This document shows positions 1 through 64,000 of a stretch of DNA of 64,000 nt, one piece after another. The notes below the pieces were generated by a model. The model worked only from the letters and a program-made list of their open reading frames with translations, was not told where the DNA came from and did no database searches. Within the stretch, counting starts at the first letter, position 1. Every line of letters starts with the position of its first letter. Both the position numbers and the translations under genes were made by a program. Source of the stretch: a virus; the IMG/VR virus record IMGVR_UViG_3300020020_000028, positions 9,961-73,960 of that record; one strand, written 5' to 3'.

Positions 1-522
1 CTGTTGCAACATCTTCGCAGCGACCTTCCCACCTTCGAGATAGATCGTCTTCAATACTTGAGGCAACGAGTCTTGAAGTTCTTCTCTCAAGACTTCTAGC
101 GATTTATCGATTGACTGACGATCACCGGAGACAAGGACGCGACGTGCAGCCGAGAACGCATACCGAAGAACGATTTCGAGCTTCGGTGCAAACTTGTCAG
201 CCGTTTCGTGAATGGCTGTTTCTTTGCGACGTGAGGCTGTGCGTGGTTCTTCTTCATCCGACATCCCATCCGTGATGATTAAGATGTCTTCAGCCTTCTT
301 CAACGCCTCAACAAGTACCTCGTACTGCTCTCTCACCAGTGCTGTAGGCTGCACGCTCGCTAATTCAGCACGCAAATTATCAAGATCCTCGGTAACACCG
401 ATGGAGACGAACCGGCGAATCGTTGGGGTCTGATTCAGCGCCCAAGACGAAAAATCTCGCATGCCTCCAATAGAGGCAAACTCCTCTAGCACGCCAGTGG
501 TATCCGCCAGCGAGTAACTCAC
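1..522 (-). CDS. N-terminal part of a head-module protein (possibly MuF-like minor head protein), truncated by window edge
   Basis: GTG at 522 overlaps the stop of the upstream gene (GTGA); frame open for 174 codons to position 1 (MSYSLADTTGVLEEF...); product inferred from position only. Confidence 0.45.
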   Translation of the reverse strand, partial: MSYSLADTTGVLEEFASIGGMRDFSSWALNQTPTIRRFVSIGVTEDLDNLRAELASVQPTALVREQYEVLVEALKKAEDILIITDGMSDEEEPRTASRRKETAIHETADKFAPKLEIVLRYAFSAARRVLVSGDRQSIDKSLEVLREELQDSLPQVLKTIYLEGGKVAAKMLQQ

Positions 523-1556
523 TGTGCGAGCAACTCCTTCAAGTGCGTCGAGTCCTTCACTGGTGTCATAGCCCCTAACCGAAACGATCCGGCGCCCTTC
601 GCAAAGTACACCTTGTGTCCGGAAAAGCCTTTGCTCTTGAACACATCCCGATCATCGAGGACCACGGTATGCACAGCGGCTTTATTCAGCCGCGCCCACT
701 TTTCTTTCTTCTCTCGCGCGGCGGTTCGCACCCAAATCTTGTCGTTGGTGTTATTCACCATCGTCTTGACTTCGATGCCGACCTTTTTGCCATCGATCTC
801 CGTGATCACATCGACTGGCGCATTGCCCTCCGTGCCCATTCCACCCACCATCTGAAGGACCTTGGCCTCGTTCCGTTCCGCGTGCCTCTGGACACGGGCT
901 CCGGCTGGCTTGAAGGCCCTCAGGGCACGGGCAGACTGCTCAGACCGGCCAACCCCTTGGCTGCTGCCTCCGGGGTTCCCACGGCCACCCACACCCCCGG
1001 CATGGCCGAAGTTCCCTGAGCCGGGACCTCCGAGAGTCTTCAATTTTCTCTTCATCCCCTCGATCAACTTGCGACCACCTGATGTCCACTCTTGCTGCTC
1101 GAAGTTGATGTCGTAACGCTTGTCCGCCTCTTTCAAAAGTTTTGTCCCGAGCCCCTGTCGTTGTGCGTCAGGTGAGACAAAGACGTTGACGTTACCTTTT
1201 TTCTCGAACGGATGAATGTCTTGCGGATAGTGATAGAGAATCGCTTGAAGTTTTCCATCCTCGCCACGATGCGTCAGGATATCCACCTTCTTTGCAGGTT
1301 CTGTGACCGATCTACCACTCGCCAACATGACTTTTCTTGCCGGTTCAACTTCTTCTGTCTGCGCCGTCAGTCCCGGCTTGCCTTTCACCGGAAACTGACT
1401 GGCTTGTGACGCGTAATCAAAATTCGCCGGGGCATCACGCTTCGGATCTGTCTTAACCTTCGAGATTTTGGAGGCAAACCCCGCCTCTGTCCATCGACCA
1501 CGCTCGTCGCGCGGCTGATTGGAGTCGAATCCTAACTCTCGAAGTACTTGACTCAC
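519..1556 (-). CDS. Polyvalent protein: GNAT acetyltransferase + C-terminal PD-(D/E)xK-like nuclease
   Basis: FVSPDAQRQGLGTKLL (GNAT motif A); VDVITEIDGKKVGIEVKT; tags FDSNQPRDERGRWT and GGPGSGNFGH; start moved to GTG 1556 (GTGA overlap). Confidence 0.7.
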   Translation of the reverse strand: MSQVLRELGFDSNQPRDERGRWTEAGFASKISKVKTDPKRDAPANFDYASQASQFPVKGKPGLTAQTEEVEPARKVMLASGRSVTEPAKKVDILTHRGEDGKLQAILYHYPQDIHPFEKKGNVNVFVSPDAQRQGLGTKLLKEADKRYDINFEQQEWTSGGRKLIEGMKRKLKTLGGPGSGNFGHAGGVGGRGNPGGSSQGVGRSEQSARALRAFKPAGARVQRHAERNEAKVLQMVGGMGTEGNAPVDVITEIDGKKVGIEVKTMVNNTNDKIWVRTAAREKKEKWARLNKAAVHTVVLDDRDVFKSKGFSGHKVYFAKGAGSFRLGAMTPVKDSTHLKELLAQ

Positions 1557-3532
1557 GACTTCTGCAACCCCGTCTTCGCGCCCTGCTTCTTCACACCCGC
1601 ATTCTGCGCGATCCCAAATCGCTGTGACCACGTGTTCGCGATGTGCAACACCTCAGAGATCGGCGCATTGACACGAACCACGTTCATCGTCGATGTTCCC
1701 AACCGATTGTCCTGTGAATCAATTCCAACAACCGCGGCCCAACGGTGATGCCCATCCACCACATAGTTATCTTTGGAAATGAAAATCGGATTCTTCGCGG
1801 GATCAAATTCTTTCGCTTCGTAATCCAACATCATCTTGCCGACAGTCACACCCTTCATCTCCCGCTGCGAGGCGCGAAGTCCAGACGCTGGCACCACTTC
1901 ATCGGTTGTCTTCATACCGATGCCTTGCAAATACGTCTTAAACGCTGCCGCGCCGTCTACTTCCGTCGGATCCCACGGCGTGCGTGGAAGTTTATCGGCT
2001 TCTGATCCAGGAACTGGCTTGCCTCCAAGTTGCGGCATGAAGAGTCGTGGAATACCCTCTGGATATTCCGCTGTGCGAAGGCTCTCTGCGCAAAACAAGT
2101 TCGTACCCTTCACGGTCACGTTACAGAGATCAAAATCCTTCGCTGCTTCGCCAGCACTTTTCGCAGCAATCGCATCAGCCGCCAACTGGTGGATCAAGGT
2201 ATAGGCTTGTTCAGTCGTCTCGACCTCGACGACCTTACCTTGCAACACCAGTGAGCAACCCTCTTCGACCGTTTTTACTTTGATCGGGATCGGGCGACCA
2301 GTCTTTGGATTGGTTTCCTGCTTCCACGTGATGCCCGTATGTTCCCATCCTCCGGGAGATTTCCACCCATCAGTAGATGATCCACCGACCTGACCGGGGC
2401 GCCCTCCGTGTCCGAAGTTCCCTGAGCCGGGACCACCGAGTGTTTTCGGTTCCGCGACCAGTCCTTTTCGGATCTTCGCCTTCGCAACCGCTAACCGTAT
2501 GGCACTCAGTGCGCGAGGTTTCTTCAAGGCATCAACAACATACTCGCCATATTTCTGTGGCCAATCCGCTCCGGTATGAACCGCCGCCGCTTCCGAAATA
2601 AGGGTCGTCATCTGCTCTGGCGTGGTATCTGCGAGCTTGTCACTCACAAACTTTCCATACCATCCAGCCCAATCCTTGTCCGGGACGCCTGTTTCTTTCT
2701 CGAACGCTGTGTGCGCGACCTTCGCTTCTGCCATCAGCGCACCAACAGTTTGTGACGCGGCTTTCGCATCGGACAAATCTAGCGCGACTTTCGATTCCTC
2801 ACTAGAAGATCCGCCGACCTGACCGGGACGGCCCTCGTGACCGTGATTGCCGCTGCCGGGACCACCAAGCGCCTTGAACTTCGCATCAACCTGTTCTTTA
2901 AAGATTTCCCAGTTGCCCGTCTTGAGTGCAGCCTCAAGCATTGCTTCTACGACCTGTCCTAGTTCGGGATCAGAGAGAAGCGCCGCTATCTTATTGATGG
3001 CATCTTGTAGTTTCTCGTCTTTTTCCGCTCCAGCCACAAACCTCACCGGAGGAGGCAACGCTCGTCCTCCATACATTTTCTTGTCTTGTCTGGTAGGACC
3101 ATCGGTACGCATCGCTTCTAGTTCTGCCTTCAACCCCTTCGGAGTTATGCTGCTCAACGTGTTCCACAGTTCCTGACCGATCTCCGGATCACTCAAAGCC
3201 TTATCAAGAGATTCATAAATCTCAAACAGCTTCCGCCGTTGTTCTGGAGTGCCTTCCGTGCGCTTCGATGACCACGTGATGTAAGTGGGGTCAAACTCTA
3301 ATTTGCTATGTTCAAGTGGAAAGCCCGCTTCATCACGACCAGGAATAATGTATCGAGCACCGATTTTTCCTAAGCCTCCTGAAGACGCAGGACCACCATC
3401 CGTCCATTGACCATCCTTGTCGCGAGGTTGGTCTGGATTAAACTTCAGTTCACGCGGCTCTTTGTAGATAACCGTGCCGTCTTTCAGCGTGATCACGAGT
3501 GTAGGAAGACTCAATGTGCTATCCATCCCCAC
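1553..3532 (-). CDS. Polyvalent protein with C-terminal ParB/sulfiredoxin-like domain
   Basis: PIFISKDNYVVDGHHRWAA; tags FNPDQPRDKDGQWT and 2x GGPGSGNxGHxGRPGQVGGS. Confidence 0.7.
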   Translation of the reverse strand: MGMDSTLSLPTLVITLKDGTVIYKEPRELKFNPDQPRDKDGQWTDGGPASSGGLGKIGARYIIPGRDEAGFPLEHSKLEFDPTYITWSSKRTEGTPEQRRKLFEIYESLDKALSDPEIGQELWNTLSSITPKGLKAELEAMRTDGPTRQDKKMYGGRALPPPVRFVAGAEKDEKLQDAINKIAALLSDPELGQVVEAMLEAALKTGNWEIFKEQVDAKFKALGGPGSGNHGHEGRPGQVGGSSSEESKVALDLSDAKAASQTVGALMAEAKVAHTAFEKETGVPDKDWAGWYGKFVSDKLADTTPEQMTTLISEAAAVHTGADWPQKYGEYVVDALKKPRALSAIRLAVAKAKIRKGLVAEPKTLGGPGSGNFGHGGRPGQVGGSSTDGWKSPGGWEHTGITWKQETNPKTGRPIPIKVKTVEEGCSLVLQGKVVEVETTEQAYTLIHQLAADAIAAKSAGEAAKDFDLCNVTVKGTNLFCAESLRTAEYPEGIPRLFMPQLGGKPVPGSEADKLPRTPWDPTEVDGAAAFKTYLQGIGMKTTDEVVPASGLRASQREMKGVTVGKMMLDYEAKEFDPAKNPIFISKDNYVVDGHHRWAAVVGIDSQDNRLGTSTMNVVRVNAPISEVLHIANTWSQRFGIAQNAGVKKQGAKTGLQKS

Positions 3533-4221
3533 TGCTTAAACACGTCATGCACAAAATCTGTCTCCAGAAGACGTGAGATCGGATTACTGAGCTTCGCGAC
3601 TTCCATGACCGGCTTGCTGTTAAACAATTCCGTAAACGCGTCCGTGAAAAGTTGTTCTGGCTTCAACGGCGAGGATCGCAGAATCGTATCGTTCAGACCC
3701 TTACTCGCCTTTTGCCACTCCGGGCTCTCAATTCTCGCTGTTAGCGTGCGTGCGAACTGGCTGTATACCCCGTCTTCAGTCGTGAACACCTTGTTATGTT
3801 CGCGATCTACGAGACTCGTAGCCGCGCCGTCCATATCAAACCCGTAATGCTTCAACAGAAAATCATCAATCTTCTTTGAAGACACACCCTGAGGGCTGAC
3901 ATCGAACGTCGCTTTCGATTCTTTACGAATCTTCGCGGGAATGCTGTTCAGCAGTTTCGCCGCAGCTTCTTTGCTCTCCCCTTCGACCTTCGGACCACCG
4001 TCTCGATTACCGTGGGTCTTCTGATCGTGCTCGCCGTGTAACGCCACGAAGCCCAATGTGCGCAACGTGTCTTGGCACTCTCCGCACAGCGTTTCCAGCG
4101 ATTCTGTTTTTTCTAGGCGCGCGACCAGTTCAACCCGAGCCTTTTTCATCAGGCCACCGGGGTCTGGTCTATTGGGATCGCCTTTCAGCAACCACGCTTT
4201 GGTTGTTGGTGAGAGATTCAT
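3511..4221 (-). CDS. Hypothetical head-module protein with HGEHDQKTHGN tag
   Basis: 236 aa ORF coupled to neighbours; shares LHGEHDQKTHGNRDG with 5228..8257. Confidence 0.65.
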   Translation of the reverse strand: MNLSPTTKAWLLKGDPNRPDPGGLMKKARVELVARLEKTESLETLCGECQDTLRTLGFVALHGEHDQKTHGNRDGGPKVEGESKEAAAKLLNSIPAKIRKESKATFDVSPQGVSSKKIDDFLLKHYGFDMDGAATSLVDREHNKVFTTEDGVYSQFARTLTARIESPEWQKASKGLNDTILRSSPLKPEQLFTDAFTELFNSKPVMEVAKLSNPISRLLETDFVHDVFKQWGWIAH

Positions 4222-5231
4222 GGCGCCATATCTCTCTTCAATAAGTTCTTGATCTCGTCACGCACTTCATGTAGTTCCTTTGGCAATTCGTGATCCATCA
4301 CCACCGCAGTGAAAATCTCGGCTGTCGCTTCTTGAGGTCCACCAGTCGCTGCATAGCCGCTGATTTTCTGATCTACAAAATCATCGAGCTTATCGTCAGG
4401 GACGTTTTTTAGAACAGCACCGATGACCGCCCGAGTTAATCCATCACCAGTCATCGCATCGGCAAGATGTCCCGCTTCATGGATTACAATGCCGCGATAG
4501 ACTTCACGTTCGAACTCTTCCTTCGAGGTTGCGATTTCCGACGCACGTCGAGACGCAATCGTGAAATTATCATCAGAAGGGTTACCAGTCGTGTTCCGCG
4601 CCTCATCAGAGCCGTTGATGAACATCATTCCCTTAACCGTGTTGCTATACGGATCCCTCGCGAATGATGCGGACGCGACTTGTGGGTCATACTGCGCATA
4701 CACCAGAGGCACATTCTTCTGCAAAAACTCATGTAGCGCAGGTGCCTCTTTTTTCAAATCGTCAAGCCCCAACGCAATCCCTTCCATCGCTTCTTTCGAC
4801 AAAGGATTCGTTGCCGTTTTCAATTTCATATAATCACGAAACAACTCCGGCGTCTGATACACAGGAATCGTGTTGTAACCCTTGTCAGCGAATGCCTTCT
4901 GAAAGGCTTCAGACGGTCCAATGTGTTCAGTAGAGGGTGTCGCTACTGCCGCAGGCTCCTTATTGAAATCTATCTTAAAATTATGAACCGAGCCTTTCGG
5001 CGTCGATCCTCCGGGGTTATCCTTGCCTCCGACGCCGCCTTGATGACCGAAGTTACCGGAGCCGGGACCGCCGAGTGCACGTTGTTTACTAACAGTATAA
5101 AACGCCGTACTCCCATCAGCGAATAGCACACGCGCGAGCGTCGCGTTCTCTGGTTCGACAGGCTTCCACGATGCGTTGATGTACAACACAACCCCGCTAC
5201 GACCGTCGATGGTGATCGGTTGCGGGATCAT
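4218..5231 (-). CDS. Zincin-like metallopeptidase domain protein with GGPGSGN tag
   Basis: VIHEAGH ... ISGYAA..QEATAE (HExxH plus distal Glu). Confidence 0.7.
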   Translation of the reverse strand: MIPQPITIDGRSGVVLYINASWKPVEPENATLARVLFADGSTAFYTVSKQRALGGPGSGNFGHQGGVGGKDNPGGSTPKGSVHNFKIDFNKEPAAVATPSTEHIGPSEAFQKAFADKGYNTIPVYQTPELFRDYMKLKTATNPLSKEAMEGIALGLDDLKKEAPALHEFLQKNVPLVYAQYDPQVASASFARDPYSNTVKGMMFINGSDEARNTTGNPSDDNFTIASRRASEIATSKEEFEREVYRGIVIHEAGHLADAMTGDGLTRAVIGAVLKNVPDDKLDDFVDQKISGYAATGGPQEATAEIFTAVVMDHELPKELHEVRDEIKNLLKRDMAP

Positions 5232-8200
5232 GCGTTCGGCTTCCTTCCGATGCGTGCTTTTACCTTGTTAAGATTAGCAATCTCTCTCAGGTCATCAGCA
5301 AACAACCGCCATGACATCTTCGCACTATCACCAGCACGTACCGATAATGGAGTCACCCTCAGTCGCGTCATCTCCGCAAGTGTTTCATTGATCGCTCGTT
5401 CAAACCCATTAGGCTGATTGACGATATCAGACTGCCAATACGCTTTAGAGTAATCGGAGATACCGTCGTCCTTCTGCAAGACGTTCATCTTCTGAACATA
5501 ACGAGACTGACCGGGCTGCTGATCGTTCTCCGTTTCCATGTACGTGTCACCAACATGTCGATAGAACATTGCCGACACTGGCCAACGTTTATGAACCTCT
5601 TCCTGCATCTCGGGCCGAACATAGCCACTCACACGGAAGAGACGCTTGTGTTCCTCTGGGGGCAGATTATCAATCTCTTTATGTTCCGCGAGTTGCGCCT
5701 CACGCGCGGCGTCAAATATCGCATGTGAGATCTCATGCGTCACGATCCCATTCGTGACGGCCATACGCTCATCGTATGAGTTACGAGCGTTGATCTCGAT
5801 CACACCAGTGCGTGGATTAAAGTGGCCTGCTTCTCGAAATTCAAGATCACCAACTTTGAATGCAGTCGGTTCTTTATCCACGACGTTGATAATTGCCGGA
5901 GGAATCCCCATTTCCTCAGCGAGTGTTTCCGCGCGTCGTGCAACGATGTCTTTATAGCGAACAGGAAAACCCGGTGGCAACGTTTCTACAGATGCGCCTG
6001 AAGGAGCACTGCCCCCGACTTCACCGGGTCTACCAGCGTGACCGAAGTTCCCTGAACCTTCGCCTCCGAGCGCCTTGAGATCTTCGACCATCGCAAACGC
6101 GACAAACACGCGATGAAACTGCCCAAGCACCTTGAGCCACGGCTTTTCCTCAACCCACGAGAAGGGCTGATCGCGCATCCACGCGGCCTTGATCCACTCA
6201 GGCTTGATGTCACCTGCGAACTGAAACGCGTCTTTCGGATTCGTGATGTAGGAATCGGGGCGCAGTGTCGCCCAGATCTCTTCGGGGATTTCTACTTGCA
6301 GAACGACGGGCTTGACTGCGAAGTCCGAACCGGCACTCCCGTGGTTCTCAGCCGCACTCTTGGCGTAGTCTTTCGCCTGCTGAAGATCCGTCGCGACATA
6401 GACGTTGCCTGCGACACTACCGGGATGCGCCTTGCCCGCGAATTTCGCTCGAATGCCATCCTTGAGGATGGAGTTCAGCGCACCGGATTCGGTGCCGTGG
6501 AAGGCTGTCCACTGGCCACGTTCATCGCGTGGCTGGCTCGGATCGAAAGCTAACGTCCTTACCCTCTTCAACTGCGAGGGAGACTTAATCAGGACAGTCG
6601 CTGGAATCTCACTCTGATTAAGTTCATCCAACGATTGAATCGCATCGTACCCGTGTCGAGCTAACACCTCACGGACAGCCGGAATGTACGCTACGTCTAA
6701 CGGGTTACTACCCCCGTACGGAGAAAAGTCTGAGACGCTAGGTACCTCTAGCCACCATCCCGGCCCATCCTGTCCTGAGGGCGTGAATGTGTACTTGACC
6801 CCCGCTTCATCGAGGAGTGGCAACATCCGTTTGATGTCTTCTTCGTTATGAAGACTAAACGGCTTCGAGACAGAGATCGCAATCTCTTGAAGGCTCCCTT
6901 CTCTTCCACTTCTCTCGTTCTCTTCTTTATACCAACGCGCCGCTTCGGGGTCTGGAGTAGTGAAAATCGGCAGTCGTAGCGTCTCAGGGATCGCTCCACC
7001 AATATAATGAGGTTTCGTCGTATCGAACCGTGTGTCGCCACCTCCGGTCCATCGACCATTCTCATCCCGAGGTTGACTCGGATCGAAACCTAGCCAGCGA
7101 GGATCTTCTTCGCGGCTTCGATCTCCATCGCTGTAGGTTCTCTGCCAGTCAATTTCCGCGCGAGCGCGATGAGTTGATCGAGTGTGGGAGCCTGTGTTTC
7201 GGATCCCGTAACGATAAGCTCCGGCTGCTTTGACATGAGGGTACTCAATGGTAACAGACTTGCCGTTCTTCAAATCGAAATACGCCAACTGCTTGGCTGC
7301 ACGCCCAAGCCTCTCGGCTTCCGCTGCGTCTTGCACAATCGTGCTGACATCCAGATAGGCCATGCCATCTTCGGGGTTATGCCAACCCCCGAGATAGTTG
7401 CCTGACTGACTCAGAAGATCGATGTTCTTGACCGTGTACTCCGCAAGTGCCACGACGGAGACATCCTTCGCCGGAAGAATTTTCTCGCGATCCTTGTGGA
7501 GACTCAGCGCAAAGCCCGTCTTCGGTTGTTCACCCGTCGCAGTGTGGTACGTGAATCCGCCGTCGGCTTGATGAATCGCTTCGAGGATGCCGCTTGGTGC
7601 GGGGAGAGAACCGCCCACCATGCCGGGGCGTCCAGCGTGGCCGAAGTTTCCTGAGCCTGCGCCACCGAGTGTGCTTAACGTCTTGTTCACCAACACGACG
7701 CTGTACAACACACGAGTGTTCTGCGCAAGTGCCCGCCAATCAATGCGATGAAAAAATTCTTTAGAAGGAGTACCGACACCAGTAATCCACTCAGGTGGAA
7801 TGGTGCCCTTTACCGCGAACGCATCGCCTTGATCCTCAGATCGTACGTTCGTAGCCCACCAGTCCCGAGGGATCTCAATTCTTAAAATGACGGGTTCTGT
7901 GTCATCGTTGACCTCTGCGGCATACTTCGCGTACGTATTCGCACTTGTTAGACTCTCCGTGAAGTACACAGACGCTGGGCGACCACCCATGTCCGCGCCT
8001 TGCTGACGTGCGTATTCATCGGCTCCTGTGCCGTGGCCTTTGAAGGGAGAGAGTCCGAATTGTTTGATCGAGGCTAGTGCCTCTGATTGCGTGCCGTGAA
8101 AAACAAGGTGTGGCCCACGGTATCCAACAGTTACACCATCACGATTACCATGAGTCTTCTGATCGTGCTCACCATGCAACGTACGCACGCGCGCCATCTG

Positions 8201-8257
8201 ACTCGCGATAGTCAGTAGCCGTGCCGCACGCGCGGGAGCCAGAGGGAAGCTAAGCAT
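5228..8257 (-). CDS. Large polyvalent protein: about 3 ADP-ribosyltransferase-fold domains, an unknown domain, C-terminal zincin
   Basis: Two paralogous FHGT..G(L/I)..VY..A..YA..PV(I/V)L..EIP..I.PEWI domains; IFTTPDPEAARWY..KPF..GYDAI..PSQLK (ART-PolyVal-like); THEISH..ISDYS..NETLAE; five peptide tags. Confidence 0.7.
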   Translation of the reverse strand: MLSFPLAPARAARLLTIASQMARVRTLHGEHDQKTHGNRDGVTVGYRGPHLVFHGTQSEALASIKQFGLSPFKGHGTGADEYARQQGADMGGRPASVYFTESLTSANTYAKYAAEVNDDTEPVILRIEIPRDWWATNVRSEDQGDAFAVKGTIPPEWITGVGTPSKEFFHRIDWRALAQNTRVLYSVVLVNKTLSTLGGAGSGNFGHAGRPGMVGGSLPAPSGILEAIHQADGGFTYHTATGEQPKTGFALSLHKDREKILPAKDVSVVALAEYTVKNIDLLSQSGNYLGGWHNPEDGMAYLDVSTIVQDAAEAERLGRAAKQLAYFDLKNGKSVTIEYPHVKAAGAYRYGIRNTGSHTRSTHRARAEIDWQRTYSDGDRSREEDPRWLGFDPSQPRDENGRWTGGGDTRFDTTKPHYIGGAIPETLRLPIFTTPDPEAARWYKEENERSGREGSLQEIAISVSKPFSLHNEEDIKRMLPLLDEAGVKYTFTPSGQDGPGWWLEVPSVSDFSPYGGSNPLDVAYIPAVREVLARHGYDAIQSLDELNQSEIPATVLIKSPSQLKRVRTLAFDPSQPRDERGQWTAFHGTESGALNSILKDGIRAKFAGKAHPGSVAGNVYVATDLQQAKDYAKSAAENHGSAGSDFAVKPVVLQVEIPEEIWATLRPDSYITNPKDAFQFAGDIKPEWIKAAWMRDQPFSWVEEKPWLKVLGQFHRVFVAFAMVEDLKALGGEGSGNFGHAGRPGEVGGSAPSGASVETLPPGFPVRYKDIVARRAETLAEEMGIPPAIINVVDKEPTAFKVGDLEFREAGHFNPRTGVIEINARNSYDERMAVTNGIVTHEISHAIFDAAREAQLAEHKEIDNLPPEEHKRLFRVSGYVRPEMQEEVHKRWPVSAMFYRHVGDTYMETENDQQPGQSRYVQKMNVLQKDDGISDYSKAYWQSDIVNQPNGFERAINETLAEMTRLRVTPLSVRAGDSAKMSWRLFADDLREIANLNKVKARIGRKPNA

Positions 8258-11200
8258 TACCTTTCTTCGCTTCTTCTATCAGCCACTTTTCTGCTTCTTC
8301 TTGTGTCGTATGTCCAAACCCTGTGTCATAAGGTCCACGCTTCGCATGCCACATAAAGTTATAGCCGCGAGGTCCGCCGATCTGTGGATCCTGCTGACGA
8401 CGACGTTCGATACGACCAACAGACTTCCCGTCTACCTTTAACTGATAGTTAGCTTTCTTACCTTCCGAAGTTCCTACCCGCTCTACTCCCCCATGATGAT
8501 TCCCGTGGCTCTTCTGATCATGCTCGGCGTGTAGCCCGACAATCTTATGCACGACATCCGTCGCCCCGACCTCGATAGCCGTGGTCAACACGCGAAGCAA
8601 TTCGATATCTTCAGCGGCTTCTAACCCGCGAGGATCCACTATCGCAAACTTTCCAGTGTCTTCTCGTCCAGTGATGCGCAGATCCACGTCCTCACCCTCA
8701 GCAGGCGAGAAGCGAATCGTGCCAACCGATGCCGTCATACCCTCAAGCGCACTCGATCCCACGTAGCGAACACCGTGACCCTGCTTCAAGTAGGCGACGG
8801 TCGCATGCGGCGTGTAGTTCGGATGCGTGGTGGTGACTTCGAGGTTGTTCGTCAGACGCTCATTCAGATCGACGAGATCCTGTGAGATAACCTCGACATA
8901 CAACACGTCGTAGCCGTCACCTTCGAAGATACCCGTCTTACCGAGGGTGAACCGAATCGGACCCACATACGTGGCAAGCACCTTCCTGACGCTGGAGACA
9001 TCATTCGTGTGCAAACCATACTTGACAGTGATATGTGCGTCGTCTTCGAGCCCACCCTCTTCTACGCAGAGATCGAACGCGGGAATCGAGCGTCCGAACG
9101 CCAACAATGCCTCTGCGATTACTGGTGGAAGTTGAATCTGTGTTGAGGAGAGCTTGTAGGTCTTTCCGGCCATCGCTGCGCGATTCTTGGCAATCTTCTT
9201 GTACGCGTCCAGTGTAGCGCCATAGAAGAAAGTCTTCAGTCTCGGATCGCCCTCTTCGGCCTTACCATACAGATCGAGTTGCTCTTCAAGAAAGTCGATC
9301 TTCGAGCCCTTGAATCCATCACGCTTGGCCTTCGTGTACCCCTCGTCAAGCGCGGCGCGTTCATCGTCCTTCATCCCCTCGATAATGCTATCAAGAGGAT
9401 CTTTCTCTTCCTTGGGCTTCGCTTCTTTCTTCTTCGAACCCGAGGGCTTCTTCTTCGACGCGGGAACAGACTTCGGCTTTGCTTCTTTCTTCGGCTCGTC
9501 CTTCGCTTCCTTTTTCGGTGCCTCGTCGTACTTCCCGGTCACGATAGGATGATTCGCAGGCACCCACTGCCCAGTCTTCTCGTTCTTGAACCCATCAATC
9601 GTGCCGCTCTTTTCGGGCTTCCATTCGGGACCGAGTTTCGGCTTACTCTCATTCACGACAGCCTTGCGTAGCGCCTGATAACTGGCAACCGTCTTCTTAT
9701 CGAACTTGACGACAGGATCGCCGCCCTTCGCAATGCTCAATGCGAGTTGCTGACGGAGGAATTCGAGTTGACTGCCATTGAATCCGGCCTTGACCGCACG
9801 CGCATGGCCTTCTTCAACAGCCTTCGTCTCCTTCTCGTTCAACTTGAGACGCAAGTTGACCAGTCCGGCCTTAAACGAACGCTGTGTCGCACGCTTCGCG
9901 GTCCCCGCAGGCTTGTCTGCCGATCCACTTCCACTTCCAAACTTCCCGTCATCAGCACGAGGATGTTCGTGTTCCTCGAACTTGGAGAGCGCCGTGCGCA
10001 ATTCGTCAATCGTGTCTTCGGCTGCTCGCAACTCCTCATCATCGATATCGAAGTCGAGGTCCGCGTCTTCAGCAGGAACATCGGCAGGCTGCATTTCGGC
10101 CATTGCTTCCTGCGCTTGCTTGGCTTTGGCCTCAGCCCGCTCATCGATTTCCGCACGCTGTTCTTCTGACAACGGCGCGAAGCCCAACGACCGATCTCTG
10201 ATCTCTGCATCCGTGAACACCACGTCACCATACGTGGAGTTGACCGTCGCCATCCCAGTCGCGGTCTGAATCTTTTCCTGCTCCGTAAGCACCTGAATGT
10301 GGGGCCAGAGCACGTCATACTCGTCTGGTCCCTTGGACGGCTCCGGCAGATACCCGTACTTGATCAATCGATCTGCGAGTTGCCTGACAATGTAGGGACC
10401 AGCGTACTGAAGCTGTCTACCAACAATCTGGTCACGGAAATTCTCCCGATCCTGGCTGCTTGCCAGTTCGCCCATCTCGGAGCCCGTGAGGATGCGCTTC
10501 GGGATCGCCTTCGCACCAGCAATCTGCGTGATGATCGTGTCCGCTGGCCCATCGAAATTCGCGACATCCGAACCAAGGGGCGTGACCTTGACACCACGTG
10601 TGCGAATCCATCTCGTGATCTGATGTTTGTAATCTTCGGCCTGTGCCTTCAACGACTCGACAGCCGCAGCGTTCTCTGTGGGAGGCAACGTCAGATCTTT
10701 ATCGATGTCGATGTGCATGCCCTGATTCGCACGCAGCCAAAAGGCTTCAGCGCCACCACCTGTCACCTTGCGCAAATCGATCAACAGATTCCAGACACGC
10801 TGCAACGCAGGCTGACCGAACACATCATCATCCAATAAACCTTCAGCGACATGGATGATACGTGAGTAATGCACCGGACGTGTGAAGTTCGGAGTCGCGA
10901 GATCCGTGCGTCGAATCGTGTACGTCTTGGGTAGACCAAAACGTTCTGACTTCGGATCCTCGTCATACTCGAAGATCGAACAATCAGAGCCATAATCTGA
11001 GGTGCGATAATTCTCTCGCGTTGAGCCACCCGGCCCACCACCACCGAGAAACGGCATCAAATAGAGAAGTTTATCTGGATTCGTAGTCTTGCGTAGTTCG
11101 GTGGACAAGTCTTGACCGTCACCGAGTAAGAGCACACCAAAGGTCGAGAGTCGTGAGAGTTTATCTACGCGAAGAAGTTTGGCCCCGATCTGGTGTTTCT

Positions 11201-11582
11201 TATCCAGCTTGTTCCATGCGTTCTCGAACGGGGTTTCGACTTCCGGATCTTCGTCCTCAATCAACTCGAAGGCAGGCTGACCTCTCCACGTAGCGTCCGG
11301 CATCACGTCTACGACGCGGCCTGCGATGCCTCCGCGCATGTACTCATCACGATATTCCTGAATCGTGATCGTCGCAGGATAGCCGAGGATAATGTACTCG
11401 TCGCGATTACCGTTGAACGTGATGCCGGATTGCTGTGCGAATCGCGCGCGTGCGAGAAGCACACTGTTCTCCAGTACGCGAATCTCAGAGGCCAACGTAC
11501 GTAGCTGTGGAGGCACTGCCTCTGGTGGAGGGAAGCGAGACGTATCGGGCGCTGCGCCGTTACCGTTCGTTTCTTCGCTCAT
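8250..11582 (-). CDS. Portal protein (DUF1073-like) with long C-terminal extension including a 2H phosphoesterase domain
   Basis: Follows terL; AGRVVDVMPDATWR, VHYSRIIH, IAGAKAIPKRILTGSEMGELASSQD typical of this portal class; HITV/HATV 2H motifs near C-terminus. Confidence 0.8.
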   Translation of the reverse strand: MSEETNGNGAAPDTSRFPPPEAVPPQLRTLASEIRVLENSVLLARARFAQQSGITFNGNRDEYIILGYPATITIQEYRDEYMRGGIAGRVVDVMPDATWRGQPAFELIEDEDPEVETPFENAWNKLDKKHQIGAKLLRVDKLSRLSTFGVLLLGDGQDLSTELRKTTNPDKLLYLMPFLGGGGPGGSTRENYRTSDYGSDCSIFEYDEDPKSERFGLPKTYTIRRTDLATPNFTRPVHYSRIIHVAEGLLDDDVFGQPALQRVWNLLIDLRKVTGGGAEAFWLRANQGMHIDIDKDLTLPPTENAAAVESLKAQAEDYKHQITRWIRTRGVKVTPLGSDVANFDGPADTIITQIAGAKAIPKRILTGSEMGELASSQDRENFRDQIVGRQLQYAGPYIVRQLADRLIKYGYLPEPSKGPDEYDVLWPHIQVLTEQEKIQTATGMATVNSTYGDVVFTDAEIRDRSLGFAPLSEEQRAEIDERAEAKAKQAQEAMAEMQPADVPAEDADLDFDIDDEELRAAEDTIDELRTALSKFEEHEHPRADDGKFGSGSGSADKPAGTAKRATQRSFKAGLVNLRLKLNEKETKAVEEGHARAVKAGFNGSQLEFLRQQLALSIAKGGDPVVKFDKKTVASYQALRKAVVNESKPKLGPEWKPEKSGTIDGFKNEKTGQWVPANHPIVTGKYDEAPKKEAKDEPKKEAKPKSVPASKKKPSGSKKKEAKPKEEKDPLDSIIEGMKDDERAALDEGYTKAKRDGFKGSKIDFLEEQLDLYGKAEEGDPRLKTFFYGATLDAYKKIAKNRAAMAGKTYKLSSTQIQLPPVIAEALLAFGRSIPAFDLCVEEGGLEDDAHITVKYGLHTNDVSSVRKVLATYVGPIRFTLGKTGIFEGDGYDVLYVEVISQDLVDLNERLTNNLEVTTTHPNYTPHATVAYLKQGHGVRYVGSSALEGMTASVGTIRFSPAEGEDVDLRITGREDTGKFAIVDPRGLEAAEDIELLRVLTTAIEVGATDVVHKIVGLHAEHDQKSHGNHHGGVERVGTSEGKKANYQLKVDGKSVGRIERRRQQDPQIGGPRGYNFMWHAKRGPYDTGFGHTTQEEAEKWLIEEAKKGNA

Positions 11583-11758
11583 TGTAGTTCAAGTCTTGAC
11601 ACGTAGAAGGCGAGCACCGCAGAACGCCACCATCCGTAAAACCATCGCTTGTTGCGATAGACACGCACAAACGTTCCAAGGTCCGCGCGATACCACGGAC
11701 GCAACGCGATGTGCGCTTCGAGATTCTCGCCGGGACGATTCGCTCTTACGACTTGCAT
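11579..11758 (-). CDS. Small hypothetical protein
   Basis: 59 aa, ATGA overlap with portal start. Confidence 0.35.
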   Translation of the reverse strand: MQVVRANRPGENLEAHIALRPWYRADLGTFVRVYRNKRWFYGWWRSAVLAFYVSRLELQ

Positions 11759-11779
11759 TTTTCCAAACAAAAGTGCGGG

Positions 11780-11808
11780 TAGACTTTTGCGTCGCACTGT
11801 GATACAAT
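11780..11808 (+). promoter_or_regulatory. sigma70-like promoter for moron gene
   Basis: TAGACT-17-TACAAT with TG extension. Confidence 0.6.
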
Positions 11809-11853
11809 GTATGTATCGATAATTATGTCGATGCTCTTTGACAACGAGGGATT

Positions 11854-12090
11854 ATGGCAAAACGTGTGAAGAAATCCGCTCTTCCAGTTCCGGTGAAGAC
11901 GGACTCTCGAATCTGTTTCGCAATCCAGTACTTCACGACCGAAGCTGACGCAGACAGGTTCGCAGAAAACGTTCGTGAAAAAAATATCACCTACAATGGT
12001 GGCTTTTTTCACGGCATGGCGTGCGGCAGAGACAAAGGGTGGGATTACGTTGATCCAGTTCTTGGTCAACTGTACGCAGTAACAAATTAA
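11854..12090 (+). CDS. Moron-like hypothetical protein, antisense within the head operon
   Basis: GAGGGG RBS, own promoter and terminator, more AT-rich than flanks. Confidence 0.7.
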   Translation: MAKRVKKSALPVPVKTDSRICFAIQYFTTEADADRFAENVREKNITYNGGFFHGMACGRDKGWDYVDPVLGQLYAVTN

Positions 12091-12098
12091 AGTGGATA

Positions 12099-12127
12099 GG
12101 GCGGGGATGAACCCCCGCCCTTTTTTT
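12099..12127 (+). terminator. Rho-independent terminator
   Basis: GGGCGGGG-atgaac-CCCCGCCC followed by T7. Confidence 0.8.
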
Positions 12128-12128
12128 G

Positions 12129-12278
12129 TTAGTTCGGTGTCCCCGGATGATCCGGATCGGGCTGCGGTTCCTTCGGCACGGGCATCTTCGAGGTGTCCGG
12201 CTGAAGCGGTTCTTTCCTGTCCGATGGATCGTGGTCCGGGCGTGGTGAACGTTCCGGCTCGGTCTGCGGATCTCCCAT
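12129..12278 (-). CDS. 49-aa Pro/Asp-rich peptide (not in ORF track)
   Basis: AGGAGG RBS; MGDPQTEPERSPRPDHDPSD...GTPN*. Confidence 0.6.
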   Translation of the reverse strand: MGDPQTEPERSPRPDHDPSDRKEPLQPDTSKMPVPKEPQPDPDHPGTPN

Positions 12279-12287
12279 TGACCCTCC

Positions 12288-12419
12288 TTAACGACTTGGT
12301 GGCTTCGACGGTGTTGAAGGAGCCGACGGTGTTGACTTCGGCAGTGGATTCGATGATGGCGCAGGCGTCGATGATGGCGCAGGCGTCGGCACTGACGGTG
12401 TTGATCCCGGTCCCGGCAT
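12288..12419 (-). CDS. 43-aa Pro/Ser/Thr-rich peptide (not in ORF track)
   Basis: GAGGAGG RBS just after terL stop; MPGPGSTPSVPTPAPSSTPAPSS...PPSR*. Confidence 0.6.
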   Translation of the reverse strand: MPGPGSTPSVPTPAPSSTPAPSSNPLPKSTPSAPSTPSKPPSR

Positions 12420-12437
12420 GTGACCTCCTCACAGATC

Positions 12438-14084
12438 TCACCATGTCACCGCACTCGTAAGTCCAGCCTGTATCGGATTGAAGCGCTCCAACGCAGGTGC
12501 CGGAGCGAATGCGATCATAAGTGAGTCCGCCCTGTTTGGTGACGGAGTTTCATCGTTATAACGAACGACAGTCTGACCCTTACTATTCGGTTCCCATCGC
12601 AGCGTCAAGAGTTCATCAGCGAGTTGTTCATCGAGAGGATCGAGATCAATCTCTCCCCGCTCAAACATCCCACGAACGGCCCACCAGAGTTGCGACAACA
12701 GATTCGCGAAGACCGTCCAGACCTGATCGCTCCCACATTTCTCGCAACGCACGATGTGAGAGACTTGCCGCTTACGAGGCAACAGGTCCTGATCCCATTC
12801 ATGCTTACAGAGACGACAGGAATAGACCGTACTCGCTTCACCTACAGAGATTGGATAGACGGGCAACTGTTGCTCACGAGCACGATCAACAACGCCACGG
12901 CCAACACCAATATAGTCAACCTTTGCCAGTTGTGCGCCATACTCGCGATTCGCTAAAGCCTGCAACAAGCGGCCTGTCGTCTTCATCGTGTCCGGCTGAC
13001 GTTCTTCGTACAACACACGAAACACAGGTCCGTGCCGATGACCGAGACACGACGGATCTCCGAACTCTGATGCGCCAACGTCGAGGCCCAATTCATTTGG
13101 TCCAATAGCCGGAAGTTCACGTTGCTGCGCTTGTCGAATCCACGTCAACGGAATCAGCGAACCAACACTCGACTGGACGGGGAACTGTCCCAGTACCTTC
13201 GACTGCCAGAACGGATGCGTGTCTTCCATCTTCCCATCAGGAGGAGGCACGCATCGTCTACCATCCGCGGTCCACGTCCACCGTGGTGCCCACTTCAAAC
13301 GTCGTTCCTCGACGTATCGTTTCCCGATCAAGTTACGCTTGATGTCTTCCGGCATGAACTCACCAGTAAAGTTCGGTGAATCGAACGCCGAAATATGCAC
13401 CACAGAGAAACCAGAATTCGGGAGGCACGCTTCGTAGAATTCACCAGTTGGATCGTCAGGGTTCCCGATGATAAGCATCTTGCCTTCATCGTTCGCCATC
13501 AGTGAGTCCATCGAATTCCACAACCCGCCTCGCACACCATTCGCTTCGTCTACAATGACCAGTACGAATGGTGCGTGAATGCCCTGAAACGCAGTCGGTG
13601 AATAGTCGCTGGGTTTCCGGCCGAGTCCTACTGTCTCTTCTCGCGCAATACCCGTCTTCGGATCGATAACCGTGAGCTTCCAACTGGTCTGCGTGAGACG
13701 ACCTGCAAGATTACCCCGCGCATGTGCGCGCCCAATTTCTTTCCAGAGAATCACCTCGACCTGAGGTTGCGTGGGTGCCGTTGTGATGACGAACGCTTCA
13801 CCCGGCTTATGAGTATCAATCCACCATGCCGCGAGAATTCCGGCGTCGTAACTCTTGCCGATTTCGTGGCACGTCGTAGCCGCCGTCTTACGATGATCGC
13901 GAACCGAGTCCAGGATTCTGATTTGCCCGGACCACAACGTGTCCCCGAGCTTTTCGCGCGCCCACGCTGCGGGATCGAGTGCCCATCGACGGCGCTTGTT
14001 CTCCTCATGCGCGAGGGCCAGCGCAAGCATCCGCTCTTTTTTATTCTTCGGCGCGTCGAGAAGCTGGACGCCTGTCTCGACCAT
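12438..14084 (-). CDS. terL: Terminase large subunit
   Basis: CHEIGKS Walker A, VIVDEA Walker B, IGNP coupling motif, LGLDVG nuclease motif, SPNRADSL. Confidence 0.9.
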   Translation of the reverse strand: MVETGVQLLDAPKNKKERMLALALAHEENKRRRWALDPAAWAREKLGDTLWSGQIRILDSVRDHRKTAATTCHEIGKSYDAGILAAWWIDTHKPGEAFVITTAPTQPQVEVILWKEIGRAHARGNLAGRLTQTSWKLTVIDPKTGIAREETVGLGRKPSDYSPTAFQGIHAPFVLVIVDEANGVRGGLWNSMDSLMANDEGKMLIIGNPDDPTGEFYEACLPNSGFSVVHISAFDSPNFTGEFMPEDIKRNLIGKRYVEERRLKWAPRWTWTADGRRCVPPPDGKMEDTHPFWQSKVLGQFPVQSSVGSLIPLTWIRQAQQRELPAIGPNELGLDVGASEFGDPSCLGHRHGPVFRVLYEERQPDTMKTTGRLLQALANREYGAQLAKVDYIGVGRGVVDRAREQQLPVYPISVGEASTVYSCRLCKHEWDQDLLPRKRQVSHIVRCEKCGSDQVWTVFANLLSQLWWAVRGMFERGEIDLDPLDEQLADELLTLRWEPNSKGQTVVRYNDETPSPNRADSLMIAFAPAPALERFNPIQAGLTSAVTW

Positions 14085-14767
14085 CAGATAACCTCCTCAA
14101 CGGAGACGGCCTCGATGGTCAATTGCTCGGTTTTCTTGCGAAGATCTTCAGGAGAGAGTTCCGAGAGTCGCTGTGCAGCAATCTCAATCGGTCCGCCACC
14201 AGCCCCGGTTAGCTCAAGACGATCTGCGAAAGCCTTGATACCCACGTGACGACCCATGAGTTTCAGTGCGCCGGGTTTGTCCCAGAGCTTAAACTCAACC
14301 TCGTACGTGATGGTGATGGCCCCGCTCGGATCTTCTTTCACGATCTTGCGGCGTTTCACAGACTGAATTGCGCGCATCGCGTTTGGAGGCGCACCTTCTG
14401 CGAGAATCAAGTTGCCGTCATCGTCTACTTTGTAGTGCTCAACACTCGCATTCGCGAGTGTGGCGACTTCTTCGAGTACCGAATCCGCTGTCATATTGAC
14501 GCGGATGGCTCGCATTTCTTTGGCTTGTTCTACAGCCGCCGCAATCCTAGAGTCTCCTAGAAGCCTAACAGCCGTGACGCTCGCGCCGACTTTTGGATAA
14601 CCAGCACGAATCGCCGCACGTGTGCCGTTAAAGTCAACAATATACTCACGAATGAACGCGAGTTGACGGGTGTTGAGCTTCGAAAGATCGACGACTTCTA
14701 GAGGGTTTTCTGGAGGGAATGGCGCGATGCCTGACGAATCTGCTTGATTCTGGTCTAGGCTGTCCAT
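14084..14767 (-). CDS. terS: Terminase small subunit
   Basis: LNTRQLAFIREYIVDFNGTRAAIRAGY HTH; KLWDKPGALKLMGRHVG. Confidence 0.9.
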   Translation of the reverse strand: MDSLDQNQADSSGIAPFPPENPLEVVDLSKLNTRQLAFIREYIVDFNGTRAAIRAGYPKVGASVTAVRLLGDSRIAAAVEQAKEMRAIRVNMTADSVLEEVATLANASVEHYKVDDDGNLILAEGAPPNAMRAIQSVKRRKIVKEDPSGAITITYEVEFKLWDKPGALKLMGRHVGIKAFADRLELTGAGGGPIEIAAQRLSELSPEDLRKKTEQLTIEAVSVEEVI

Positions 14768-14876
14768 AGTCAGAGGTCTGGACCAGAGTAGCTTACTACG
14801 AAATCCGTGTCTACTATAATTTTTATTTTGAATACATACTACCCGTGAGTAGGTGTTTGTTTTGAAAACGTGCTAT

Positions 14877-15143
14877 GACATCAGAGACATCAGAGACATC
14901 AGAATCCACTCCCTACGCGTAGGAAAAAAACCAACTACGATACGTAGTATGTATATGCCCTGGGGGCCGTAGCGTGAAAAATGATGTCTGTGATGTGCCT
15001 GATGTCATAACACATCTTCAAAAGAAGAACATACCCACCACGAACCCTGCACCTCAGCAGGCGGACCACGGCCCTCGAACTGTATCGATCCTATACAATG
15101 GCAGTTATTGCAAAAGCGGCAATAACCTGATGTCTCTGATGTT
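14877..15143. repeat. 9-bp iteron-like repeats (GACATCAGA x3, inverted copies x3 and x2)
   Basis: 14877-14903 perfect triple; 14982-15006 and 15126-15143 reverse-complement copies; intergenic, upstream of terS. Confidence 0.8.
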
Positions 15144-15173
15144 GTTACCGAGGAAAAACAGGCGGAATGGAGG

Positions 15174-16770
15174 CTAAAATGACCGTTTGAGTGGGTTTAG
15201 GACCCCAAAATCGCGTCCAACACGGCTTTCATAGTTCCCATCCATCACGTACGCGAGTCCCGGATGGACGTAAGGAGAACCTTTCACATCGCAATATAAA
15301 TTAGCGAACAAGACAGGATTCTTTTTGAGTGCCTCTTTCAAATCTTCATCGTTCAAGATGATCAGCTTCTTTTCGATGGGCTTACACGCAGCCATCACGA
15401 TTTTGAGTTTGTCGAGCGTGAGTTCTTCGCTCATGATACCCTCATCATTTCAATCTGATTCTTACGTGCTGGTGTGAAATATAATCGGAAGGCCCCGATA
15501 TAATTTTCGATAGAAAGAAATCTACAGCGTCCGGCGAACGTCGTGTTATCAAGCCTCATGTCGAAAGGCACGTCGAAATGTGTTCTCACACTCTCGTAGA
15601 AGTCACGCACGAGTTGTTGTGGGATTTCACCTGCGAATGTCCCGATGATCGTCGGGAGACTCCTGAGTGGTGAAACCCACAAGTCATCTTCATATCTTGT
15701 AGAGTTACTGATTTCCACAATCTGTCCTATTAACGACAGATCTTTGAGGTAGATGCGAAGTTTGTTGATCATCGGGCCGGTAGGGATATCTTGATTAGCC
15801 ATGTTTCTTCTTCCCAAACGGTGTGATAAACAGATTCACGTAGAGCGTCTGAAGTTCCGTGAGTTTCTCACGATTCTCTTTGTAACGTGCTTCAAGGTCC
15901 TCGATCCAGAGTTCTCGAAATCGATAGACGGGATCGATGTGAAGAATCTTGAGAAGTTCGCTGCGTTCTTTGAGGATCTGTCTTCGGAGGTTCAATCCAC
16001 GTCGTTCAACAATGCGAATGGTCCAGCGAGCGAACCACTTGAAGAACCTATTGCGCCACCGTTTCGTTCTAGGTCCGGTACGCCTTGTGACTTCAGCCGT
16101 TTGAACTGGGACTTGGACGGGCTCGAATCACAGTTTGGATGGAAGACGATTTGATATTGATTATGGATTATTTGTCCACAGTTGGAACATGGTCTGCAAG
16201 TCGTGAGTGGGTTGGTGGTCGTCGTTTGGCCGCATTGACAAGGACGCATACCGTGTTTTGCCATACCTTAATGTAGCACAGTTTTAAACTGATTGCAAGG
16301 ATAGATTGCGTCAAAAGGTGAGTCAAGAAGACTTCAGCTCCCTAGTGGTAGTGGTAGTTTCCCCTACTATAGGTTTATTGTAGAGGATGAGGCCTCTATA
16401 GACTCTCATGTTCCACACCGTCAATCACCGCACTAATACCATCATCAGTAAATCTTGCCTCACGAACAGTGCCACGATACACGTCTTTCCCGAAAGTGAT
16501 CTGAATGAGATTCCCGATAGGTATTGGAGGCTCATTGAAGTTCATTTTGAACACCACTGGCCCTATACGTCGAATGCCTTTGATGTAGTAATCGTAGTCG
16601 TCTATAGACAGATAATCAACAGGTGGAATGAGTGCCGTGCCGATGATACCCGCACCGAACAGGAAGCAGAAAGACCGACGTGTGAGAGTCTTCGAGGCAC
16701 GCTGACAGAGTCTGTCCGCAGGATGAGTGTCGCCGCACCATTGGCAAGTATTCATTTCTTCAGCCACCAC
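15174..16770 (-). other. Cluster of small hypothetical genes (15174-15434, 15431-15817, 15795-15995, 15992-16264, 16396-16770)
   Basis: Mostly overlapping start/stop junctions; TTGCAA-17-TACATT promoter just before 16264. Confidence 0.55.
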
Positions 16771-16994
16771 CTCTCCGGCCGCGCGATGTGACGCTCAGAG
16801 GGTTTCCTCACCTTGGCTACTTTAGGCTTCATTTTTATCTTTCGTACCAAACGACATCCACTTCCAGCCCTCATGTGTCTCACAGTAGATCTCTATGGTG
16901 TTTGGTTTCTTACCAAGGTCGTGTGGCATTCAATAAGATCGGTTTAGATTCATCACCAGCAAACGAAGCGATCCGATGCAGAATGTATTACTCT

Positions 16995-19529
16995 TCATAG
17001 ATCTAATCCATCATCCGATCCCGGCTCACGAGGCTCGTAATGAGTCGGTTCAAATTCATCAGGGTCGCCGCTTGATTGAACGACACTCCGCAACTGCCAG
17101 TGCCATCTCTGCGCACGCTTCGAGATATAAACTTCAGTACCATCGGCCAGTTGATGCCGTCGATCACGATTGCGACGCAACCAACTACCGAGTAACCGTC
17201 CATTCCAGAGTTGACCATCACGAGAGGGGAGTCCTGGTAGTTGCAGTAATGCAGGGAGAGTAATCACTTGATCACGTGCAGCAGCCGCCCATGCTTCGAG
17301 GAACTCTTCCATCTCGTCTTCATCTTCAGCGTCCGCATCTTGTTCGACATCTATCTTGTTCGCGAGAAACGCATGGAGTCCCGCGTTATACAGGATACCA
17401 CCGATGGTATGGGACCACGGTTCGAACCCATTGAGTACTCGCGTCTCTTTGTGAGGAGGCCGACCCACCGCAATCCACGCTTTGACAAGTGTATAGAGTG
17501 CAGCGAGTAACTCGAATCGATGTGCAGGTACCCACGACATGAGATCCTTGGTCCACCCTTGTGTACGATCACTCGGGCGAGCCATCGCAGAATCTAATCG
17601 TATCCTGCACATTCTCCCAGCCATGTCCTTCGGAAACGTCGGGTTGTTGCCTGTGGCCACGAAGGTCGAGAAATTCTGTGGGTTCGTGATCTCTGTGCTA
17701 CCAAGAATTCTACCTAACCTCGCACCTTTCCCGGTCAAGATCTTATTGAGGTCCGGGCTCTTGAGGTCCTTGACTTCATCGAGGAAGACAATCGGCGCAC
17801 CGGTAATGAGAACCGCTGTGAGGAACTTACGACGCTCACTCTCATTACTATCCCACTCCGCTTCCGAGGGCCATGCACCCGTCAGGATATAGCACCAACA
17901 CTGGACCATCAATGAGGCGCCAGTTCTCGTCGTTGGTTTATCTACCAGAAAGAGCGGCACGGCATTGAACAGACTCCGCGTGAGGATCGTGAGCGGGAAG
18001 GCCATCATGTTCGCGTAGCTGGCTGTCTCACGCCAGTCGCACCCTTGCTGGACGTCAAGAAATGGATGATGACCGGATCGCCCTTTGAATGGGAATTGCC
18101 ACACCATCTCATCAAGCACGTTAATCGCTTTCGCGACATCTTGTTTCGATGGGCGATCTGGAATCGGAGGGAGATCGAAATCACGTGAGGGCTGATAGAA
18201 CATGCCGCTACTGCGATGGAACCCCGGCGTCGTGATCAGGTACCCTTCATTGGTGAAGAAGGGAATAGGACTGAAGCCCATTGGTTCCGGAAGGGGTACC
18301 GCTGCGGACTTCAACATCATATTCGCGAAGTCACGCCCCGGATAGACGTTCGGTGTTGTGTTGCGTGGACGCACCTCGACGCAGGGAATCATGCGGCCCA
18401 CGATCTCTCGGAACGAATCGGTTTCAATAGATCGAAAGCCTGAGACAGAGCGGAGGGCTGAGGGTTCTTCGAGCTTCAACTGTTCTTCATACAAGGTTGT
18501 GAGGCACGTATTGTTCGTGTCCCTGAGGATCACGATGTCATCGCCACGTTTGAAGATCCCAGGAGGTTCGTTCGCGGCTACGACTCTCGTCCATGCCCGA
18601 TCCACCATCGGCCACGTGAGGCTCAGTGTGTTGATCGTAGTTCCATCATCAGCGACGGCCCCCACACGCACAATGCTGTTGATCGCATTGAGTGTCGTGG
18701 TCCCGAGATTCTGCCCAAGCACATCAATGAGCGTACTACTCCCAGCAGTGGCTTGTCCTCGCTTGATTGCATCAGCCGTGGTATCGACAGCACCACTCAC
18801 ATCCTCAACATTAGAATCGGTCGCGGCCATGACCGTCTCTAGGATGTCAATGACGCGAGGTTTGTTGATCCCAAGCTCCAGTAAGATCTTGGCGAACGCT
18901 AATCTGAGATTGTGTCTGTTTTTCTCCGGCCAGATCGACGCGATGATGACACCAATGGCGCCGTGCTGAACCGCTTCTTCGAGATCTGACGGGGTATCGA
19001 TGCGACCGATGGGAGTGATAGGAGAAACGAATCGGATGGGCTCACCTGTGCTGTGCGTGCTGCCCGGAGCCACAGAGAGTGTATGGGTTTTCTTCTGTGT
19101 CGTACCCCGCAACTCTACGATGACCTTGCCATCGACCCCCACGTACTTACGAGTCCGGAGTACGCCACGCGCAAGATAGTTGGCGTGCGATCTGGGTTTG
19201 GAGGGTCTGCCGTACCACCATCCGGTTGGAGGGATTAGGTTCTCAATGATCTTACGAAAGACAGGATCAACGACATCGATATCCACGTCGTAGAAATACC
19301 AACCATCTCCGACGATGGTACCGTTGAGGACACCAACGTTATCACCCGGACGGAATTCGGCTGGCGTCACGCGGTGCGTGTTCGCGCTCCATCCAGACAA
19401 TCGCCCTTTCTTTTCTGCTTGCCGTACAGGGGTACAGAAAAGATTGCGTGTGGTGTAGAAGGTCAGGGCCTCATGTTGAGTTCCGGGCCCGACGAGATCG
19501 AGGGGATCTTGTGGAGTCTCTGACATCAC
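16995..19529 (-). CDS. Primase-polymerase fused to helicase-like domain
   Basis: NVGVLNG..DVDID..H (Prim-Pol), VAPGSTHSTGE; C-terminal P-loop-like RTGAS, FLDEV, ATGNN. Confidence 0.8.
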   Translation of the reverse strand: MMSETPQDPLDLVGPGTQHEALTFYTTRNLFCTPVRQAEKKGRLSGWSANTHRVTPAEFRPGDNVGVLNGTIVGDGWYFYDVDIDVVDPVFRKIIENLIPPTGWWYGRPSKPRSHANYLARGVLRTRKYVGVDGKVIVELRGTTQKKTHTLSVAPGSTHSTGEPIRFVSPITPIGRIDTPSDLEEAVQHGAIGVIIASIWPEKNRHNLRLAFAKILLELGINKPRVIDILETVMAATDSNVEDVSGAVDTTADAIKRGQATAGSSTLIDVLGQNLGTTTLNAINSIVRVGAVADDGTTINTLSLTWPMVDRAWTRVVAANEPPGIFKRGDDIVILRDTNNTCLTTLYEEQLKLEEPSALRSVSGFRSIETDSFREIVGRMIPCVEVRPRNTTPNVYPGRDFANMMLKSAAVPLPEPMGFSPIPFFTNEGYLITTPGFHRSSGMFYQPSRDFDLPPIPDRPSKQDVAKAINVLDEMVWQFPFKGRSGHHPFLDVQQGCDWRETASYANMMAFPLTILTRSLFNAVPLFLVDKPTTRTGASLMVQCWCYILTGAWPSEAEWDSNESERRKFLTAVLITGAPIVFLDEVKDLKSPDLNKILTGKGARLGRILGSTEITNPQNFSTFVATGNNPTFPKDMAGRMCRIRLDSAMARPSDRTQGWTKDLMSWVPAHRFELLAALYTLVKAWIAVGRPPHKETRVLNGFEPWSHTIGGILYNAGLHAFLANKIDVEQDADAEDEDEMEEFLEAWAAAARDQVITLPALLQLPGLPSRDGQLWNGRLLGSWLRRNRDRRHQLADGTEVYISKRAQRWHWQLRSVVQSSGDPDEFEPTHYEPREPGSDDGLDL

Positions 19530-19794
19530 AACGCCAGAGCGGGAGACAGATTCATGTTAGCTCGCTCCATGAGGAAAGAGGCGAGTCTCCTGTGAATCTC
19601 TGAGCGAGCAGAGATCACACAGAAGCAAACGTCGGCCAGACGTGCCTCGCCACCGCGGAGGTCCGGCAGGATTCCGAGCGGTGGCCTACTCTAACTTAAA
19701 AACCTTGTGATGTCCAATACTATCGTTTTTCCTAAGAATTTTGCGATATTGACGAGTTAGCATAAAATGAGAGGCTTGTCAAGGGCTTTGTGGG

Positions 19795-19823
19795 TAGACA
19801 TTCTTTTGAAGAAGTGCTATGAT
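19795..19823 (+). promoter_or_regulatory. Promoter starting the plus-strand arm
   Basis: TAGACA-17-TATGAT, TG extension, CTTTTGAA in spacer. Confidence 0.7.
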
Positions 19824-21610
19824 GTGGAAGCTCAATGACTGACACACAGAAGCTCGCGGCATGGTTCGACAAGGCACAGCCGAAGCCGGTTGCGCCGGTC
19901 TGCTGGAAACAGGTGGTCAAGGAGATGAAGCGATGAAGCACTGGTCGGAGGCCCAACTGTGGAAAGCTCGTGGTAGTGGTGAGATCCTCACTGCGGGCGA
20001 ACTGAAAACTCGGTACCGCGTGGAGTTGACTGGTGTGTCTCTGATTGACGCGACTTTCGACGTGCGTGCCGGTGGGGATGTGTGGGTACGTGTGAAGGAG
20101 ATGAATCGATGACTGAACAGGTCTGTCAGAATCACCTGACGAACGAACAGGTAGACGCGAAGAACCTTGAGATTTGGGCGGCGAAACCGTCGCGGTTCGG
20201 GGCCTACTACACGCTCGCATCTGATGGTGTGGCTACTGGCAACACACCGTTTCGCACGCACGGCAAGGTCACGACGTGGATGGGCGCGGAGATCGGCACA
20301 GTCACGTCGGCTCGTGTGTATCGTCACAACTTCGGTGGACGGTTCGTGAGTCTGCGAGTGAAAGCGAACAACGGTGAGGAGTACTACGGACGCGCGAGCT
20401 ACGACGGTGGGAGCTTCGTGATGCTGAATAAGGTGAAGCGATGAACGGTCTAGTCTGGAGGATGGAGAACAGCAACGGCACGAGCAGACGTGACTGGCTC
20501 GACGAGAAGGACACGAACGACGCCATCAACAAGCTCGAAGCTGCGGCGGGTTGGCGCGGGGAGTGGGAGACGAATGACTTCGGGGGACAAGACTGGTGGG
20601 GAGTCACTGGCACGTTCAACGGAGCCGTGTTCACGCTCTACACGCACAAGTCCGGCACCATCAAGATCGGAGGCTTCGAGGATCTGGACGTGGTTGGATT
20701 GAAGGCGGCGTTACAAGAGGTGATTCGATGACCGATTACGTCAGAGGCTGGATGGAGGCGGACGAAGCCATTCAGCACAAACTTCCGGGGTATCGAGACT
20801 TTTCTCAGGGGGATACCGATTGGGATCGTGGTTGGAATGCGAGAATCGAACAGGAGAGTAAGCGATGACAGACAGCCCATTCAACACCCCCATGACGGTG
20901 GCGCAACTCGAAGCACGATGCAAGCGAGACAACGTCGATATTCATTGGGAGGTACCACGGCCAGCGAGTACTACGGTAGTGACGGTGGACGATGAGAAGC
21001 ACGGGATCTGGAATGGCGAGCAGTTTCTCGGAAAATGCATCGTGTGGGGAGGGTGAGATGACATGGTTGGATGCAGTGCTCGGACGTAAACCGAAGCACG
21101 AACATCGCTTCGGAGATTGGTTTTTGGTCGAAAGACAAGAGGTATTGAGGGGGCCGTTTGGGCGCACCGAATCCACGGTCTGGTGGAATACGCGCGTGTG
21201 CCCGTGCGGGTTCACGGAGATGAAAAAAGCAGAGGTAAAATGATGACCTTTATTCGAGCCATCTTCGCAAGCATCCTTGCGATTGCCGCTGCTACGCTTG
21301 CTTTTTTGTGGATGATCTTGATCGTTGGTATCGTGGTTGGTCTGGTTGGTGTGTTTCTCATCGCAGTGATTAAGGTCGCATTATGGACCGTGGATATTTT
21401 TCTATGAGCAACTTCAGCAAGGCCGACGCGAAGGGCATCGTCGATGTTTTCTACATCGTGGCGTGGAGGATACCAAATCGTCCGGTATCTTATCATGCGA
21501 TCAGTGGACGAGAAACGTTTGCGACCAATGCATGGTCGCGAGCGTTTCGTTTCGGTGTGTATGCTGATGCGAAAAGTATCGCAGATGTAACCAAAGGTGC
21601 GTGGGTGGAG

Positions 21611-22053
21611 AAGGTAGTGAGGGAGAGATTGTGATGATTGATGTAGAGAAGTGCAGATGGCATCTGCACATAGCGTATAGAGAGTGGGTAGTCTGGGGGT
21701 ACGGCCGCTCCTTGGAAGACTCAATTGGCCATGTCTCGCAGGCGTATTACGAAGGCCAGTCGCCTTTGCCTTGGTCGATTCCGTTTACACTACCTGAACA
21801 CAATCCGAAGTCTGGACTCCGACCACCTCAGGAGATTCGACGAGTAAAGTCGTGGGGTTGGCGTTTTCGAACCAACGACGGCATCAATGACACGAACTGG
21901 CATCTGGCAGAGTCGAGATCACAGTGCCTGACGGACGCAAAGGTATTTCTCGAACGTAGCGAACGACCTAATTCATCGCTAAACTGCGCCATTAAAGACG
22001 TGCGTGAGTATCTCAGCGGATTATGGTGAAAGGTAGTGAGGGAGAGATTGTGA
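21611..22053 (+). repeat. 24-bp direct repeat flanking one gene
   Basis: AAGGTAGTGAGGGAGAGATTGTGA at 21611-21634 and 22030-22053. Confidence 0.85.
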
Positions 22054-22228
22054 AACTTATCACAAATACGCGTGCCTATCAATTTTACCGACAAGAGTGC
22101 GGCGATGATTTTATTGGCGAGATCCGAGATACGAGGCGCACATACAACTGCACGTTTCGTCAAGCGGTAGGGAAACTCGCGAAACTGTATCGAGCCTGCT
22201 GGAGAGCGTGTAGAGAGTCCGCAGATTC

Positions 22229-22258
22229 TTGACAACGGATCGGATTGTACGGTAGAAT
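22229..22258 (+). promoter_or_regulatory. Leaderless promoter 1
   Basis: TTGACA-18-TAGAAT-6nt-ATG(22265). Confidence 0.8.
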
Positions 22259-22666
22259 CTAAACATGTTCATCACCATCCACGACCGCAAGAACAGAAAG
22301 GCGTACCGGGCGTACGTCACACGAGAGTGGGCATTGCGACATGACAATGGTGCACTCATTTCTTGTGGACTGACCATCGACGAACCGTCCGCATGGAGTG
22401 GCAAGGTGTGGCTTAAGAGACGTGCATTCAATGACTTACGGAAGACCGGGCGCGTGACGGAGATCTCCGTCGAACAGGCGAATCACTCGGGATGCCAGTC
22501 ACGGTGCAAGTTGCGGGGAGACAACATCTGTCAGTGGTAGGAGGTAAAAATGAATGATAGACCTGCAAAACCCTCGGAACAATTGGCATGGCCGTTTTAC
22601 TGGCATTGGGATCCATTCCAGTTGAAGTGGCGCAAGGCGCGCGTTTACTTCTGACGTCGATACTTC

Positions 22667-22695
22667 TTGACACCGAATCGAAAAGAGGGTAGAAT
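22667..22695 (+). promoter_or_regulatory. Leaderless promoter 2
   Basis: TTGACA-17-TAGAAT-6nt-ATG(22702). Confidence 0.85.
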
Positions 22696-23179
22696 TTAAG
22701 CATGGAAAAACGGTACTACTTAGTTGAAGCGAACGGCAAAACGTCGGGCCTCCTGACGAACCGTAAGCTGGCCGACGGTGTGGCGAAGAAGTACCACGGA
22801 GTCGTGTGGGCGGCGAATCAGCGCACGTTCGACGGTGGGACGCAGTGGGGCGTAGACGTGCCCACGTTCAAGGCGCAGGCCGAAATGGTGGCTGATTTCA
22901 CGGTCGGAGATGGATGGGTGAAGCGATGAATGTTCAAGGCTGGAGAGTATTGGATCCCAAGTTTCTCAAGATTCTCAAGAATCCCGGCGCGGTCTACGTG
23001 AGACTGCCTCTCGAACTGCAACGACCGACTGGTGGATGTAGTTGCGATTACTGCAAGCAGGCGAAGGTGGGCAACCCGGAGTACGTGCCGATGTGGGACA
23101 CGCTTGGCGTACCTCTTGAACCGGGCAAAAGAACGTGGACGTTACATGCACCGGAATGGAAGTAAAACGTCGAACTTTC

Positions 23180-23208
23180 TTGACACCGGATCAGAAAGGA
23201 GGTAGAAT
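23180..23208 (+). promoter_or_regulatory. Leaderless promoter 3
   Basis: TTGACA-17-TAGAAT-6nt-ATG(23215). Confidence 0.85.
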
Positions 23209-23432
23209 TAACTCATGACGAAAAAGCACTTCATCGCATTCGCGGCTCGGATGAAAGAGGATCTGGACAACGCCAAGCTCCGGTTCGACGAGGCGGAGTA
23301 CAAACGCACGAAGGATGCTGTTACCTACGCGGCGTACGCGTTCGCAGACGTCGCGACGAGGGACAACAACCGGTTCGACCGGGACAGGTTCTTCACAGCA
23401 TGCGGCCTCCGGTAGTACGGCCCCGTCAGAGG

Positions 23433-23542
23433 ATGACGGGTAGAGCACACAAGGGTTAGGGTTCAACTCCCTACGTAGTAGCGAAGACTCCCGGTCTTCG
23501 AGCCGCTCCGGGCTGAGACTCCTTGTGTGCTCTATCGGTCAT
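23433..23542 (+). ncRNA. Candidate structured RNA with a T-arm
   Basis: ~22-bp closing stem ATGACGGGTAGAGCACACAAGG/CCTTGTGTGCTCTATCGGTCAT enclosing TAGGG-TTCAACT-CCCTA and two more hairpins. Confidence 0.65.
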
Positions 23543-23562
23543 CTTCGAAACGCCGCAACTTC

Positions 23563-23591
23563 TTGACACTGAATCGAAACGGCGGTAGAAT
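23563..23591 (+). promoter_or_regulatory. Leaderless promoter 4
   Basis: TTGACA-17-TAGAAT-6nt-ATG(23598). Confidence 0.85.
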
Positions 23592-26122
23592 TTAAACATG
23601 ACAAAGGTTCTAGCTCGATGGCAATCGCGCAAGGGTAAGCACTGGGTCGAGGCCCTGCAACACGACGACGGCACGTTCGGGTTCCGTGCGGACGGTGCCG
23701 GAGGCTGCGGGTACAAGACGGCAGAAGACGCGCTCAAGCGTGCGGAACTCGAAGCGTCGTTCTACTCCGTGAAGATGGTGAGACAATGAAGATCACGTGG
23801 GTGCCCTACTGGATGGTCCGGACTGGCGAGAAGTTTCGGTTTGTCTACAATCCGTACTTCAATCCACGAGTCGGAGAGAAAGTGTTCGTCAAGGGGAAGA
23901 GTGGGTGGTTCTCGGACGAAGAGGGCCGCAAGTTTCGAACGGGCAAGACTACGGCAGTCACGATCAATAAGGAGCATCAATGACTCTTCGGAACTTCATC
24001 CGAGACAATCGTTCGACCATCGACGCGCAGATCAACAGTGTTCGGTTTCGCCACGATGGACGCGGAGGTCGAGGAGTTATTCCCGAACCTGCACCGAAGT
24101 ACAACGACAACGAACGGCGCGAGTGGGTACTCAACGATGAACCGTTGTATCGGTTCGCGCAGGCTGAAGGAGTGAGGATATGAACAGAATGACTGCGGGA
24201 CAGTTACTCGACATCGTTAGCCGTGCGCAGTCCGTCATCGAAGAGAGTGATGGTGCGGACGAACATCAGGAACTCATCGACGAACTACGGGAGGTCACGC
24301 AACTTTTCCGCGACGAGATCGGTGCCAGTCACATGAGTACAGGGGCCGACGTGGTTCTGGTGGAGAGAGGGGACGCATGAGAACCTTCGAGAGGAGATCG
24401 CAGAGGCGCAAGGCTGGGATGTCAACAGTCAGTTGGATCTCCTGAGACTGAGCGCAGCCTCATCGTCTTGATTCGCAACGTACTGTGCATTCGCTGAAGA
24501 TGCAGCGGCGATAGAGAATCAGAACGCAGAAGCCGAAGCCATGATAGAGGAGGGGTGACGCGTGAGATTAGAAAGAATTTTGTTCGATGTCTACGCTGGT
24601 CTGATTCGGATCGGCTATACTAGAACAGGCGCAATCGATGCATTGCAAGTGCTTGGTATAGCTGAAGACGAAGCGATTCGTGTGGCGACAACTTACGAAG
24701 GAGGGACTGACGCATGAGAATCACCGCAAAAGCACGACCGTTCATACTGACATTCTTAGCTACCGGTACGTCGTACCCTCTCACGTCTGAAGAGGCGCAA
24801 CGATTGCTCGATGAATATCCGGCAGTGACGGCGACGCGCAACAAGGTTGTCTTTCAAGGACACAATACCTCGAAGGCATCGGAGCGTACCGTGTTACAAC
24901 CGGCAACGCGTGGAGGAGGACCGGCGTTTGATGTGGATCGCTATTGGGAGGCGAAATGAGCTACGGACCTTGTATGTGCGGTGATACGCATTGCTCGTCG
25001 TGTGGTCCCGCGCAAGGCAATTGGCAGTGTCCGATCTGCCGTGCGTGGGCTGATGATGGCTGCGAACACTTCGAGAGTTACTGCGCGACGTGCGGCACGA
25101 CCGACGTCGATGACTCCGAGAACGGAAACGAAACCTGCGCAGCCCACGGCCACGACATCACAATTCGCTTACGACCGGAGTTCACCGAACAGGTCGCGAA
25201 GATCGAGGCCGATCAACGTGAGGCTGACAACCGTTACGCGGCAGACATGATCGAAGAGGAGAGACTCGCGGAGGAGTACTGGAGAAATCAAAAATGAAAT
25301 TCATCTACGACGATGGAGGCCGCAAGGCGGCTGGCTATCTCGGGAGCACAGGTGATTGCGTCACACGTGCGGTTGCGATTGCTACACAGCAATATTACGC
25401 CGACGTGTACGCTACACTGGCAGCAGGCACGGCCACCGAACGCCGCACGAAGCACAGTGGAAAAATCAGCGGCAAGCATACTGCCTCACATGGGATCCAT
25501 ACGACTCGCAAGTGGTTCAAAGACTACATGGCGGCACTCGGATGGTACTGGACACCGACGATGCAGATCGGCAGTGGTTGTACCGTGCATCTCCGGCAAG
25601 GCGAACTTCCGATGGGCCGTTTGATCGTCGCCGTCAGCAAACACTTCACAACCGTGATCGATGGAGTCATCCACGATACGCATGATCCGTCGAGAGATGG
25701 GACTCGCTGTGTGTATGGGTACTGGAGGAAGAAGTGACAGAACGTGATCCTCGTGTGTACCATCCTCATCGGAAGGACGGGCTCGACAAGAATCTCACGC
25801 GTATCAACCAGAATGATTTTCTTGCCGGAAGTCGATGCACGTGTGACGATTGTGTCTTACGCTACGAGGACTCCCGTCAGCATCTCCAATTCATCATCCT
25901 GTGCATGGGAGGTAGGAAATGAACTTCGATCATCAACTCCACGCCTTCCGTACGTCCTATGGTCTGCCTCCAGACACGGACACACCTCCGGCCTGCGGCA
26001 AGGTCATCACACGTGCGTACGGGGTTCATTCGCCAAAGCCCACTGAGAAGTGCCCGGAGTGTGATGCACTGGTGTCTGCCCACCGATCCTCTGCCTCTCC
26101 CAATCCGGCCCGAAAAAAGGTC

Positions 26123-26151
26123 TAGACAACCTTTTTAAGAAGTGCTACACT
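26123..26151 (+). promoter_or_regulatory. Promoter upstream of DUF932 gene
   Basis: TAGACA-17-TACACT, TG extension. Confidence 0.7.
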
Positions 26152-26216
26152 TCTCTTGTTCGCTCCACGGCCACCCGATATCCGGGCAGCGGTAGGAAGG
26201 ACAAAGGAAGTCAGCA

Positions 26217-27371
26217 ATGAATCTCTTCAAGGCGTCCAACCAATGGTCGAATCGTCCGGTTGACGAACGGTTCGCCACCCTTCAGGAACTCCACGATGCT
26301 GTCTCCACCTACCGTCAGAGTGCGGTGGAAAAGACGGTGCCCTTCAACACGCTGCGAGCGGAAGCCAAAGATGGCGAAGTGCTCCTCGTGGGCAAGGGCA
26401 ACATCCCCGCGCGTCTCACGCACTGGTCCTTCGGTCAGCTTGCGCAATCGGTGAATGCCCCGGCAAGCTACCTGCGGGCGCTCCCTGCGAGTCTCGCGGT
26501 GCAGAACCTAAACCACGGTCTGGTGAAGGTTGCTGACCGCTCGGATCGCGAGTTGCTCTTTCACGCCAACGGTGACTTGCTCGCACGCGCTATCACCTCC
26601 GAGAAGTACACGCGTATCTGGAACAGCGACATCACGTCGAGACTCCTGAGACTGCCGGATCTTGGATGGCAGGTACCTCCGGCGCGTCCGGCGTATCCGG
26701 ACCAGCCCGGTACGCGCAAGGCGACCATCGAGGACGTACTTCACGGCGCGAGGTTCGGGCTGAGTGTGAACGTCGGAGACGAGATTGCACCGGCTGGCCT
26801 TTACGCGAGTGACCACGACATGTTCGTGTTCATGGTGAACGATGCGAAGCGTATCAGCGAACCGGGGAATCCCGATGGACTGGCGCGAGGCTTCTTCATC
26901 TCGAACAGCGAGGTCGGATCTGCGGCTTTCACGGTGACTCGCTTCTTGTATCGGCACGTGTGCGGCAACCACATCGTGTGGGGAGCCAAGCAAGTAAGCG
27001 AGCTTCGCATCAAGCATATCGGCAACGCGGACGACCGGGCGTTCGGGGAAATCACCGGACAGTTGCGGGAGTACGCCGAGGATAGCGCGAGCGACGACGA
27101 AGCCCGCATCAAGCGAGCCGTAAGTTGTGTGCTGGGCAAGGACAAGGACGAGGTTCTCGACCGACTCTTCGGGATCAAGAATCTCGGAGTGACGCGCAAG
27201 TCTCTGGACTTGGCCTACGACTTGTGCGAGGTGCGCGAGCCGGATCTCAATCCGAACAGCGCATGGGGCATGGCGCAGGGGCTCACGAGGCTCTCGCAGG
27301 AGACGCCGTACGCGGACGAACGAGTGGATGCGGACCGTGCGGCCGGAAAGGTGCTGGCGGTAGCGTTCTGA
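26217..27371 (+). CDS. DUF932-like protein
   Basis: LYASDHDMFVFMV, RGFFISNSEVGS, LYRHVCGNHIVWG. Confidence 0.7.
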   Translation: MNLFKASNQWSNRPVDERFATLQELHDAVSTYRQSAVEKTVPFNTLRAEAKDGEVLLVGKGNIPARLTHWSFGQLAQSVNAPASYLRALPASLAVQNLNHGLVKVADRSDRELLFHANGDLLARAITSEKYTRIWNSDITSRLLRLPDLGWQVPPARPAYPDQPGTRKATIEDVLHGARFGLSVNVGDEIAPAGLYASDHDMFVFMVNDAKRISEPGNPDGLARGFFISNSEVGSAAFTVTRFLYRHVCGNHIVWGAKQVSELRIKHIGNADDRAFGEITGQLREYAEDSASDDEARIKRAVSCVLGKDKDEVLDRLFGIKNLGVTRKSLDLAYDLCEVREPDLNPNSAWGMAQGLTRLSQETPYADERVDADRAAGKVLAVAF

Positions 27372-27377
27372 CGGAAT

Positions 27378-27408
27378 GGGAGAGGCCTTCGGGCTCCTCC
27401 CGTTTTTT
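27378..27408 (+). terminator. Rho-independent terminator
   Basis: GGGAGAGGCC-TTCG-GGCTCCTCCC then GTTTTTT. Confidence 0.75.
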
Positions 27409-27525
27409 CATACTGTCCGATGTCCGGAGGCGAAAGCCTGTGAAGGCTCGGCGGTGACGGTCTGAGCCTGTGAACCGTTGGGTACGTGGGGAAAGTTCAG
27501 ATACCTGCGTACATGGAGTGGAATT

Positions 27526-30500
27526 ATGAAGTTCGACATCTTACAACGCATCGAACGTCTCACTGGCTTCTTACGCATCTTGAGTAAGCCCGATGGTGAT
27601 GTCTACCCACGGAACGCGAGGGAGTACAACGAGGCTCTCAAGGCGCTGAAGACGCTTGTCAATGATGTGAAGTATGTGGAGGAATAATGGTAAGTGAACT
27701 TGTAGACGCACAAGACAAGTTGATCAAGGCATATGAAGCCGCTATCGAGACAAAGGATCGACTGATTCAGGCGCAGGCTGATGTAATCGAGAGTCTGAAG
27801 AAAATCGTCGGCCTCCACGAACAGTTGAAGGTGCTTCTCAACTACAAGAGGAGTCTCGAACAATGATGATCCCAACGGTTCACACGAACGGCACGGGCAA
27901 GAAAGATCTGCTCGAAGAACTGGAGACGGCGGTGAGGGCCGTGCGCGAGGCACGTAAGGCGGTACTCGACATCACCGTCCACGGGCGTGACTACTACGTG
28001 CAAGGATCGAATGCGTATGCGCAAGCACGAACGGAAATGGATGTTCGACTTGCGGCGTTGAATCAAGTTCGAGACGATCTTCAGGTGATGTATGCAGAGA
28101 TCCAGAAGCAGGGACGATGACGCAACAGGACATAGATCGGCTACTAGCAGAGTTGCGATACGTGCGGAGCAACAACGGGCTGGGTGGTGTGTACTACACA
28201 CCTCCGGATTCGTGCGAGAATAAGTCGTACATGCAGATCGTCTGCGATGCATTGACCGAGATCTTAGAAGAGATGAAAAAGGAGAAGTCATGACATGGCT
28301 CGACGCTATTCTAGGACGTAAACCGAAGCACGAACATCGTTTCGGAGACTGGTTTTTAGTCGAGAGACAAGAGGCATGCGGGTTCACGGAGATGATGACA
28401 CACACGTGTATTCCACCAGATGGTAGATTCAGTGCGACCCATTAGGCCGAGCAGAGGTAAAGTAATGCACCTCTGCCCTGAGTGCGGCGAAGACCTTGGC
28501 AGCATGATCTACGACGTGGTTCGAAAGACGGACTACGCACATTTTCAGTGTCCGGAGTGCGGTGCAGATCTCGTGGCTGATGTGAAGCGAACGATCACGA
28601 TAGAGGTGGATGAAGATGTATAGAGTCGTGCTGCAAGTAATCGACGATAGCGTCTTTGCCTCTGGTATCGATGACCCACGGATCGTCAAGTCCGTCGAGG
28701 TCGGCGGCGTCTATCGAAAGCTGGCTCTGGCAGAGAAACTCGCTGTGCGTGCGGCGGAGATTATCAACGTGAACGAACCGAAGATCACAGGGAAGCGAGA
28801 TGTTTAAACACCTACTCTCCGCCTTCGGGATCCACATACACACGTGGGTGTATCACGAGGAAGAACCATACGAAGGTGCGCTAGTGGGCAGAGACTTTCG
28901 TGAGTGTGAGTGTGGAGCCCTCGAAGAATACATCACCGTGGGTATGCCGGGAGTAGGCATCGAATCCTCGTGGCTGAGAGTAAGGGAGTCTGACGATGTT
29001 TAGATCATCAAGCGAGTACAAGACGCACCTAGTATCTCTCGCGATCACACATCAGATTCGCGTGATGGAGGTTACAGATCTCCCTCCACACGAAGGCACA
29101 GCGACGCCAGACTTACGTTTGTTGATGCTACCTCAAATCAAGGATGAATGTTCCTTCGTAACGGCGCTGCATGAGTTCGGGCATCTTATCGCGCCTTATG
29201 GTAGTGGGATCTCTCTCGGTACGTTAGGCGACCATTGGGATCCCGTACACATGCGTCAGTGTCTGGTCGAGGAGTATGCCGCGTGGGAGTGGGCCGAAGC
29301 TGAAACGAAACGTGCGGGCTTCGAGTGGACGCTGACGATGGAGCACGTGAAGATTCTTTCGTTGAAGTCTTACCAGGATCAGTTGAAGAGGGCGATCCTG
29401 ATGCAACAGATGTCGGAGGTTGCGTGAAAACCTATATCGGTGATGGTGTGTACGTCGAGGTCAAAGACAATCGTTTGATCTTGACTACAGAGGATGGTGT
29501 TACAGTCACGAACACGATCTTTCTTGAGGTCGATGTCTGGTTGCAATTACGTCAGGTACTTGCACGACACAACGAGAGGCAGTGGGGGAGAGAATGATTA
29601 TCCGTATGCGCTACGAGATCATCGGAGGCCACGTGCATTGCCGTCTCTTTACAGCGAAGGCAAAGAACATGACGTTCGTCAAGTGCGGCGACCTGACGTT
29701 TTCGCTTGATGAGTGGGAGTCCGTTCGTGATCAGTTAGAGACGGCGATTGAGATCATACCGGAGGACCAGTGACATGAGATCACAATTTATCGTCAGCGC
29801 GGGACACGTCTGGGAAGTCGCGTACGCTACAGAGTTCGTGCGCCTGATACACATCGGATCGTTTGAAAATGCGCAGGAGTATGCGAAAAAAGTCGCTGAT
29901 AAGGCGGTACGTGGGTTGAGTACTACGCTCGAAGACGCGATGTTCGAGAGGGTCGTGACGTTGTGAAGAAACGCTGTGCGGTTATTCGCTTACTTCACGA
30001 CGGATATCTGACTCGAAGTGGTAGTCCATCTAATCTCTATGCCGCACCTCGTCTAGTCTTCCGGTACGAGGATGCGCAGACACTTCTCTCGCAGATGTGT
30101 TCGACGCGCGGACGCGATTATGGGAATCCTTGGTTCGGGGCCTCTATAGAAGTGCTCCCGAAACGCAAACGACACACTCCGCTTACAGAAGAGGAGTTCA
30201 AACAATTCCTTGCCGATCTCCGCACGCATCGTGCGCTCGGAGAGGCAGCGAAGTATGAGAGGATGGCAGAGGCAAAGATATCTGAAGCATCGTATGCCAT
30301 GAAACAGGCAGCGGAATATCGTGCGAGAGCGAAACAGATACAAGAGGAGTTGAAACATGGGACGTGAGATCCGACGGGTACCGCCAGGATGGGAACATCC
30401 GAGACAGAAGTGCGAGCACTCTCCGTGGATGGGGGGATGCGACGAAGCACGCGAGAGTGGAGGATACTGCTTCAAGCCCCTGCATAACAAGACGTGGGAA

Positions 30501-33500
30501 GAAGCGATGCGCGTCTACGAGGCGGAGAAAGCGAAGTGGGAGGCAGGAGACTTCCCGAGTTATACGAGTGAAGAGAGCCGTAAACTCTCGTACGAAGCGT
30601 ACGATGGTCCTCCCCCGGATCCTGAATACTATCGTCCCGCGTACACTAGCGAACCCACGCACTATCAAGTGTACGAGACTGTGAGCGAGGGCACACCAGT
30701 CACACCTGTGTTCGCAACGGAAGAAGAGTTGATTACCTATCTTGCAGAGAAAGGCACGTTCTGGGATCAGATACCGAGCACGTTCAGTGGGAAGCCAGCA
30801 CGAGGAGGGTGGGGACGTGAGAACGCTGAGGCGTTTGTGCGAAGCAAGTGGATGCCGTCGATGGTGATGCAGGGTGGGAAGATTCTTGAGCCGAAAGATT
30901 ATCTAAAGAAGGAGCTATCGAAGGAAGATCTCGATGCCCTATCAGATTCGGTGATCGATTCGTTACCGGAACAATACGGAGGTGAGTAACAGTGAGAATC
31001 ATGAAGCGTGCACGTAACCGCAAGCAGTTGACCTTCGGGTCATTGGCCGCGATACGACAGAAGATCGAGAGGCTGGCGCGAGAGCATGACTGCTCGATGT
31101 CATTCGTGGAGAACACACTGCTGGCGAGGCAACTCGGGATCGACATCGGTGAGGCGTTTGACGATCACAATCTCCTTGGGAGGAAGAAATAATGGACAGT
31201 AAACCAGAGACAGCGGCCGAAGCACTTACACGATGGGACGCCGGAGAGATCGTGTGGACGGCAGAGATGGGCGGACTCGGGCCTGGATATGAACAGGTCA
31301 TTCACATCATCGCATTTGAAGCGATTCGCGTACTGCTCACGCTTGAGATCGCGTGGGAGGTGGAGCCCGAAGAGTGGAAGACGTTCTATAGAAATGTTCA
31401 GGACGAGGTTACGCCGAAGATTCAAAATCTTGGGTGTTCCGGGGCTCAATTTGGCGCGGCGATGAACCTCGCGTTTCGGGTAGTCAAGATCGGGTGGGCA
31501 AAAGCGCTTGACGAACTCCCGAAAGATCGTCTGATTCAAGTGTCGAAAAACTGGCCGCAAATGAAGGAGACGACGTGAGTCTGACTGCTCTCGAAGAAGT
31601 TCAACTAAAAATGATGCTCAAAGATAGAGAAGGATGCTTCGGTGGTCTATTCCTCATGTTGACAATCTTTGCGCTCATGTCACTTGTCGTCATAGGATTC
31701 ATCAGATCGATACCACTCGAACGACGTGATGCGTCGGGGCAAACATATCTCTGTTGGGTGGTATCCGCAGAGTGGCCGTGGCAAGATCAACATCGAGAAC
31801 TCGTCTGTGTTCCGGAACATCATCGGATCATTTTGAAAGAAGGAGACAAATGAAGGTGAAACTCTGTGAGGCGTGTAAGGATACTCACGAGTACGGACTC
31901 ATCTTTTGTACAAGACAGCTAGGACATTCTGGAGTTCATCGAGCGACGATAGGTCCTGACTCTCCGGGTGTCGTCGTACTGTCTGTCTGGTCTTCCTCAG
32001 ATAAGGATTCAGTCAATGACCATAGCACATCTACTCGAAAGACTAGAACGTAAGCGAGACGCCATAGAGATGGCGATCACGGAGATCCGTGCCGAGATGT
32101 CCGGGAAGAAAACGCGAGCGAAGGCAGCGGCGATCATCGAGTCAGTGAAGCGAGGGCCGAAGAAGAAGAAACACTGGACGCAGACAGCCAAGGGTCGGCG
32201 CGTGAATGCCCTGCTGCGATCTGGTCCTCGTGAGAAATTGCACTGGACGCAGACTGAAGCCGGGAAGAAGAAGATGGCTATCGCGCAGAGACGCGCGTGG
32301 CGTGCGCGAAAGAAGGCGAACAGAGAGGCAAGTGTGATCATATGAAGAAGATTGTACTCGTGCTACTCGTGAGTCTTGCAGGGTGTAGTCGCGAGTTGAA
32401 GGATGGTGAAAATGCCGGATCCGATTATCGCGAGCGGCTGCTCCTTGAACAAATTGCATTAGAGAAACAGACTGTCGCAAAATGTGAAGCGATGGGCGGA
32501 TTGGTTATCTACGGAGATAGACGCACAGAGCATTTTACGAGATGGGAACCTGCGAAAAGTACTGATGTTACGTGGATACCGTTTCGAGCCTGTCAATTTC
32601 CACAAGGTAATGTGGTGATCACTCCGAAGGACATTGAAAAATGACACGACAAATGAAAGACTACATCGCGTACGTGATCTTCTTTCTGGCGTTGATTGCC
32701 GGGTGGGTTCTCTACGCGCAGATGAATGGGAAGGCGCAGGTAGAGCGGCCTCCACTCCCACGGCAGTGGTCAGCAGCACGCATATCTGGCACAGATGATG
32801 ATGCGTGGTTGAATGCTGTGCAAGTTGATGTCGTCGAGACATCAGGCGCGTGTATCTACGTCATACGCGCGAGGCAGCGAGAAGGCGATGCCGGTGTCTC
32901 CAGTCATTTTATCAACAAGAAGGATCTCGCGGCAGGGAAGGGTTGCTAAAATGGACCAGACACTGAAGACGATCATCGATGTTTTGATGACATGTCTCCT
33001 CGCGGCAATGGTCGCCTTTGCGTGGATGGGTGTCATCTCCATAGGAGTGATGCTTTGGAGAAAGAGGAAGTCATGAAACGCGTTTTCAAGTATGAGTTCG
33101 AAATCACGGATAACTTGGTTATCCCGATGCCCATCGGGGCACAGATTTTACATGCGGATATCCAAGCGGGACATCCGTGCGTATGGGCACTCGTGGATCC
33201 GGAGCACGCACGCGAAGATCGAAGGTTTGCCGTCCACGGTACCGGACACCCGGTGTTCGAGAACGAAGTTCACATCGCGACGTTTCAGCAGGGGCCGTTC
33301 GTGTGGCATCTCTTTGAGAGGAAGTGATGGCAAAAACATTCTGGCTTAGCTTCGTCGGAGACAAGGGTAATCTCGGATGTGCGATCATCGACGTAACCGA
33401 TGAGGAAGCCTCTGCTGAGAAGATGTCGCTCGACAGTTTATTTCCACAACATATGGAAGGCGCCGAGTGGATCGCGGCGGCACTTACGAAGGCACATCTG

Positions 33501-33686
33501 CTCGGATGTAATCCTGGCGGTGAAGTCGCGAGTTGGGACATCACCGATGGACCATCGGATCGGATTGCTCGCTACGAAAAGAATCGATTGTATTCGAAAA
33601 GAGAGATCGAGATGATCGAACGAGAACCAGAAGGTACAGTGATAAAAGAGTTGAGGGAGTGGGATGCCAAAGATCCGTTACATTGA
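27526..33686 (+). other. Second block of small hypothetical genes (includes HEFGH protein 28996-29427, 30357-30989, 31192-31578, 33073-33327)
   Basis: Coupled ORFs with RBSs; no confident functions. Confidence 0.65.
28290..28445 (+). pseudogene. Internally deleted paralog of the 21058-21243 gene
   Basis: MTWLDA(V/I)LGRKPKHEHRFGDWFLVERQE...CGFTEM in both copies. Confidence 0.6.
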
Positions 33687-34563
33687 TAAAAAGATCGGCG
33701 GCAAACGACTCGCCACGATTCTCAAAGCGAACCAGATCATTGCGGAGTACAACGCGCAGGGATTCCAACTGACGCTCCGGCAGTTATTCTACCAGTTTGT
33801 AAGCCGGGATATTATTCCGAACACGCAACGAGAATATACGCTGCTCGGTGCCACGATCAATGACGGTAGACTGTGTGGGCTCATCGATTGGAATGCGATT
33901 GTGGATCGTACGCGTGGTATTCGAAGTGTGGCGCACTGGACGGATCCGACAGAGATCGTGGCAGACGTGGCCAATCAGTTTCGGATCGACAAGTGGGCGA
34001 CGCAGAAGTTTCGTCCCGAAGTCTGGATTGAAAAAGATGCCGTGGCCGGAGTTGTGGAAGGCGTCTGCGAAGAACTCGATGTCCCGTATTTCTCATGTCG
34101 TGGCTACACGAGCCAGTCTGAGATGTGGGTAGGAGCACAGCGACTGAAGCGATACATGTCGGAACAGACGCCGCTCATTCTCCATTTTGGCGATCATGAT
34201 CCGAGTGGCAAAGACATGTCTCGCGATATCTATGATCGCATGGAATTGTTCATGGGCGGAGTGGAGTTCAATCGGCTGGCCTTGAACTGGGATCAGATCG
34301 AACGCTTCAATCCACCACCGAACCCGGCCAAGCTCACAGACTCGCGTGCAAAGGCGTACATCGCGGAATTTGGGGATGATAGTTGGGAACTTGATGCCCT
34401 GGAGCCGTCGGTGATCGTGGAATTGATTCGCAGCACGATCCTCAGTGTGCGTGATGAAGATGCGTGGAGCGAGAAGGTTGAGGAAGAAGATCGGCATCGC
34501 GATCTGTTGCAGAAAACATCTGACCGGTGGGATGATGTGGTGGAACTCCTCGAAGCGGAATAA
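33664..34563 (+). CDS. wHTH + TOPRIM protein (Topo VI-A/JetD-like)
   Basis: LTLRQLFYQFVS; PEVWIEKDA; HFGDHDPSG; WELDAL. Confidence 0.75.
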   Translation: MPKIRYIDKKIGGKRLATILKANQIIAEYNAQGFQLTLRQLFYQFVSRDIIPNTQREYTLLGATINDGRLCGLIDWNAIVDRTRGIRSVAHWTDPTEIVADVANQFRIDKWATQKFRPEVWIEKDAVAGVVEGVCEELDVPYFSCRGYTSQSEMWVGAQRLKRYMSEQTPLILHFGDHDPSGKDMSRDIYDRMELFMGGVEFNRLALNWDQIERFNPPPNPAKLTDSRAKAYIAEFGDDSWELDALEPSVIVELIRSTILSVRDEDAWSEKVEEEDRHRDLLQKTSDRWDDVVELLEAE

Positions 34564-34629
34564 CGTGTCGCTTCTGCTATACACTATAGAAAAGTAGCTA
34601 TTCTTAAAAAATCATGCTACACTGTCTGT

Positions 34630-34861
34630 GGTTGAGGGCAGCGGCGAAGAGAAGCCTCCAACAGTCGGATGCGCCCGGTGACGGTGGCCAATGCCGGGGT
34701 ACAGAGCAGAGCCACGGTCAACGGCCCCTTGACTTGAATATGGGGCCACTTCGTTGGGCAGACGGGGCTTTCGCTGGCAGTAACGCGGGTAGATAATCAG
34801 TCCGAGAACCGGGACGGGAAGTTGCCCGGTAAACGGTAGGTCCCGACACCCGCGGCCAGCA
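34630..34861 (+). ncRNA. Candidate structured RNA or long leader
   Basis: GC-rich stretch after a TG-c-TACACT -10; stems GCTGGC/GCCAGC, CGCGGGT/ACCCGCG, CGGGAC/GTCCCG, GGCCCC/GGGGCC. Confidence 0.45.
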
Positions 34862-35161
34862 TTTTTACAGGAGAGCGGAACGATGGGGAGCGCAAAAGGA
34901 AACGGAGCCGAAAGGCCGGGGAGTTGTACCACGCTGGATCACGTGTATCCGAGAAGCAAGTTCGGTACCCGTTGCTACTGCGGTCAGAGGGTGTGGGGAT
35001 CCAAGAAACCAGCCACGGGGCTCGTTTCGCCGGAAGCGTTCTTGGCAGGTAACGGGACCGAGACGCAGAAAACGGTAGACACGGCGACCGAACCTGCGGT
35101 AGACTTACCTCAGTCGAGTGGGACAACGGACATCAACATTTCATCAGGAGCACAGACACAC

Positions 35162-35461
35162 ATGGCAATCACACTGAAGCTGAAGGGTCTTTCGAAGAGT
35201 GGCAAGTACGCGCTGTATTCGGGACTTCGCACCGTCGCACGGCTCTCCGTCACGGACTTTCCGGACTCGAAGCCGGTGGACACCTTCACCGTCGAAGGGG
35301 ACTTCGCTGGTCCTCGGGTACCGAAGGCGAAGCTGAGCAAGGAAGAGCGGGCGGAACTGCGCAAGAACGCGCCGAAGCCCACGCTGGCCGAGAAGGCTGC
35401 GAAGCTCGAAGCGAAGCTCGCCAAGCTGCGTGAGCAGGTTGCGGCCGAAGCGAACGCCTAA
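35162..35461 (+). CDS. Basic protein with coiled-coil tail
   Basis: AGGAG RBS before ATG 35162; followed by terminator. Confidence 0.7.
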   Translation: MAITLKLKGLSKSGKYALYSGLRTVARLSVTDFPDSKPVDTFTVEGDFAGPRVPKAKLSKEERAELRKNAPKPTLAEKAAKLEAKLAKLREQVAAEANA

Positions 35462-35502
35462 GACCTCTGGCCGGGTATACCGGCAGATGTTCTGAAGTAC
35501 GA

Positions 35503-35539
35503 GGCCCCAAGGAGTTATGACCCTTGGGGCCTTTTTTTT
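35503..35539 (+). terminator. Rho-independent terminator
   Basis: GGCCCCAAGG...CCTTGGGGCC + T8. Confidence 0.85.
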
Positions 35540-35549
35540 GTGCGGAGAG

Positions 35550-35578
35550 TAGACATTCTTTTGAAGGTGTGCTACACT
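35550..35578 (+). promoter_or_regulatory. Leaderless promoter (TAGACA class)
   Basis: TAGACA-17-TACACT-6nt-ATG(35585). Confidence 0.75.
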
Positions 35579-38500
35579 TGTCTCATGATTAACGGATACC
35601 CCAAAGGCACCATCGTTCGCGTCCGCATCACGGCATCAGGTCTACGTCGAAGCTACCCCGCCGCGAATTGGCTGACTGGTGAACGCTCCGTCACGCTGCT
35701 CGAAGATGCCCCCGGAGAAGGGACTCTCGATGTTCTCGACGTGTCCACGGTCATCAACGGCGAGCGGGTTACCGAGAGCATCTACGATTTCAACATCATC
35801 GGGCGGGATCCTCTGTTCACTGGTCCTCACGCCTGAAGGAGCCTCACAATGAAACGCGAACTTTACGTCATCGGGACCAAGGCCACGGAAGGCGACATCG
35901 AACGCCTGTACTACGCTGAAGGCTTCGGTGTGGCTCCTCAGTGGACGTACCGGGGTTCAGCCAATCAGTACACGAACAAGCGTGAGGCCATCAAAGAGGC
36001 GAAGACGCTCGCATCTCCCGGTCGCCCGGTGTTCGTCGAGAAGTATCACAATCCTTTCGGCCAGGATCTGACGGTTTGGTCATCGGAGGGCAAGTGAGCC
36101 ATCAACAGATTGCCAAACTCGAACGTCAGCTTGCGAAGCTGACGTCACTTCCGAAGAAGACAGTGAAGGCTGCGGCGAAGCCAGTCGCCAAACCGTCGAG
36201 CACGGTGGATCTCGCGCAGATCGAACGGTTGAAGGTCATCCGAGATCGCAATCGTGCAGCGATGGAAGTCGAACGGGCTGCGGCGGAAAAAGCGAGACAA
36301 GAGAGGGCCGGGGCAAAACTTCATGCACTGGTTGTCGAGATTAATGATCTAGAACGAGAACTGATAGACGTTCAAGAGAGGATGAAACAGTGACAGCCAC
36401 GGACACGCGGAAACTCCAGATCGGTGATAAAGTGTACTGCACGGTGTTCGCTGTCCGTGGGTGGTACAGTGTCACTGCCATCCGTGAGCGAGACGGCTAC
36501 ATCAAGATCGACGGATTCAACACGTGGAATCCGCCGCACAACTTCAATCTGACGGGAGATCAACGTGTTTGATCCACAAGATACAGCCGTTCGGTATAGC
36601 TGGTCGCAGCCGATCTGCGGGTTGTGCTATCGGAAAGCAGAACCGGGTCGCGAACCGTTCGCGATGAAAAATAGTTCGCCAGAAAAGTGCTGTGCCTGTG
36701 GTATAATCACGAGTGAAGGGATTTACTACCGCATCAATCCAGCATCGGTAGCGTTTCCGACGAGGCTGAAAACATGACACTCAAGCAGATGTATCCTGCG
36801 GGTAAGCTCCCGGCGAAGTTCTCACGCTGCGTGCAACCTTCTCTGCCGGGTATCTGTCCGGACTGCGGCGGCGAAACATTCATCGACACCGATTGCGAGG
36901 TCATCGTCCAAGGCAACGATGAGCGAGAACTCGAACGTCGGTCTGCGAAAGTTGTCTTCTGCTCTGGCTGTGAGTACGCGAAGGAGATCGAATGAACAAG
37001 CGACGACGGTTCAAGGCCAAGCGTGCGAGGTACATTGCGAAGATCTACCGGATCATCGCAGAAGCTGACACTTACGAGCGATGGATCATCAACAGAGGCA
37101 CGTGGAAACCGAAGTTGCGACGGATGGGACTGACGTTATGAGGATCGTGACAACGATGGGGTACGTCTATCGGCTCAGCGAACGCCGGTACCGACAGTTG
37201 CTACGCGCAATCATGAATGAGGAAGAGTTTGATCTCGACGTGCTTGGCACGAGGTTGGCCGATCAGTATAATAACATCACCGATGTCACGGCAGAAGAGG
37301 CCGCTGACGAGTTGAAAGATCTGCGCGACGAAAACCGCGAGGCAAGAAGGCACAAAATATGATTGGTAAACGCGTGGCGATCAAACCACACAGCGATAGC
37401 GATCCGGTTCGTTACGGGCTGTTCGTCGGGTTGCTCTCGAATTACACTGGCTGTGATCGATGCGACAGCGATGGTTATTCCGTTGTTGTGCAACTCGATG
37501 GTCATGGTATGATACTCAAGACGTTTCATCCATCGTACGTCACGCTCATCGACGAAAGGGACCGATGACACTCGCAGAACGCTACGCCATCGGCACGAAG
37601 ATCGGCGCGGACGAAGGGCTCGTGCTAGGTATCTACTTCGGAGGATGCCAATCGTGTAAACAATCATCGTGGTTCACGACGCGTGCGGTGGCTGATGGCA
37701 CGCACGATGCGGAGATTGAAGTGTGCAACACGTGTCTGACGGTGAAGAAGTATGCGGGGTTGAACTGATGCCTATCGGGAGTTATAGACCCCCGTGGTGT
37801 AAGTTCGGACACGGTTACTGCGCACATGTAGCGTGTATCGGACCATTACTACCTCATGAAATGGAGATAGACGAGATGAGTGTCACGTGTCTGAAGAACG
37901 GTGGACAATGCACACACGTCACGTGCACGGCGTATCATATGAATGATGCGACGATGTTGAAAGGTTGGTCCGTGTGTGCAACGTGCGGACACGGAGAAGA
38001 AGTTCACGAGATGGGTGAGTATCGTGGTGATAAACCGAGATCGTGCATGGCTATGGCGCAAGGCACAGATACACTTGATAATATCAAGTGCAAGTGCAAA
38101 AAGTTCGTCAAACAGGAGCAGCGAGTGAATCTACATCTGAACGTCTACAAGGCGACCTTCGAGTACGTGAAACGCGAAGCCGGTTCCGATACCTATCGAC
38201 TCGCGGATGTCGATCCTGAAGAGACGTTAATCGCCGCGCCCGACTTCGGCGCCGCGTGTTCGCTGGCCGAAGAAGTTGCGAAAGAAACCCTCAAGAATAG
38301 ACGCTTCACGCACCTCACAGAGATTCGTGTGCGAGATATCGTGCTCCTTCATGCGGGAGTGAGACTCTACTCCGAGAAGCGAATCGATGCCACGGATCAC
38401 AAGGGCATAGGGACATTGCCTCGTTCTGGTGACTGAAGGAGAACAGATGGATTGCTACGTATGCGGCGATAGTGAAGCGGCTGAAATGACGACCGGGCGT

Positions 38501-38789
38501 GAGACACTCGCTCTGTGCGATAGGTGTCGGCCTCCAGTAGTCACATTCTTTCACGTATACGGGAGCTTGAAAATCGCTGCCGATGAAATCCGGAAAGCGA
38601 AACTCGGGGGCTTAAAGTGAACTGGTATGATGTGACGCTGACGCGAGGAGGGCAGATTATCAACCGTGGTTGGCAACTGGCCATGACCGAGAAAGATCTC
38701 ATCGAGCAAGCTCGCAAGAACGGGTTCAATATCGACATTCGTCTCATTGGGAGCGCACTCCCGCAATTTCAGACGCAAGAGATCCTTCA

Positions 38790-39410
38790 ATGACGTGGTT
38801 TACCTCTGATACCCACTTCGGACACGCGGCGATTCTAACGCATGGTCGCTACATCTTTGACAGTGTCGAAAATATGGATGCTGTGTTGATCAAGAATTGG
38901 AATGACCGCGTCGGCCTCCGCGATGATATCTATCATCTCGGGGACTTCAACTTCCGTTCGACGCGCACGACAGCGGAGTATCTTGGTGAATTGCGCGGAC
39001 GGATTCATCTTATCGAAGGCAATCATGATCCGAAGTACGCACTAAGATACCGTCAACTCTTTGCGAGCGTACAGCCAGTCAAGTATCTGAAGCTCGATGG
39101 AAAGCGCATCACGCTCTATCACTACGCACAACGTGTGTGGAGGGGTTCCAATCTCGGATCCTGGCACCTCTATGGACATAGCCACGGAGGGATCCCGGAT
39201 CTCGGACGTTCGATGGACGTGGGTGTCGATGCACAGAGCTTTGCGCCCATCGAGTTCGCACAGGTGCGAGAGGCATTGAAGGACAGGCCGTTTACGTATC
39301 ATCATCCGGACATGGAAATCGAGTGCGTGTGTGATGGTGGTCCGCAAGGTGAGGGCCTTGTGTCGATCCCTCATGCAGTGCATTGTCCGATGAGTAAGGA
39401 AGAGAGATAA
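38790..39410 (+). CDS. Calcineurin-like metallophosphoesterase
   Basis: SDTHFGH, HLGDF, GNHD, HY, GHSH, DVGVD. Confidence 0.9.
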   Translation: MTWFTSDTHFGHAAILTHGRYIFDSVENMDAVLIKNWNDRVGLRDDIYHLGDFNFRSTRTTAEYLGELRGRIHLIEGNHDPKYALRYRQLFASVQPVKYLKLDGKRITLYHYAQRVWRGSNLGSWHLYGHSHGGIPDLGRSMDVGVDAQSFAPIEFAQVREALKDRPFTYHHPDMEIECVCDGGPQGEGLVSIPHAVHCPMSKEER

Positions 39411-39854
39411 TGTTCGCCGTCCAAGATAAGCAGTGCGCCACATGCATCTATCGAAAGAATTCACCTCTCGATCTGAAGGTGTTAGAGGCGCAAATTGCTG
39501 ATCCGAAGATGGAAGGCTTTTTCATCGGCTATCGGATCTGCCATCATTCGAAAACCGCATGTTGCCGGGGATTCTGGAATCGACATAAAGATAAGTTCAC
39601 GATGGGTCAGATCGCGCAGCGACTGGGGCTCGTGAAATTCGTGAAGGACGACGTTCATGCCAAAATCTGATAAGTGCGCCTGTGGGATTCGTATCAAGGC
39701 ACATGCGCGGAAATCTCGTCGGAGGCAACTGCCGCACACTGGCCTCAAGACGGATCGGTTGGGCTATCCCCGGCCTCGGGCTGGAGCCCGGATCCGAAAG
39801 GAGGCTCTTCGGTTATTGAAGTTAGCTGAGGAAATATTTAAGGAATCAAAAGAC

Positions 39855-39883
39855 TAGACAAGGCTTTTAACTTCTGTTAGAGT
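39855..39883 (+). promoter_or_regulatory. Promoter, nearest candidate upstream of the RNA array/Ro60 block
   Basis: TAGACA-17-TAGAGT, CTTTTAA in spacer, TG extension. Confidence 0.55.
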
Positions 39884-40571
39884 CTGGTGTCCATGAGCAC
39901 TGAGCACCTTCGGATTGCCCTTGGACTGAAGCCACAGACGCCTTCGGGATGGGCTTTTTGGTTATTTTACTGGTCGCCATTTGCAAGGATGTGGAGACGT
40001 GCGACGGAGATCTGTAGACGATGGCCGTTCGCTGTTCGACGGAGTAGACGATGAATCCGATAGTGGCAGTAGCAGCGATAGTCCTGATATCAGCCGTCGG
40101 GGCCTATCTGTTGGGACGGCGCTAAACTGGCACGAGGTTCCGCAAGCTCTCTACCTCTCATGGTCCCCGGCACGGCAATACGCATACTGCGCTGAGCGGG
40201 ATCTGAGGGCCTCGATAGAGTTCGCGACATCTCCTGAGGAAGAAAAGTGGTTCTACGACCGAGCCGTCAGTTACAAGAGGATGATGGGAGCATCGATTGT
40301 AAACGTTGTAACAACTCCGGCTTCGTAGCCTACTGGGATGGTAGCGCATTGGCTGGAGAAGGATGTCCGGACTGTACAGGTAATGCGATGACGACGTACG
40401 AGGAACTGGAACAAGAGGCATTGAACGATCCTATCCTCCATAGGTTTCTCACGCACTATCGTCGTGGTGATTGCTCGAAGGAAGAGGCGCTGATTGCAGC
40501 CTGTATCTGGCTCTCACGCGCAAGACGAAAGTTACTCAAAGAAGAAGCCGATAGAATTGCGAGACAGCCAC

Positions 40572-41090
40572 ATGGTTGAAAACACTGTAGAAGAATACGA
40601 CAAGCAATCGTGGGGTCGAGGTTTGTGGGATCACGAACCAGATCGTGTCGAAGGTGAACATGCGGGATTCCCGACACTCGCTCGTCGTGGTCCGATGGGT
40701 TCGTGGTGCGGCTACGTGGCTGTGCCTCCGGGGCACTACGATCACGGGATCTACTACGGAGAGGTCGATGGCGATCTCGATGTCCACGGGGGTCTGACGT
40801 ATTCAGGCTTGTGTCATGGTGCGATCTGCCATGTCCCGAAGCCCGGTGAACCCGATAACGTCTGGTGGTTTGGGTTTGACTGCGGGCACTATCGTGACAT
40901 CACGCCGGGGATGATGAAGTATCATTTCGGATCTGACGAGTATTCCACGTACAAGGATCTATCGTACGTGCAGGAAGAGATCAAGAAGCTCGCAGAGCAA
41001 CTCGCAGAGCGAGCGAAGTGGGTGCGCGTCGATGTACATGCGCTCGCTCAGCGGTTGAAGGAAAAATGGACACGGGTCGCTGTCGAGTAG
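40572..41090 (+). CDS. Conserved phage hypothetical protein
   Basis: WCGYVAVP, VHGGLTYS, WWFGFDCGH motifs. Confidence 0.7.
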   Translation: MVENTVEEYDKQSWGRGLWDHEPDRVEGEHAGFPTLARRGPMGSWCGYVAVPPGHYDHGIYYGEVDGDLDVHGGLTYSGLCHGAICHVPKPGEPDNVWWFGFDCGHYRDITPGMMKYHFGSDEYSTYKDLSYVQEEIKKLAEQLAERAKWVRVDVHALAQRLKEKWTRVAVE

Positions 41091-41202
41091 GTTATCATTG
41101 CCAATGAGGAGGTCGCGGGTTCGAATCCCGTCACATGCCGTAACAGGATGTGTAGCTCAGTGGTAGAGCGCTTAAACACCTACTTACGCTCTTTATCCGT
41201 GT
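41070..41202 (+). ncRNA. Y-RNA-like unit 1; cargo = permuted tRNA-Gly(GCC)-like
   Basis: ACACGG/CCGTGT stem, GGGTCG, GTTATC, CTTTATCC; cargo order anticodon loop (TTGCCAA), T arm, closed acceptor, D arm. Confidence 0.85.
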
Positions 41203-41371
41203 TATGTTCGAAACTCTGTGTTGCCGTTGCTGCGTGAGCATGTAAGAGACACGGATAGGGACCGCGTCACGGGCGGTTCCGATTTTATGACGTTGCAAGC
41301 CGTGATTACCCTGAGTCGCGCAAATCGTGAGGTTTGCTGGGTCTGTGGCCTATCGGCTTGGCGTCTCCAGT

Positions 41372-41513
41372 AAGACGTGGGTCGCTGTATTACGGTTCTC
41401 CTATGGGTCGCGGGTTCAAATCCCGTCATCGCGACGCCTAACAAGCTATGCGATGTAGCTCAGTTGGTTAGAGCAATAGATAAAAGTCCGTAAGCACCTC
41501 TTATCCGCGTCTT
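41372..41513 (+). ncRNA. Y-RNA-like unit 2; YrlA-type T-acceptor-D cargo
   Basis: AAGACGTGG/CCGCGTCTT stem; GGTTCAAATCC precedes TAGCTCAGTTGGTTAGAGC. Confidence 0.85.
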
Positions 41514-41535
41514 TGTTCTTTGACAACTTAAATCA

Positions 41536-41595
41536 GTCGGAGGCGCATAGTGCGTGATGATCACACGCAGTAGGGAAACCTACCCTCCGGCACCA
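41536..41595 (+). ncRNA. 60-nt mini tRNA-like RNA ending ACCA
   Basis: GTCGGAGG/CCTCCGGC stem + ACCA, hairpins TGCGTG/CACGCA and GTAGG-GAAA-CCTAC. Confidence 0.6.
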
Positions 41596-41600
41596 CTTAA

Positions 41601-41736
41601 TCCTCGGGTCGCATTGACATCGTTATCTCTTACCATACTCAAGAGGGTAGCTCAGTGGTAGAGCGTCCGATTTGTAATCGGAAGGTCGTGGGTTCGAATC
41701 CCACTCTAACGCGGTGTTGAATCACTTATCCGGGGA
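41601..41736 (+). ncRNA. Y-RNA-like unit 3; cargo = tRNA-Thr(TGT)-like permuted within the acceptor 3' strand
   Basis: Intact D, anticodon (TCCGA-TTTGTAA-TCGGA) and T arms; CTCTTACCA lies 5' of its partner AAGAG. Confidence 0.85.
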
Positions 41737-41749
41737 GTTTTACAATTTC

Positions 41750-41819
41750 CGATTCGGGTCGATCAGATAGCGTTATCCTTAAGAGATAAAAATGCTGTCT
41801 ACGTCACTTATCCGAATCG
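41750..41819 (+). ncRNA. Y-RNA-like unit 4; hairpin cargo with loop CTTAAGA
   Basis: CGATTCGG/CCGAATCG; TTATC-CTTAAGA-GATAA. Confidence 0.85.
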
Positions 41820-41822
41820 ATT

Positions 41823-41915
41823 TTTCCGGGGCGGTTGATATCAGAGTGCGAAAGCAACGCATAACGGCAGAAATGTCGGAGGACCCCGTCGCTAACTCGG
41901 GCGGGAACCCGGAAA
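41823..41915 (+). ncRNA. Unknown multibranch RNA with GAAA tetraloops
   Basis: TTTCCGGG/CCCGGAAA closing; TGC-GAAA-GCA, CGGCA-GAAA-TGTCG, CCCGTC/GGCGGG. Confidence 0.55.
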
Positions 41916-42036
41916 TGTGAGGTAACACAAAACCACTCGGTGCGCTCCCAACTATCGCTCTCTGGTGGAAAGTAGTGTTCGTAAGCCACGTGGGAATTAG
42001 TTCAGGCTAGGTTGCACGTGGGCCTCTTTTTGATCT

Positions 42037-42111
42037 GGGGCTATGCACCTCGCGAGAGGGGGCTGAATAAGGCGAAAGCCGGAGCGGGTGAAAATCCCGT
42101 AGGCTCCACCA
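42037..42111 (+). ncRNA. tRNA-Ala/tmRNA-TLD-like RNA with G3:U70 and ACCA
   Basis: GGGGCT...GCGGG-TGAAAAT-CCCGT-AGGCTCC-ACCA; no canonical D or anticodon arm. Confidence 0.65.
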
Positions 42112-42115
42112 GTCA

Positions 42116-42205
42116 GGAAGGCTGACCGAGCGGCATGGTGCCAGCTTGCTAAGCTGTGGCTTCGCAGAGATGCGATCAGGGGTTCGAGTCCCTTGCCTTC
42201 CGCCA
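42116..42205 (+). tRNA. tRNA-Ser(GCT)
   Basis: GGAAGGC/GCCTTCC-GCCA, CAGC-TTGCTAA-GCTG, long variable arm, GGTTCGAGTCC. Confidence 0.9.
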
Positions 42206-42210
42206 AAGTT

Positions 42211-42282
42211 TTCGACGGGTCGCTCGTGACAGGGTTATCACTCCTAATGATTACCCCCTGCACAATTCACTTATCCGTCGAA
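42211..42282 (+). ncRNA. Y-RNA-like unit 5; hairpin cargo with loop CTCCTAA
   Basis: TTCGACGG/CCGTCGAA; ATCA-CTCCTAA-TGAT. Confidence 0.85.
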
Positions 42283-42327
42283 CTCTCGGGGCTCTGCTCA
42301 AGGAGGTAGCATCCCCAATGATTTTGA

Positions 42328-42477
42328 ATCTCGGGTCGCAGTCGTAGAGTTATCCCAGGAACGAGTGCCCTTCGGGGCATGCGTGGTTCGAATCCCGCTC
42401 CTCTCGAATCAGTGAGAGGATGGCGAAACTGGCAGACGCGCTCGTATTTAGTTCTGCGGCGAATACTTATCCGAGAT
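42328..42477 (+). ncRNA. Y-RNA-like unit 6; cargo = permuted tRNA-Leu(CAG)-like
   Basis: CCCAGGA-ACGAG, variable arm TGCCC-TTCG-GGGCA, T arm, TCCTCTC/GAGAGGA acceptor, Leu-type D loop, CTCGT. Confidence 0.85.
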
Positions 42478-42485
42478 GTGTTTCT

Positions 42486-42600
42486 CCACGGGTCGCGGCT
42501 GTATGGTTATCATTGGTTGAAACTCTGGCCTAAGCCGAAAGGCGTCAAGCCGGAGGGAGGTTCGAATCCTCAATATCCCATACGCACACTTTATCCGTGG
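42486..42600 (+). ncRNA. Y-RNA-like unit 7; long stem + T-arm cargo
   Basis: CCACGG/CCGTGG; CTCTGGC/GCCGGAG; GAGG-TTCGAAT-CCTC. Confidence 0.8.
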
Positions 42601-42695
42601 GTTTGTAGGCAGATGAGCGCGATCTGCCGTCAGCCGGGAGAGACTACTCGTTGCGCTGGTTGCAACCATCAACGACGTTTCTCCCTTGCTGTTTC

Positions 42696-42788
42696 TCCGT
42701 GGGTCGCTGTTTGGAAGGTTATCTTTTTGCCAAAAAAAGGGAGTTGGGTGAAACCCCTGACACCCTTCTGACGATCTTTATCCACGGA
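42696..42788 (+). ncRNA. Y-RNA-like unit 8; cargo with TTGCCAA loop + short hairpin
   Basis: TCCGTGG/CCACGGA; TTT-TTGCCAA-AAA; GGG-TGAAA-CCC. Confidence 0.8.
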
Positions 42789-42793
42789 ACTTC

Positions 42794-42927
42794 TCAGCGG
42801 GTCGCCGGTGACGATTATCTTCTGTCGTAGGTTCGACTCCTACTCTGCTAGGCAACTAGTAGATAGCTCAGTTGGTAGAGCAAAGACGGTATCCACTCCG
42901 TTTCGTCGCTGACTCTTTATCCGCTGA
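42794..42927 (+). ncRNA. Y-RNA-like unit 9; YrlA-type cargo, acceptor closed by GCAA tetraloop
   Basis: TCAGCGG/CCGCTGA; GTAGG-TTCGACT-CCTAC; TCTGCTAG-GCAA-CTAGTAGA; D arm. Confidence 0.85.
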
Positions 42928-43017
42928 ATTTTTTTCAACTCAAGGCGTGGTGTTCTCTGAAAAGAGGCGCAGCTTCCGGAAGCTAGATCTGAAGTGACAG
43001 ATCTCTTGAGTATTTCT

Positions 43018-43085
43018 TTGACGGGTCGATGATTGAGGATTATCTTATAACGATAAAAATCCTTAGTCGATCACTTATCCGTCAA
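43018..43085 (+). ncRNA. Y-RNA-like unit 10; hairpin cargo with loop TTATAAC
   Basis: TTGACGG/CCGTCAA; GATTGAGGAT/ATCCTTAGTC. Confidence 0.85.
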
Positions 43086-43095
43086 TTTCCGATTC

Positions 43096-43158
43096 TTGAC
43101 GGGTCGAATGTGTAGGGTTATCTAGTTAATGATCCCTGCCGATTCACTTATCCGTCAA
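43096..43158 (+). ncRNA. Y-RNA-like unit 11; minimal cargo
   Basis: TTGACGG/CCGTCAA; GTAGGG/CCCTGC. Confidence 0.8.
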
Positions 43159-43172
43159 CTCAAGATCGATAC

Positions 43173-43243
43173 GTCCGGGTCGATAGGGTAGGGTTACCAT
43201 GATCACCAATCATCCACAGCCCTGCTTGACAACTTATCCGGAC
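43173..43243 (+). ncRNA. Y-RNA-like unit 12; hairpin cargo ATGAT-CACCA-ATCAT
   Basis: GTCCGG/CCGGAC; GGGTAGGGT/GCCCTGCTT. Confidence 0.8.
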
Positions 43244-43250
43244 ACTGTTA

Positions 43251-43364
43251 GTAGAGGGTCGCGGTTTTATCGGTTATCAAGGTTCGACTCCTTCCTCACC
43301 CAACTCTGTGGGTGGGGAAGCCTGAAATGGTCAGGCACTCCGATGAACAATCTTTATCCTCTAC
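43251..43364 (+). ncRNA. Y-RNA-like unit 13; T arm + 9-bp acceptor-like stem + D-like arm
   Basis: GTAGAGG/CCTCTAC; AAGG-TTCGACT-CCTT; CCTCACCCA/TGGGTGGGG; GCCTG/CAGGC. Confidence 0.8.
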
Positions 43365-43383
43365 GTTTTGAAAGGTGTGGGAC

Positions 43384-45111
43384 ATGACAGTTAACTACGC
43401 GAAGCACTACAACAAGAAGCAGACGCCGCAGAGCGAGAAGATTCCGGGCGAGAAGCAGGTGGCGAACAACGCTGGAGGCTACGTCTACGAGGTAGACAAG
43501 TGGCAGCGTCTCGCACGGTTCTTGATCCTCGGCACGGACGGCGGCACGTACTACGTCAGCGAGCGAAAGCTCACGCGTGAGAATGCACAGGTTGTCGAAG
43601 CCTGTCTCGCGACGGACGGCGGACGTACGATTGCGGAGATCATCGAGATCTCTCAGACTGGTCGTGCGCCGAAGAACGATCAGGCGGTCTTTGCACTGGC
43701 GCTTGCAGCCTCCGTGCAGGTTCCGGACGCTAGTGGTGTGTCCGCAGAGTCGATCCGTAGCATGGCGCTCGATGCACTGCCGAAGGTCTGCCGGATCCCG
43801 ACGCATCTCTTTCAGTTCATGACGGCGATCAAGGCGATGCGTGGTAGCTCGCGTATGCTCCGTCGTGCACTCGGAGAGTGGTACTCGCAGTGGGACGCAA
43901 ATAAGCTCGCCTACGAACTGGTGAAGTACCAGTCGCGCGAGGGATGGGCGAATCGTGACGTGCTGCGTCTCGCGCACCCGAAGATGTCCGCAGAACATCA
44001 GGCGGTGGTGCGATGGGCTGTCTGCGGCCATGAAGCTGCGGCATCTCCTGGCCCTCGTGAGGTGAAGCGCGCGAAGGAAGATACGCGCACGTCGCGCATC
44101 TATCAGCCGGTTGCTGATGTGCCGAACATCATCGCGGCCTTCGAGTTGGCCAAGACGAAGCCGCCGGTTGAATTGCTTGTGCGTTTGATCCGCGAGCATG
44201 GTCTGACGCGAGAGATGCTGCCGACGGAGTGTCTGAACGAGGTCGCGGTATGGGAGGCATTGCTCGAAAAGATGCCGCTCACGGCGATGATCCGCAATCT
44301 CGGCAAGATGTCTTCGTTGGGGATCTTCGAGCCGTTGAAGTCCAGCGCATGGTCCAAGCACGTGGTCGAGAGGATCACCTCTCAGGAGAACTTGCGGAAG
44401 TCTCGCGTGCATCCGCTGTTCATCTTGAATGCGATGAAGACCTATGCGCAGGGCCACGGTGACAAGGGGTCGTTGAAGTGGACCCCGGCTGCGAAGATCG
44501 TGGACGCGCTCGATGCGGCGTTCTACGAAGCCTTCGGCAACGTGGAGCCCACCGGCAAAAACGTGATGCTGGCGCTCGACGTGAGTGGATCGATGGGTTC
44601 GCTCATCGGTGGCACGAGTCTGTCCTGCCGTGAGGCGTGTGCGGCACTTGCACTCGTCACGCAGGCTGTCGAAGACAACGTGCAGATCGTTGGGTTCACC
44701 AACGGCGGGTCTGTGGCTCGACGTTCGCAGTGGGGTGGATACCTGAGCGGGATTTCTCCGCTCAAGATCTCGAAGCGTCAGCGTCTCGATGACGTAGTGA
44801 AGTACATCGCTGGACTGAACTTCGGAGGCACGGACTGCGCCCTGCCGATGATCTACGCGGAGAGCGAGAAGCTCGATGTCGATGGGTTCGTGGTCTACAC
44901 GGACAACGAGACGTGGGCGGGAGATATCCACCCGTCGCAGGCGCTGCGAAGCTACCGAGCGAAGCAGAACAAGCCGGAGGCGGCACAGGTAGTCGTGGGC
45001 ATGACGGCGAGTGGATTCACGATTGCTTCTCCTGATGATCCTAGAACACTTGATGTGGTAGGCTTCGATCTCGCCACTCCGACGGCGATTTCGGCGTTTA
45101 TCAAAGGGTAA
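43384..45111 (+). CDS. rsr: Ro60/TROVE-vWA RNA-binding protein
   Basis: QVANNAGGYVY, RLARFLILGTDGGTYY, KYQSREGW, MPLTAMIRNLGKM, LALDVSGSM (MIDAS), YTDNETW, DVVGFD. Confidence 0.95.
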   Translation: MTVNYAKHYNKKQTPQSEKIPGEKQVANNAGGYVYEVDKWQRLARFLILGTDGGTYYVSERKLTRENAQVVEACLATDGGRTIAEIIEISQTGRAPKNDQAVFALALAASVQVPDASGVSAESIRSMALDALPKVCRIPTHLFQFMTAIKAMRGSSRMLRRALGEWYSQWDANKLAYELVKYQSREGWANRDVLRLAHPKMSAEHQAVVRWAVCGHEAAASPGPREVKRAKEDTRTSRIYQPVADVPNIIAAFELAKTKPPVELLVRLIREHGLTREMLPTECLNEVAVWEALLEKMPLTAMIRNLGKMSSLGIFEPLKSSAWSKHVVERITSQENLRKSRVHPLFILNAMKTYAQGHGDKGSLKWTPAAKIVDALDAAFYEAFGNVEPTGKNVMLALDVSGSMGSLIGGTSLSCREACAALALVTQAVEDNVQIVGFTNGGSVARRSQWGGYLSGISPLKISKRQRLDDVVKYIAGLNFGGTDCALPMIYAESEKLDVDGFVVYTDNETWAGDIHPSQALRSYRAKQNKPEAAQVVVGMTASGFTIASPDDPRTLDVVGFDLATPTAISAFIKG

Positions 45112-45181
45112 CTGCTACGGTGCTGAGCCGTGGTGGCGCGGGATTCGCTGAGGTGAGGAGCCTCGGCGGTCCCGCATCTTT

Positions 45182-45257
45182 TGGCCGGTAGCTCAGTTGG
45201 TAGAGCGCACGGCTGTTAACCGTGTGGTCGCAAGTTCGAATCTTGCTCGGCCAGCCA
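45182..45257 (+). tRNA. tRNA-Asn(GTT)
   Basis: 76-nt cloverleaf, CACGG-CTGTTAA-CCGTG, ends GCCA. Confidence 0.95.
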
Positions 45258-45982
45258 ATCTGGAGATGAAATGGAATCACGAAGCGATGATGCCAGTCTC
45301 ATAACAGGTGTCTTCGTCGCGGGTATTGTGATCGGTTACGCACTAGCGTTGTTGACTATCTTATAATGAACAAACACATAAACTGGTCACTCGTTCTAAT
45401 CACTACGTGGTTGATTATCTTCACAGGTTTGATCGTCGCCGCACGCAATCAAGCCGTCGAGAAAACACCTTATCACCGAACCACAGAGTGGGAACTCCGC
45501 TGGAATCTCAAGGTCATTGATACCGCGGGTGTGTGTCTCTACATCTACGAAGGTCAAGGTATCGCCGCTGTGCCGAAAACGCAGTTACCTCCGGGAGTCG
45601 GATGTCAATGAACTGTCCTGGCTGTGGCGAGGAACTGATACAAGAGGATTCTATTCTAGAGTTCTCGTATCTCTGCGCGGCGTGCGGTGATCGATTCAAT
45701 AAGAATTACGATTCGATGAAGGAGTCAGAAACGATGGCGAACAGTGCAATGGTCAACAGACGTTCGGATCCGGATGGGAATCTCGAAACACGGTTCCGAT
45801 GCGATGTTCGCGACGCGCTGGATATGGACATGTTCACGCGAGACGGACAGATCATCGACGAGATCAAGAAGCTGAAGCGCGAGATCAAGAGATTGGAACT
45901 CGCTGATCGTTTCCACACACATACAGCAACAAAAGAAGATATCGAAGCCCACCTCAAGAGTCTGATCGCTAAAGGTTGATCG

Positions 45983-46774
45983 ATGCAACAAACCAAAGAC
46001 ATGGCGGAGCGGAACACGATTCTTCGCGTTCCTGCCGGTAGTACTCTCCACGGGTTGCATATCCCCGGCACAGACGATCAGGACGAGGTCGGTGTCTGTA
46101 TCGAGGATATTCAATCCGCGATTGGATTCTCGGAGTTCGAGCAATTCATTTACCGCACGGCTGCTGAACGTGAAGGTAAGCACGATGCGCCGAGTCAGGC
46201 TGGCGATCTTGATCTGACCATCTTCAGTCTGCGAAAATTCTTGCGTCTTGCGATGCAGGGCAATCCCCAGATTCTGCAATGCTTGTTCGTGCCTCAATCT
46301 CTGTGCCTACAACGTGATTCACGTGGCGCGCAGTTACAGGAGATGGCGCCGTTGATCGTGAGTCGTCAAGCGGGTGCTCGGTATCTTGGGTACCTTGAGG
46401 CGCAACGGCAACGACTCCTCGGAGAACGGGGTCAGAAGAAAACGAATCGTCCGGAACTCGAAGCCAAACACGGCTTCGATACTAAGTACGCGATGCACAT
46501 CTTGCGCCTGGGTTTTCAAGGTGTGGAATTGATGTCCACCGGTCGTCTCACGTTGCCGATGAACGAAGAGGATCGAAAGTTCACCTACGCTGTTCGTTGC
46601 GGTGAAATTCCGTTACAAGATGCACTGACCAAAGCCGGGGAACTGGAACGTCAGATCAAAGATCTACTCCACGACGCACCAATTCCCGCACAACCCGCGC
46701 GTGAAGAAATCGAAGCGTGGATGGTATCGATGTATCTGGAAAATTGGAAGGCGCGTGAAACGGTTCATGCCTGA
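45983..46774 (+). CDS. Pol-beta-superfamily nucleotidyltransferase (RlaP-like)
   Basis: GSTLHGL...DDQDEVGV, KFLRLAMQGNP, DTKYAMHILRL. Confidence 0.8.
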   Translation: MQQTKDMAERNTILRVPAGSTLHGLHIPGTDDQDEVGVCIEDIQSAIGFSEFEQFIYRTAAEREGKHDAPSQAGDLDLTIFSLRKFLRLAMQGNPQILQCLFVPQSLCLQRDSRGAQLQEMAPLIVSRQAGARYLGYLEAQRQRLLGERGQKKTNRPELEAKHGFDTKYAMHILRLGFQGVELMSTGRLTLPMNEEDRKFTYAVRCGEIPLQDALTKAGELERQIKDLLHDAPIPAQPAREEIEAWMVSMYLENWKARETVHA

Positions 46775-48878
46775 CCTTCCTCCCGGTACCGGGCTTCCAC
46801 CTACAGCCCTAGACATCCTCTTCGGCTACGCGGCTGAGACAGCGTCTGAGGCCCCCAAACTGGCCCCGAAGCCTCAGCCCTCCCCCGGCTCAGAACCTCC
46901 TGTCCTGAGCCAGCCTAGCCAGCCAGACGGCCCTTCAGAGCCTTCTGTTCTAGACATCTTCCTCGGGCCTGTCTCCGTGGGTCCTCCCTCCCCTCGGGCT
47001 TCGATCCCGGTTGCTGAATGGAGGCAACAGGAGCCTCCGTGTCTCGATGGTATCGATGATATCGCATTGAATTTTGAAACCGACGGATTGGATTGGAGTA
47101 AAGGACATCGACCAATCGGAGTCACGGTGGGGACGCTCGACGGATTGATGAAACGATTCCTTCCCTTCAGATTCGCGGGTGGAAATCTCGATGAAGAAGT
47201 CGTGAAGCGATGGGCGGATCGAGAACTGCGAGGGAAGAATATCGTCAATGCCCGTACGAAGTTCGAAGTTCACATGGCTCGCGAGTGGGGCATCGATCTC
47301 GAAGAACGTGGCAATACTGTCTCGGATGTGCAACTGTGGGCCGCACTCATCGATGATCATCGGAAGCGATTCAATCTCGATTTGTTGATGGAAGACTTCT
47401 GCAATGAGAAAGGCCCACCACGTGTCGATGAAACACGCATGGCAACCTACCATGCGGGGAGCGTCGGCCTCCGCGCAGAATATCAAGTAGAGGCTATCGC
47501 TCGGTTACGTGACGAGATGTGGCCGATGATGGATGATCAAGATCTTCATGCCGTGAGGCAACTAGAAGATGATGTGATCTATCCACTCTGCGAGATGGAA
47601 AAGAATGGATCACTGATTGACGTGGAACAACTCCATGTCATGAGCCAGGAATTCAAATCCATCTACGGGCGTCTGATGATCGAGATGTCGGAGGAATTAG
47701 GATTCGCCTTCGCACATACGAATAAAGGATGGTCGAAGGTCTTTGACCATCTGCACCTCACGCCCTCTGATAGCTATGATGAAGAATTTCTGTCCTCGGT
47801 TGATCATCCCACAGTGAGAAAGGGCTATCTCGCAGCCCAATACGCATCCCTCAACTCCAAGAGCTTTGCACCCTATCTCGAACAGATTGATTCAGAAGGT
47901 ATTCTTCGTTACGACATCAATCAATTGCGGGGTGAAAAAGGTGGGACCGTCAGTGGGCGGTTCTCTATCGGCTACGTGCAACAGGTGCCGAACCACGATA
48001 ATCATCATGCGGCCTTCGGTGATCAAAGTATCAATCCTGATGATTGTCCGGGCATCTGTCCGCTGTTTCCACGTCGATTATTCCGGAGTTTGACCGGAGA
48101 GTATCTCGAAGCCGATGCGAGTCAGATCGAGTACCGGCTGTTCGCGCATCACGCGAACAACAAAGAAGTGATCGACGCGTACGCACAAGACCCTCGGCTC
48201 TCCTTTCATAAAATGACGTGGAACATGATGAAGGTCTACAAGCCTGACATGCTCTACAGTCATCAAAAGAATTTCAACTTCGCCAAGATGTACGGCGCCC
48301 GTTCAGTGAAGCTCGCGATCATGATGGGCTTCATTACGGAAGCGGAGGGCGCAGCCATTCGGAAGGCGAAGGCCTGGAAAGATCCACGACTCGCGCAGAT
48401 CCAACAGATCGAAGCCGCCTACAAGCGGATGATGCCAGAAGCCGATGCCCTGCTGGATAAAGCCTCCCACCTCGCAATGTCTGAGTGCGACGAAACGTGT
48501 TTGAATGATGATGGGAGTATCAAAAGACATCTCGTGGCGATCCACAAGCAGTTCCCGCATCGTGGATACGTCAAAACGTTGTTAGGGAGACGGAGTCGAT
48601 TTCCCTCGAATTACAAAACGTATATCGGTTTGAACCGTGTGATTCAAGGCACGGCTGCCGACATCATGAAGCAGAAGCTCGTGGAGTTGCATCGGGCGCG
48701 TAAGCATACCGGGCTGCTATTGCGGTTGACGGTGCACGATGCGGTCGCTGGTGATTGTCAGATGCGAGAGACGAAGGCAAGAGTACAGGAGATTCTCAAT
48801 CATCAGTCGTTTCCGGAACTGAAGGTGCCGATCTTGTGGGGAACGAAGACGGGTCCGAATTGGGCGGAGTGTCGATAA
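46767..48878 (+). CDS. polA: Family A DNA polymerase
   Basis: TVSGRFS, EADASQIEYR (motif A), KNFNFAKMYG (B), TVHDA (C), NRVIQGTAADIMK. Confidence 0.9.
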   Translation: MPDLPPGTGLPPTALDILFGYAAETASEAPKLAPKPQPSPGSEPPVLSQPSQPDGPSEPSVLDIFLGPVSVGPPSPRASIPVAEWRQQEPPCLDGIDDIALNFETDGLDWSKGHRPIGVTVGTLDGLMKRFLPFRFAGGNLDEEVVKRWADRELRGKNIVNARTKFEVHMAREWGIDLEERGNTVSDVQLWAALIDDHRKRFNLDLLMEDFCNEKGPPRVDETRMATYHAGSVGLRAEYQVEAIARLRDEMWPMMDDQDLHAVRQLEDDVIYPLCEMEKNGSLIDVEQLHVMSQEFKSIYGRLMIEMSEELGFAFAHTNKGWSKVFDHLHLTPSDSYDEEFLSSVDHPTVRKGYLAAQYASLNSKSFAPYLEQIDSEGILRYDINQLRGEKGGTVSGRFSIGYVQQVPNHDNHHAAFGDQSINPDDCPGICPLFPRRLFRSLTGEYLEADASQIEYRLFAHHANNKEVIDAYAQDPRLSFHKMTWNMMKVYKPDMLYSHQKNFNFAKMYGARSVKLAIMMGFITEAEGAAIRKAKAWKDPRLAQIQQIEAAYKRMMPEADALLDKASHLAMSECDETCLNDDGSIKRHLVAIHKQFPHRGYVKTLLGRRSRFPSNYKTYIGLNRVIQGTAADIMKQKLVELHRARKHTGLLLRLTVHDAVAGDCQMRETKARVQEILNHQSFPELKVPILWGTKTGPNWAECR

Positions 48879-49822
48879 TGCAGAGAAATTTCGCTTCAAG
48901 TCCTAAAGATGCGCTTCAATGTCTTGTTGACCTTATCGAAACTACAAAGAAAATCCGCAAAGATGTTTCTATTCATAAAACGATTAAAGGAACAACGTTA
49001 GGTTTTGTTGTAGAGGAAAAAGACACATGGGATCGTATGCTTCGACCGGGCTTACCTGTTTATTATTGGACACATAAAACAGCATCATTAGTTCTTCAGG
49101 CTTCTCATGGTTATCCTCTTGATACAACAGAAACTGTTGATCTACCTGAAATTGTAAATAGATTCAAGGCTGGAGAAAAAGTTCCTCCGCCAACATTTAT
49201 GCCAAAAGTTCCAAGAGGATTTGCGGTTTTTGATAAACCTCTTTTATTTATAGACGTGAACGGTAATCAACATCCTATAAGTGCCTTGATGTGGGAGTTA
49301 GTCTTTTGGAAGACATCAGAAATTCCTATTAGGATGAGTCTTGCAATTCGTGGTATCGAGTGGATTGGAACAGTTGCATGTCCATGTTTTTGGGCTGATT
49401 TTGCATTAGGAGATCCTCAAGAAAAAAATCTTCAAATCCTGACCACGGATCCAAATCACACATTCAAAAAAGAACAAGCTATTTTCACAAAATGGATTTG
49501 CACAGCATCGACATTTATAGAACAGAATATTCTCTCTGTGTCGGCGAATATTGTGGGCAAGGCCACTGCTCGTAGACTACCTCCAGATTTTGAACCGATC
49601 TGTCATGTGATAACACTCCGAAAGACTATTCATGATCATGTAGAAGGAGAAGAATCGTTTGTCGAGTGGTCCCACCGATGGTTAGTCCGAGGTCACTGGA
49701 GACAACAATATTTTCCATCCTCAAATACTCACGCACCAGTTTGGATCTCCCCTTACGTTAAAGGACCGGAAGATAAACCGTTTAAAACTCCGCTACCAAC
49801 GGTCTATGCTGTCACTAAATAA
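48878..49822 (+). CDS. AT-rich hypothetical protein with HRWLVRGHWR motif
   Basis: TAATG coupling; C-terminal VRGHWRQQ..WISPYVKGP. Confidence 0.7.
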   Translation: MQRNFASSPKDALQCLVDLIETTKKIRKDVSIHKTIKGTTLGFVVEEKDTWDRMLRPGLPVYYWTHKTASLVLQASHGYPLDTTETVDLPEIVNRFKAGEKVPPPTFMPKVPRGFAVFDKPLLFIDVNGNQHPISALMWELVFWKTSEIPIRMSLAIRGIEWIGTVACPCFWADFALGDPQEKNLQILTTDPNHTFKKEQAIFTKWICTASTFIEQNILSVSANIVGKATARRLPPDFEPICHVITLRKTIHDHVEGEESFVEWSHRWLVRGHWRQQYFPSSNTHAPVWISPYVKGPEDKPFKTPLPTVYAVTK

Positions 49823-49824
49823 AC

Positions 49825-49853
49825 TAGACTTTCCTTTTAACCTATGCTATAGT
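49825..49853 (+). promoter_or_regulatory. Promoter
   Basis: TAGACT-17-TATAGT, CTTTTAA in spacer, TG extension. Confidence 0.65.
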
Positions 49854-49866
49854 CCCGTAAACTACC

Positions 49867-50253
49867 GTGTCTAAACGCGAAGCCAGTCTGAAGTCAGCTT
49901 TCTTTCGAAAGCTGAAGGTCGCCTGCCCGACCTTCTACGTTCTCGGCCACAACAACCGCGCGGCCCCGGACAAAGCGATTCACGGCGCACATCGAGTCAC
50001 GACATGGGAGTTTAAACACGCAACACCGTATTTCACGTCTCACGCGGATCAAGTGTTGTTCTGTATGCGTCTGGCCCACGTGAATCACTGCCGCTACGTA
50101 ATCTGGTGGGAGACATCGAGTGGGACCGGGCAGCGAACGCTCATCGTGCATCCGAGAATGATTCACGAAGGCAAGTTGATTCCAGATGCGGAGTGCGCGG
50201 GGTTCGATCACGATTGGCTGGTTGATCAAGTGAAACGTGCTCATAGAGGATAA
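49867..50253 (+). CDS. VRR-NUC-like nuclease
   Basis: E..PD...EFK..Q pattern. Confidence 0.5.
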   Translation: MSKREASLKSAFFRKLKVACPTFYVLGHNNRAAPDKAIHGAHRVTTWEFKHATPYFTSHADQVLFCMRLAHVNHCRYVIWWETSSGTGQRTLIVHPRMIHEGKLIPDAECAGFDHDWLVDQVKRAHRG

Positions 50254-50256
50254 CGG

Positions 50257-52455
50257 ATGGCGATGAAGTTGACAAAGGCAGAACGTTTGTTGAGACAGGC
50301 GCAGCGCGAAGAGGAGGCTGCGAAGCGTGCGTCTACGCCAGAAGTAAAGTCGGTTGAAAAACAGATCGAGGCCACAGAGAAGAAGGTCAAGGCTATCAAG
50401 GCGAAGATCGAGAAGGAATCAAAGCCTGTACGCCCGGTCATTGTGTTGCCTCCCGTACCGATCATCGAATGGCACGGCGCGTATGATCAGAGTTGGAAGG
50501 GCTTCATCACCGACGAAAGTTTCGCCCACCCTGCCAAGGCATCACGCGCACTCCTCGGTAAGATCTTCGATCATCTCTTTTCCATCGGAGCACTCTCACG
50601 AGGAGGGAGTGTCATTGATCCCTTCGGAGGCATCGGGACCACGGGGATCATCGGCGCATGGCGTGCGTGCGAGGTGACGTGCTGTGAACTAGAGCCTCGT
50701 TTTTTCGAGTTAGCCAAGGCAAACTTCGCCATGCACGCTGAGAACCTCGAACACATGGGGTTTCCTCAGCCGAGGATTGTCAATGGGGATAGTCGCAAGT
50801 TGCGGCAGCATATTTGTCGAGCGGATAGTGTGGTGAGTAGTCCTCCGTACGCCGAAGGACTCGGTCACGGGGGCACGCCAACAGTCGGAGGGGGCAAGGC
50901 CGGAGACAAGGTGCTCGATGCGATGCAAGACGGGTATGGAGAGACAACCGGGCAATTGACGGGCATGACTGAGGGTGAGGTCGATGCCGTGGTGAGTAGT
51001 CCTCCGTACGCCGAGATCGCAACCGGTGCCGGTGGACTTAACACCAAACCGGCCGCAGAGGGTCAGCAAGGCGGACGCTCTGCGAGTGCGGCGAGTCAAG
51101 ACACGGATCAACGGTACGGAGTAACTGAAGGTCAACTCTCACGGTTGCAGACAGGGACCGTAGAAGATTCGCTACCGGACGCAGACTTTGACGGTGAAAC
51201 ATACGAACGAGATCGTGATCATTCGAGACTGAAAGCACAATTAGATAGTGTGTTTGCTGTGATGAAAGATCACAATTGGCACACGTTATCGGAAATATCC
51301 GCACTGACCGGGGCTCCAGAGCAAAGTGTTGGCGCACGATTGCGAGATCTCCGAAAAGAAAAGTTCGGAGGTCACGTTATCGAACGTCAGTATATCGAAG
51401 CCGGGTTGTGGCATTATCGATTCCCATCACAGGCTGATGTCGTCATCTCCAGTCCTCCATACGAAGCCGCGATCTCCGAACGTGGTGGGCGTCAGAGAGT
51501 GATCGAACCTCGATGCGACGAGAACGGCAATCCTTATCCTCAAGAAATGGATCTCAAGCCGTACGGAGACACTGAAGGTCAACTCGGATCGATGCAGACA
51601 GAAGGCGTCGATGCGTTGATTTCATCTCCTCCATATAGCGCAAGCGGTCTAGGATCGTCTCCGGCCTCTGAGGGTCCGAACGGGCGACCCACGGACAACA
51701 AAGGTGCGTCGCAGCCTCTGGATCAATACGGAGAAACCGAAGGGCAGTTGAATCACATTCCGAAGGGAGATATTGATGCGGTGATTTCTTCACCTCCCTA
51801 CTCCGAACAGCAACAGGGAGGAGGTATTGCCATTCATGGTACTCCTCAGCAACAAGTGTATGGAGACGCATGTAAATCTCCAGCAGGATATCAAGCGCAA
51901 GGCAATTCAGAGGGTCAACTCGGAGACATGGCCGCACAGAACATCGACGCACTCGTCAGCAGTCCTCCCTTCGGTTCTGGAGACTCCGCTAGTGCGCAGT
52001 CGATGGTCAAGCGTGATGATAAATCCGCACAATGGGTGAAGGCGAACGTCGGGAGCGCGGGCACCGAAGGATACGGCACTTCAGATGGTCAACTCGCGCA
52101 GATGCCCTCCAAAGAGGAGTCCGATACCTTCTGGACTGCCGCACGAGACATCGTCAAAGAGTGTTACGACGTTTTGAAGCCCGGAGGACACGCCGCATGG
52201 ATTGTCAAAGCCTTTGTCCGGGATAAACAGATCGTAGACTTCCCCGGTGACTGGCGGAAGCTCTGTGAGTACGTGGGGTTCGAGACACTCACGGAAGTGC
52301 GCGCCATGCTCGTGAAAAAGAACGAGTACGTAGACATCTTCGGTGAAGAACAGATCGATACGAAGGAACGTAAGAGTTTCTTCCGGCGTCTCGCGGAGAA
52401 GAATGGGAGCCCGAAGATCGACTTCGAGGTCGTGTGGATCATGAGGAAGCCATGA
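50257..52455 (+). CDS. Amino (N4C/N6A) DNA methyltransferase with repeated SPPY modules and inserted wHTH
   Basis: HPAK, DPFGGIGTTG, 6x SSPP(Y/F), ECYDVLKPGG. Confidence 0.8.
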   Translation: MAMKLTKAERLLRQAQREEEAAKRASTPEVKSVEKQIEATEKKVKAIKAKIEKESKPVRPVIVLPPVPIIEWHGAYDQSWKGFITDESFAHPAKASRALLGKIFDHLFSIGALSRGGSVIDPFGGIGTTGIIGAWRACEVTCCELEPRFFELAKANFAMHAENLEHMGFPQPRIVNGDSRKLRQHICRADSVVSSPPYAEGLGHGGTPTVGGGKAGDKVLDAMQDGYGETTGQLTGMTEGEVDAVVSSPPYAEIATGAGGLNTKPAAEGQQGGRSASAASQDTDQRYGVTEGQLSRLQTGTVEDSLPDADFDGETYERDRDHSRLKAQLDSVFAVMKDHNWHTLSEISALTGAPEQSVGARLRDLRKEKFGGHVIERQYIEAGLWHYRFPSQADVVISSPPYEAAISERGGRQRVIEPRCDENGNPYPQEMDLKPYGDTEGQLGSMQTEGVDALISSPPYSASGLGSSPASEGPNGRPTDNKGASQPLDQYGETEGQLNHIPKGDIDAVISSPPYSEQQQGGGIAIHGTPQQQVYGDACKSPAGYQAQGNSEGQLGDMAAQNIDALVSSPPFGSGDSASAQSMVKRDDKSAQWVKANVGSAGTEGYGTSDGQLAQMPSKEESDTFWTAARDIVKECYDVLKPGGHAAWIVKAFVRDKQIVDFPGDWRKLCEYVGFETLTEVRAMLVKKNEYVDIFGEEQIDTKERKSFFRRLAEKNGSPKIDFEVVWIMRKP

Positions 52456-52779
52456 AAACACTTCGACAACTCATCAACGAATTATTAAAACTCGAAGAAC
52501 AATGCGGTCAAAACATCAGAGTGGTAATTCGTGATTCTGGTGAATATGATCCCGTGCCTTCAATCGAAGAACGGTACATCGGCATGGGGAACGAAACAGA
52601 GAGAAGAATTGAACTATGACTAAAGGTAATGTTATGGCGATACTCTTTGTTATAATCGTCGTCGTCTTTGGTATTTATTCGTGTGTTCGTGCCGAAAAGG
52701 ATTGCGCACGTAGAGGTGGGGTGCTCGTTCAAGGCGCCGTTGGTTACGCATGTGTGGCACAGCCGGGGAGTCCGATTCG

Positions 52780-53856
52780 ATGAATCTTAACATCAACAGC
52801 CAGATACTGGCCGAAGAACTTCGACATCTGAACAAGATCGTTCCAAGTAAGCCGACGATTCAGATCCTGAGTCACATTCTTTTTCGTGCGACCGAGGGCA
52901 ATCTTTCTTTCTACGCCACAGACTTGGAACTCGGGCTGCTTTCTTCCGTGACTGCGGACGTGCGTGAGCCCGGAGAATTGGCGCTGCCCGCACAGAAGAT
53001 GCTCTCACTCGTAGAGCAGTTCCCGGATGACGATGTGTCGATCATGAAGGACAAGACACAGGTCGTAGTCCGGTGCGGGAAGTTCACCTCACGTCTTCAA
53101 GTATTACCAACGTTTGACTTCCCGAAGATCCCACAAGAGAGCGGGAAGAGTTCATTGCTCTCCGGGCAGGCATTGTCTCAGGCGATTGATAAAACGATCT
53201 ACGCTATCGTGGAAGGTGGCCCGAAGTACATCACGCAAGGTGCTCTACTGACATTGAAACAGAACGGTGCGGCGATGATCGCGACGGACGGCAAACGTCT
53301 GGCCGTGGCCACGATGCAACTGGACAAAAACAACGAAGAGATGCGAGTGATCGTCCCACTCAAGACCCTGAATGTGTTGACAACACAACTCGGCAACGGA
53401 GAGGTCACGATGACCAACTCCGAGAAGCATCTCTTCTTTCGCATCGAGAATCGGTTGCTCATTTCGCGAATGATCGATGGATCGTTCCCTCGCTACGAAG
53501 CCATTATCCCGCGTGAGAACGACAAGAAGATTGCCATCAGTAAATATCAGTTTGCGTCCGCACTTCGACGAGTGAATTTGGTATCGGGTGATAATAAGGC
53601 TGTGAACTTCGAGGTCACGGAGGGGCAACTCAAGATCTCATCGTCCAGTGTGGAGGTAGGTAGTGCAGATGAGGTTGTCGAGGTGCATTACAGTGGACCA
53701 GATTTGAAGATCTGTGTGAACGGCGACCACGTACTAGACTTTGCGAATACGGCCATTCATTCGAATATCGTGATGGCGTTGAAAGACTCACTGACGGCGA
53801 TGATGTTGTTGGACGGAGACAGCTACGTCGGTGTGATTATGTTGTTGAAATCATGA
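52780..53856 (+). CDS. dnaN: DNA polymerase III beta sliding clamp
   Basis: KPTIQILSHI, ATDLE, ATDGKRLA, SRMIDGSFPRYEAIIP. Confidence 0.9.
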   Translation: MNLNINSQILAEELRHLNKIVPSKPTIQILSHILFRATEGNLSFYATDLELGLLSSVTADVREPGELALPAQKMLSLVEQFPDDDVSIMKDKTQVVVRCGKFTSRLQVLPTFDFPKIPQESGKSSLLSGQALSQAIDKTIYAIVEGGPKYITQGALLTLKQNGAAMIATDGKRLAVATMQLDKNNEEMRVIVPLKTLNVLTTQLGNGEVTMTNSEKHLFFRIENRLLISRMIDGSFPRYEAIIPRENDKKIAISKYQFASALRRVNLVSGDNKAVNFEVTEGQLKISSSSVEVGSADEVVEVHYSGPDLKICVNGDHVLDFANTAIHSNIVMALKDSLTAMMLLDGDSYVGVIMLLKS

Positions 53857-53962
53857 GAACAAATCCTGCACTCTCCTATGTTATCGGCGTTGTTGTAGGC
53901 GCGTTGATAATGGGATGGATTTGGTTCATAGCAACACACTAAATGGCGAAACGGATTAACCC

Positions 53963-54304
53963 ATGACACAGAAGAAGATGACAGATACGGAGCGACAGAT
54001 GCAGCGCGACAGACGAGACGATGCTATCGTCGCCTATTATCTCGCAGGAAATAAACTCGCGGCGTGTAGTTCAAAATTCAATCTAGGCAGACAGCGAACG
54101 CAACAGATCCTCGAATCGCGCGGGGTCTGGAAGCCGTATGCTCCATCAGATCGCACGAAACATCTTGGAGTCACGGTCACCGAGGAGACGAAGAAGGCGC
54201 TGAAGGAAGAAGCCGACGCAAAGGGTGTCTCTGTGTCTCAACTTGTGTCCGATAAGCTCGAAGCAGACAGAAGTAAGACAGAGATGGTGAAGGAGAGCGC
54301 GTGA
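53963..54304 (+). CDS. Putative DNA-binding protein (HTH + ribbon-helix-helix)
   Basis: LGVTVTEETKKALKEEADAKGVSVSQLV. Confidence 0.55.
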   Translation: MTQKKMTDTERQMQRDRRDDAIVAYYLAGNKLAACSSKFNLGRQRTQQILESRGVWKPYAPSDRTKHLGVTVTEETKKALKEEADAKGVSVSQLVSDKLEADRSKTEMVKESA

Positions 54305-54978
54305 AAATCTACCTCGCCGCCCCTTACCCCACACGTGATCGATGTATCGAGATCATGCACGTGCTCGAAGCCGCAGGACACGTGGTGACCAGCCGATGGC
54401 TCAAGGCGCCAGACGAATTGAACGATGCGTTTGCGCGTGAGGATCTTGCTGACGTGATGAGTGCCGATCTCCTGTTGGCGTACAATCCTCTGGAGTTCGA
54501 AAACGCAGGCACCGGGGGTCGTCACATCGAATTCGGGTACGCGATTGCGAAGCACAAGAAACTAGCTTTGATCGGTAACCGTTCCAACATCTTTCACTAT
54601 CTATCAGATGTGAAGGTCTATGAGACGGTTGAAGAGTTTGTGGCCATGAACGTGATTCCCCCTGTGGATCGATCACAACGCGTGTCTACGAGTGGTAATC
54701 CGTTGACCGAGGATCATCGAGAACTTGATCCACGAACTGGGATGCAAAAGGATTACGTCGTACTCTCAGCAGAAGAACGTGCGAAGGGCTTCGTGCGTCC
54801 AGTCAGAAGTCAGTACAAACATCTACCGTGCGGGACTACGACGTGGATGGCGACCTCGCTTGCAGAGACATACGCTCGTGATCCTCAGTTCTACAGCGGG
54901 ACCTTCTGTTCAGCATGTAAGGTACATAAACCACTCGATGAGTTTGAGTGGATGGACGGCACGAAGGTGGGATCATGA
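54301..54978 (+). CDS. Nucleoside 2-deoxyribosyltransferase-like domain + Zn-binding domain
   Basis: KIYLAAPY, DLADVMSAD, GGRHIEFGYA. Confidence 0.7.
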   Translation: MKIYLAAPYPTRDRCIEIMHVLEAAGHVVTSRWLKAPDELNDAFAREDLADVMSADLLLAYNPLEFENAGTGGRHIEFGYAIAKHKKLALIGNRSNIFHYLSDVKVYETVEEFVAMNVIPPVDRSQRVSTSGNPLTEDHRELDPRTGMQKDYVVLSAEERAKGFVRPVRSQYKHLPCGTTTWMATSLAETYARDPQFYSGTFCSACKVHKPLDEFEWMDGTKVGS

Positions 54979-55304
54979 TCTTCGATCTCATTGCACATCT
55001 CGACCGCCAACGTGCGTTCTCGGAGAAGACCTTCGGGCCAGGATCACGCACACAAGGAGTGATCGATCATATTCGTAAGGAACTGAAGGAGATCGACGAA
55101 AAGCCGTTCGATCTCTACGAATGGATTGACGTGATTCTACTCGGGCTCGACGGCGCGTGGCGTGCTGGCTATACCTCGAAAGAGATTGTCATCGCGCTTG
55201 AAACCAAGCAGACGATGAATGAGGCGCGTTCATGGCCTCGTTGGCAGGATCAAGATCGGGATAAGGCGATACAACATGAGCGACCAGAAGCCTCAGAACG
55301 TTAA
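54975..55304 (+). CDS. DUF550 / MazG-like nucleotide pyrophosphohydrolase
   Basis: TFGPG, HIRKELKE, EWIDVILLGLDG, NEARSWP. Confidence 0.75.
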   Translation: MIFDLIAHLDRQRAFSEKTFGPGSRTQGVIDHIRKELKEIDEKPFDLYEWIDVILLGLDGAWRAGYTSKEIVIALETKQTMNEARSWPRWQDQDRDKAIQHERPEASER

Positions 55305-55494
55305 GTGTCCGGACTGCGACGGACCGATGGTGTCTCGTAAGAGCACGCACGGAGTCTTCTGGGGATGTCGATCTTTCCCGGCCTGCCGTGGCACGCGTGA
55401 CTCTATGGGGCGCTCGAAGCAAGAACGCAAGCAAGAGGAAGCGATTCGCGAGGAAGAGGGTCCAGACGCCGATAACTACAGGTGGGATCGGTGA
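55276..55494 (+). CDS. Topoisomerase C4 zinc-ribbon protein
   Basis: CPDCDGPM...FWGCRSFPAC. Confidence 0.8.
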   Translation: MSDQKPQNVKCPDCDGPMVSRKSTHGVFWGCRSFPACRGTRDSMGRSKQERKQEEAIREEEGPDADNYRWDR

Positions 55495-57251
55495 AGCTCG
55501 AACCGAACTGCATCCGTAACGATGAAGACACGTCGATGACACTCTGCGGACGAAGTTCAAAAAGTGTCGGTTCGATCTCTATTGAGCACTATGACGAGAA
55601 TCCCGTCGGCCACGTCGATGGTTTGTTGCTCTGTCCAGAATGCGAAATCATTGCGATAGGAGATCATCCGTGATTATCAGAACCATCGTTCGCATCTGGC
55701 GTTGGCTCCACACGAAGCCCGTCAACCGGATCTCGGACAAGTGGTTGTGTGATCACGTCGTGCAGACTTACGATGATAATCCGAGAGCGCAGGCGAAGCG
55801 ATGACTTATCGTATCATCATGAACGGGAACGGGAAGTTCAAAATCGAGCGCAAACGTGGGTGGATTGCCGGGTGGTTCGTTCTCGGTCAGTACAAGAACA
55901 ACGAGCCCTACTTCGGTAATTGGAATGAAGATGCACTCTTGTTCAACTCATCAGAAGCCGCCTGCAAGGCGCTCCTGGAGGCTCAAGAAAGAGACGCACG
56001 TGAACGGCGTGAAGAACAGTGGTCTGTAGTCGTTGAGGAAAAGCTATGACACTCGGCGAAGACTATCCGAATGAACAACAGAGATGTCGCGAACTTCTCA
56101 AGCTCTACGAAGAGATCGGGCCTGCCGGATCCTTCGGAGCGGCTACGATTCGAGGTGTGCTCCTCCGCGCCGACGAGGCACTCGCAAACAACGATGTAGT
56201 GGCGATGATCCGTGCCTACGAGGAAATGAAAGGGTGTAAAGAATGAACCATCAATTCATCTCCTGTCAGCTACGATCTACCGGTCAATGCTCCGGCTGTC
56301 GCGATGGTGAGAGCCAGTTCGATTGTGTCTACGAGTCGCTCGCCGTCTGTGGGGTCTGTGGAGGCTGTGAGGGCTCGTTGTTGCCGCTCTGTCCCGGTTA
56401 TCAACTCACGCACGAACAGCACGAAGAGAACTACGTGAATCTCATGAAGGTCGGGACGTTCACAGAAGCGAGGGTGCACTGATGCCGATCTTCAGGGCGA
56501 CGGTGTATATCTCTTCTGAGGTCGAAATAGACGGTTACACTGGAACGATGCGACGCATCTATGAACTGAGTGCCAGTGATGAAAATCACTTCAAAGAACA
56601 AGTTCAAGATCTCTTTCCTCAACAGAGATCTACGGTGGACTTCGGGCCAGTGACGAGGAAAGAATGAAACCACGTAAGCTAGACGGCATCGAGATCTACA
56701 CCAGTGCCTTCTGGGACGTGTGGGCAGGATTCTGCGGGGTGATTTGATGCAGAGAATATTGCGCGTGTTAATGGTGGCGGCGCTGTGCAGTGCATGTAAC
56801 GACGAAAGTGCACGAGAAGTCCAACGTAGGATAAAAGCGGAAGATGTCTCGATCGAACAGATGCGTGCGCGCACGGTCGAGATGCAGGAATCAGACATCC
56901 AAGGATGTCGTGACCGTGGCGGGCTGCCCATCACGGCGCCGTCCGATGTCGCACCGAAGACGCGGCGCATGCTCACGCGATGCGAACTGCCGTGTGTGCC
57001 TGTCGCCGTGCCTCCTGTTGCAGTGCCTTCGAAGGTAGAGAAATAATGCCGCTTGATATCGTCGAAGAACTGCGCAGAGTTGGTCAAGATGAGCGCGTGA
57101 TGCTCATCTGGCGTGATCTCGTGCAACGGGCGGCATCGGAGATCGAAGATCTACGGAGTGCTCTACGTGCTGCTCAGCAACCTCCATCTCAAAGTTTAGA
57201 TGGGTTCGCGACGGCGCTACTATCTAAACTCGGAGTGGAGGAGTTACCGAA

Positions 57252-58103
57252 GTGATTCACACGTTGCTCAACCTCACGCGTCCGTTGATCATCCCGGATA
57301 CCGAGACTACTGGCGTCCACCCAGAAGCCCGCATCATCGAGTTAGGATTTCAGGTCTGGGATGCGACTGGCCTCATCAAAGAATATCGATCCCTCATCGA
57401 TCCAGAGATTCCGATCCCTGCACCGGCAACAGCCGTGCATGGGATCACCGATGAATTAATCGCGTCCTGTCAGACCTGTTTGCTGTCTCGTCTTGAATGT
57501 TCGTGTGAGCACTTCCATGTGACCCCGAAGTTTGCGCAGATTGCGCAGAGTCTCGCACTCGGATTCTCCGACTGCGATTTCGGAGGCAAGAACATCCGCT
57601 TCGATCTGGTCAGACTGACCTACGAGTTTGGGTTAGCCAAGGTACCGTGGTCGTATTACGGTGCGAGCATTCTCGACGGTGAACGGCTTGAACAGATTAC
57701 CAACCCTCGCACGCTCTCTGATCTCTATCGGAAGTACAAGGGAGAGGAACTCGAAGGCGCCCACGGAGCCCTCACCGATGCACGCGCATCGGCAGACGTG
57801 ATCTGTGGACAACTTCAGATGTACGAGAGCCTTCCTCGTGATCTTCGGGCGCTCCACGAACTCCAGTGGCCCGGTTGGTTGACCTCTGATGGATCGTTCA
57901 AGATGATCAACGGGGTTCCGACCTGTATGTTGAAAAAGTATCGCGATGTGCCGATGCACAAGGTACCAGGGAATTACTATGACTGGATTCTCTCGGCTTC
58001 ATTTCCGGAAGACGTAAGGGAGTTGGTCAGGAATGCGAAACTTGGGATCTATCCGACGGCAACTCCTGAACAGATCGCGGCTGCGGATAAGAGGATGGTA
58101 TGA
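57252..58103 (+). CDS. DEDDh 3'-5' exonuclease (DnaQ-like)
   Basis: DTETTG, VHGITD, NIRFD, HGALTD. Confidence 0.9.
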   Translation: MIHTLLNLTRPLIIPDTETTGVHPEARIIELGFQVWDATGLIKEYRSLIDPEIPIPAPATAVHGITDELIASCQTCLLSRLECSCEHFHVTPKFAQIAQSLALGFSDCDFGGKNIRFDLVRLTYEFGLAKVPWSYYGASILDGERLEQITNPRTLSDLYRKYKGEELEGAHGALTDARASADVICGQLQMYESLPRDLRALHELQWPGWLTSDGSFKMINGVPTCMLKKYRDVPMHKVPGNYYDWILSASFPEDVRELVRNAKLGIYPTATPEQIAAADKRMV

Positions 58104-58763
58104 CATACCCACTTGGCGGACATTCGAGTATTCAACGCGCCTTAGCGATTGCAGACTGTTACGGATCAATTGACGGTGAACACCACAAGATGTGGGTTAT
58201 CGATCAGATGGTCCGTGCTCTGGTTGCCGAGGATTATGAGAACTGGGTTCGACAACATAAGGACGGACAAGATGGGCCAGACACGCATAGGTGGGATAAA
58301 GGGATCGCGCCGTGAGGATGGTATGAAACGAGGTGAGAATCTCAAGGCTATCCCCCGCGAGGAACGCGTACGTCTTGGAAGACAAGGTGGTATCGTTAGT
58401 GGCAAGGTTAAGTTAGAGAAACTTCTCGACGGGTACATGAAGATCGTGAGAGAGCAAGGTGTTTATGCTGCTCTCAAAGTCTGCCGAGAAGAATCGTGGA
58501 TGCGAGGTTACGACGCTTGTAAAAAGCAGGAGTTAAGACGTGAAAAATCGCGACGGAGATCAACCTCTACCGAAAGCCAGCAACAGTCCTCCGATGCACG
58601 ATCTCGTCTGCGAGGACATGATGGCTCGCAAAGCACTGGGAATCAGACGGTACGGGAGAGCCCTGCAAGCGAACAACGGACGCGACGGATTGCGTGATCA
58701 CTACGAAGAATTGCTCGATGCGTGTGCGTATGCAAGGCAATTGTTGTACGAAAGGGACGGCAA

Positions 58764-60245
58764 GTGAATATCTTATCCGTGTTGCGTAAGGACGGCTATA
58801 AGGTCGGTCATCCATTTCAGTATCCGGATAAGACCACGATGGTCTACTCGAATTTGACTCCGCGGTCGAGCCGGGTCGAAGGTGTCGATCAAGTTGTAGT
58901 CTTCGGACCACAATTCTTCGCGAAGAAGTGGTTGATTGACGATTTCAATAGGAATTTCTTTGATGTGCCGCGAGCAGAGATGTTGACGACCTACAAGCGT
59001 CGCATCGAGAACTATCTCGGACCACTGAAGTCATACAATCACATCGAAGAACTCCACGAGCTTGGCTATCTGCCGCTGAAGATCAAGGCATTGCCCGAAG
59101 GCACGCTGTGCCCTCTACGAGTACCATTGTTGACAATCCGCAACACCCTGCCTCGCTTTGGATGGTTGACCAACATGCTGGAGACGCATATGAGTGCCGC
59201 ACTCTGGCGTCCGATCACCAGCGCAACCACGTCATTTAACTACCGACGAGAGTTCGAGAAATATGCGAAACTCACCGGAGGTGACAAAGCGTTCGTGAAG
59301 TGGCAGGGCCATGATTTCTCGATGCGTGGGATCGATCCTGAGGCATCTATTTCATCCGGGGCCGCACACCTCCTGTCGTTCACCGGCACGGATACGATTC
59401 CAGCCATCGACTTTCTCGAACAATACTACGGCGCAGATTGTGAGAAAGAGTTGATCGGAGGGAGCGTTCCGGCTACGGAGCATTCCGTGATGTCGATGGG
59501 GATGCAGGATGGAGAGTTCAATACCATTCGTCGATTGATCACCGAAGTTTATCCGACGGGTATCGTCAGCATCGTGTGTGATACATGGGATTTCTGGAAG
59601 GTGCTCACAGACTACTTGCCGCGACTCAAAAATGAGATCATGGCGAGGGATGGAAAAGTCGTGGTCCGTCCGGACAGCGGCGATCCGGTAGACATCATCT
59701 GTGGAGCGAGAAGCCAAGTGAAACTTCCCATCACCGCTCGTAATGAAGCGGTGTGGAGCGGGGCTATCGGAACACTGTGGCACGTCTTTGGTGGGACAGT
59801 TAGTGCAACCGGCCACAAGATACTCGACCCGCACATCGGTCTGATCTATGGTGACAGTATCACGAAGGACCGGCAGGAAAAGATCCTCAGCAAACTCATG
59901 GAAAACGGGTTCGCCTCCACGAACGTGGTTCTTGGGATTGGTAGCTACACCTTCCAATACGTGACACGTGACACCTACGGACTGGCGGTGAAAGCCACCT
60001 ACGGTGAGATCGATGGCAAGGGTCAGGCGATCTTCAAGAAGCCGCTGACAGATGACGGTCTGAAGAATTCTGCGAAGGGTTTACTCCGTGTCGAACGTGA
60101 TTCGTGGGGAAAGCTCGTGTGCCACGAGGACCAAACATGGGAGCAGGAAGAACAAGGTCTGCTCCAGGACATCTTCGTTGACGGAGAGACGCGGAACTTT
60201 CAAACCTTGTCACAGATCCGTGAGAGGATTGAGGCTCAACTGTGA
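58764..60245 (+). CDS. Nicotinamide phosphoribosyltransferase-family enzyme (Nampt/Namat)
   Basis: DGYKVGH, HDFSMRG, GTDT, VPATEHSVM, SIVCDTWD, VRPDSGDP, IYGDSIT. Confidence 0.9.
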   Translation: MNILSVLRKDGYKVGHPFQYPDKTTMVYSNLTPRSSRVEGVDQVVVFGPQFFAKKWLIDDFNRNFFDVPRAEMLTTYKRRIENYLGPLKSYNHIEELHELGYLPLKIKALPEGTLCPLRVPLLTIRNTLPRFGWLTNMLETHMSAALWRPITSATTSFNYRREFEKYAKLTGGDKAFVKWQGHDFSMRGIDPEASISSGAAHLLSFTGTDTIPAIDFLEQYYGADCEKELIGGSVPATEHSVMSMGMQDGEFNTIRRLITEVYPTGIVSIVCDTWDFWKVLTDYLPRLKNEIMARDGKVVVRPDSGDPVDIICGARSQVKLPITARNEAVWSGAIGTLWHVFGGTVSATGHKILDPHIGLIYGDSITKDRQEKILSKLMENGFASTNVVLGIGSYTFQYVTRDTYGLAVKATYGEIDGKGQAIFKKPLTDDGLKNSAKGLLRVERDSWGKLVCHEDQTWEQEEQGLLQDIFVDGETRNFQTLSQIRERIEAQL

Positions 60246-60447
60246 TGTTCACACAATACAGACGTAAACAGATCGCTGAACTTCGTCCGTACGTCTTCGG
60301 TGAAGATCTCCAACATGTATCTATTTCTATAGAGGACAGTAAAAATGGATCACCGAAAGAAGGTGACATGATCGCCCGGAATCCGAAGAATCATGCTGAT
60401 CAATGGTTGGTTGCACATCAGTACTTCGTGGATAACTTCGAGGCCAT

Positions 60448-61269
60448 ATGATCATCAAGACGCGCGGTGGGAATCTTCCATTCAAATTATTTTCGTTCCC
60501 GGATGGGCAGCGGCACTTCAAACTCGAAGCATGGGATCATGAATGGAAAAGCGCGACCATTGAATCCCGCATCGCGAACGCTGAAGAACTCTTCGATGTC
60601 TTGCTCGCGAAAGATGTGCTGAGTTTTCAAGGCTATATAGTGTCTCTCGATGTTCGGTATCTACTTGGTGCGAGGATGGATCGACGTATCAGTAACGCTG
60701 AACCACACACGTTGCAACTCGTGTCCGAGATGATCAACGCTGCGGGTTTCAAAAAGATTCGCATTCTTGACCCACACTCGGAAGTGGCTCTAGTGTATCT
60801 AGATGCTGAGCCCGTCTTTCCAGTTCATGAAGTCAAACTAGTCATGGCCCACTATGATTCTCATGATACGGCAATTGTGGCACCTGACGACGGGGCCTCA
60901 CCGAGAGTGCGGAAACTTCTAGAGTTGACACATAATGGTCACTTCTCTGTCGTTCAGGGTGTGAAACATAGAGATCCGAATACCGGTCGGTTATCAGCGT
61001 TCTCAACTAAAGATCCATCGCTAGTAAAAGACAAACGATGTCTCATCCTCGACGATATCTGTGACGGAGGAGGCACGTTCACCGGACTCTCTGAAGTCCT
61101 ACGAGATGCCGGGGCCAAGAGTGTTGATCTCTTCGTCACGCACGGTATCTTCTCGAAGGGCACGACACTCGAAGGCATCGACCAGATCTACACCACGGAC
61201 TCCTATCATCCGATTGGTAAACTTGTCGGGCCGATCACCATGCATGTGAAGATGCACGAGGATATATGA
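60448..61269 (+). CDS. PRPP-synthetase-like enzyme (Prs/Adps)
   Basis: FPDGQ, YLLGARMDR, LDPHS, APDDGA, ILDDICDGGGTF, VTHGIFS. Confidence 0.9.
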   Translation: MIIKTRGGNLPFKLFSFPDGQRHFKLEAWDHEWKSATIESRIANAEELFDVLLAKDVLSFQGYIVSLDVRYLLGARMDRRISNAEPHTLQLVSEMINAAGFKKIRILDPHSEVALVYLDAEPVFPVHEVKLVMAHYDSHDTAIVAPDDGASPRVRKLLELTHNGHFSVVQGVKHRDPNTGRLSAFSTKDPSLVKDKRCLILDDICDGGGTFTGLSEVLRDAGAKSVDLFVTHGIFSKGTTLEGIDQIYTTDSYHPIGKLVGPITMHVKMHEDI

Positions 61270-61928
61270 TGACAGTAGAAACCTTTTGGCCTCTCTTCCA
61301 TCTTATGGTGATGTTTCTCTTCAAGTTCGGCGTCGCCGGATTGCTTATCGCTCAAATGAGTAGTAAACCGCGCACGTCTTTAGAGACAACGCAATTGACA
61401 GCATTGCTCTTTCTGGTGCTCTCTACAGAACTACCGTGGATAAAGTAATGAACAAAATCTTGTCAGGTATCGGTGCTTTCGTCGTAGCGGTACCGATTCT
61501 CGTATGTATCGGAGTCCTTGTCATCATGTGGCGTACATGGTGGCTCTATCCTGCGTGGGCGTGGTATGTCGAGCCTCTCGGGATACCTCCTATCACCTTC
61601 TGGCACTTTGCCGCACTTTCGATTCTCATAAGTTACTTTACACATCAGAACGAGACGAAGAAAGACGAACGTAAGGAAGACTGGTCAAAGTGGTCAGCAA
61701 GATTCGCAAACGCGCCAATCATATGGGTGATCCTCTGGTGGATGCGATGACTCGTAACCAGTGGATCGGCATGATTATCACGCTCGCTCCAATTGTGATC
61801 CTCTGCGCCATCAAAGCATGGACACATGGACTCTCTGTCGTGCTGTTAGATCTTGGCGGCGCTGTTCTTGTGACCCTCCTTGCCTTTGGCTGGATCCTTG
61901 GACTAGCGATGTGGGCTGGACGGATAGA

Positions 61929-63722
61929 ATGACCCTCGACTTCTCACAGTGCCGTCTCCCTCCCTTCAAACACCAACGCGAGGATGTCGCGTGGTTGATG
62001 CGCAATCCGTTCGCCTTGATTGCCTCAGAGATGCGGACCGGCAAAAGTAAGATCGTCATCGACGCGTGTCAGTTCCTCTACCAAGAGGGGAAGATTGATA
62101 AAGTCGTGGTCGTAGCTCCATCTCCGGTGCGCGACGTGTGGGCTGATAAAGATCTCGGTGAGATCGCCAAACACGCATGGGTCGAGATCCCGAATCGCGT
62201 CACGCAGTATCACAAGAGGTTAAGGAGTTGGACCAATAAAGAGTCCGATTCCTATCTCGAATGGTATGTCACGAACTTTGAATTCATCCGCGGAGATCGA
62301 CTAGAGGAACTCATCGAGGTCTGTGACCGAAAGACATTTCTCGTGCTCGATGAAGGATCATTCGTCAAGAATTTCAAATCCTTGCAGACACAAGCGTGCA
62401 TGGAACTCCGCAAGAAATGCGGACGTGTGACCATTCTCAACGGGACACCCATCTTCCATAGTCCTCTCGATCTCTTCAGTCAGGGGAATTTGCTCTCCTA
62501 CTCGATTCTCCAATGTAAGTACCTCACACAATTCAAAGCTCGTTACGCGATCCAGACGCCGGTACTTGGGTACGGCGGAAAACCCATAAAGAAAGTCGTT
62601 GGGAAAGGTCGGTTTACCAAAGAGATCATTCTTCAGGACATCACCGGCTGGACGAATCTCGAAGACATTCAGGCCCGCTTCGAACCCTATACCGTGAGAC
62701 GGTTACAAGCTGAGTGTCTGGATTTGCCACCGAAACTCGATCCTGTGACACTCACAGCGGTCATGGAACCTAGCGAGTGGAAACAATATAAGCAGATGCG
62801 TGATGAGTTTGTGGTCTGGCTCAACACGTCTCAGGTAGTCACGTCATCAACTGCGGCGATCAAGGCGCTACGTCTCTCACAGATGACCGGAGGATTCCTG
62901 AGCGGTGTAGAAGATGCAGGAATTGAGGAATCGACGCTAGAAGAGGAACCGGCTCCGGCATGGCTCGATGAATATCTAGGAGAGGATAATGGACGACAAC
63001 GATTTCGAGATGATCAAGAAGGGATTTCTTCTACTGGACAGCAGACTAGAAGCGATGCACGAAACGATGAAGGAGATCCTACTAGAATTGTTAAGAGCAC
63101 GACAGTTGAGATAGGCCGCGCGAAACTCGATGTACTTCTCTGGTTCATTGAACAACGACTAGAAGCGGACCCGAATCTGCATCTTGTGGCCTGGACACGT
63201 TTCCGTGCGGAACTCGAACGCATGGTTATGGAAGTTGGAAAACTATGCACATGTAAACACAGTAAAGACGAACATGACGAACATGGGTGCAACCATAAGA
63301 TTGGCATCTCAAAATGTTCGTGTGAGAAGTTTGTGCAACTGTTTCAGGTCGGGTATATTCGTGGTGGGCAAACACGCGTAGAACGTCTAGCGGCACTCTC
63401 CTTACTCCATCCCGATACATCCCCCACAGGACCGGTGTTCGTGGGTGGCATCGAAGGTACCGGATCCTTCGGTCTAAACATGACTGCGGCACACACGTGT
63501 GTCACAATGTCGAGTGGGTACTCACCGGGCAAATCGGCACAGACCTTAGATCGCGTGTATGGTCCTGGACAGAAGCATCCTATTGCCTACTTCGATATCA
63601 TTGCTGTGGGGCCGAGTGGGCAGAAAACGATTGATCACGATATCCTCGTCACGAGACGTGCGGGTGAAAGTATCGCTACGCGTACGGCGGCTGCGTGGGT
63701 GAAAGCAATGAGTGAAGAATAA
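61929..63722 (+). CDS. SNF2-like helicase
   Basis: EMRTGKS, VLDEGS, LNGTP, GLNMTAA, QTLDRVY. Confidence 0.85.
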   Translation: MTLDFSQCRLPPFKHQREDVAWLMRNPFALIASEMRTGKSKIVIDACQFLYQEGKIDKVVVVAPSPVRDVWADKDLGEIAKHAWVEIPNRVTQYHKRLRSWTNKESDSYLEWYVTNFEFIRGDRLEELIEVCDRKTFLVLDEGSFVKNFKSLQTQACMELRKKCGRVTILNGTPIFHSPLDLFSQGNLLSYSILQCKYLTQFKARYAIQTPVLGYGGKPIKKVVGKGRFTKEIILQDITGWTNLEDIQARFEPYTVRRLQAECLDLPPKLDPVTLTAVMEPSEWKQYKQMRDEFVVWLNTSQVVTSSTAAIKALRLSQMTGGFLSGVEDAGIEESTLEEEPAPAWLDEYLGEDNGRQRFRDDQEGISSTGQQTRSDARNDEGDPTRIVKSTTVEIGRAKLDVLLWFIEQRLEADPNLHLVAWTRFRAELERMVMEVGKLCTCKHSKDEHDEHGCNHKIGISKCSCEKFVQLFQVGYIRGGQTRVERLAALSLLHPDTSPTGPVFVGGIEGTGSFGLNMTAAHTCVTMSSGYSPGKSAQTLDRVYGPGQKHPIAYFDIIAVGPSGQKTIDHDILVTRRAGESIATRTAAAWVKAMSEE

Positions 63723-63976
63723 TGCAACCAGTCTTCGGACAACTCCGACAGTGGCGTGTTCTCTACACACTGACTGGTGGGATGTTTCCAAGTATCGATT
63801 TTATTGATGGTCACGCTGTGCCACGTGTGTTGAGGAAGACAATTCTAGCGGAAACACCAAGTGAAGCGGAACAAATCGCAAAGATTAACTGTCGCATCGT
63901 TGCAACTGGCCCATATCATAGACCAGAAGTTTCAATACCGACGATTCTAGCGGTGAAGCCGTGGGTGAAGTTATAA
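63722..63976 (+). CDS. Hypothetical protein
   Basis: TAATG coupling to helicase. Confidence 0.5.
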   Translation: MQPVFGQLRQWRVLYTLTGGMFPSIDFIDGHAVPRVLRKTILAETPSEAEQIAKINCRIVATGPYHRPEVSIPTILAVKPWVKL

Positions 63977-64000
63977 GACATGGAATCAGATAGTCCCTTC

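What the first reader, a model, noticed from the sequence alone, without database searches (positions are those of the whole stretch)
41070..45111. Array of 13 Y-RNA-like cassettes with interchangeable tRNA-derived cargo directly upstream of a phage Ro60
Seen: 13 units at 41070, 41372, 41601, 41750, 42211, 42328, 42486, 42696, 42794, 43018, 43096, 43173 and 43251. Each has a variable outer stem, GGGTCG(C/A), a variable 8-10 bp stem, TTATC (TTCTC and TTACC once each), cargo, the complementary strand, then C(T)TTATCC and the outer stem. Stem sequences differ between units yet stay complementary, so structure is conserved; the last unit ends 19 nt before the Ro60 ATG. Known: the scaffold resembles the Ro-binding part of Y RNAs (human Y1 GGUCCGA..GUUAUC..CACUUGAC), and bacterial YrlA RNAs fuse such a stem to a tRNA-like module, usually one or two per ro60 locus. 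Inference: a modular Ro60 RNP library with one constant handle and many cargos, perhaps decoys or substrates for tRNA-targeting defence, or adaptors tethering different enzymes. I do not know of a described array of this size and diversity.
Basis: partly seen in the sequence, partly recalled or inferred. Interest (0 to 1): 0.95.

Follow-up and report, generated by a model that had tools for sequence, protein, structure and literature searches.

The report
Phage Ro60 with thirteen Y RNAs
A soil phage carries, directly in front of its gene for the RNA-binding ring protein Ro60, thirteen small RNA genes that all share the Ro60-binding 'handle' of Y RNAs but each display a different tRNA-like piece, the largest such array I found among 232 Ro60 loci and about three times what the literature I could read describes.

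Summary
Exactly 13 units lie at 41069-43364, all on the + strand, and the last ends 19 nt before the Ro60 ATG (a TROVE plus vWA_Ro60 protein).

Each unit has:
- a variable outer stem that stays complementary;
- GGGUCG with a bulged C, opposite (C)UUAUCC;
- a variable upper stem;
- UUA(U/C)C, then a different interior.

These are Y RNAs:
- Three units match Rfam YrlA below its threshold, and one matches the nematode sbRNA (Y RNA homologue) family.
- A covariance model built from the short units gave 340 matches in 232 Ro60 loci of phages, bacteria and metagenomes, all on the Ro60 strand and most of them just upstream of Ro60.
- Covariation is strong.

Interiors:
- five permuted tRNA bodies (YrlA topology), one of which is called tRNA-Leu(CAG) after re-permutation;
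- one tRNA-Thr body in normal order (Yrn1 topology);
- two with a T-arm or T-like hairpin and no D-arm;
- five mini-hairpins, three of them with anticodon-like 7-nt loops.

Other loci hold 1-7 units, so 13 is the extreme of a widespread and little-described family.

Function is inferred, not shown. I read the array as a set of Ro60 particles that display tRNA mimics, acting as decoys or adaptors.

Earlier reports of this scan describe similar handle-sharing RNA arrays beside Ro60-like genes on other DNA.

The parts
41069..41203 (+). Unit 1. YrlA-type Y RNA: handle, small hairpin with loop UUGCCAA, T-arm, closed acceptor-like hairpin, D-arm.
   Evidence: Rfam YrlA 38.0 bits, E 7e-6. Model R1 29.0 bits.
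41374..41511 (+). Unit 2. YrlA-type Y RNA (T-arm, acceptor-like hairpin, D-arm). Its loop motif is UUCUC.
   Evidence: Rfam YrlA 43.2 bits, E 2e-7.
41601..41736 (+). Unit 3. The handle carries a tRNA-Thr(UGU) body in normal order (D-arm, anticodon arm, T-arm). The acceptor stem is cut to about 3 bp and there is no CCA. This is the Yrn1-type topology.
   Evidence: Rfam tRNA 56.8 bits over model positions 6-65 only. ARAGORN does not call it. Fold.
41750..41819 (+). Unit 4. Short Y RNA. UUAUC pairs with GAUAA around the 7-nt loop CUUAAGA.
   Evidence: R1 67.0 bits.
42037..42111 (+). tRNA-shaped RNA without a handle: acceptor stem with G3:U70, a T-arm, short hairpins in place of the D and anticodon arms, and an ACCA end. 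It sits inside the array but is not a unit.
   Evidence: Fold -29.3 kcal/mol, z -2.2. Weak tmRNA match of 8.7 bits. Not called by ARAGORN.
42116..42205 (+). True tRNA-Ser(GCU) inside the array.
   Evidence: ARAGORN. Rfam tRNA 44.9 bits.
42211..42282 (+). Unit 5. Short Y RNA with the 7-nt loop CUCCUAA.
   Evidence: R1 65.5 bits.
42328..42477 (+). Unit 6. The handle carries a complete class II tRNA-Leu(CAG) body that is circularly permuted. The acceptor ends are closed by an 8-nt loop. The anticodon loop is opened between positions 33 and 34 and runs into the handle.
   Evidence: When the cargo ends are rejoined and the closing loop is cut, ARAGORN calls tRNA-Leu(CAG). Fold. R1 35.8 bits.
42485..42601 (+). 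Unit 7. Handle, small hairpin, branched stem, then a T-arm. No D-arm.
   Evidence: R1 28.7 bits.
42696..42788 (+). Unit 8. Handle with two hairpins, one of them T-like (GGGUGAAACCC).
   Evidence: R1 50.9 bits.
42794..42927 (+). Unit 9. YrlA-type Y RNA with one extra hairpin after the D-arm.
   Evidence: Rfam YrlA 45.6 bits, E 5e-8, full model length. Fold.
43018..43085 (+). Unit 10. Short Y RNA with the loop UUAUAAC. It is a paralogue of unit 4 and has the same outer stem as unit 11.
   Evidence: R1 68.2 bits.
43096..43158 (+). Unit 11. Short Y RNA. It is the only unit with the full GNCGAA-N-G motif.
   Evidence: Rfam RF01656 (nematode sbRNA) 25.3 bits, E 0.003. R1 62.5 bits.
43173..43243 (+). 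Unit 12. Short Y RNA. Its loop motif is UUACC and its hairpin loop has 5 nt.
   Evidence: R1 56.2 bits.
43251..43364 (+). Unit 13. YrlA-like: T-arm and a 9-bp acceptor-like hairpin, with a plain hairpin in place of the D-arm. It ends 19 nt before the Ro60 start.
   Evidence: R1 27.2 bits.
43384..45111 (+). Phage Ro60 (Rsr) gene, 575 aa.
   Evidence: Pfam TROVE 8e-50 and vWA_Ro60 4e-55. PHROG 850. PDB Ro60 9nen 4e-111, 1yvp 4e-108, Rsr 2nvo 1e-101.
45182..45257 (+). True tRNA-Asn(GUU), 70 nt after the Ro60 stop.
   Evidence: ARAGORN. Rfam tRNA 70 bits.
45983..46774 (+). RlaP-type nucleotidyltransferase, a neighbour from an RNA-repair-associated family.
   Evidence: Pfam PF10127 8e-26. PHROG 388 3e-58.

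Best explanation
The region is a tandem array of 13 Y RNA genes, that is, genes for small non-coding RNAs bound by Ro60. They are co-oriented with the phage's own Ro60 gene and lie directly upstream of it.

Each RNA pairs its 5' and 3' ends into the Ro60-binding helix: GGGU/AUCC, a bulged C, a G-U pair, and a few unpaired bases on the 3' strand. A variable upper stem and the motif UUA(U/C)C follow. The same three features define animal Y RNAs and nematode sbRNAs.

On this constant handle each RNA shows a different module:
- a tRNA body permuted so that the acceptor end is sealed and the anticodon side runs into the handle (YrlA topology; units 1, 2, 6, 9, 13);
- a tRNA body in normal order attached by its acceptor side (Yrn1 topology; unit 3);
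- a T-arm or T-like hairpin without a D-arm (units 7, 8);
- a mini-hairpin, often with a 7-nt loop of anticodon form (units 4, 5, 10, 11, 12).

The following steps are inferred, not shown. The array is transcribed together with tRNA-Ser and Ro60 and is cut into single RNAs. Each RNA loads onto Ro60, giving a family of particles that differ only in the tRNA-like face. These faces engage proteins that recognise tRNA. Most plausibly they act as competitive decoys for host tRNA-cleaving or tRNA-modifying enzymes during infection. Alternatively they tether Ro60 to such enzymes.

My confidence of 0.8 is for the identity (an array of Ro60-partner Y RNAs). For the decoy role alone I would give about 0.3.
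For: Anatomy and chance:
- 13 of 13 pattern matches lie on one strand in 2.3 kb, against 1.1 expected.
- All units fold into the same closing helix.
- Cognate stems pair far better than non-cognate ones.

Identity of the handle:
- YrlA model matches for units 1, 2 and 9, E 7e-6 to 5e-8.
- The sbRNA family consensus aligns to unit 11 through GGUC(C)G, GGGUUAUC and ACUU..CCG.
- Chen 2014 describes the GNCGAA motif and the YrlA and Yrn1 topologies.

Linkage to Ro60:
- Model R1 gives 118, 97 and 125 matches at E<=1 in 72 phage, 80 genome and 80 metagenome Ro60 loci. All 340 are on the Ro60 strand.
- In the phage set, 108 are upstream (median distance 449 nt) and 10 are downstream, eight of these within about 360 nt.

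Covariation:
- 88.4% of cells are paired against 59% in shuffles and 37-46% with slid partners. The score is 0.737 against 0.216, with 0 of 500 shuffles as high.
- Inside the conserved helix the pair is U-A in 123 units, C-G in 114 and anything else in 8.

Cargo:
- Folds and T/D-arm motifs.
- Unit 3 matches the tRNA model at 56.8 bits.
- Unit 6 re-permuted is called tRNA-Leu(CAG).
- 7-nt loops have U at position 2 and A at position 6 in 23 of 31 phage units, and in 26 of 26 and 19 of 26 bacterial units.

Context:
- True tRNAs lie inside or beside the arrays, here and in L065.
- An RlaP nucleotidyltransferase and a phosphoesterase are neighbours.
Against: - There is no expression, processing or binding data. 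No RNA run holds the sequence.
- No unit reaches the Rfam gathering score for YrlA (69 bits) or for the sbRNA family (38 bits), and the vertebrate Y_RNA model gave no match.
- The full GNCGAA motif is present in only one of the 13 units.
- No RNA ligase (RtcB or Rnl type) was found in the roughly 70%-complete record, so a classical repair module is not evident.
- The anticodon-like form of the 7-nt loops is also what any U-turn loop looks like. It occurs equally in bacterial Ro60 loci, so it is not specific to a phage counter-defence role.
- Alignment A2 was fitted to the model's structure, which inflates pair counts. The anchored tests do not have this problem.
Confidence: 0.8

Rival explanations
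1. Adaptor (tether) library. The units are Y RNAs as above, but their modules recruit enzymes to Ro60 rather than blocking them. Examples are PNPase, as in the RYPER complex, or RNase P, RNase Z and tRNA-modifying enzymes. Different RNAs would direct the Ro60 ring to different tasks in RNA decay or maturation during infection.
For: - Tethering of Rsr to PNPase by a Y RNA is the only demonstrated bacterial mechanism.
- Both Yrl RNAs of Thermus phage phiLo form ternary complexes with Ro60 and host PNPase.
- The tRNA-like domains of YrlA are substrates of tRNA enzymes.
- The same family, with the same loop form, sits in bacterial chromosomes, where a housekeeping or stress role is more natural than anti-defence.
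Against: - One tether would be enough for PNPase. Thirteen different tRNA-like faces, with several anticodon-like triplets and a whole tRNA-Leu and tRNA-Thr body, are hard to explain by one or a few partners.
- No nuclease partner gene is seen next to the array.
Confidence: 0.3
2. Cis-acting leader. The 13 handles are Ro60-binding sites in a long 5' untranslated region of the Ro60 mRNA. They would let the protein control its own synthesis or stability, and no separate small RNAs are made.
For: - The array ends 19 nt before the start codon, on the same strand, with no clear promoter or terminator between.
Against: - In other loci, units also lie downstream of Ro60 (10 of 118 in phages) and between tRNA genes.
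- Known Y RNAs from the same gene arrangement are processed out of operon transcripts.
- Autoregulation would not need conserved tRNA-like modules, 13 copies, or a true tRNA in the middle.
Confidence: 0.05
3. Decayed tRNA gene cluster or selfish repeat. The units are remnants of tRNA genes, or a repeat family that spread locally, with no function of their own.
For: - Many units contain tRNA arms, and phages often carry tRNA clusters.
Against: - Both stems keep pairing through compensatory changes within the array and across 295 distinct units from phages and bacteria.
- The handle is found only beside Ro60 and only on its strand.
- The units differ too much in sequence to be recent repeats.
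Confidence: 0.02

Closest known systems
YrlA-type bacterial and phage Y RNAs with Rsr/Ro60 (Rfam RF02553; Chen et al. 2014, PMC4201824)
   Same: - They are encoded next to Ro60 on the same strand.
- The 5'/3' stem carries a G-N-C-G-A-type motif.
- The tRNA-like domain has the order T-arm, sealed acceptor-like hairpin, D-arm (units 1, 2, 9, and in variant form 6 and 13).
- Matches to the YrlA model are significant but below threshold.
   Different: - There are 13 genes here. Chen 2014 report about 1.3 per genome (355 in 276 genomes), and my survey found 1-7 per locus.
- No unit reaches the family's gathering score.
- The handle carries UUA(U/C)C, which the texts I read describe only for animal Y RNAs and nematode sbRNAs and not for bacterial ones.
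- Most units here are not of YrlA build.
Deinococcus radiodurans Yrn1 (Y RNA of the RYPER complex)
   Same: D-arm before T-arm, with the stem-loop between them in the anticodon-arm position, as described in Chen 2014. Unit 3 has this order.
   Different: - Unit 3 holds a nearly complete tRNA-Thr body that scores 56.8 bits on the tRNA model.
- I made no sequence comparison with Yrn1 here.
Vertebrate Y RNAs and nematode stem-bulge RNAs (Rfam RF01656; Kowalski et al. 2015, PMC4450293)
   Same: [quoted passage not shown]
- The RF01656 consensus aligns with unit 11 over all three elements.
- The phage Ro60 is as close to vertebrate Ro60 as to Deinococcus Rsr.
   Different: - The score is below the family threshold (25.3 against 38 bits), and the vertebrate Y_RNA model gave no match.
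- The loop domains are tRNA-like here.
- The genes are arrayed and presumably cut out of one transcript, not single Pol III genes.
Thermus phage phiLo Ro60 with Yrl1 and Yrl2 (PMC12135203)
   Same: A phage-encoded Ro60 with Y-RNA-like genes just upstream, where binding to Ro60 was shown.
   Different: - phiLo has two RNAs, not 13.
- Those are described with a CGAA bulge motif and no tRNA-like modules.

Membership tests
Y RNA (Ro60-partner RNA, functional class) | The 5' and 3' ends pair into a conserved helix with a single bulged C and unpaired bases on the opposite strand (the Ro60 binding site). | tested here: met
   All 13 folds show it. The outer-stem columns covary. The helix pair is U-A or C-G in 237 of 245 units.
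Y RNA (Ro60-partner RNA, functional class) | Encoded beside a Ro60 gene (the prokaryotic rule). | tested here: met
   The array ends 19 nt before Ro60. All 340 model matches in 232 Ro60 loci are on the Ro60 strand.
Y RNA (Ro60-partner RNA, functional class) | Exists as a discrete small RNA that is bound by Ro60. | not testable with these tools
   No RNA run is listed as a holder. Binding needs an experiment.
YrlA (Rfam RF02553) | Score at or above the curated gathering threshold of 69 bits. | tested here: not met
   The best scores are 45.6, 43.2 and 38.0 bits for units 9, 2 and 1. The other units give no match.
YrlA (Rfam RF02553) | tRNA-like domain in the order T-arm, closed acceptor-like stem-loop, D-arm. 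| tested here: met
   Met for units 1, 2 and 9. Unit 6 is met by re-permutation to tRNA-Leu. Unit 13 lacks a D-arm. Eight units do not have this build.
YrlA (Rfam RF02553) | GNCGAAN0-1G motif in the stem (Chen 2014). | tested here: inconclusive
   Only unit 11 has it in full. The others read GUCGC or GUCGA followed by another base. Among 285 related units, CGAA occurs in 114.
Animal Y RNA / nematode sbRNA | [quoted passage not shown] | tested here: met
   UUAUC in 11 units, UUACC in 1, UUCUC in 1. 263 of 295 related units carry it.
Animal Y RNA / nematode sbRNA | Match to the family models at their thresholds (RF01656 at 38 bits; RF00019). | tested here: not met
   RF01656 scores 25.3 bits for unit 11, and 20.1 or 13.6 bits for unit 10. 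RF00019 gave no match at E<=10.
tRNA | Complete cloverleaf with a 7-bp acceptor stem able to carry CCA. | tested here: not met
   Unit 3 matches only model positions 6-65 and ARAGORN does not call it. Unit 6 is a tRNA only after artificial re-permutation.

The most novel reading that the evidence does not exclude
The phage uses Ro60 as a common carrier for a panel of tRNA-part mimics. The panel includes anticodon-type loops with different triplets, tRNA elbows, and a whole tRNA-Leu opened exactly 5' of the wobble base, so that it resembles a nicked tRNA. The panel would act as a broad RNA-based counter-measure, or sensor, against host enzymes that cut or modify tRNAs during infection. The array grew to 13 by duplication and module swapping under that arms race.
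Probability: 0.22. Interest if true: 0.9.

Novelty: new variant of a known kind. Interest (0 to 1): 0.72.

Why it matters
The function of bacterial and phage Y RNAs, and of their tRNA-like domains in particular, is an open question.

- **A natural experiment.** This locus has one Ro60 and 13 RNAs that keep the binding handle constant while varying the displayed tRNA-like face. Both known topologies (YrlA and Yrn1) are present, together with a complete permuted class II tRNA and bare anticodon-type loops. This gives a ready-made set of constructs for asking what the modules bind.
- **A wider family.** The survey shows that this handle family is widespread beside Ro60 in soil bacteria and phages. 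It is missed by the Rfam YrlA threshold.
- **A link to animal Y RNAs.** The family carries the UUA(U/C)C loop motif and the bulged-C helix, which the papers I read describe as hallmarks of animal Y RNAs and sbRNAs. One review states that the bacterial Y RNAs are highly divergent from the vertebrate ones and not homologous with them. If the resemblance reflects common descent, the motif probably belongs to Ro60 biology and not only to eukaryotic DNA replication.

Tried and rejected
- **Second model.** All surveys therefore use model R1. It was trained on this handle dialect, so unit counts in distant loci are lower bounds.
- **Pattern scans.** The accepted 17-base pattern returned mostly chance matches: only 5 of 80 listed loci held real units when checked with R1.
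- **Expression.** No RNA holder is listed for the stretch. Laying contigs could only confirm the DNA.
- **RNA repair genes.** RtcB and RNA-ligase families were not found in the roughly 70%-complete record.
- **Re-permutation of other units.** Blind re-permutation of units 1, 2, 9 and 13 with free join points gave no stable tRNA identity. Unit 1 was often called Gly(GCC) through its small UUGCCAA hairpin, and unit 13 gave no call at all. I make no identity claim for those units.
- **Promoters and terminators.** The scan found no more sites than shuffled sequence.
- **Literature.** Two Wolin-lab reviews (PMC10870794, PMC6047535) and the supplements of Chen 2014 are not held. 'Largest described' therefore rests on the papers I could read.
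- **Close relatives.** No Ro60 relative above 53% identity was found in any collection. Unit-by-unit orthology could not be examined.

Full report
**What is there.** The window is most of a 73,960-base IMG/VR virus record from soil, estimated about 70% complete. Its family A DNA polymerase is only about 25% identical to that of any cultured phage. Between 41069 and 43364, all on the + strand, lie 13 units of 63-150 nt.

The pattern GGGTCG, 8-16 bases, TT(A/C)(C/T)C occurs 13 times in the window. All 13 are in this stretch, against 1.1 expected. Each has a TTATCC partner downstream. Every unit folds so that a few variable bases before GGGU pair with the bases after AUCC. That gives an outer helix of about 9 bp with the C of GGGUCG unpaired. 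A second, variable helix follows and ends just before UUAUC (UUCUC in unit 2, UUACC in unit 12). The interior differs from unit to unit.

Unit 13 ends 19 nt before the ATG of a 575-aa protein with TROVE and Ro60-type vWA domains. That protein matches solved Ro60 structures at E 4e-111 (vertebrate) and 1e-101 (Deinococcus Rsr). With filters off, my covariance model finds exactly these 13 units in 64 kb. The next score drops from 26.8 to 14.6 bits. Independent contigs from the probable source run tile the region without differences, and two other soil studies hold exact pieces.

**Is the structure selected?** Within the array, each 5' outer strand pairs with its own 3' strand over 5.2 bp on average, against 1.3 bp with the strands of other units. 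The longest upper-stem helix is 8.5 against 5.2. These tests are anchored on the invariant motifs and need no alignment.

I built model R1 from nine short units, six from the window and three from a distant phage (L078). I searched 72 phage, 80 genome and 80 metagenome loci that encode relatives of this Ro60 (35-53% identity).
- At E<=1 there were 118, 97 and 125 matches, and all 340 lie on the Ro60 strand.
- In the phage set 108 lie upstream (median distance 449 nt) and 10 downstream.
- On the 66 best phage matches, 88.4% of cells form pairs, against 59% after shuffling and 37-46% with slid partners. Seventeen of 19 pairs show double changes. That alignment is fitted to the model.
- The motif-anchored count within the conserved helix is independent of it: U-A in 123 units, C-G in 114, anything else in 8.

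**What kind of RNA.**
- Units 9, 2 and 1 match the Rfam YrlA model over its full length at 45.6, 43.2 and 38.0 bits (E 5e-8 to 7e-6). This is below the gathering score of 69.
- Unit 11 matches the nematode stem-bulge RNA family RF01656 at 25.3 bits (threshold 38). The printed alignment shows that the shared elements are the bulged-C helix, GGGUUAUC and ACUU..CCG.
- The literature defines the Ro60 site on Y RNAs as a helix with one bulged cytidine and a bulge on the opposite strand. [quoted passage not shown]
- All three elements are present in the phage units. UUA(U/C)C is present in 263 of 295 distinct related units.
- The review read states that bacterial Y RNAs are highly divergent from the vertebrate ones and not homologous with them. 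That makes this resemblance worth noting.
- The GNCGAA motif of Chen 2014 is complete only in unit 11 here. CGAA occurs in 114 of 285 relatives.

**The interiors**.
- Units 1, 2 and 9 have a T-arm, then a sealed acceptor-like hairpin, then a D-arm. This is the YrlA topology.
- Unit 13 is the same, with a plain hairpin instead of the D-arm.
- Unit 6 is a complete class II tRNA. When the 8-nt loop that seals its acceptor stem is cut and the two cargo ends are joined, ARAGORN calls tRNA-Leu(CAG) with a long variable arm. In the unit, the anticodon loop is open between positions 33 and 34, and both ends run into the handle.
- Unit 3 has the opposite build. It is a tRNA-Thr(UGU) body in normal order that scores 56.8 bits on the tRNA model over positions 6-65. 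It is joined to the handle through a 3-bp remnant of the acceptor stem. This is the topology that Chen 2014 describe for Deinococcus Yrn1.
- Unit 7 has a T-arm and unit 8 a T-like hairpin, both without a D-arm.
- Units 4, 5, 10, 11 and 12 are short. In units 4, 5 and 10, UUAUC (or part of it) forms the 5' strand of a small hairpin with a 7-nt loop: CUUAAGA, CUCCUAA and UUAUAAC.

In short units of other phages, 31 of 81 predicted hairpin loops have 7 nt. Of these, 23 have U at position 2 and 23 have A at position 6. In the bacterial set the figures are 26 of 26 and 19 of 26. Typical loops read C-U-N-N-N-A-A, which is the form of an anticodon loop. It is also the form of U-turn loops in general, so I treat 'anticodon mimic' as a lead and not a result.

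**How unusual is 13?** With R1 at E<=1, 160 of the 232 loci have at least one unit. The counts are 75 loci with one unit, 47 with two, 19 with three, 10 with four, 4 with five, 2 with six, 2 with seven, and this window with 13.
- The larger arrays elsewhere (L078, L341, L059) also mix YrlA-type, T-arm-only and short units.
- In L065 the units alternate with true tRNA genes, as tRNA-Ser does here.
- Bacterial metagenome-assembled genomes of Longimicrobium, Gemmatimonadaceae, Myxococcota, Armatimonadota and Chloroflexota have up to five units.
- These counts are lower bounds, because R1 is tuned to this handle.
- In print I found about 1.3 YrlA per genome, four small RNAs encoded upstream of Deinococcus rsr, of which Yrn1 is the major Rsr-bound one, two Yrl RNAs in Thermus phage phiLo, and a suggestion of up to three in a Listeria phage. 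I found no description of large arrays.
- Earlier reports of this scan describe arrays of 4-8 handle-sharing RNAs beside Ro60-like genes in other phages, and about 20 in giant viruses. I did not test those.

**Mechanism.**
- Shown: the anatomy, its conservation and its linkage to Ro60.
- Inferred from the families involved: the units are cut from a common transcript and each binds the phage Ro60 through the handle. [quoted passage not shown]
- The modules are tRNA mimics, and YrlA domains are substrates of tRNA enzymes.
- Two roles are on the table. One is competitive inhibition of tRNA-targeting enzymes, a possibility that Hughes 2020 raise for YrlA and an anticodon nuclease. The other is tethering Ro60 to partner enzymes, as with PNPase.
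- The diversity of tRNA identities and topologies in one array favours a role in which many different tRNA-recognising proteins are addressed. I lean slightly to the decoy reading for the phage.
- The presence of the same family in bacterial chromosomes, and the lack of an RNA ligase in the record, keep the adaptor reading nearly as likely.
- A purely cis-regulatory leader or decayed tRNA genes are unlikely, given units downstream of Ro60 and between tRNAs elsewhere, and the covariation.

**Verdict.** This is a real and unusually large array of Ro60-partner Y RNAs with modular tRNA-like interiors. It is a new variant of a known kind. What is new is its size, the co-occurrence of both known topologies with a whole permuted class II tRNA, and the animal-type handle with UUA(U/C)C in a phage and bacterial family that current Rfam thresholds do not capture. 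Function remains inferred.

Noticed in passing
window 42037-42111: A 75-nt tRNA-shaped RNA without the Ro handle. It has a 7-bp acceptor stem with G3:U70, a T-arm (GCGGG/UGAAAAU/CCCGU), short GNRA-type hairpins in place of the D and anticodon arms, and an encoded ACCA end. It lies 4 nt before tRNA-Ser. ARAGORN and the Rfam tRNA model do not call it; there is only a weak tmRNA match (8.7 bits).
   Followed up: partly
window 41512-41600, 42602-42695, 42928-43017, 45112-45181: The spacers between units, and the stretch between Ro60 and tRNA-Asn, fold into strong hairpins (z -3.0, -3.9, -2.8 and -4.9 against mononucleotide shuffles). They could be processing or termination signals, or further small RNAs without the handle.
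   Followed up: partly
downstream flanks of 295 units (window and loci L009-L355): The 9 nt after the outer stem are U-rich (T 0.32-0.39 per position, against about 0.21 expected at 57% GC). Examples here are AUUUUUUUC after unit 9 and GUUUUGA after unit 13. This recalls the U tail of animal Y RNAs or weak terminators.
   Followed up: partly
L065:3649-11516: In this phage locus the Y-like units alternate with at least 14 true tRNA genes on the Ro60 strand, so Y RNAs and tRNAs probably share transcripts and processing.
   Followed up: partly
L041:55-278 and L141:138-832: These are two ends of one 47,462-base viral contig. Two units and Ro60 lie at one end and four units at the other. If the contig is circular or circularly permuted, it carries one array of at least six units.
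   Followed up: no
L341:2959-3895 and L078:5073-5924: These are the next largest arrays I found: seven units each, directly upstream of Ro60, in a metagenome contig and in a high-GC phage contig. Both mix YrlA-type, T-arm-only and short units.
   Followed up: partly
L196-L275 (for example L215, L207, L204, L210, L200): Bacterial metagenome-assembled genomes of Longimicrobium and other soil phyla carry 3-5 units of the same handle family upstream of their Ro60. Several have a GUGAAAA loop. This family is not captured at the Rfam YrlA threshold.
   Followed up: partly
window 38670-39410, 40494-41090 and 45983-46774: The neighbours of the array are a calcineurin-type phosphoesterase (PHROG 547, 1e-48), a protein of unknown function (PHROG 2164) whose stop lies inside unit 1, and an RlaP-type nucleotidyltransferase from an RNA-repair-associated family. 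No RNA ligase was found in the record.
   Followed up: partly
window 43018-43158 and 41750-41819: Units 10 and 11 share the identical outer stem (UUGAC/GUCAA) but differ in upper stem and loop. Units 4 and 10 share the GAUAAAAAU segment but have different loops and compensated upper stems. Both are signs of growth by tandem duplication followed by divergence.
   Followed up: partly

What the first reader, a model, noticed from the sequence alone, without database searches (positions are those of the whole stretch)
41070..42477. Three cargos are near-complete tRNAs circularly permuted at different positions
Seen: cutting after TTAT and 4-5 nt before the 3' stem strand, then joining the cargo ends, restores cloverleaves. 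Unit 1: CTT+CA gives the anticodon stem CUUCA/UGAGG around UU-GCC-AA (Gly; break about 29/30). Unit 3: TC+CTCTTACCA completes an acceptor stem with AAGAGGG plus encoded ACCA (Thr UGU; break about 67/68). Unit 6: CTCGT+CCCAGGA gives a 5-bp stem and 7-nt CAG loop with a Leu-type long variable arm (break about 31/32). YrlA modules lack the anticodon loop, so these differ. Known: permuted tRNA genes matured through circular intermediates occur in some algae and archaea. Inference: the Ro stem may hold the ends for excision and ligation, or the RNAs may mimic nicked tRNAs. Caveat: identity defects (A1-U72 in Thr, G73 and C33 in Leu, a bulge in the Gly acceptor) favour mimics over charged tRNAs.
Basis: partly seen in the sequence, partly recalled or inferred. 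Interest (0 to 1): 0.85.

Follow-up and report, generated by a model that had tools for sequence, protein, structure and literature searches.

The report
Phage Ro60 RNAs displaying whole permuted tRNAs
Upstream of a soil phage's Ro60 gene lie 13 small Y-type RNAs, and at least two of the three flagged ones carry an almost complete tRNA shape, anticodon loop included, wired in rearranged order onto a Ro60-binding handle; this extends a known kind of tRNA mimic and is most likely not a source of working tRNAs.

Summary
The sequence observation holds.

That test is weak for joins on the anticodon side. A control unit with no anticodon hairpin gave 308 calls with 27 different anticodon strings. 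I therefore used a rule with fixed positions, plus related loci.

- **Unit 1: robust.** It has a 5-bp anticodon stem whose 5' strand is split at 29/30, and a UUGCCAA loop. The same design occurs in 34 of 62 YrlA-type cores near viral and metagenome Ro60 genes (shuffles give 0.6). It covaries, and mycobacteriophage Y RNAs have it too.
- **Unit 3: robust.** It is a whole tRNA body with an encoded ACCA. Its acceptor 3' strand is split at 67/68. Rhizobium phages carry a homologue with compensatory changes.
- **Unit 6: partly.** The Leu-type class II body is real, but the CAG loop depends on the chosen cut.

The anticodon differs between near-identical bodies, so "Gly" and "Thr" are nominal labels. 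The best reading is Ro60-tethered full-length tRNA mimics. I found no bulge-helix-bulge motif, no RtcB and no RNA ligase, and no RNA data exist. YrlA as a permuted tRNA mimic is already published, so this is a new variant of a known kind.

The scan's first readers had already noted this same stretch; their notes are not independent evidence.

The parts
41069..43364 (+). Array of 13 Y-RNA-like units. Each has a 5' handle (..GGGTCG.. then GGTTATC), a variable cargo, and a 3' handle (..CTTATCC..).
   Evidence: Handle scan: 14 hits, all here on the + strand; shuffles give a mean of 0.14. Sub-threshold Rfam YrlA matches on units 1, 2 and 9. RNAfold pairs the two ends of every unit.
41069..41203 (+). 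Unit 1: handle plus a class I tRNA mimic. Cargo 41096-41173 runs CA, loop UUGCCAA, UGAGG, variable loop, T arm, closed acceptor stem, D arm, G26, CUU. The anticodon stem's 5' strand is split at 29/30.
   Evidence: ARAGORN calls Gly(gcc) after the join. The fixed-position rule gives k=3, 5 bp, U33 and R37. The cargo aligns over its full length, in the same permuted order, with Y RNAs of phages Sparky and Asterius. The enforced structure folds at -35.4 kcal/mol against -42.9 for the free fold.
41601..41736 (+). Unit 3: handle plus a tRNA permuted in the acceptor 3' strand (67/68). Cargo 41627-41706 runs CUCUU-ACCA, a 5-nt spacer, then nt 1-67 with complete D, anticodon (UUUGUAA loop) and T arms.
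   Evidence: Rfam tRNA 56.8 bits over model positions 6-65. ARAGORN calls Thr(tgt) at every productive join. A descriptor search finds the acceptor complement upstream. Homologue in Rhizobium phages TM30 and Y65 with compensatory changes.
42328..42477 (+). Unit 6: handle plus a class II (Leu-type D arm, long variable arm) tRNA mimic. Cargo 42354-42445. The anticodon stem CUCGU/ACGAG is formed by the two cargo ends. CCCAGGA lies 5' of it. The T stem has a bulged U.
Evidence: The enforced structure folds at -54.0 against -56.1 kcal/mol. Analogous class II units occur in TM30 and Y65. No sequence homologue was found.
43384..45111 (+). Ro60/Rsr gene (575 aa).
   Evidence: Pfam TROVE 7.9e-50 and vWA_Ro60 4.1e-55. 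PHROG 850 RNA-binding protein. At most about 53% identity to any relative found.
42116..42205 (+). Genuine tRNA-Ser(GCU), embedded in the array between units 4 and 5.
   Evidence: ARAGORN; Rfam tRNA 44.9 bits.
45182..45257 (+). Genuine tRNA-Asn(GUU), just after the Ro60 gene.
   Evidence: ARAGORN; Rfam tRNA 70 bits.
45983..46774 (+). RlaP-type nucleotidyltransferase, a family linked to RNA repair.
   Evidence: Pfam PF10127 8.3e-26. PHROG 388. A relative also lies downstream of Ro60 in L070, L027, L062 and L046.

Best explanation
Units 1, 3 and 6 are Y RNAs of the YrlA kind, encoded with ten others directly upstream of the phage's Ro60 gene.

Each unit is one chain. Its two ends pair to form the Ro60-binding handle. 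Its middle folds into an L-shaped tRNA mimic.

The mimic is a circular permutation of a tRNA. The natural 5' and 3' ends are joined by a loop, and in unit 3 that loop still reads ACCA plus a 5-nt spacer. The new ends sit at a nick in one helical arm, and the handle leaves through that nick as the third arm of a three-way junction.
- In unit 1 the nick is in the 5' strand of the anticodon stem. Three base pairs come from the cargo's 3' end (CUU). Two come from the nucleotides just after the conserved GGUUAUC. Together they rebuild a 5-bp stem capped by a canonical 7-nt loop.
- In unit 3 the same trick is applied to the acceptor stem's 3' strand.
- In unit 6 the two ends form the whole anticodon stem, and seven unpaired nucleotides sit beside it.

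Inferred, not shown: the RNAs stay attached to their handles and act as Ro60-tethered tRNA look-alikes. They would engage proteins that read the tRNA elbow and the anticodon loop, with the anticodon triplet acting as an exchangeable specificity element. Units with a 7-bp acceptor stem are probably opened by RNase P, as shown for M. smegmatis YrlA. They are not decoding tRNAs.
For: Context:
- The Ro60 gene follows directly.
- All 13 handles are on one strand in one 2.3-kb block.
- Rfam YrlA matches units 1, 2 and 9 at E 1e-5 to 1e-7.

Split anticodon arm:
- The position of nt 39-43 is fixed by the T arm and a 4-5-nt variable loop. Under that rule, 34 of 62 distinct cores near viral and metagenome Ro60 genes have 5 bp plus U33 plus R37. 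Shuffles give a mean of 0.63 and a maximum of 3.
- Shifting the register by 2 or more positions gives 0-3 of 42.
- 28 of the 34 are split, with 1-3 bp coming from the 3' end. A38 is present in 26 of those 28.
- Every one of the five stem pairs shows several Watson-Crick pair types.
- Sparky (UCC-AUUGCAA-GGG plus CU) and Asterius (CUC-AUUGCAA-GAG plus CU) covary with unit 1.

Conserved body, variable anticodon:
- L040 and L043 have bodies 95% identical but loops AUUCGGA and UUUGGGA.
- Unit 1's body is 87% identical to Sparky's, which carries UGC.
- TM30 and Y65 class II units differ by GUA against GUG on a Leu-type body.

Unit 3:
- The homologue in Rhizobium phages keeps ACCA, the spacer and UC|UAAC.
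- It shows compensatory changes A4:U69 to C4:G69 and G51:C63 to C51:G63.

Other:
- NCCA occupies acceptor-loop positions 2-4 in 9 of 62 cores, against about 1 expected.
- The enforced cloverleaf-on-handle folds lie 2-7.5 kcal/mol above the free minimum-energy fold, and the handle stems still form.
- Literature: YrlA folds as a tRNA. M. smegmatis YrlA is cut by RNase P, receives CCA, and both halves stay bound to Rsr.
Against: - There is no RNA evidence at all. Only soil-metagenome DNA runs hold the sequence.
- Ro60 binding is inferred from position and from resemblance of the handle.
- All units score below Rfam's YrlA gathering threshold (38-46 bits against 69).
- Unit 6's loop has C33, and RNAfold partly pairs its neighbourhood.
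- In unit 3 the conserved UC of GGUUAUC could pair with G6-G7 in place of the UC that follows the T arm. That would give a purely local acceptor hairpin.
- My core descriptor is strict, so the percentages describe the cores it can find.
- The effector proteins are unknown.
Confidence: 0.7

Rival explanations
1. Permuted tRNA precursors. The handle holds the two ends together, a nuclease removes it, a ligase such as RtcB joins nt 29/30 (or 67/68), and RNase P opens the acceptor loop. The result would be working tRNA-Gly, tRNA-Thr and tRNA-Leu for the phage.
For: - Re-joined sequences pass ARAGORN.
- Unit 3 encodes ACCA at the right place.
- All tRNA-like units have 7-bp acceptor stems.
- The phage has only two ordinary tRNAs.
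- Wang 2018 raised this possibility for YrlA in general.
- Ro60 loci in bacteria often sit next to rtcB.
Against: - The junction has a 3-nt and a 4-nt linker directly opposite each other. This is a three-way junction, not the bulge-helix-bulge used in algae and archaea.
- No RtcB or RNA-ligase family hit in the record, which is about 70% complete.
- The anticodon changes between near-identical bodies, and a Leu-type body carries GUA or GUG. That is not how decoding tRNAs evolve.
- Defects that I read from the sequence against textbook identity rules: A1-U72 and A2-U71 in 'Thr', a G.G mismatch in unit 1's acceptor stem, and C33 plus a bulged T stem in unit 6.
- In the Rhizobium phage homologues of unit 3 the anticodon arm is degenerate while the ACCA loop is kept.
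Confidence: 0.04
2. Two-piece tRNAs on a handle. RNase P cuts 5' of nt 1. The spacer is trimmed back to, or rebuilt as, CCA. The nicked RNA is held together by the handle and by Ro60, has a free CCA end and an anticodon loop, and engages aminoacyl-tRNA synthetases, EF-Tu or the ribosome.
For: - M. smegmatis YrlA is cut exactly this way in vivo, gains CCA, and both halves co-precipitate with Rsr.
- Unit 3 and its Rhizobium phage homologues conserve ACCA plus a short spacer.
- NCCA is enriched in acceptor loops, 9 of 62.
- An RlaP nucleotidyltransferase lies downstream.
Against: - Units 1 and 6 have no encoded CCA.
- The acceptor identity pairs are atypical.
- Chen 2014 found no cleavage of Salmonella YrlA or of Yrn1 and judged aminoacylation unlikely to be general.
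- There are no data for this phage.
Confidence: 0.15
3. Fossils. The anticodon loops and the ACCA are leftovers from the tandem tRNA genes that gave rise to these modules, and only the elbow (D and T arms) matters.
For: - The published origin model is dimeric tRNA transcripts.
- D and T arm sequences are the most conserved parts.
- Unit 6's loop is non-canonical.
- The anticodon arm decays in the Rhizobium phage homologues of unit 3.
Against: - U33, R37 and A38 and a 5-bp stem are maintained across very divergent loci, with compensatory changes, while the triplet itself varies. Drift would erase the stem and the U33/R37 pattern first.
- Minimal units keep only the hairpin: UUAUC, a 7-nt loop, GAUAA in units 4 and 10.
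Confidence: 0.08
4. Misread ordinary tandem tRNA genes or pseudogenes, unrelated to Ro60.
For: - Dimeric tRNAs can imitate YrlA (Chen 2014).
- My descriptor also picks up true tRNA clusters in bacterial loci.
- Real tRNAs are interspersed in the array.
Against: - ARAGORN calls no tRNA at units 1, 3 or 6.
- Each unit is bracketed by a complementary handle with conserved motifs, seen 13 times here and nowhere else in 64 kb.
- The same arrangement recurs next to Ro60 genes in unrelated phages.
Confidence: 0.02

Closest known systems
YrlA (Y RNA-like A; Rfam RF02553), Ro60/Rsr-bound tRNA mimics of bacteria and phages (Chen 2014; Wang 2018, PDB 6CU1)
   Same: - Encoded next to the Ro60 gene.
- The two ends pair into a handle.
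- Units 1 and 6 have the order T arm, closed acceptor stem, D arm.
- The tRNA tertiary-contact nucleotides are present.
- YrlA has already been described as resembling a circularly permuted tRNA derived from dimeric tRNA transcripts.
   Different: - Salmonella YrlA and the Rfam model have no anticodon loop.
- Here, and in about half of the cores surveyed, a canonical 7-nt loop is rebuilt on a split stem.
- Unit 3 uses a different permutation point, in the acceptor stem, and keeps ACCA.
- There are 13 units in tandem, where one to a few are described.
- Scores fall below Rfam's threshold.
Circularly permuted tRNA genes of Cyanidioschyzon merolae and other algae, and of Thermofilum (Soma 2007; Maruyama 2010; Chan 2011, as cited)
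   Same: The 3' part lies upstream of the 5' part. The natural ends are joined by a short linker. The new ends pair with each other.
   Different: - Those carry a bulge-helix-bulge motif, are cut by the splicing endonuclease, ligated into a circle, and become functional tRNAs.
- Here there is no such motif and no such enzymes are found.
- The anticodon here does not match the identity of the body.
- The paired ends here form a Ro60 handle.
Deinococcus radiodurans Yrn1
   Same: As in unit 3, the D-like arm comes before the T arm, an 'anticodon arm' lies between them, and the handle is on the acceptor side.
   Different: Yrn1 has a 6-nt loop, no variable arm, no clear D arm, and no acceptor hairpin or CCA. 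Unit 3 is a complete tRNA body with an ACCA-capped acceptor hairpin.
M. smegmatis YrlA (cleaved by RNase P, with CCA added)
   Same: A 7-bp acceptor stem. It is the precedent for opening the closed acceptor loop while the RNA stays on Rsr.
   Different: There the CA of the CCA tail is added after cleavage, whereas unit 3 encodes ACCA. Whether that RNA has the split anticodon arm could not be checked here.

Membership tests
YrlA / bacterial Y RNA | Encoded within a few kb of a Ro60 (TROVE) gene | tested here: met
   The array ends 20 nt before the Ro60 start codon at 43384.
YrlA / bacterial Y RNA | 5' and 3' ends pair into a stem carrying the conserved Ro60-binding motif (GNCGAAN0-1G on the 5' strand) | tested here: inconclusive
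   All 13 units have covarying terminal stems around GGGUCG / UUAUCC. The exact GUCGAA occurs only in unit 11. The others read GUCGC or GUCGAU.
YrlA / bacterial Y RNA | Effector module in the order T arm, closed acceptor-like stem, D arm | tested here: met
   Met for units 1 and 6. Not met for unit 3, whose order is acceptor hairpin, D arm, anticodon arm, T arm.
YrlA / bacterial Y RNA | Reaches Rfam RF02553's gathering score (69 bits) | tested here: not met
   Unit 1 scores 38.0 bits, unit 2 43.2 and unit 9 45.6. Units 3 and 6 give no match.
YrlA / bacterial Y RNA | Bound by Ro60 in vivo | not testable with these tools
   No RNA or protein data; no RNA run is listed.
Circularly permuted tRNA genes (algal/archaeal type) | 3' half upstream of 5' half, with the natural termini joined by a short linker | tested here: met
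   The linkers are 7-9 nt loops, and unit 3's begins with ACCA.
Circularly permuted tRNA genes (algal/archaeal type) | Bulge-helix-bulge motif at the paired new termini | tested here: not met
   The enforced folds show a 3-nt and a 4-nt linker directly opposite each other at a three-way junction, with no 4-bp helix between two 3-nt bulges.
Circularly permuted tRNA genes (algal/archaeal type) | Processing enzymes available (splicing endonuclease, RtcB-type ligase) | tested here: not met
   No RtcB (PF01139) or RNA_ligase (PF09414) hit in the 73,960-bp record. The record is about 70% complete, host enzymes are unknown, and the endonuclease was not searched.
Circularly permuted tRNA genes (algal/archaeal type) | Matured into a functional, chargeable tRNA | not testable with these tools
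   Indirect evidence is against it: the anticodon varies on near-identical bodies.
Canonical tRNA (Rfam RF00005 / ARAGORN) | Contiguous cloverleaf with a paired 5'/3' acceptor stem in genomic order | tested here: not met
   ARAGORN makes no call at units 1, 3 or 6. Rfam matches only positions 6-65 of the model in unit 3.

The most novel reading that the evidence does not exclude
Ro60-linked Y RNA arrays are programmable panels of full-length tRNA look-alikes. A conserved handle and elbow body displays interchangeable, canonical anticodon loops, and in rare cases a CCA end. This would let a phage intercept or recruit anticodon-specific host factors, for example tRNA-cleaving defence nucleases, and hand them or their products to Ro60 and an exonuclease. 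The split-stem three-way junction would be the general plug by which any tRNA arm is mounted on Ro60.
Probability: 0.3. Interest if true: 0.85.

Novelty: new variant of a known kind. Interest (0 to 1): 0.6.

Why it matters
The function of the tRNA-like half of bacterial and phage Y RNAs is still unknown.

Many of these modules rebuild a canonical anticodon arm, and the triplet changes while the body stays fixed. If so, the partner being sought probably reads the anticodon loop, not only the elbow. That narrows the search to synthetases, anticodon-loop modification enzymes and anticodon nucleases. It also makes the question testable with defined RNAs.

It also shows that one handle can take a tRNA through either of its two long arms. 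That is a simple structural rule for finding further Y RNAs that current models miss.

Tried and rejected
- **Sequencing runs**: no RNA holder is listed.
- **Homologues of unit 6**: nothing useful in GenBank phages or in the fetched loci. L067 shares only a 19-nt stretch of D arm.
- **Closer relatives of the phage**: Ro60 identity is at most about 53% in viral, metagenome and genome collections.
- **MAFFT alignment A1** of 21 unit-1-type modules put gaps inconsistently in the anticodon loops. I therefore did the pair counts by position in a script rather than with the count of structure pairs, and built no covariance model.
- **Isoacceptor identity from BLAST**: unit 3's best true-tRNA hits are Lys and Asn genes, so the body carries no Thr signal.
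- **Two reviews** (PMC10870794, PMC6047535) are not held. I cannot exclude that the split anticodon arm is drawn somewhere in the literature or in supplements.
- **My first constraint script** was faulty and was redone.
- **Promoter and terminator scan**: counts are at shuffle level.
Full report
**What is there**

The window comes from a 73,960-bp viral contig from soil, about 70% complete. ORF 43384-45111 is a Ro60/Rsr protein with TROVE and Ro60-vWA domains.

The 2.3 kb directly upstream (41069-43364, + strand) holds 13 units of one design. Each has a terminal stem built from ..GGGUCG.. and ..CUUAUCC.., a second stem, the motif GGUUAUC, a variable cargo, and the way back.

A scan for this handle finds 14 hits. 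All are in this block and on this strand. Shuffled windows give 0.14.

Rfam's YrlA model matches units 1, 2 and 9 at E 1e-5 to 1e-7, but below its gathering score. A genuine tRNA-Ser sits inside the array and a tRNA-Asn follows the Ro60 gene. An RlaP-type nucleotidyltransferase lies downstream.

**Checking the observation**

This test proves less than it seems. A YrlA-type module already contains a T arm, an acceptor stem, a D arm and two complementary end strands. Many arbitrary joins therefore close a loop. With all cut pairs tried:
- The control unit 2 gives 308 calls with 27 anticodon strings.
- Unit 3 gives 266 calls, all tgt.
- Unit 1 gives gcc in 133 of 342 calls.
- Unit 6 gives cag in only 3 of 69 calls. 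Its commonest call comes from the 3' linker.

**A test without free choices**

I fixed nt 39-43 by the T arm and a 4- or 5-nt variable loop, and took the 7 nt before them as the loop. I then asked whether a 5-bp stem forms with its 5' strand supplied by k nucleotides after the D arm and 5-k nucleotides before the loop.

- Among 62 distinct cores near viral and metagenome Ro60 genes, 34 have 5 bp plus U33 plus R37. Shuffles give a mean of 0.63 and a maximum of 3.
- Register shifts of two or more give 0-3 of 42.
- 28 of the 34 are split, mostly with k = 2 or 3. A38 occurs in 26 of the 28.
- Each of the five pairs shows several Watson-Crick types.
- Unit 1 is a typical member (k = 3, break 29/30).
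- Its cargo aligns over its full length, in the same order, with the RNAs upstream of Ro60 in Mycobacterium phages Sparky and Asterius. There the local hairpins (UCC-AUUGCAA-GGG and CUC-AUUGCAA-GAG) plus CU from the 3' end covary with unit 1's CA-UUGCCAA-UG plus CUU.
- The same arm occurs in bacterial metagenome-assembled contigs that carry the GGUUAUC motif.

The anticodon arm is therefore real and widespread. It is not peculiar to this phage.

**Unit 3**

Unit 3 is a different permutation. The D arm, a perfect anticodon arm (loop UUUGUAA), the variable loop and the T arm are contiguous (Rfam tRNA, 56.8 bits).

The complement of nt 1-5 lies upstream. It is followed by ACCA and a 5-nt spacer. 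The UC after the T arm completes the stem, so the break is at 67/68.

A descriptor search over all fetched loci finds this topology only here and in Rhizobium phages of the TM30/Y65 group. There the ACCA loop and the UC|UAAC exit are conserved. Two stems carry compensatory changes. The anticodon arm, however, is degenerate.

In both unit 1 and unit 3 the split strand runs from the cargo's 3' end to the cargo's 5' start. It is one junction design applied to two different arms.

**Unit 6**

The body is clearly class II. It has a Leu-type D arm, a 4-bp variable arm and a 7-bp closed acceptor stem, though the T stem has a bulged U.

The anticodon stem is made entirely by the two ends, as in ordinary YrlA. 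The seven nucleotides beside it (CCCAGGA) include the C of the conserved motif and have C33. Cores of this k = 5 type mostly lack U33.

Analogous class II units in TM30 and Y65 do have canonical loops (CUGUAGA, CUGUGGA) at the same place, but on a Leu-type body. The match between CAG and Leu may therefore be chance, roughly 1 in 10.

**What the labels mean**

The bodies form one family whatever the anticodon.
- L040 and L043 are 95% identical but carry UCG and UGG.
- Unit 1's body is 87% identical to Sparky's, which carries UGC.

The triplet varies on a conserved body while U33, R37 and A38 and the stem are kept. This argues against decoding tRNAs and against mere fossils. It points to the loop as an exchangeable recognition element.

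Minimal units 4 and 10 keep only a hairpin in which the UUAUC of the conserved GGUUAUC motif is itself the 5' strand. Unit 5 has a shorter version, AUCA/UGAU.

**Mechanism**

Shown:
- The sequence architecture, its conservation and its covariation.
- Thermodynamic plausibility. The enforced folds lie 2-7.5 kcal/mol above the free minimum-energy fold, and the handles stay intact.

Taken from the literature:
- YrlA folds like tRNA.
- M. smegmatis YrlA is cut by RNase P and receives CCA while bound to Rsr.
- Y RNAs tether Ro60 to partners such as PNPase, and a Thermus phage Ro60 does so with the host enzyme.

Inferred:
- These units are Ro60-tethered, full-length tRNA mimics.
- Those with 7-bp acceptor stems are probably opened by RNase P. 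NCCA is enriched in acceptor loops, 9 of 62.
- Their partners read the anticodon loop.

Excision and ligation into tRNAs is unlikely. There is no bulge-helix-bulge motif. No RtcB or RNA ligase is found in the record. The loops do not match the identity of their bodies.

**Novelty**

Three points are already published:
- YrlA resembles a circularly permuted tRNA.
- It probably arose from dimeric tRNA transcripts.
- It might be processed like algal permuted tRNAs.

As far as the papers I could read show, these points are new:
- the rebuilt canonical anticodon arm on a split stem;
- the acceptor-side permutation with encoded ACCA;
- a 13-unit array combining both.

The same papers state that YrlA lacks an anticodon loop. 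Two reviews were not available, so prior mention cannot be excluded.

**Earlier notes of this scan**

The scan's first readers had already noted this array and its anticodon-like loops on the same DNA. Those notes are not independent evidence.

Noticed in passing
window 41750-41819, 42211-42282, 43018-43085: Minimal units 4 and 10 carry only a hairpin in which the scaffold UUAUC pairs with GAUAA around a canonical 7-nt loop (CUUAAGA, UUAUAAC). Unit 5 has AUCA/UGAU around CUCCUAA. These are bare anticodon-arm mimics on the Ro60 handle.
   Followed up: partly
window 42696-42788 (unit 8): A U-run, GCC, then an A-run after the scaffold. The register is ambiguous because of the homopolymers. One register gives the same UUGCCAA loop as unit 1.
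   Followed up: no
window 42037-42115: A structured-looking stretch just before tRNA-Ser. Rfam gives a very weak tmRNA match at 42059-42111 (8.7 bits, E 4.1). An earlier first-reader note calls it an anticodon-less tRNA-sized RNA. I did not test it.
   Followed up: no
window 41204-41371, 41514-41600, 41820-42036, 42602-42695, 42928-43017: Spacers between units that lack the handle motif. 41258-41280 is a terminator-like GC hairpin followed by a U-rich tail. Their function is unknown.
   Followed up: no
L072 3290-4440 (Rhizobium phage RHph_TM30) and L155: An unannotated array of Y-like units upstream of the TROVE gene, with a different handle motif (GUUGCG ... UAUCUC). It contains counterparts of all three types discussed here (split anticodon arm, acceptor-side permutation with ACCA, class II) and is flanked by real tRNA genes.
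   Followed up: partly
L070 5072-5924: An IMG/VR contig with a 7-unit array using the same GGGUCG / UUAUCC handle as the window. An RlaP homologue lies downstream of its Ro60 gene.
   Followed up: partly
L040 about 5324-5419 and L043 about 5200-5295: Two modules with 95% identical bodies and identical anticodon stems but different loops (AUUCGGA and UUUGGGA). This looks like a switch of the displayed triplet between close relatives.
   Followed up: partly
acceptor loops of Ro60-linked cores, e.g. L004 about 5861-5878, L016, L025, L057, L072 about 4340-4365: The loop closing the acceptor stem begins with NCCA in 9 of 62 cores, against about 1 expected. In L004 the loop is exactly ACCA.
   Followed up: partly
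window 33664-34563, 38670-39410, 46701-48878, 50257-52455: Neighbouring genes: a PHROG 'DNA topoisomerase' family protein, a phosphoesterase, a family A DNA polymerase and a DNA methyltransferase. This is an ordinary phage replication module.
   Followed up: no
L156-L235: The nearest cellular Ro60 relatives (46-53% identity) are in Longimicrobium/Gemmatimonadota and Myxococcota contigs from metagenome-assembled genomes. This is a weak hint about the host range of this phage group.
   Followed up: no

What the first reader, a model, noticed from the sequence alone, without database searches (positions are those of the whole stretch)
41750..43243. Minimal units display bare anticodon-like stem-loops on the Ro handle
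Seen: unit 4 loop CU-UAA-GA (Leu UAA-like), unit 5 CU-CCU-AA (Arg CCU-like), unit 8 UU-GCC-AA (Gly, same as unit 1) and unit 10 UU-AUA-AC. All are 7-nt loops with Y32, U33 and purine 37. Unit 12 presents CACCA in a loop (CCA-end-like); unit 11 is ambiguous. Known: anticodon nucleases (PrrC, RloC, VapC, PARIS AriB, retron PtuAB) cut specific tRNA anticodon loops in antiphage defence. Inference: a panel of anticodon decoys, or donor parts for tRNA repair.
Basis: inference. Interest (0 to 1): 0.8.

Follow-up and report, generated by a model that had tools for sequence, protein, structure and literature searches.

The report
Minimal Y RNAs with anticodon-like loops
A soil phage carries, in front of its Ro60 gene, a row of 13 small partner RNAs; the shortest are plain hairpins whose tip loop has the shape signature of a tRNA anticodon loop, and the same signature recurs in related RNAs of many phages and bacteria, which gives the poorly understood short Y RNAs a testable function.

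Summary
Units 4, 5 and 10 fold into single long hairpins (z -3.6 to -4.4). Each tip is a 7-nt loop: CUUAAGA, CUCCUAA, UUAUAAC. Unit 12 shows CACCA in a 5-nt loop, unit 11 is ambiguous, and the "Gly" loop of unit 8 is not its best fold.

They are minimal (YrlB-like) members of a 13-unit Y-RNA array directly upstream of a phage Ro60 gene. The "anticodon stem" is built on UUAUC, a motif conserved across Y RNAs.

In about 190 homologous hairpins from viral, bacterial and metagenome Ro60 loci, 7 nt is the commonest loop length (about 35%, against 7% in shuffles). Of those loops 55-69% fit YUNNNRN, against 6-7% expected. The consensus is C32 U33 N N N A37 A38, close to real tRNAs, and a loop-agnostic scanner finds the same enrichment.

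Against strict mimicry:
- Two thirds of the loops have other lengths.
- Stems are usually 3-4 bp.
- Triplets are pyrimidine-biased and unrelated to neighbouring tRNA genes.
- No RNA ligase was found in the record.

The decoy and donor functions remain untested. Earlier AI notes of this scan describe the same theme on other DNA. I found no paper describing it.

The parts
41068..43365 (+). Array of 13 Y-RNA-like units. Each has an outer stem, GGGUCG, GUUAUC, variable cargo, YUUAUCC and the closing outer stem. tRNA-Ser(GCU) lies inside the array.
   Evidence: Motif positions; folds; sub-threshold Rfam YrlA matches on units 1, 2 and 9; CM R1 hits 10 of the units.
41751..41818 (+). Unit 4, a minimal Y RNA. 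The apical hairpin is UUAUC-CUUAAGA-GAUAA, with the loop at 41778-41784.
   Evidence: R1 64.1 bits; fold z -4.44; local fold.
42212..42281 (+). Unit 5, a minimal Y RNA. The apical hairpin is AUCA-CUCCUAA-UGAU, with the loop at 42241-42247.
   Evidence: R1 62.9 bits; z -3.60.
42696..42788 (+). Unit 8, an intermediate unit with two hairpins. The proposed UUGCCAA loop is not the best fold.
   Evidence: R1 35.4 bits; z -1.17 and an ill-defined ensemble; sub-optimal folds.
43018..43085 (+). Unit 10, a minimal Y RNA. The apical hairpin is UUAUC-UUAUAAC-GAUAA, with the loop at 43045-43051.
   Evidence: R1 65.9 bits; z -4.42; weak match to the nematode stem-bulge (Y-like) RNA family RF01656.
43096..43158 (+). 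Unit 11, a minimal Y RNA. The loop is either 8 nt (UAGUUAAU, 43123-43130) or 7 nt (CUAGUUA). Its 5' motif GUCGAAUG fits the published GNCGAAN0-1G.
   Evidence: R1 57.4 bits; z -4.22; two equally stable folds; RF01656 match.
43172..43244 (+). Unit 12, a minimal Y RNA with GUUACC. The apical hairpin is AUGAU-CACCA-AUCAU, with the loop at 43204-43208.
   Evidence: R1 55.4 bits; z -3.67.
43384..45111 (+). Ro60/Rsr orthologue (TROVE plus Ro60 vWA domains), the presumed protein partner of the array.
   Evidence: Pfam PF05731 at 7.9e-50 and PF25045 at 4.1e-55.
42116..42205 (+). tRNA-Ser(GCU) embedded between units 4 and 5.
   Evidence: ARAGORN; Rfam tRNA 44.9 bits.
45182..45257 (+). tRNA-Asn(GUU), just after the Ro60 gene.
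   Evidence: ARAGORN; Rfam tRNA 70 bits.
45983..46774 (+). RlaP-family (RNA-repair-associated Pol-beta) nucleotidyltransferase, 870 nt after Ro60.
   Evidence: Pfam PF10127 at 8.3e-26; PHROG 388 at 3e-58. The same Ro60-RlaP order is seen in L074, L031/L066 and L050.

Best explanation
The short units are minimal, YrlB-type Y RNAs, the partner RNAs of the phage Ro60.

Each has a Ro60-binding handle: the GGGUCG/YUUAUCC bulged helix plus an outer stem. This is followed by a covarying inner helix and an apical hairpin seeded by UUAUC, a motif found throughout the Y RNA family.

In units 4, 5 and 10, and in about a third of homologous units elsewhere, the hairpin ends in a 7-nt loop with consensus C-U-N-N-N-A-A. 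That is the anticodon-loop (U-turn) signature.

My reading is that this loop is the effector or target-recognition module of these small Ro60 RNPs. The fixed flanks would pre-shape the loop, and the three middle bases would give each unit its specificity. The partner is most likely a factor that reads tRNA anticodon loops, but it is unknown.

Shown:
- The anatomy of the units.
- Linkage to Ro60 on the same strand.
- Covariation of the scaffold.
- Enrichment and consensus of the loop.

Inferred:
- Transcription and processing of the array together with tRNA-Ser.
- Binding to Ro60.
- A U-turn fold.
- Any partner.

Rough odds:
- They are Ro60-partner Y RNAs: 0.9.
- The loop is under selection as a recognition element: 0.6.
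- Its partner is a factor that reads tRNA anticodon loops: 0.35.
- That factor is a host anticodon nuclease being decoyed: 0.15.
For: Identity as Y RNAs:
- Of 266 CM R1 hits in four searches, 217 lie in loci oriented on the Ro60 gene, and all but one of these are on the Ro60 strand. The 49 hits in pattern-found loci are on either strand of their locus.
- In the first three sets, where Ro60 could be located, 132 hits lie upstream, 30 downstream and 1 on the opposite strand. The median distance upstream is 302 nt.
- The scaffold covaries: 91.5% of cells are paired against 67% in shuffles, and 0 of 500 shuffles reach the observed covariation score.
- Full-size units give sub-threshold YrlA matches in which UUAU aligns to the published YUAY (PMC4201824).
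- The minis weakly match the nematode stem-bulge (Y-homologue) RNA family through CGGxCCG...GGGUUAUC...ACUUxxCCG.

The loop:
- Viral minis: 29 of 78 loops are 7 nt, against 7.3% in shuffled interiors, and 18 of the 29 fit YUNNNRN (p = 3e-14).
- Non-training units, one per cluster: 12 of 20 fit.
- Bacterial/MAG loci: 16 of 50 loops are 7 nt and 11 fit.
- Metagenome loci: 20 of 45 are 7 nt and 11 fit.
- Loop-agnostic scanner: 42 of 140 are 7 nt and 19 fit (p = 1e-11), with 200 hits on the Ro60 strand and 15 on the opposite strand.
- Position by position the loop reads C32, U33, A37, A38/C38, with only 0.04-0.14 bit at position 35.
- The 32/38 combination is C.A in 50% of loops, against 43% in 758 real tRNAs from the same loci.
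- The CU start follows the end of the stem at offsets of 0, 1, 3 and 5 nt from UUAUC, so it is a feature of the loop and not an extension of the motif.
- The 30 fitting loops hold 21 different triplets.
- Identical loops are kept in 5 close orthologue pairs although the flanks differ at up to 14 positions.

Context:
- The array mixes real tRNAs with tRNA-like cargo.
- RlaP lies downstream.
- The literature shows YrlA to be a tRNA mimic (PMC4201824; 10.1101/312249) and floated the idea that it inhibits an anticodon nuclease by competition (PMC7790460).
Against: - No RNA-level evidence could be had, whether of expression, RNA ends, Ro60 binding or loop conformation.
- Loops are called from predicted folds. 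The apical hairpins of units 4 and 10 are weak on their own, -1.8 and -2.8 kcal/mol.
- Only about a third of homologous hairpins have 7-nt loops. Lengths range from 3 to 29 nt, and 8-9-nt versions such as CUCCAAAC and CUUCCAAAC share the CU start. The conserved feature may therefore be looser than a true anticodon loop.
- The stem is 3-4 bp in most homologues; the fifth pair is at chance level.
- The middle bases are pyrimidine-biased, 0.61-0.69 against 0.56 in tRNAs. This fits the 'small pyrimidine-rich loop' already noted for YrlB and Yrn2 (PMC4201824).
- U33 and A37 could pair in an unmodified hairpin and collapse the loop. This rests on my own knowledge and was not tested.
- The orthologue-pair test is small and not significant overall.
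Confidence: 0.6

Rival explanations
1. The first reader's specific version, which is a sub-case of the best explanation. The minis would be a panel of Ro60-held anticodon-arm decoys. They would soak up or competitively inhibit host anticodon nucleases such as PrrC, RloC, VapC, AriB or PtuAB-type effectors during infection.
For: - The loop consensus matches tRNA anticodon loops at all four conserved positions, and the middle is variable.
- Several different triplets occur in one array: UAA, CCU and AUA in this window.
- The locus lies among tRNA genes, tRNA-like Y RNAs and an RlaP repair-type nucleotidyltransferase. NAD-salvage genes further downstream may be counter-defence genes too; that link rests on my own knowledge.
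- Hughes et al. 2020 proposed competitive inhibition of an anticodon nuclease for YrlA (PMC7790460).
- Phage tRNAs are known to counter tRNA-targeting defences (PMC10264068, PMC11555353).
Against: - No biochemical data exist.
- The stems are the Y-RNA UUAUC motif rather than copies of tRNA anticodon stems, and are mostly 3-4 bp.
- AUA (unit 10) has A at position 34, which only 3% of the real tRNAs in these loci have.
- Triplets are pyrimidine-biased and show no link to the anticodons of neighbouring tRNA genes (2 of 12 match, P = 0.24).
- Two thirds of homologues have loops of the wrong length.
- The same module occurs in bacterial contigs next to Rsr, where an anti-defence decoy makes less sense, unless those loci are prophages.
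Confidence: 0.15
2. The minis are donor parts for tRNA repair. Their anticodon-like hairpins would be ligated into damaged tRNAs, or would guide the replacement of lost anticodon nucleotides.
For: An RlaP-family nucleotidyltransferase, predicted in the literature to restore nucleotides before ligation (PMC7824862), lies 870 nt after Ro60. It also follows Ro60 in 4 of 71 viral loci.
Against: - No RtcB or Rnl2-type ligase was found in the 74-kb record. The Rnl1 search was uninformative.
- The hairpin has the same sense as an anticodon loop, so it cannot act as a template for one.
- Its stem does not match any tRNA in the window.
- RlaP linkage is rare.
Confidence: 0.03
3. The loop is a pyrimidine-rich single-stranded docking site, with no tRNA mimicry. 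It would tether Ro60 to a general RNA-binding effector such as the KH/S1 domains of host PNPase, as in the known RYPER complex.
For: - Y RNAs of D. radiodurans and of Thermus phage phiLo bind PNPase (PMC4201824; PMC12135203).
- The middle positions are 61-69% pyrimidine, and recurrent loops such as CUUCCAA, CUCCAAAC and CUUCCAAAC keep their sequence flavour across lengths of 7-9 nt.
- The YU start is also enriched in loops of other lengths: 17 of 40 for 8-10 nt and 17 of 49 for 3-6 nt.
Against: - The 7-nt class is singled out. YU...R together occurs in 55-69% of 7-nt loops but only 8-50% of loops of 6, 8 or 9 nt, in small sets.
- Position 35 carries almost no information.
- The window's own loops UAA and AUA are not pyrimidine-rich.
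- A 7-nt closed loop seems a small target for KH plus S1 domains (my own judgement, not tested).
Confidence: 0.2
4. The loop is a structural cap or an evolutionary relic. It would resemble an anticodon loop only because CUNNNAA is a stable way to close a hairpin, or because Y-like RNAs descend from tRNA dimers and the hairpin 5' of the T arm is an old anticodon arm. On this reading the minis act only as gates or competitors that occupy Ro60.
For: - In full-size units the hairpin occupies the V-arm position of YrlA, immediately 5' of the T arm. That is where the tRNA-dimer origin model would place the first tRNA's anticodon arm (10.1101/312249).
- Loop lengths vary widely.
- Vertebrate Y RNAs are known to gate Ro60 (PMC4726728).
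Against: - Four loop positions stay conserved across Ro60 proteins that are only 35-53% identical to the window's, in phages and bacteria.
- The loop is identical in close orthologue pairs whose flanks have drifted.
- The fitting 7-nt loop is almost confined to the minis: 29 of 115 units up to 85 nt, against 1 of 27 longer units. This suggests it replaces the tRNA-like cargo as the working end.
Confidence: 0.15

Closest known systems
YrlB / Yrn2-type bacterial Y RNAs (S. Typhimurium YrlB, M. smegmatis YrlB, D. radiodurans Yrn2; Chen et al. 2014, PMC4201824)
   Same: - They are short RNAs encoded next to rsr/Ro60 on the same strand, alongside a tRNA-like YrlA.
- They form a single long hairpin with a small loop, described there as pyrimidine-rich.
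- The 5' motif is of the GNCGAA type.
- They are processed from a common precursor (M. smegmatis).
   Different: - Here five to six of them sit in one 13-unit array.
- The tip loop has a defined 7-nt C-U-N-N-N-A-A consensus, which is conserved across phyla.
- None of the papers I could search describes it as anticodon-like.
YrlA (Rfam RF02553; crystal structure of the S. Typhimurium tRNA-like domain, 10.1101/312249)
   Same: - The handle is the same, and so is the YUAY/UUAUC motif at the start of the V region.
- YrlA-like units occur in the same array (units 1, 2 and 9 score 38-46 bits).
- Both belong to the theme of tRNA mimicry.
   Different: - The minis lack the T arm, the acceptor-like stem and the D arm.
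- They do not match RF02553 at all, and the full units stay below its gathering score of 69 bits.
- YrlA is stated to lack an anticodon loop, whereas the minis have only the anticodon-loop-like hairpin.
Eukaryotic Y RNAs and nematode stem-bulge RNAs (Rfam RF01656; Kowalski and Krude 2015, PMC4726728)
   Same: - Both have a lower stem with CGGxCCG / ACUUxxCCG and an upper stem ending in GGGUUAUC.
- UUAUC is a conserved, functionally required motif in sbRNAs and is present in vertebrate Y RNAs.
- Minis 10 and 11 align end to end with the sbRNA model.
   Different: - The scores are below threshold: 25-27 bits against a gathering score of 38.
- In sbRNAs UUAUC opens a large internal loop. Here it is the 5' strand of a short apical hairpin.
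- The host kingdom differs, and no link to DNA replication is implied.
tRNA anticodon stem-loop, and known mimics of it such as the thrS operator hairpin (from my own knowledge)
   Same: - The loop is 7 nt with C/U32, U33, a variable 34-36, A37 and A/C38.
- The C.A 32/38 combination dominates, as in real tRNAs.
- Units 4 and 10 have a 5-bp stem.
   Different: - The stem sequence is the Y-RNA motif, and it is 3-4 bp in most homologues.
- There is no D/T core in the minis.
- U34 is over-represented and some triplets have A34.
- Modification status is unknown.
Thermus phage phiLo Ro60 with Yrl1/Yrl2 (PMC12135203), and mycobacteriophage Ro-like genes with YrlA
   Same: - A phage-encoded Ro60 has Y-like RNAs immediately upstream.
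- Cultured actinophages carry the same mini units: Dandelion has 2 and FuzzBuster has 3, with loops CUGUCAC, CUGUUAA and CUGCUAC.
   Different: - phiLo has two Yrls, and its paper does not mention loops or tRNA-like parts.
- This window has 13 units, the most in about 310 loci sampled.

Membership tests
Bacterial/phage Y RNA (Ro60 partner RNA) | Encoded within about 2 kb of a Ro60/Rsr gene, on the same strand. | tested here: met
   The array ends 19 nt before the Ro60 start codon. Among homologous units, 132 lie upstream, 30 downstream and 1 on the opposite strand.
Bacterial/phage Y RNA (Ro60 partner RNA) | The 5' and 3' ends pair into a conserved bulged helix that carries the Ro60-contact motif (GNCGAAN0-1G / GGUCCGA-like). 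| tested here: met
   - GGGUCG pairs with YUUAUCC and is flanked by a 5-6 bp outer stem in all 13 units.
- Unit 11 fits GNCGAAN0-1G exactly; the others differ at 1-2 positions.
- The helix covaries, for example U-A changing to C-G at pair 9.
Bacterial/phage Y RNA (Ro60 partner RNA) | Physical binding to Ro60, and Ro60-dependent accumulation. | not testable with these tools
   No RNA run holds the sequence.
YrlA (Rfam RF02553) | A score at or above the curated gathering score, and a tRNA-like T/acceptor/D domain. | tested here: not met
   The minis give no YrlA match. Full units 1, 2 and 9 score 38-46 bits against a threshold of 69. The minis have a single hairpin.
YrlB/Yrn2-type short Y RNA | [quoted passage not shown] | tested here: met
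   - Units 4, 5, 10, 11 and 12 fold into a single hairpin with loops of 5-8 nt.
- Loop pyrimidine content is 3-5 of 7 in the window and 61-69% in the middle triplet across the family.
- No sequence comparison with the published YrlB was possible.
tRNA anticodon stem-loop mimic | A 7-nt loop with Y32, U33 and R37. | tested here: met
   - Met in units 4, 5 and 10; not met in units 11 and 12; ambiguous in unit 8.
- In the family, 66 of 187 loops are 7 nt and 41 of those fit.
tRNA anticodon stem-loop mimic | A 5-bp stem closing the loop. | tested here: inconclusive
   The stem is 5 bp in units 4 and 10 and 4 bp in unit 5. In 44 homologous hairpins, pairs 1-3 are almost always formed, pair 4 in 31 of 44, and pair 5 at chance level (17 of 44).
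tRNA anticodon stem-loop mimic | The middle triplet corresponds to a real tRNA species of the host or phage. | tested here: inconclusive
   - UAA and CCU are natural anticodons. AUA has A at position 34, seen in 3% of the real tRNAs of these loci.
- Only 2 of 30 fitting loops have A34, and none is a stop anticodon.
- There is no association with the anticodons of tRNA genes in the same locus.
- The host is unknown.
Anticodon-nuclease decoy / anti-defence RNA | Binds, or is cut by, a tRNA-targeting defence nuclease and protects the phage. | not testable with these tools
   This needs biochemistry and phage genetics. Cultured phages that carry the module were identified.

The most novel reading that the evidence does not exclude
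Short Y RNAs would be programmable anticodon-arm displays. A Ro60 ring would hold a hairpin whose fixed C-U...A-A frame presents three exchangeable bases, and phages would carry panels of them to bait, block or hand over to decay the host factors that read or cut specific tRNA anticodons. That would be an RNA-based counter-defence working alongside phage tRNA arrays.
Probability: 0.15. Interest if true: 0.85.

Novelty: new variant of a known kind. Interest (0 to 1): 0.62.

Why it matters
Bacterial and phage Ro60 and Y RNAs have been known for over twenty years, but the partners of YrlA and the purpose of the short YrlB-type RNAs remain open.

A conserved, anticodon-loop-shaped tip on the short RNAs, seen from soil phages to Myxococcota, Gemmatimonadota and cultured actinophages, gives these RNAs a concrete working end that can be mutated. 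It also links them to the active field of tRNA-targeting phage defence.

The observation also ties the bacterial YUAY motif to the UUAUC motif of animal Y RNAs. That bears on whether bacterial and eukaryotic Y RNAs share ancestry.

If the loops do engage anticodon-reading enzymes, this would be a new kind of tRNA-part mimic.

Tried and rejected
- Exact handle motifs found few related units because the handles differ between lineages. I replaced them with covariance model R1.
- An IMG/VR pattern scan returned many likely chance matches, so I kept only loci confirmed by R1.
- MAFFT aligned the 19-nt hairpins by the UUAUC motif rather than by structure. I counted the pairs by script instead.
- T-loop reading: rejected. 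C at the third loop position is rare, the fifth is mostly U and not A, and the closing pair is mostly C-G rather than G-C.
- Bias from training R1 on loops: checked with non-training sets and with a loop-agnostic scanner. The enrichment persists.
- Triplet against anticodons of tRNA genes in the same locus, identical or complementary: no association.
- Orthologue-pair test of whether the triplet evolves faster or slower than the rest: 13 of 42 against 187 of 873, not significant.
- Promoter and terminator scan of 40300-45400: no more sites than in shuffles.
- RtcB and Rnl2-type ligase families: not found in the record. The Rnl1 search rang nowhere, controls included, so it says nothing.
- Two review papers (PMC10870794, PMC6047535) are not held.
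- A second model for full-size units was prepared but not built. The V regions of full units are visibly heterogeneous.


Full report
**What is there**

The window is part of a 73,960-base IMG/VR virus record, about 70% complete. It is held almost only by soil metagenome runs.

Between 41068 and 43365 on the + strand lie 13 units with one constant frame:
- a 5-6 bp outer stem;
- GGGUCG;
- about 10 nt, then GUUAUC (GUUACC or GUUCUC in some units);
- a variable insert;
- the complement of the 10 nt;
- YUUAUCC and the closing strand of the outer stem.

The array ends 19 nt before a 575-residue Ro60 orthologue with TROVE (7.9e-50) and Ro60-vWA (4.1e-55) domains. tRNA-Ser(GCU) lies inside the array and tRNA-Asn(GUU) follows Ro60.

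Units 1, 2 and 9 give full-length but sub-threshold matches to Rfam YrlA (38-46 bits against 69). The UUAU of GUUAUC aligns to the conserved YUAY that Chen et al. place at the start of the YrlA variable arm (PMC4201824). Unit 3 contains a tRNA body (Rfam tRNA positions 6-65, anticodon loop UUUGUAA).

The surroundings are a phage replication and nucleotide-metabolism block:
- upstream, a phosphoesterase and a MazG-like protein;
- downstream, an RlaP-family nucleotidyltransferase, PolA, a methylase, a sliding clamp and an exonuclease;
- further on, a NAMPT plus phosphoribosyltransferase pair and an SNF2 helicase.

**The observation**

Units 4, 5, 10, 11 and 12 are 63-73 nt long and fold into single long hairpins with z-scores of -3.6 to -4.4.

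- Units 4, 5 and 10 end in 7-nt loops: CUUAAGA, CUCCUAA and UUAUAAC. The closing stems are UUAUC/GAUAA (5 bp) in units 4 and 10 and AUCA/UGAU in unit 5. Three unpaired bases on the 3' side separate this stem from the inner helix.
- Unit 12 shows CACCA in a 5-nt loop.
- Unit 11 has two equally stable tips, neither of which fits.
- Unit 8 is not a clean case. Its U and A runs can zip up, the ensemble is diffuse and z is only -1.2.

So the description is accurate for the three clear units and for units 11 and 12, and over-read for unit 8.

**Are they Y RNAs?**

I built a covariance model (R1) from 13 short units and gave it only the outer and inner helices as structure. I searched four sets of loci with it.

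| Set of loci | R1 hits |
|---|---|
| 71 viral Ro60 loci plus the window | 73 |
| 80 viral loci found by a loop-free DNA pattern | 49 |
| 80 bacterial/MAG Rsr loci | 64 |
| 80 metagenome Ro60 loci | 80 |

- In the three sets whose loci are oriented on the Ro60 gene, all but one of the 217 hits lie on the Ro60 strand.
- Where Ro60 could be located (first three sets), 132 hits lie upstream, 30 downstream and 1 on the opposite strand. The median distance is 302 nt.
- The two helices covary strongly: 91.5% of cells are paired against 67% in shuffles, and slid controls give about 40%. The alignment is fitted to the model, which flatters these numbers.
- Minis 10 and 11 also align end to end, below threshold, with the Rfam family of nematode stem-bulge RNAs, which are Y-RNA homologues. 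The shared elements are CGGxCCG, an upper stem ending in GGGUUAUC, and ACUUxxCCG.
- UUAUC is a known conserved and functionally required motif of sbRNAs and is present in vertebrate Y RNAs (PMC4726728).

[quoted passage not shown] The 5' strand of the supposed anticodon stem is a Y-RNA motif, not a copy of a tRNA.

I folded every non-redundant unit and read the hairpin that starts at the UUAUC-type motif.

| Set | 7-nt loops | Fit YUNNNRN |
|---|---|---|
| Viral single-hairpin minis | 29 of 78 | 18 (p = 3e-14) |
| Viral, non-training, one per cluster | 20 of 61 | 12 (p = 1e-9) |
| Bacterial/MAG hairpins | 16 of 50 | 11 |
| Metagenome hairpins | 20 of 45 | 11 (p = 2e-8) |
| Loop-agnostic scanner | 42 of 140 | 19 (p = 1e-11) |

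- Base composition predicts 7% of 7-nt loops fitting the pattern.
- Dinucleotide-shuffled interiors give 7.3% 7-nt loops, 6.2% of which fit.
- R1 has weak preferences in its apical columns. I therefore wrote a scanner that uses only the handle, the UUAYC motif and a 9-bp outer helix. It finds 200 units on the Ro60 strand and 15 on the other.

The consensus is C32 U33 N N N A37 A38(C), with 0.04-0.14 bit at position 35. G38 is absent, which partly follows from how a loop is defined. The 32/38 combination is C.A in half of the loops.

The 758 real tRNAs found in the same loci read as follows:
- position 32: C .61, U .34;
- position 33: U .82;
- position 37: A .75, G .21;
- position 38: A .65, C .21;
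- the 32/38 combination C.A: .43.

The CU start follows the end of the stem at offsets of 0, 1, 3 or 5 nt from UUAUC, so it belongs to the loop rather than to the motif. The 30 fitting loops of the first two sets hold 21 different triplets. The fitting 7-nt loop is almost confined to the short units: 29 of 115 units up to 85 nt, against 1 of 27 longer ones.

**What speaks against strict anticodon-arm mimicry**

- Two thirds of homologous hairpins have loops of 3-29 nt.
- 8-9-nt variants such as CUCCAAAC and CUUCCAAAC share the sequence flavour, and the YU start is enriched in loops of other lengths too.
- The stem is reliably only 3-4 bp.
- The middle positions are 61-69% pyrimidine, with U34 over-represented.
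- AUA (unit 10) has A at position 34, which is rare in the real tRNAs of these loci.
- Triplets are neither equal nor complementary to the anticodons of tRNA genes in the same locus more often than permuted triplets are.
- Between orthologues the loop is identical in five close pairs while their flanks drift. In a more distant cluster it varies as much as the rest of the unit. The pooled test is not significant.
- I found no RtcB or Rnl2-type ligase in the record.
- RlaP follows Ro60 in only 4 of 71 viral loci.
- No RNA run holds the region.

**Explanation**

My preferred reading is that these are minimal Y RNAs in which the tRNA-like cargo of YrlA is replaced by a short hairpin. Its loop would be a selected, pre-shaped display element: fixed C-U and A-A flanks with three variable bases.

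In the literature every Y RNA module studied acts as a tether or a gate for Ro60 (PMC4201824, PMC12135203, PMC4726728). The loop is therefore most simply the recognition end of the RNP.

A partner that reads tRNA anticodon loops is the most economical guess, for three reasons:
- the four-position match to real tRNA loops;
- the tRNA-part theme of the whole array;
- the published suggestion that YrlA could compete with an anticodon nuclease (PMC7790460).

I put this at about 0.35, and the nuclease-decoy version at about 0.15. The rivals are a pyrimidine-loop tether for PNPase-like proteins (0.2), a structural cap or tRNA-derived relic (0.15), and repair donors (0.03).

**Novelty and precedent**

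- Known already: Y RNA genes beside phage Ro60, tRNA mimicry by YrlA, and short hairpin Y RNAs.
- I found no paper describing the defined anticodon-loop-type consensus of the short units, its spread across phages and several bacterial phyla, its near-restriction to the minimal units, or a 13-unit array. In about 310 sampled loci, the next largest arrays have 4-7 units.
- Earlier AI notes of this scan report the same theme on other genomes, for Ro60 and for Ro60-like DUF2828 loci. I treated them as leads. The conservation claim is reproduced here independently. The claim of anticodon swapping between close relatives is not clearly borne out in my sample.
- Cultured phages carry the same module, so the idea can be tested at the bench. 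Dandelion has a mini with loop CUGUCAC. FuzzBuster has units with loops CUGUUAA and CUGCUAC.

Noticed in passing
window 43017-43158 (units 10 and 11); also all units at the GUUAUC position: The minis align end to end, below threshold, with Rfam RF01656, the nematode stem-bulge RNAs that are Y RNA homologues. The bacterial/phage YUAY motif is the same UUAUC that is conserved and functionally required in sbRNAs and present in vertebrate Y RNAs. This shared scaffold is not remarked on in the papers I read.
   Followed up: partly
window 41778-41783 and 43045-43050: The loops of unit 4 (CUUAAG) and unit 10 (UUAUAA) are 6-nt palindromes, as is UUGCAA in L007:4998-5016. They could form loop-loop homodimers. 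Three among about 41 fitting loops, against about 1.3 expected, is not significant.
   Followed up: partly
window 43204-43208; L239:3812-3882, L218:857-926, L212:3829-3896: CACCA, the sequence of a tRNA 3' end, recurs in the apical loop of minimal units from three lineages (unit 12; two orthologous Kofleriaceae/Myxococcales units; one Haliangiales unit). That is about three independent cases against roughly one expected.
   Followed up: no
window 58722-61269: A NAMPT-family nicotinamide phosphoribosyltransferase lies next to a phosphoribosyltransferase / PRPP-synthetase-like gene. This looks like an NAD salvage pair, a kind that (from my own knowledge) phages use against NAD-depleting defences.
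   Followed up: no
window 42037-42111: A structured stretch lies just before tRNA-Ser. It gives only a very weak tmRNA-family match (8.7 bits), and its nature is unresolved. Structured spacers also lie at about 41200-41370, 41815-42035, 42600-42695 and 42925-43015.
   Followed up: no
L256:5673-5740 and 5885-5953 (same in L342); L273:3892-3958 and 6202-6268: Two minis of one locus carry loops with complementary cores: UUAGGGU with CUUCCCC, and UUGGU with CUUCCCA. More generally there is a UUGG/GGA loop class beside the CUUCC class. Kissing between units is conceivable.
   Followed up: no
L194-L273 (bacterial/MAG Rsr loci): ARAGORN calls on average 7.3 tRNAs per locus of about 8 kb around the closest bacterial Ro60 homologues, and 56 of 80 loci have at least one. 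These loci may be tRNA-array islands or prophages, or some YrlA-like units may be called as tRNAs.
   Followed up: no
L274:2560-2850 (Gordonia phage Cashline) and L277:1730-2400 (M. abscessus prophage prophiGD43A-5): Read by eye, the unannotated intergenic DNA upstream of the Ro-like genes holds two to four YrlA-like units (GGUUACC/GGUUAUC, then a T arm, then a D arm). They have divergent handles that R1 did not detect.
   Followed up: partly
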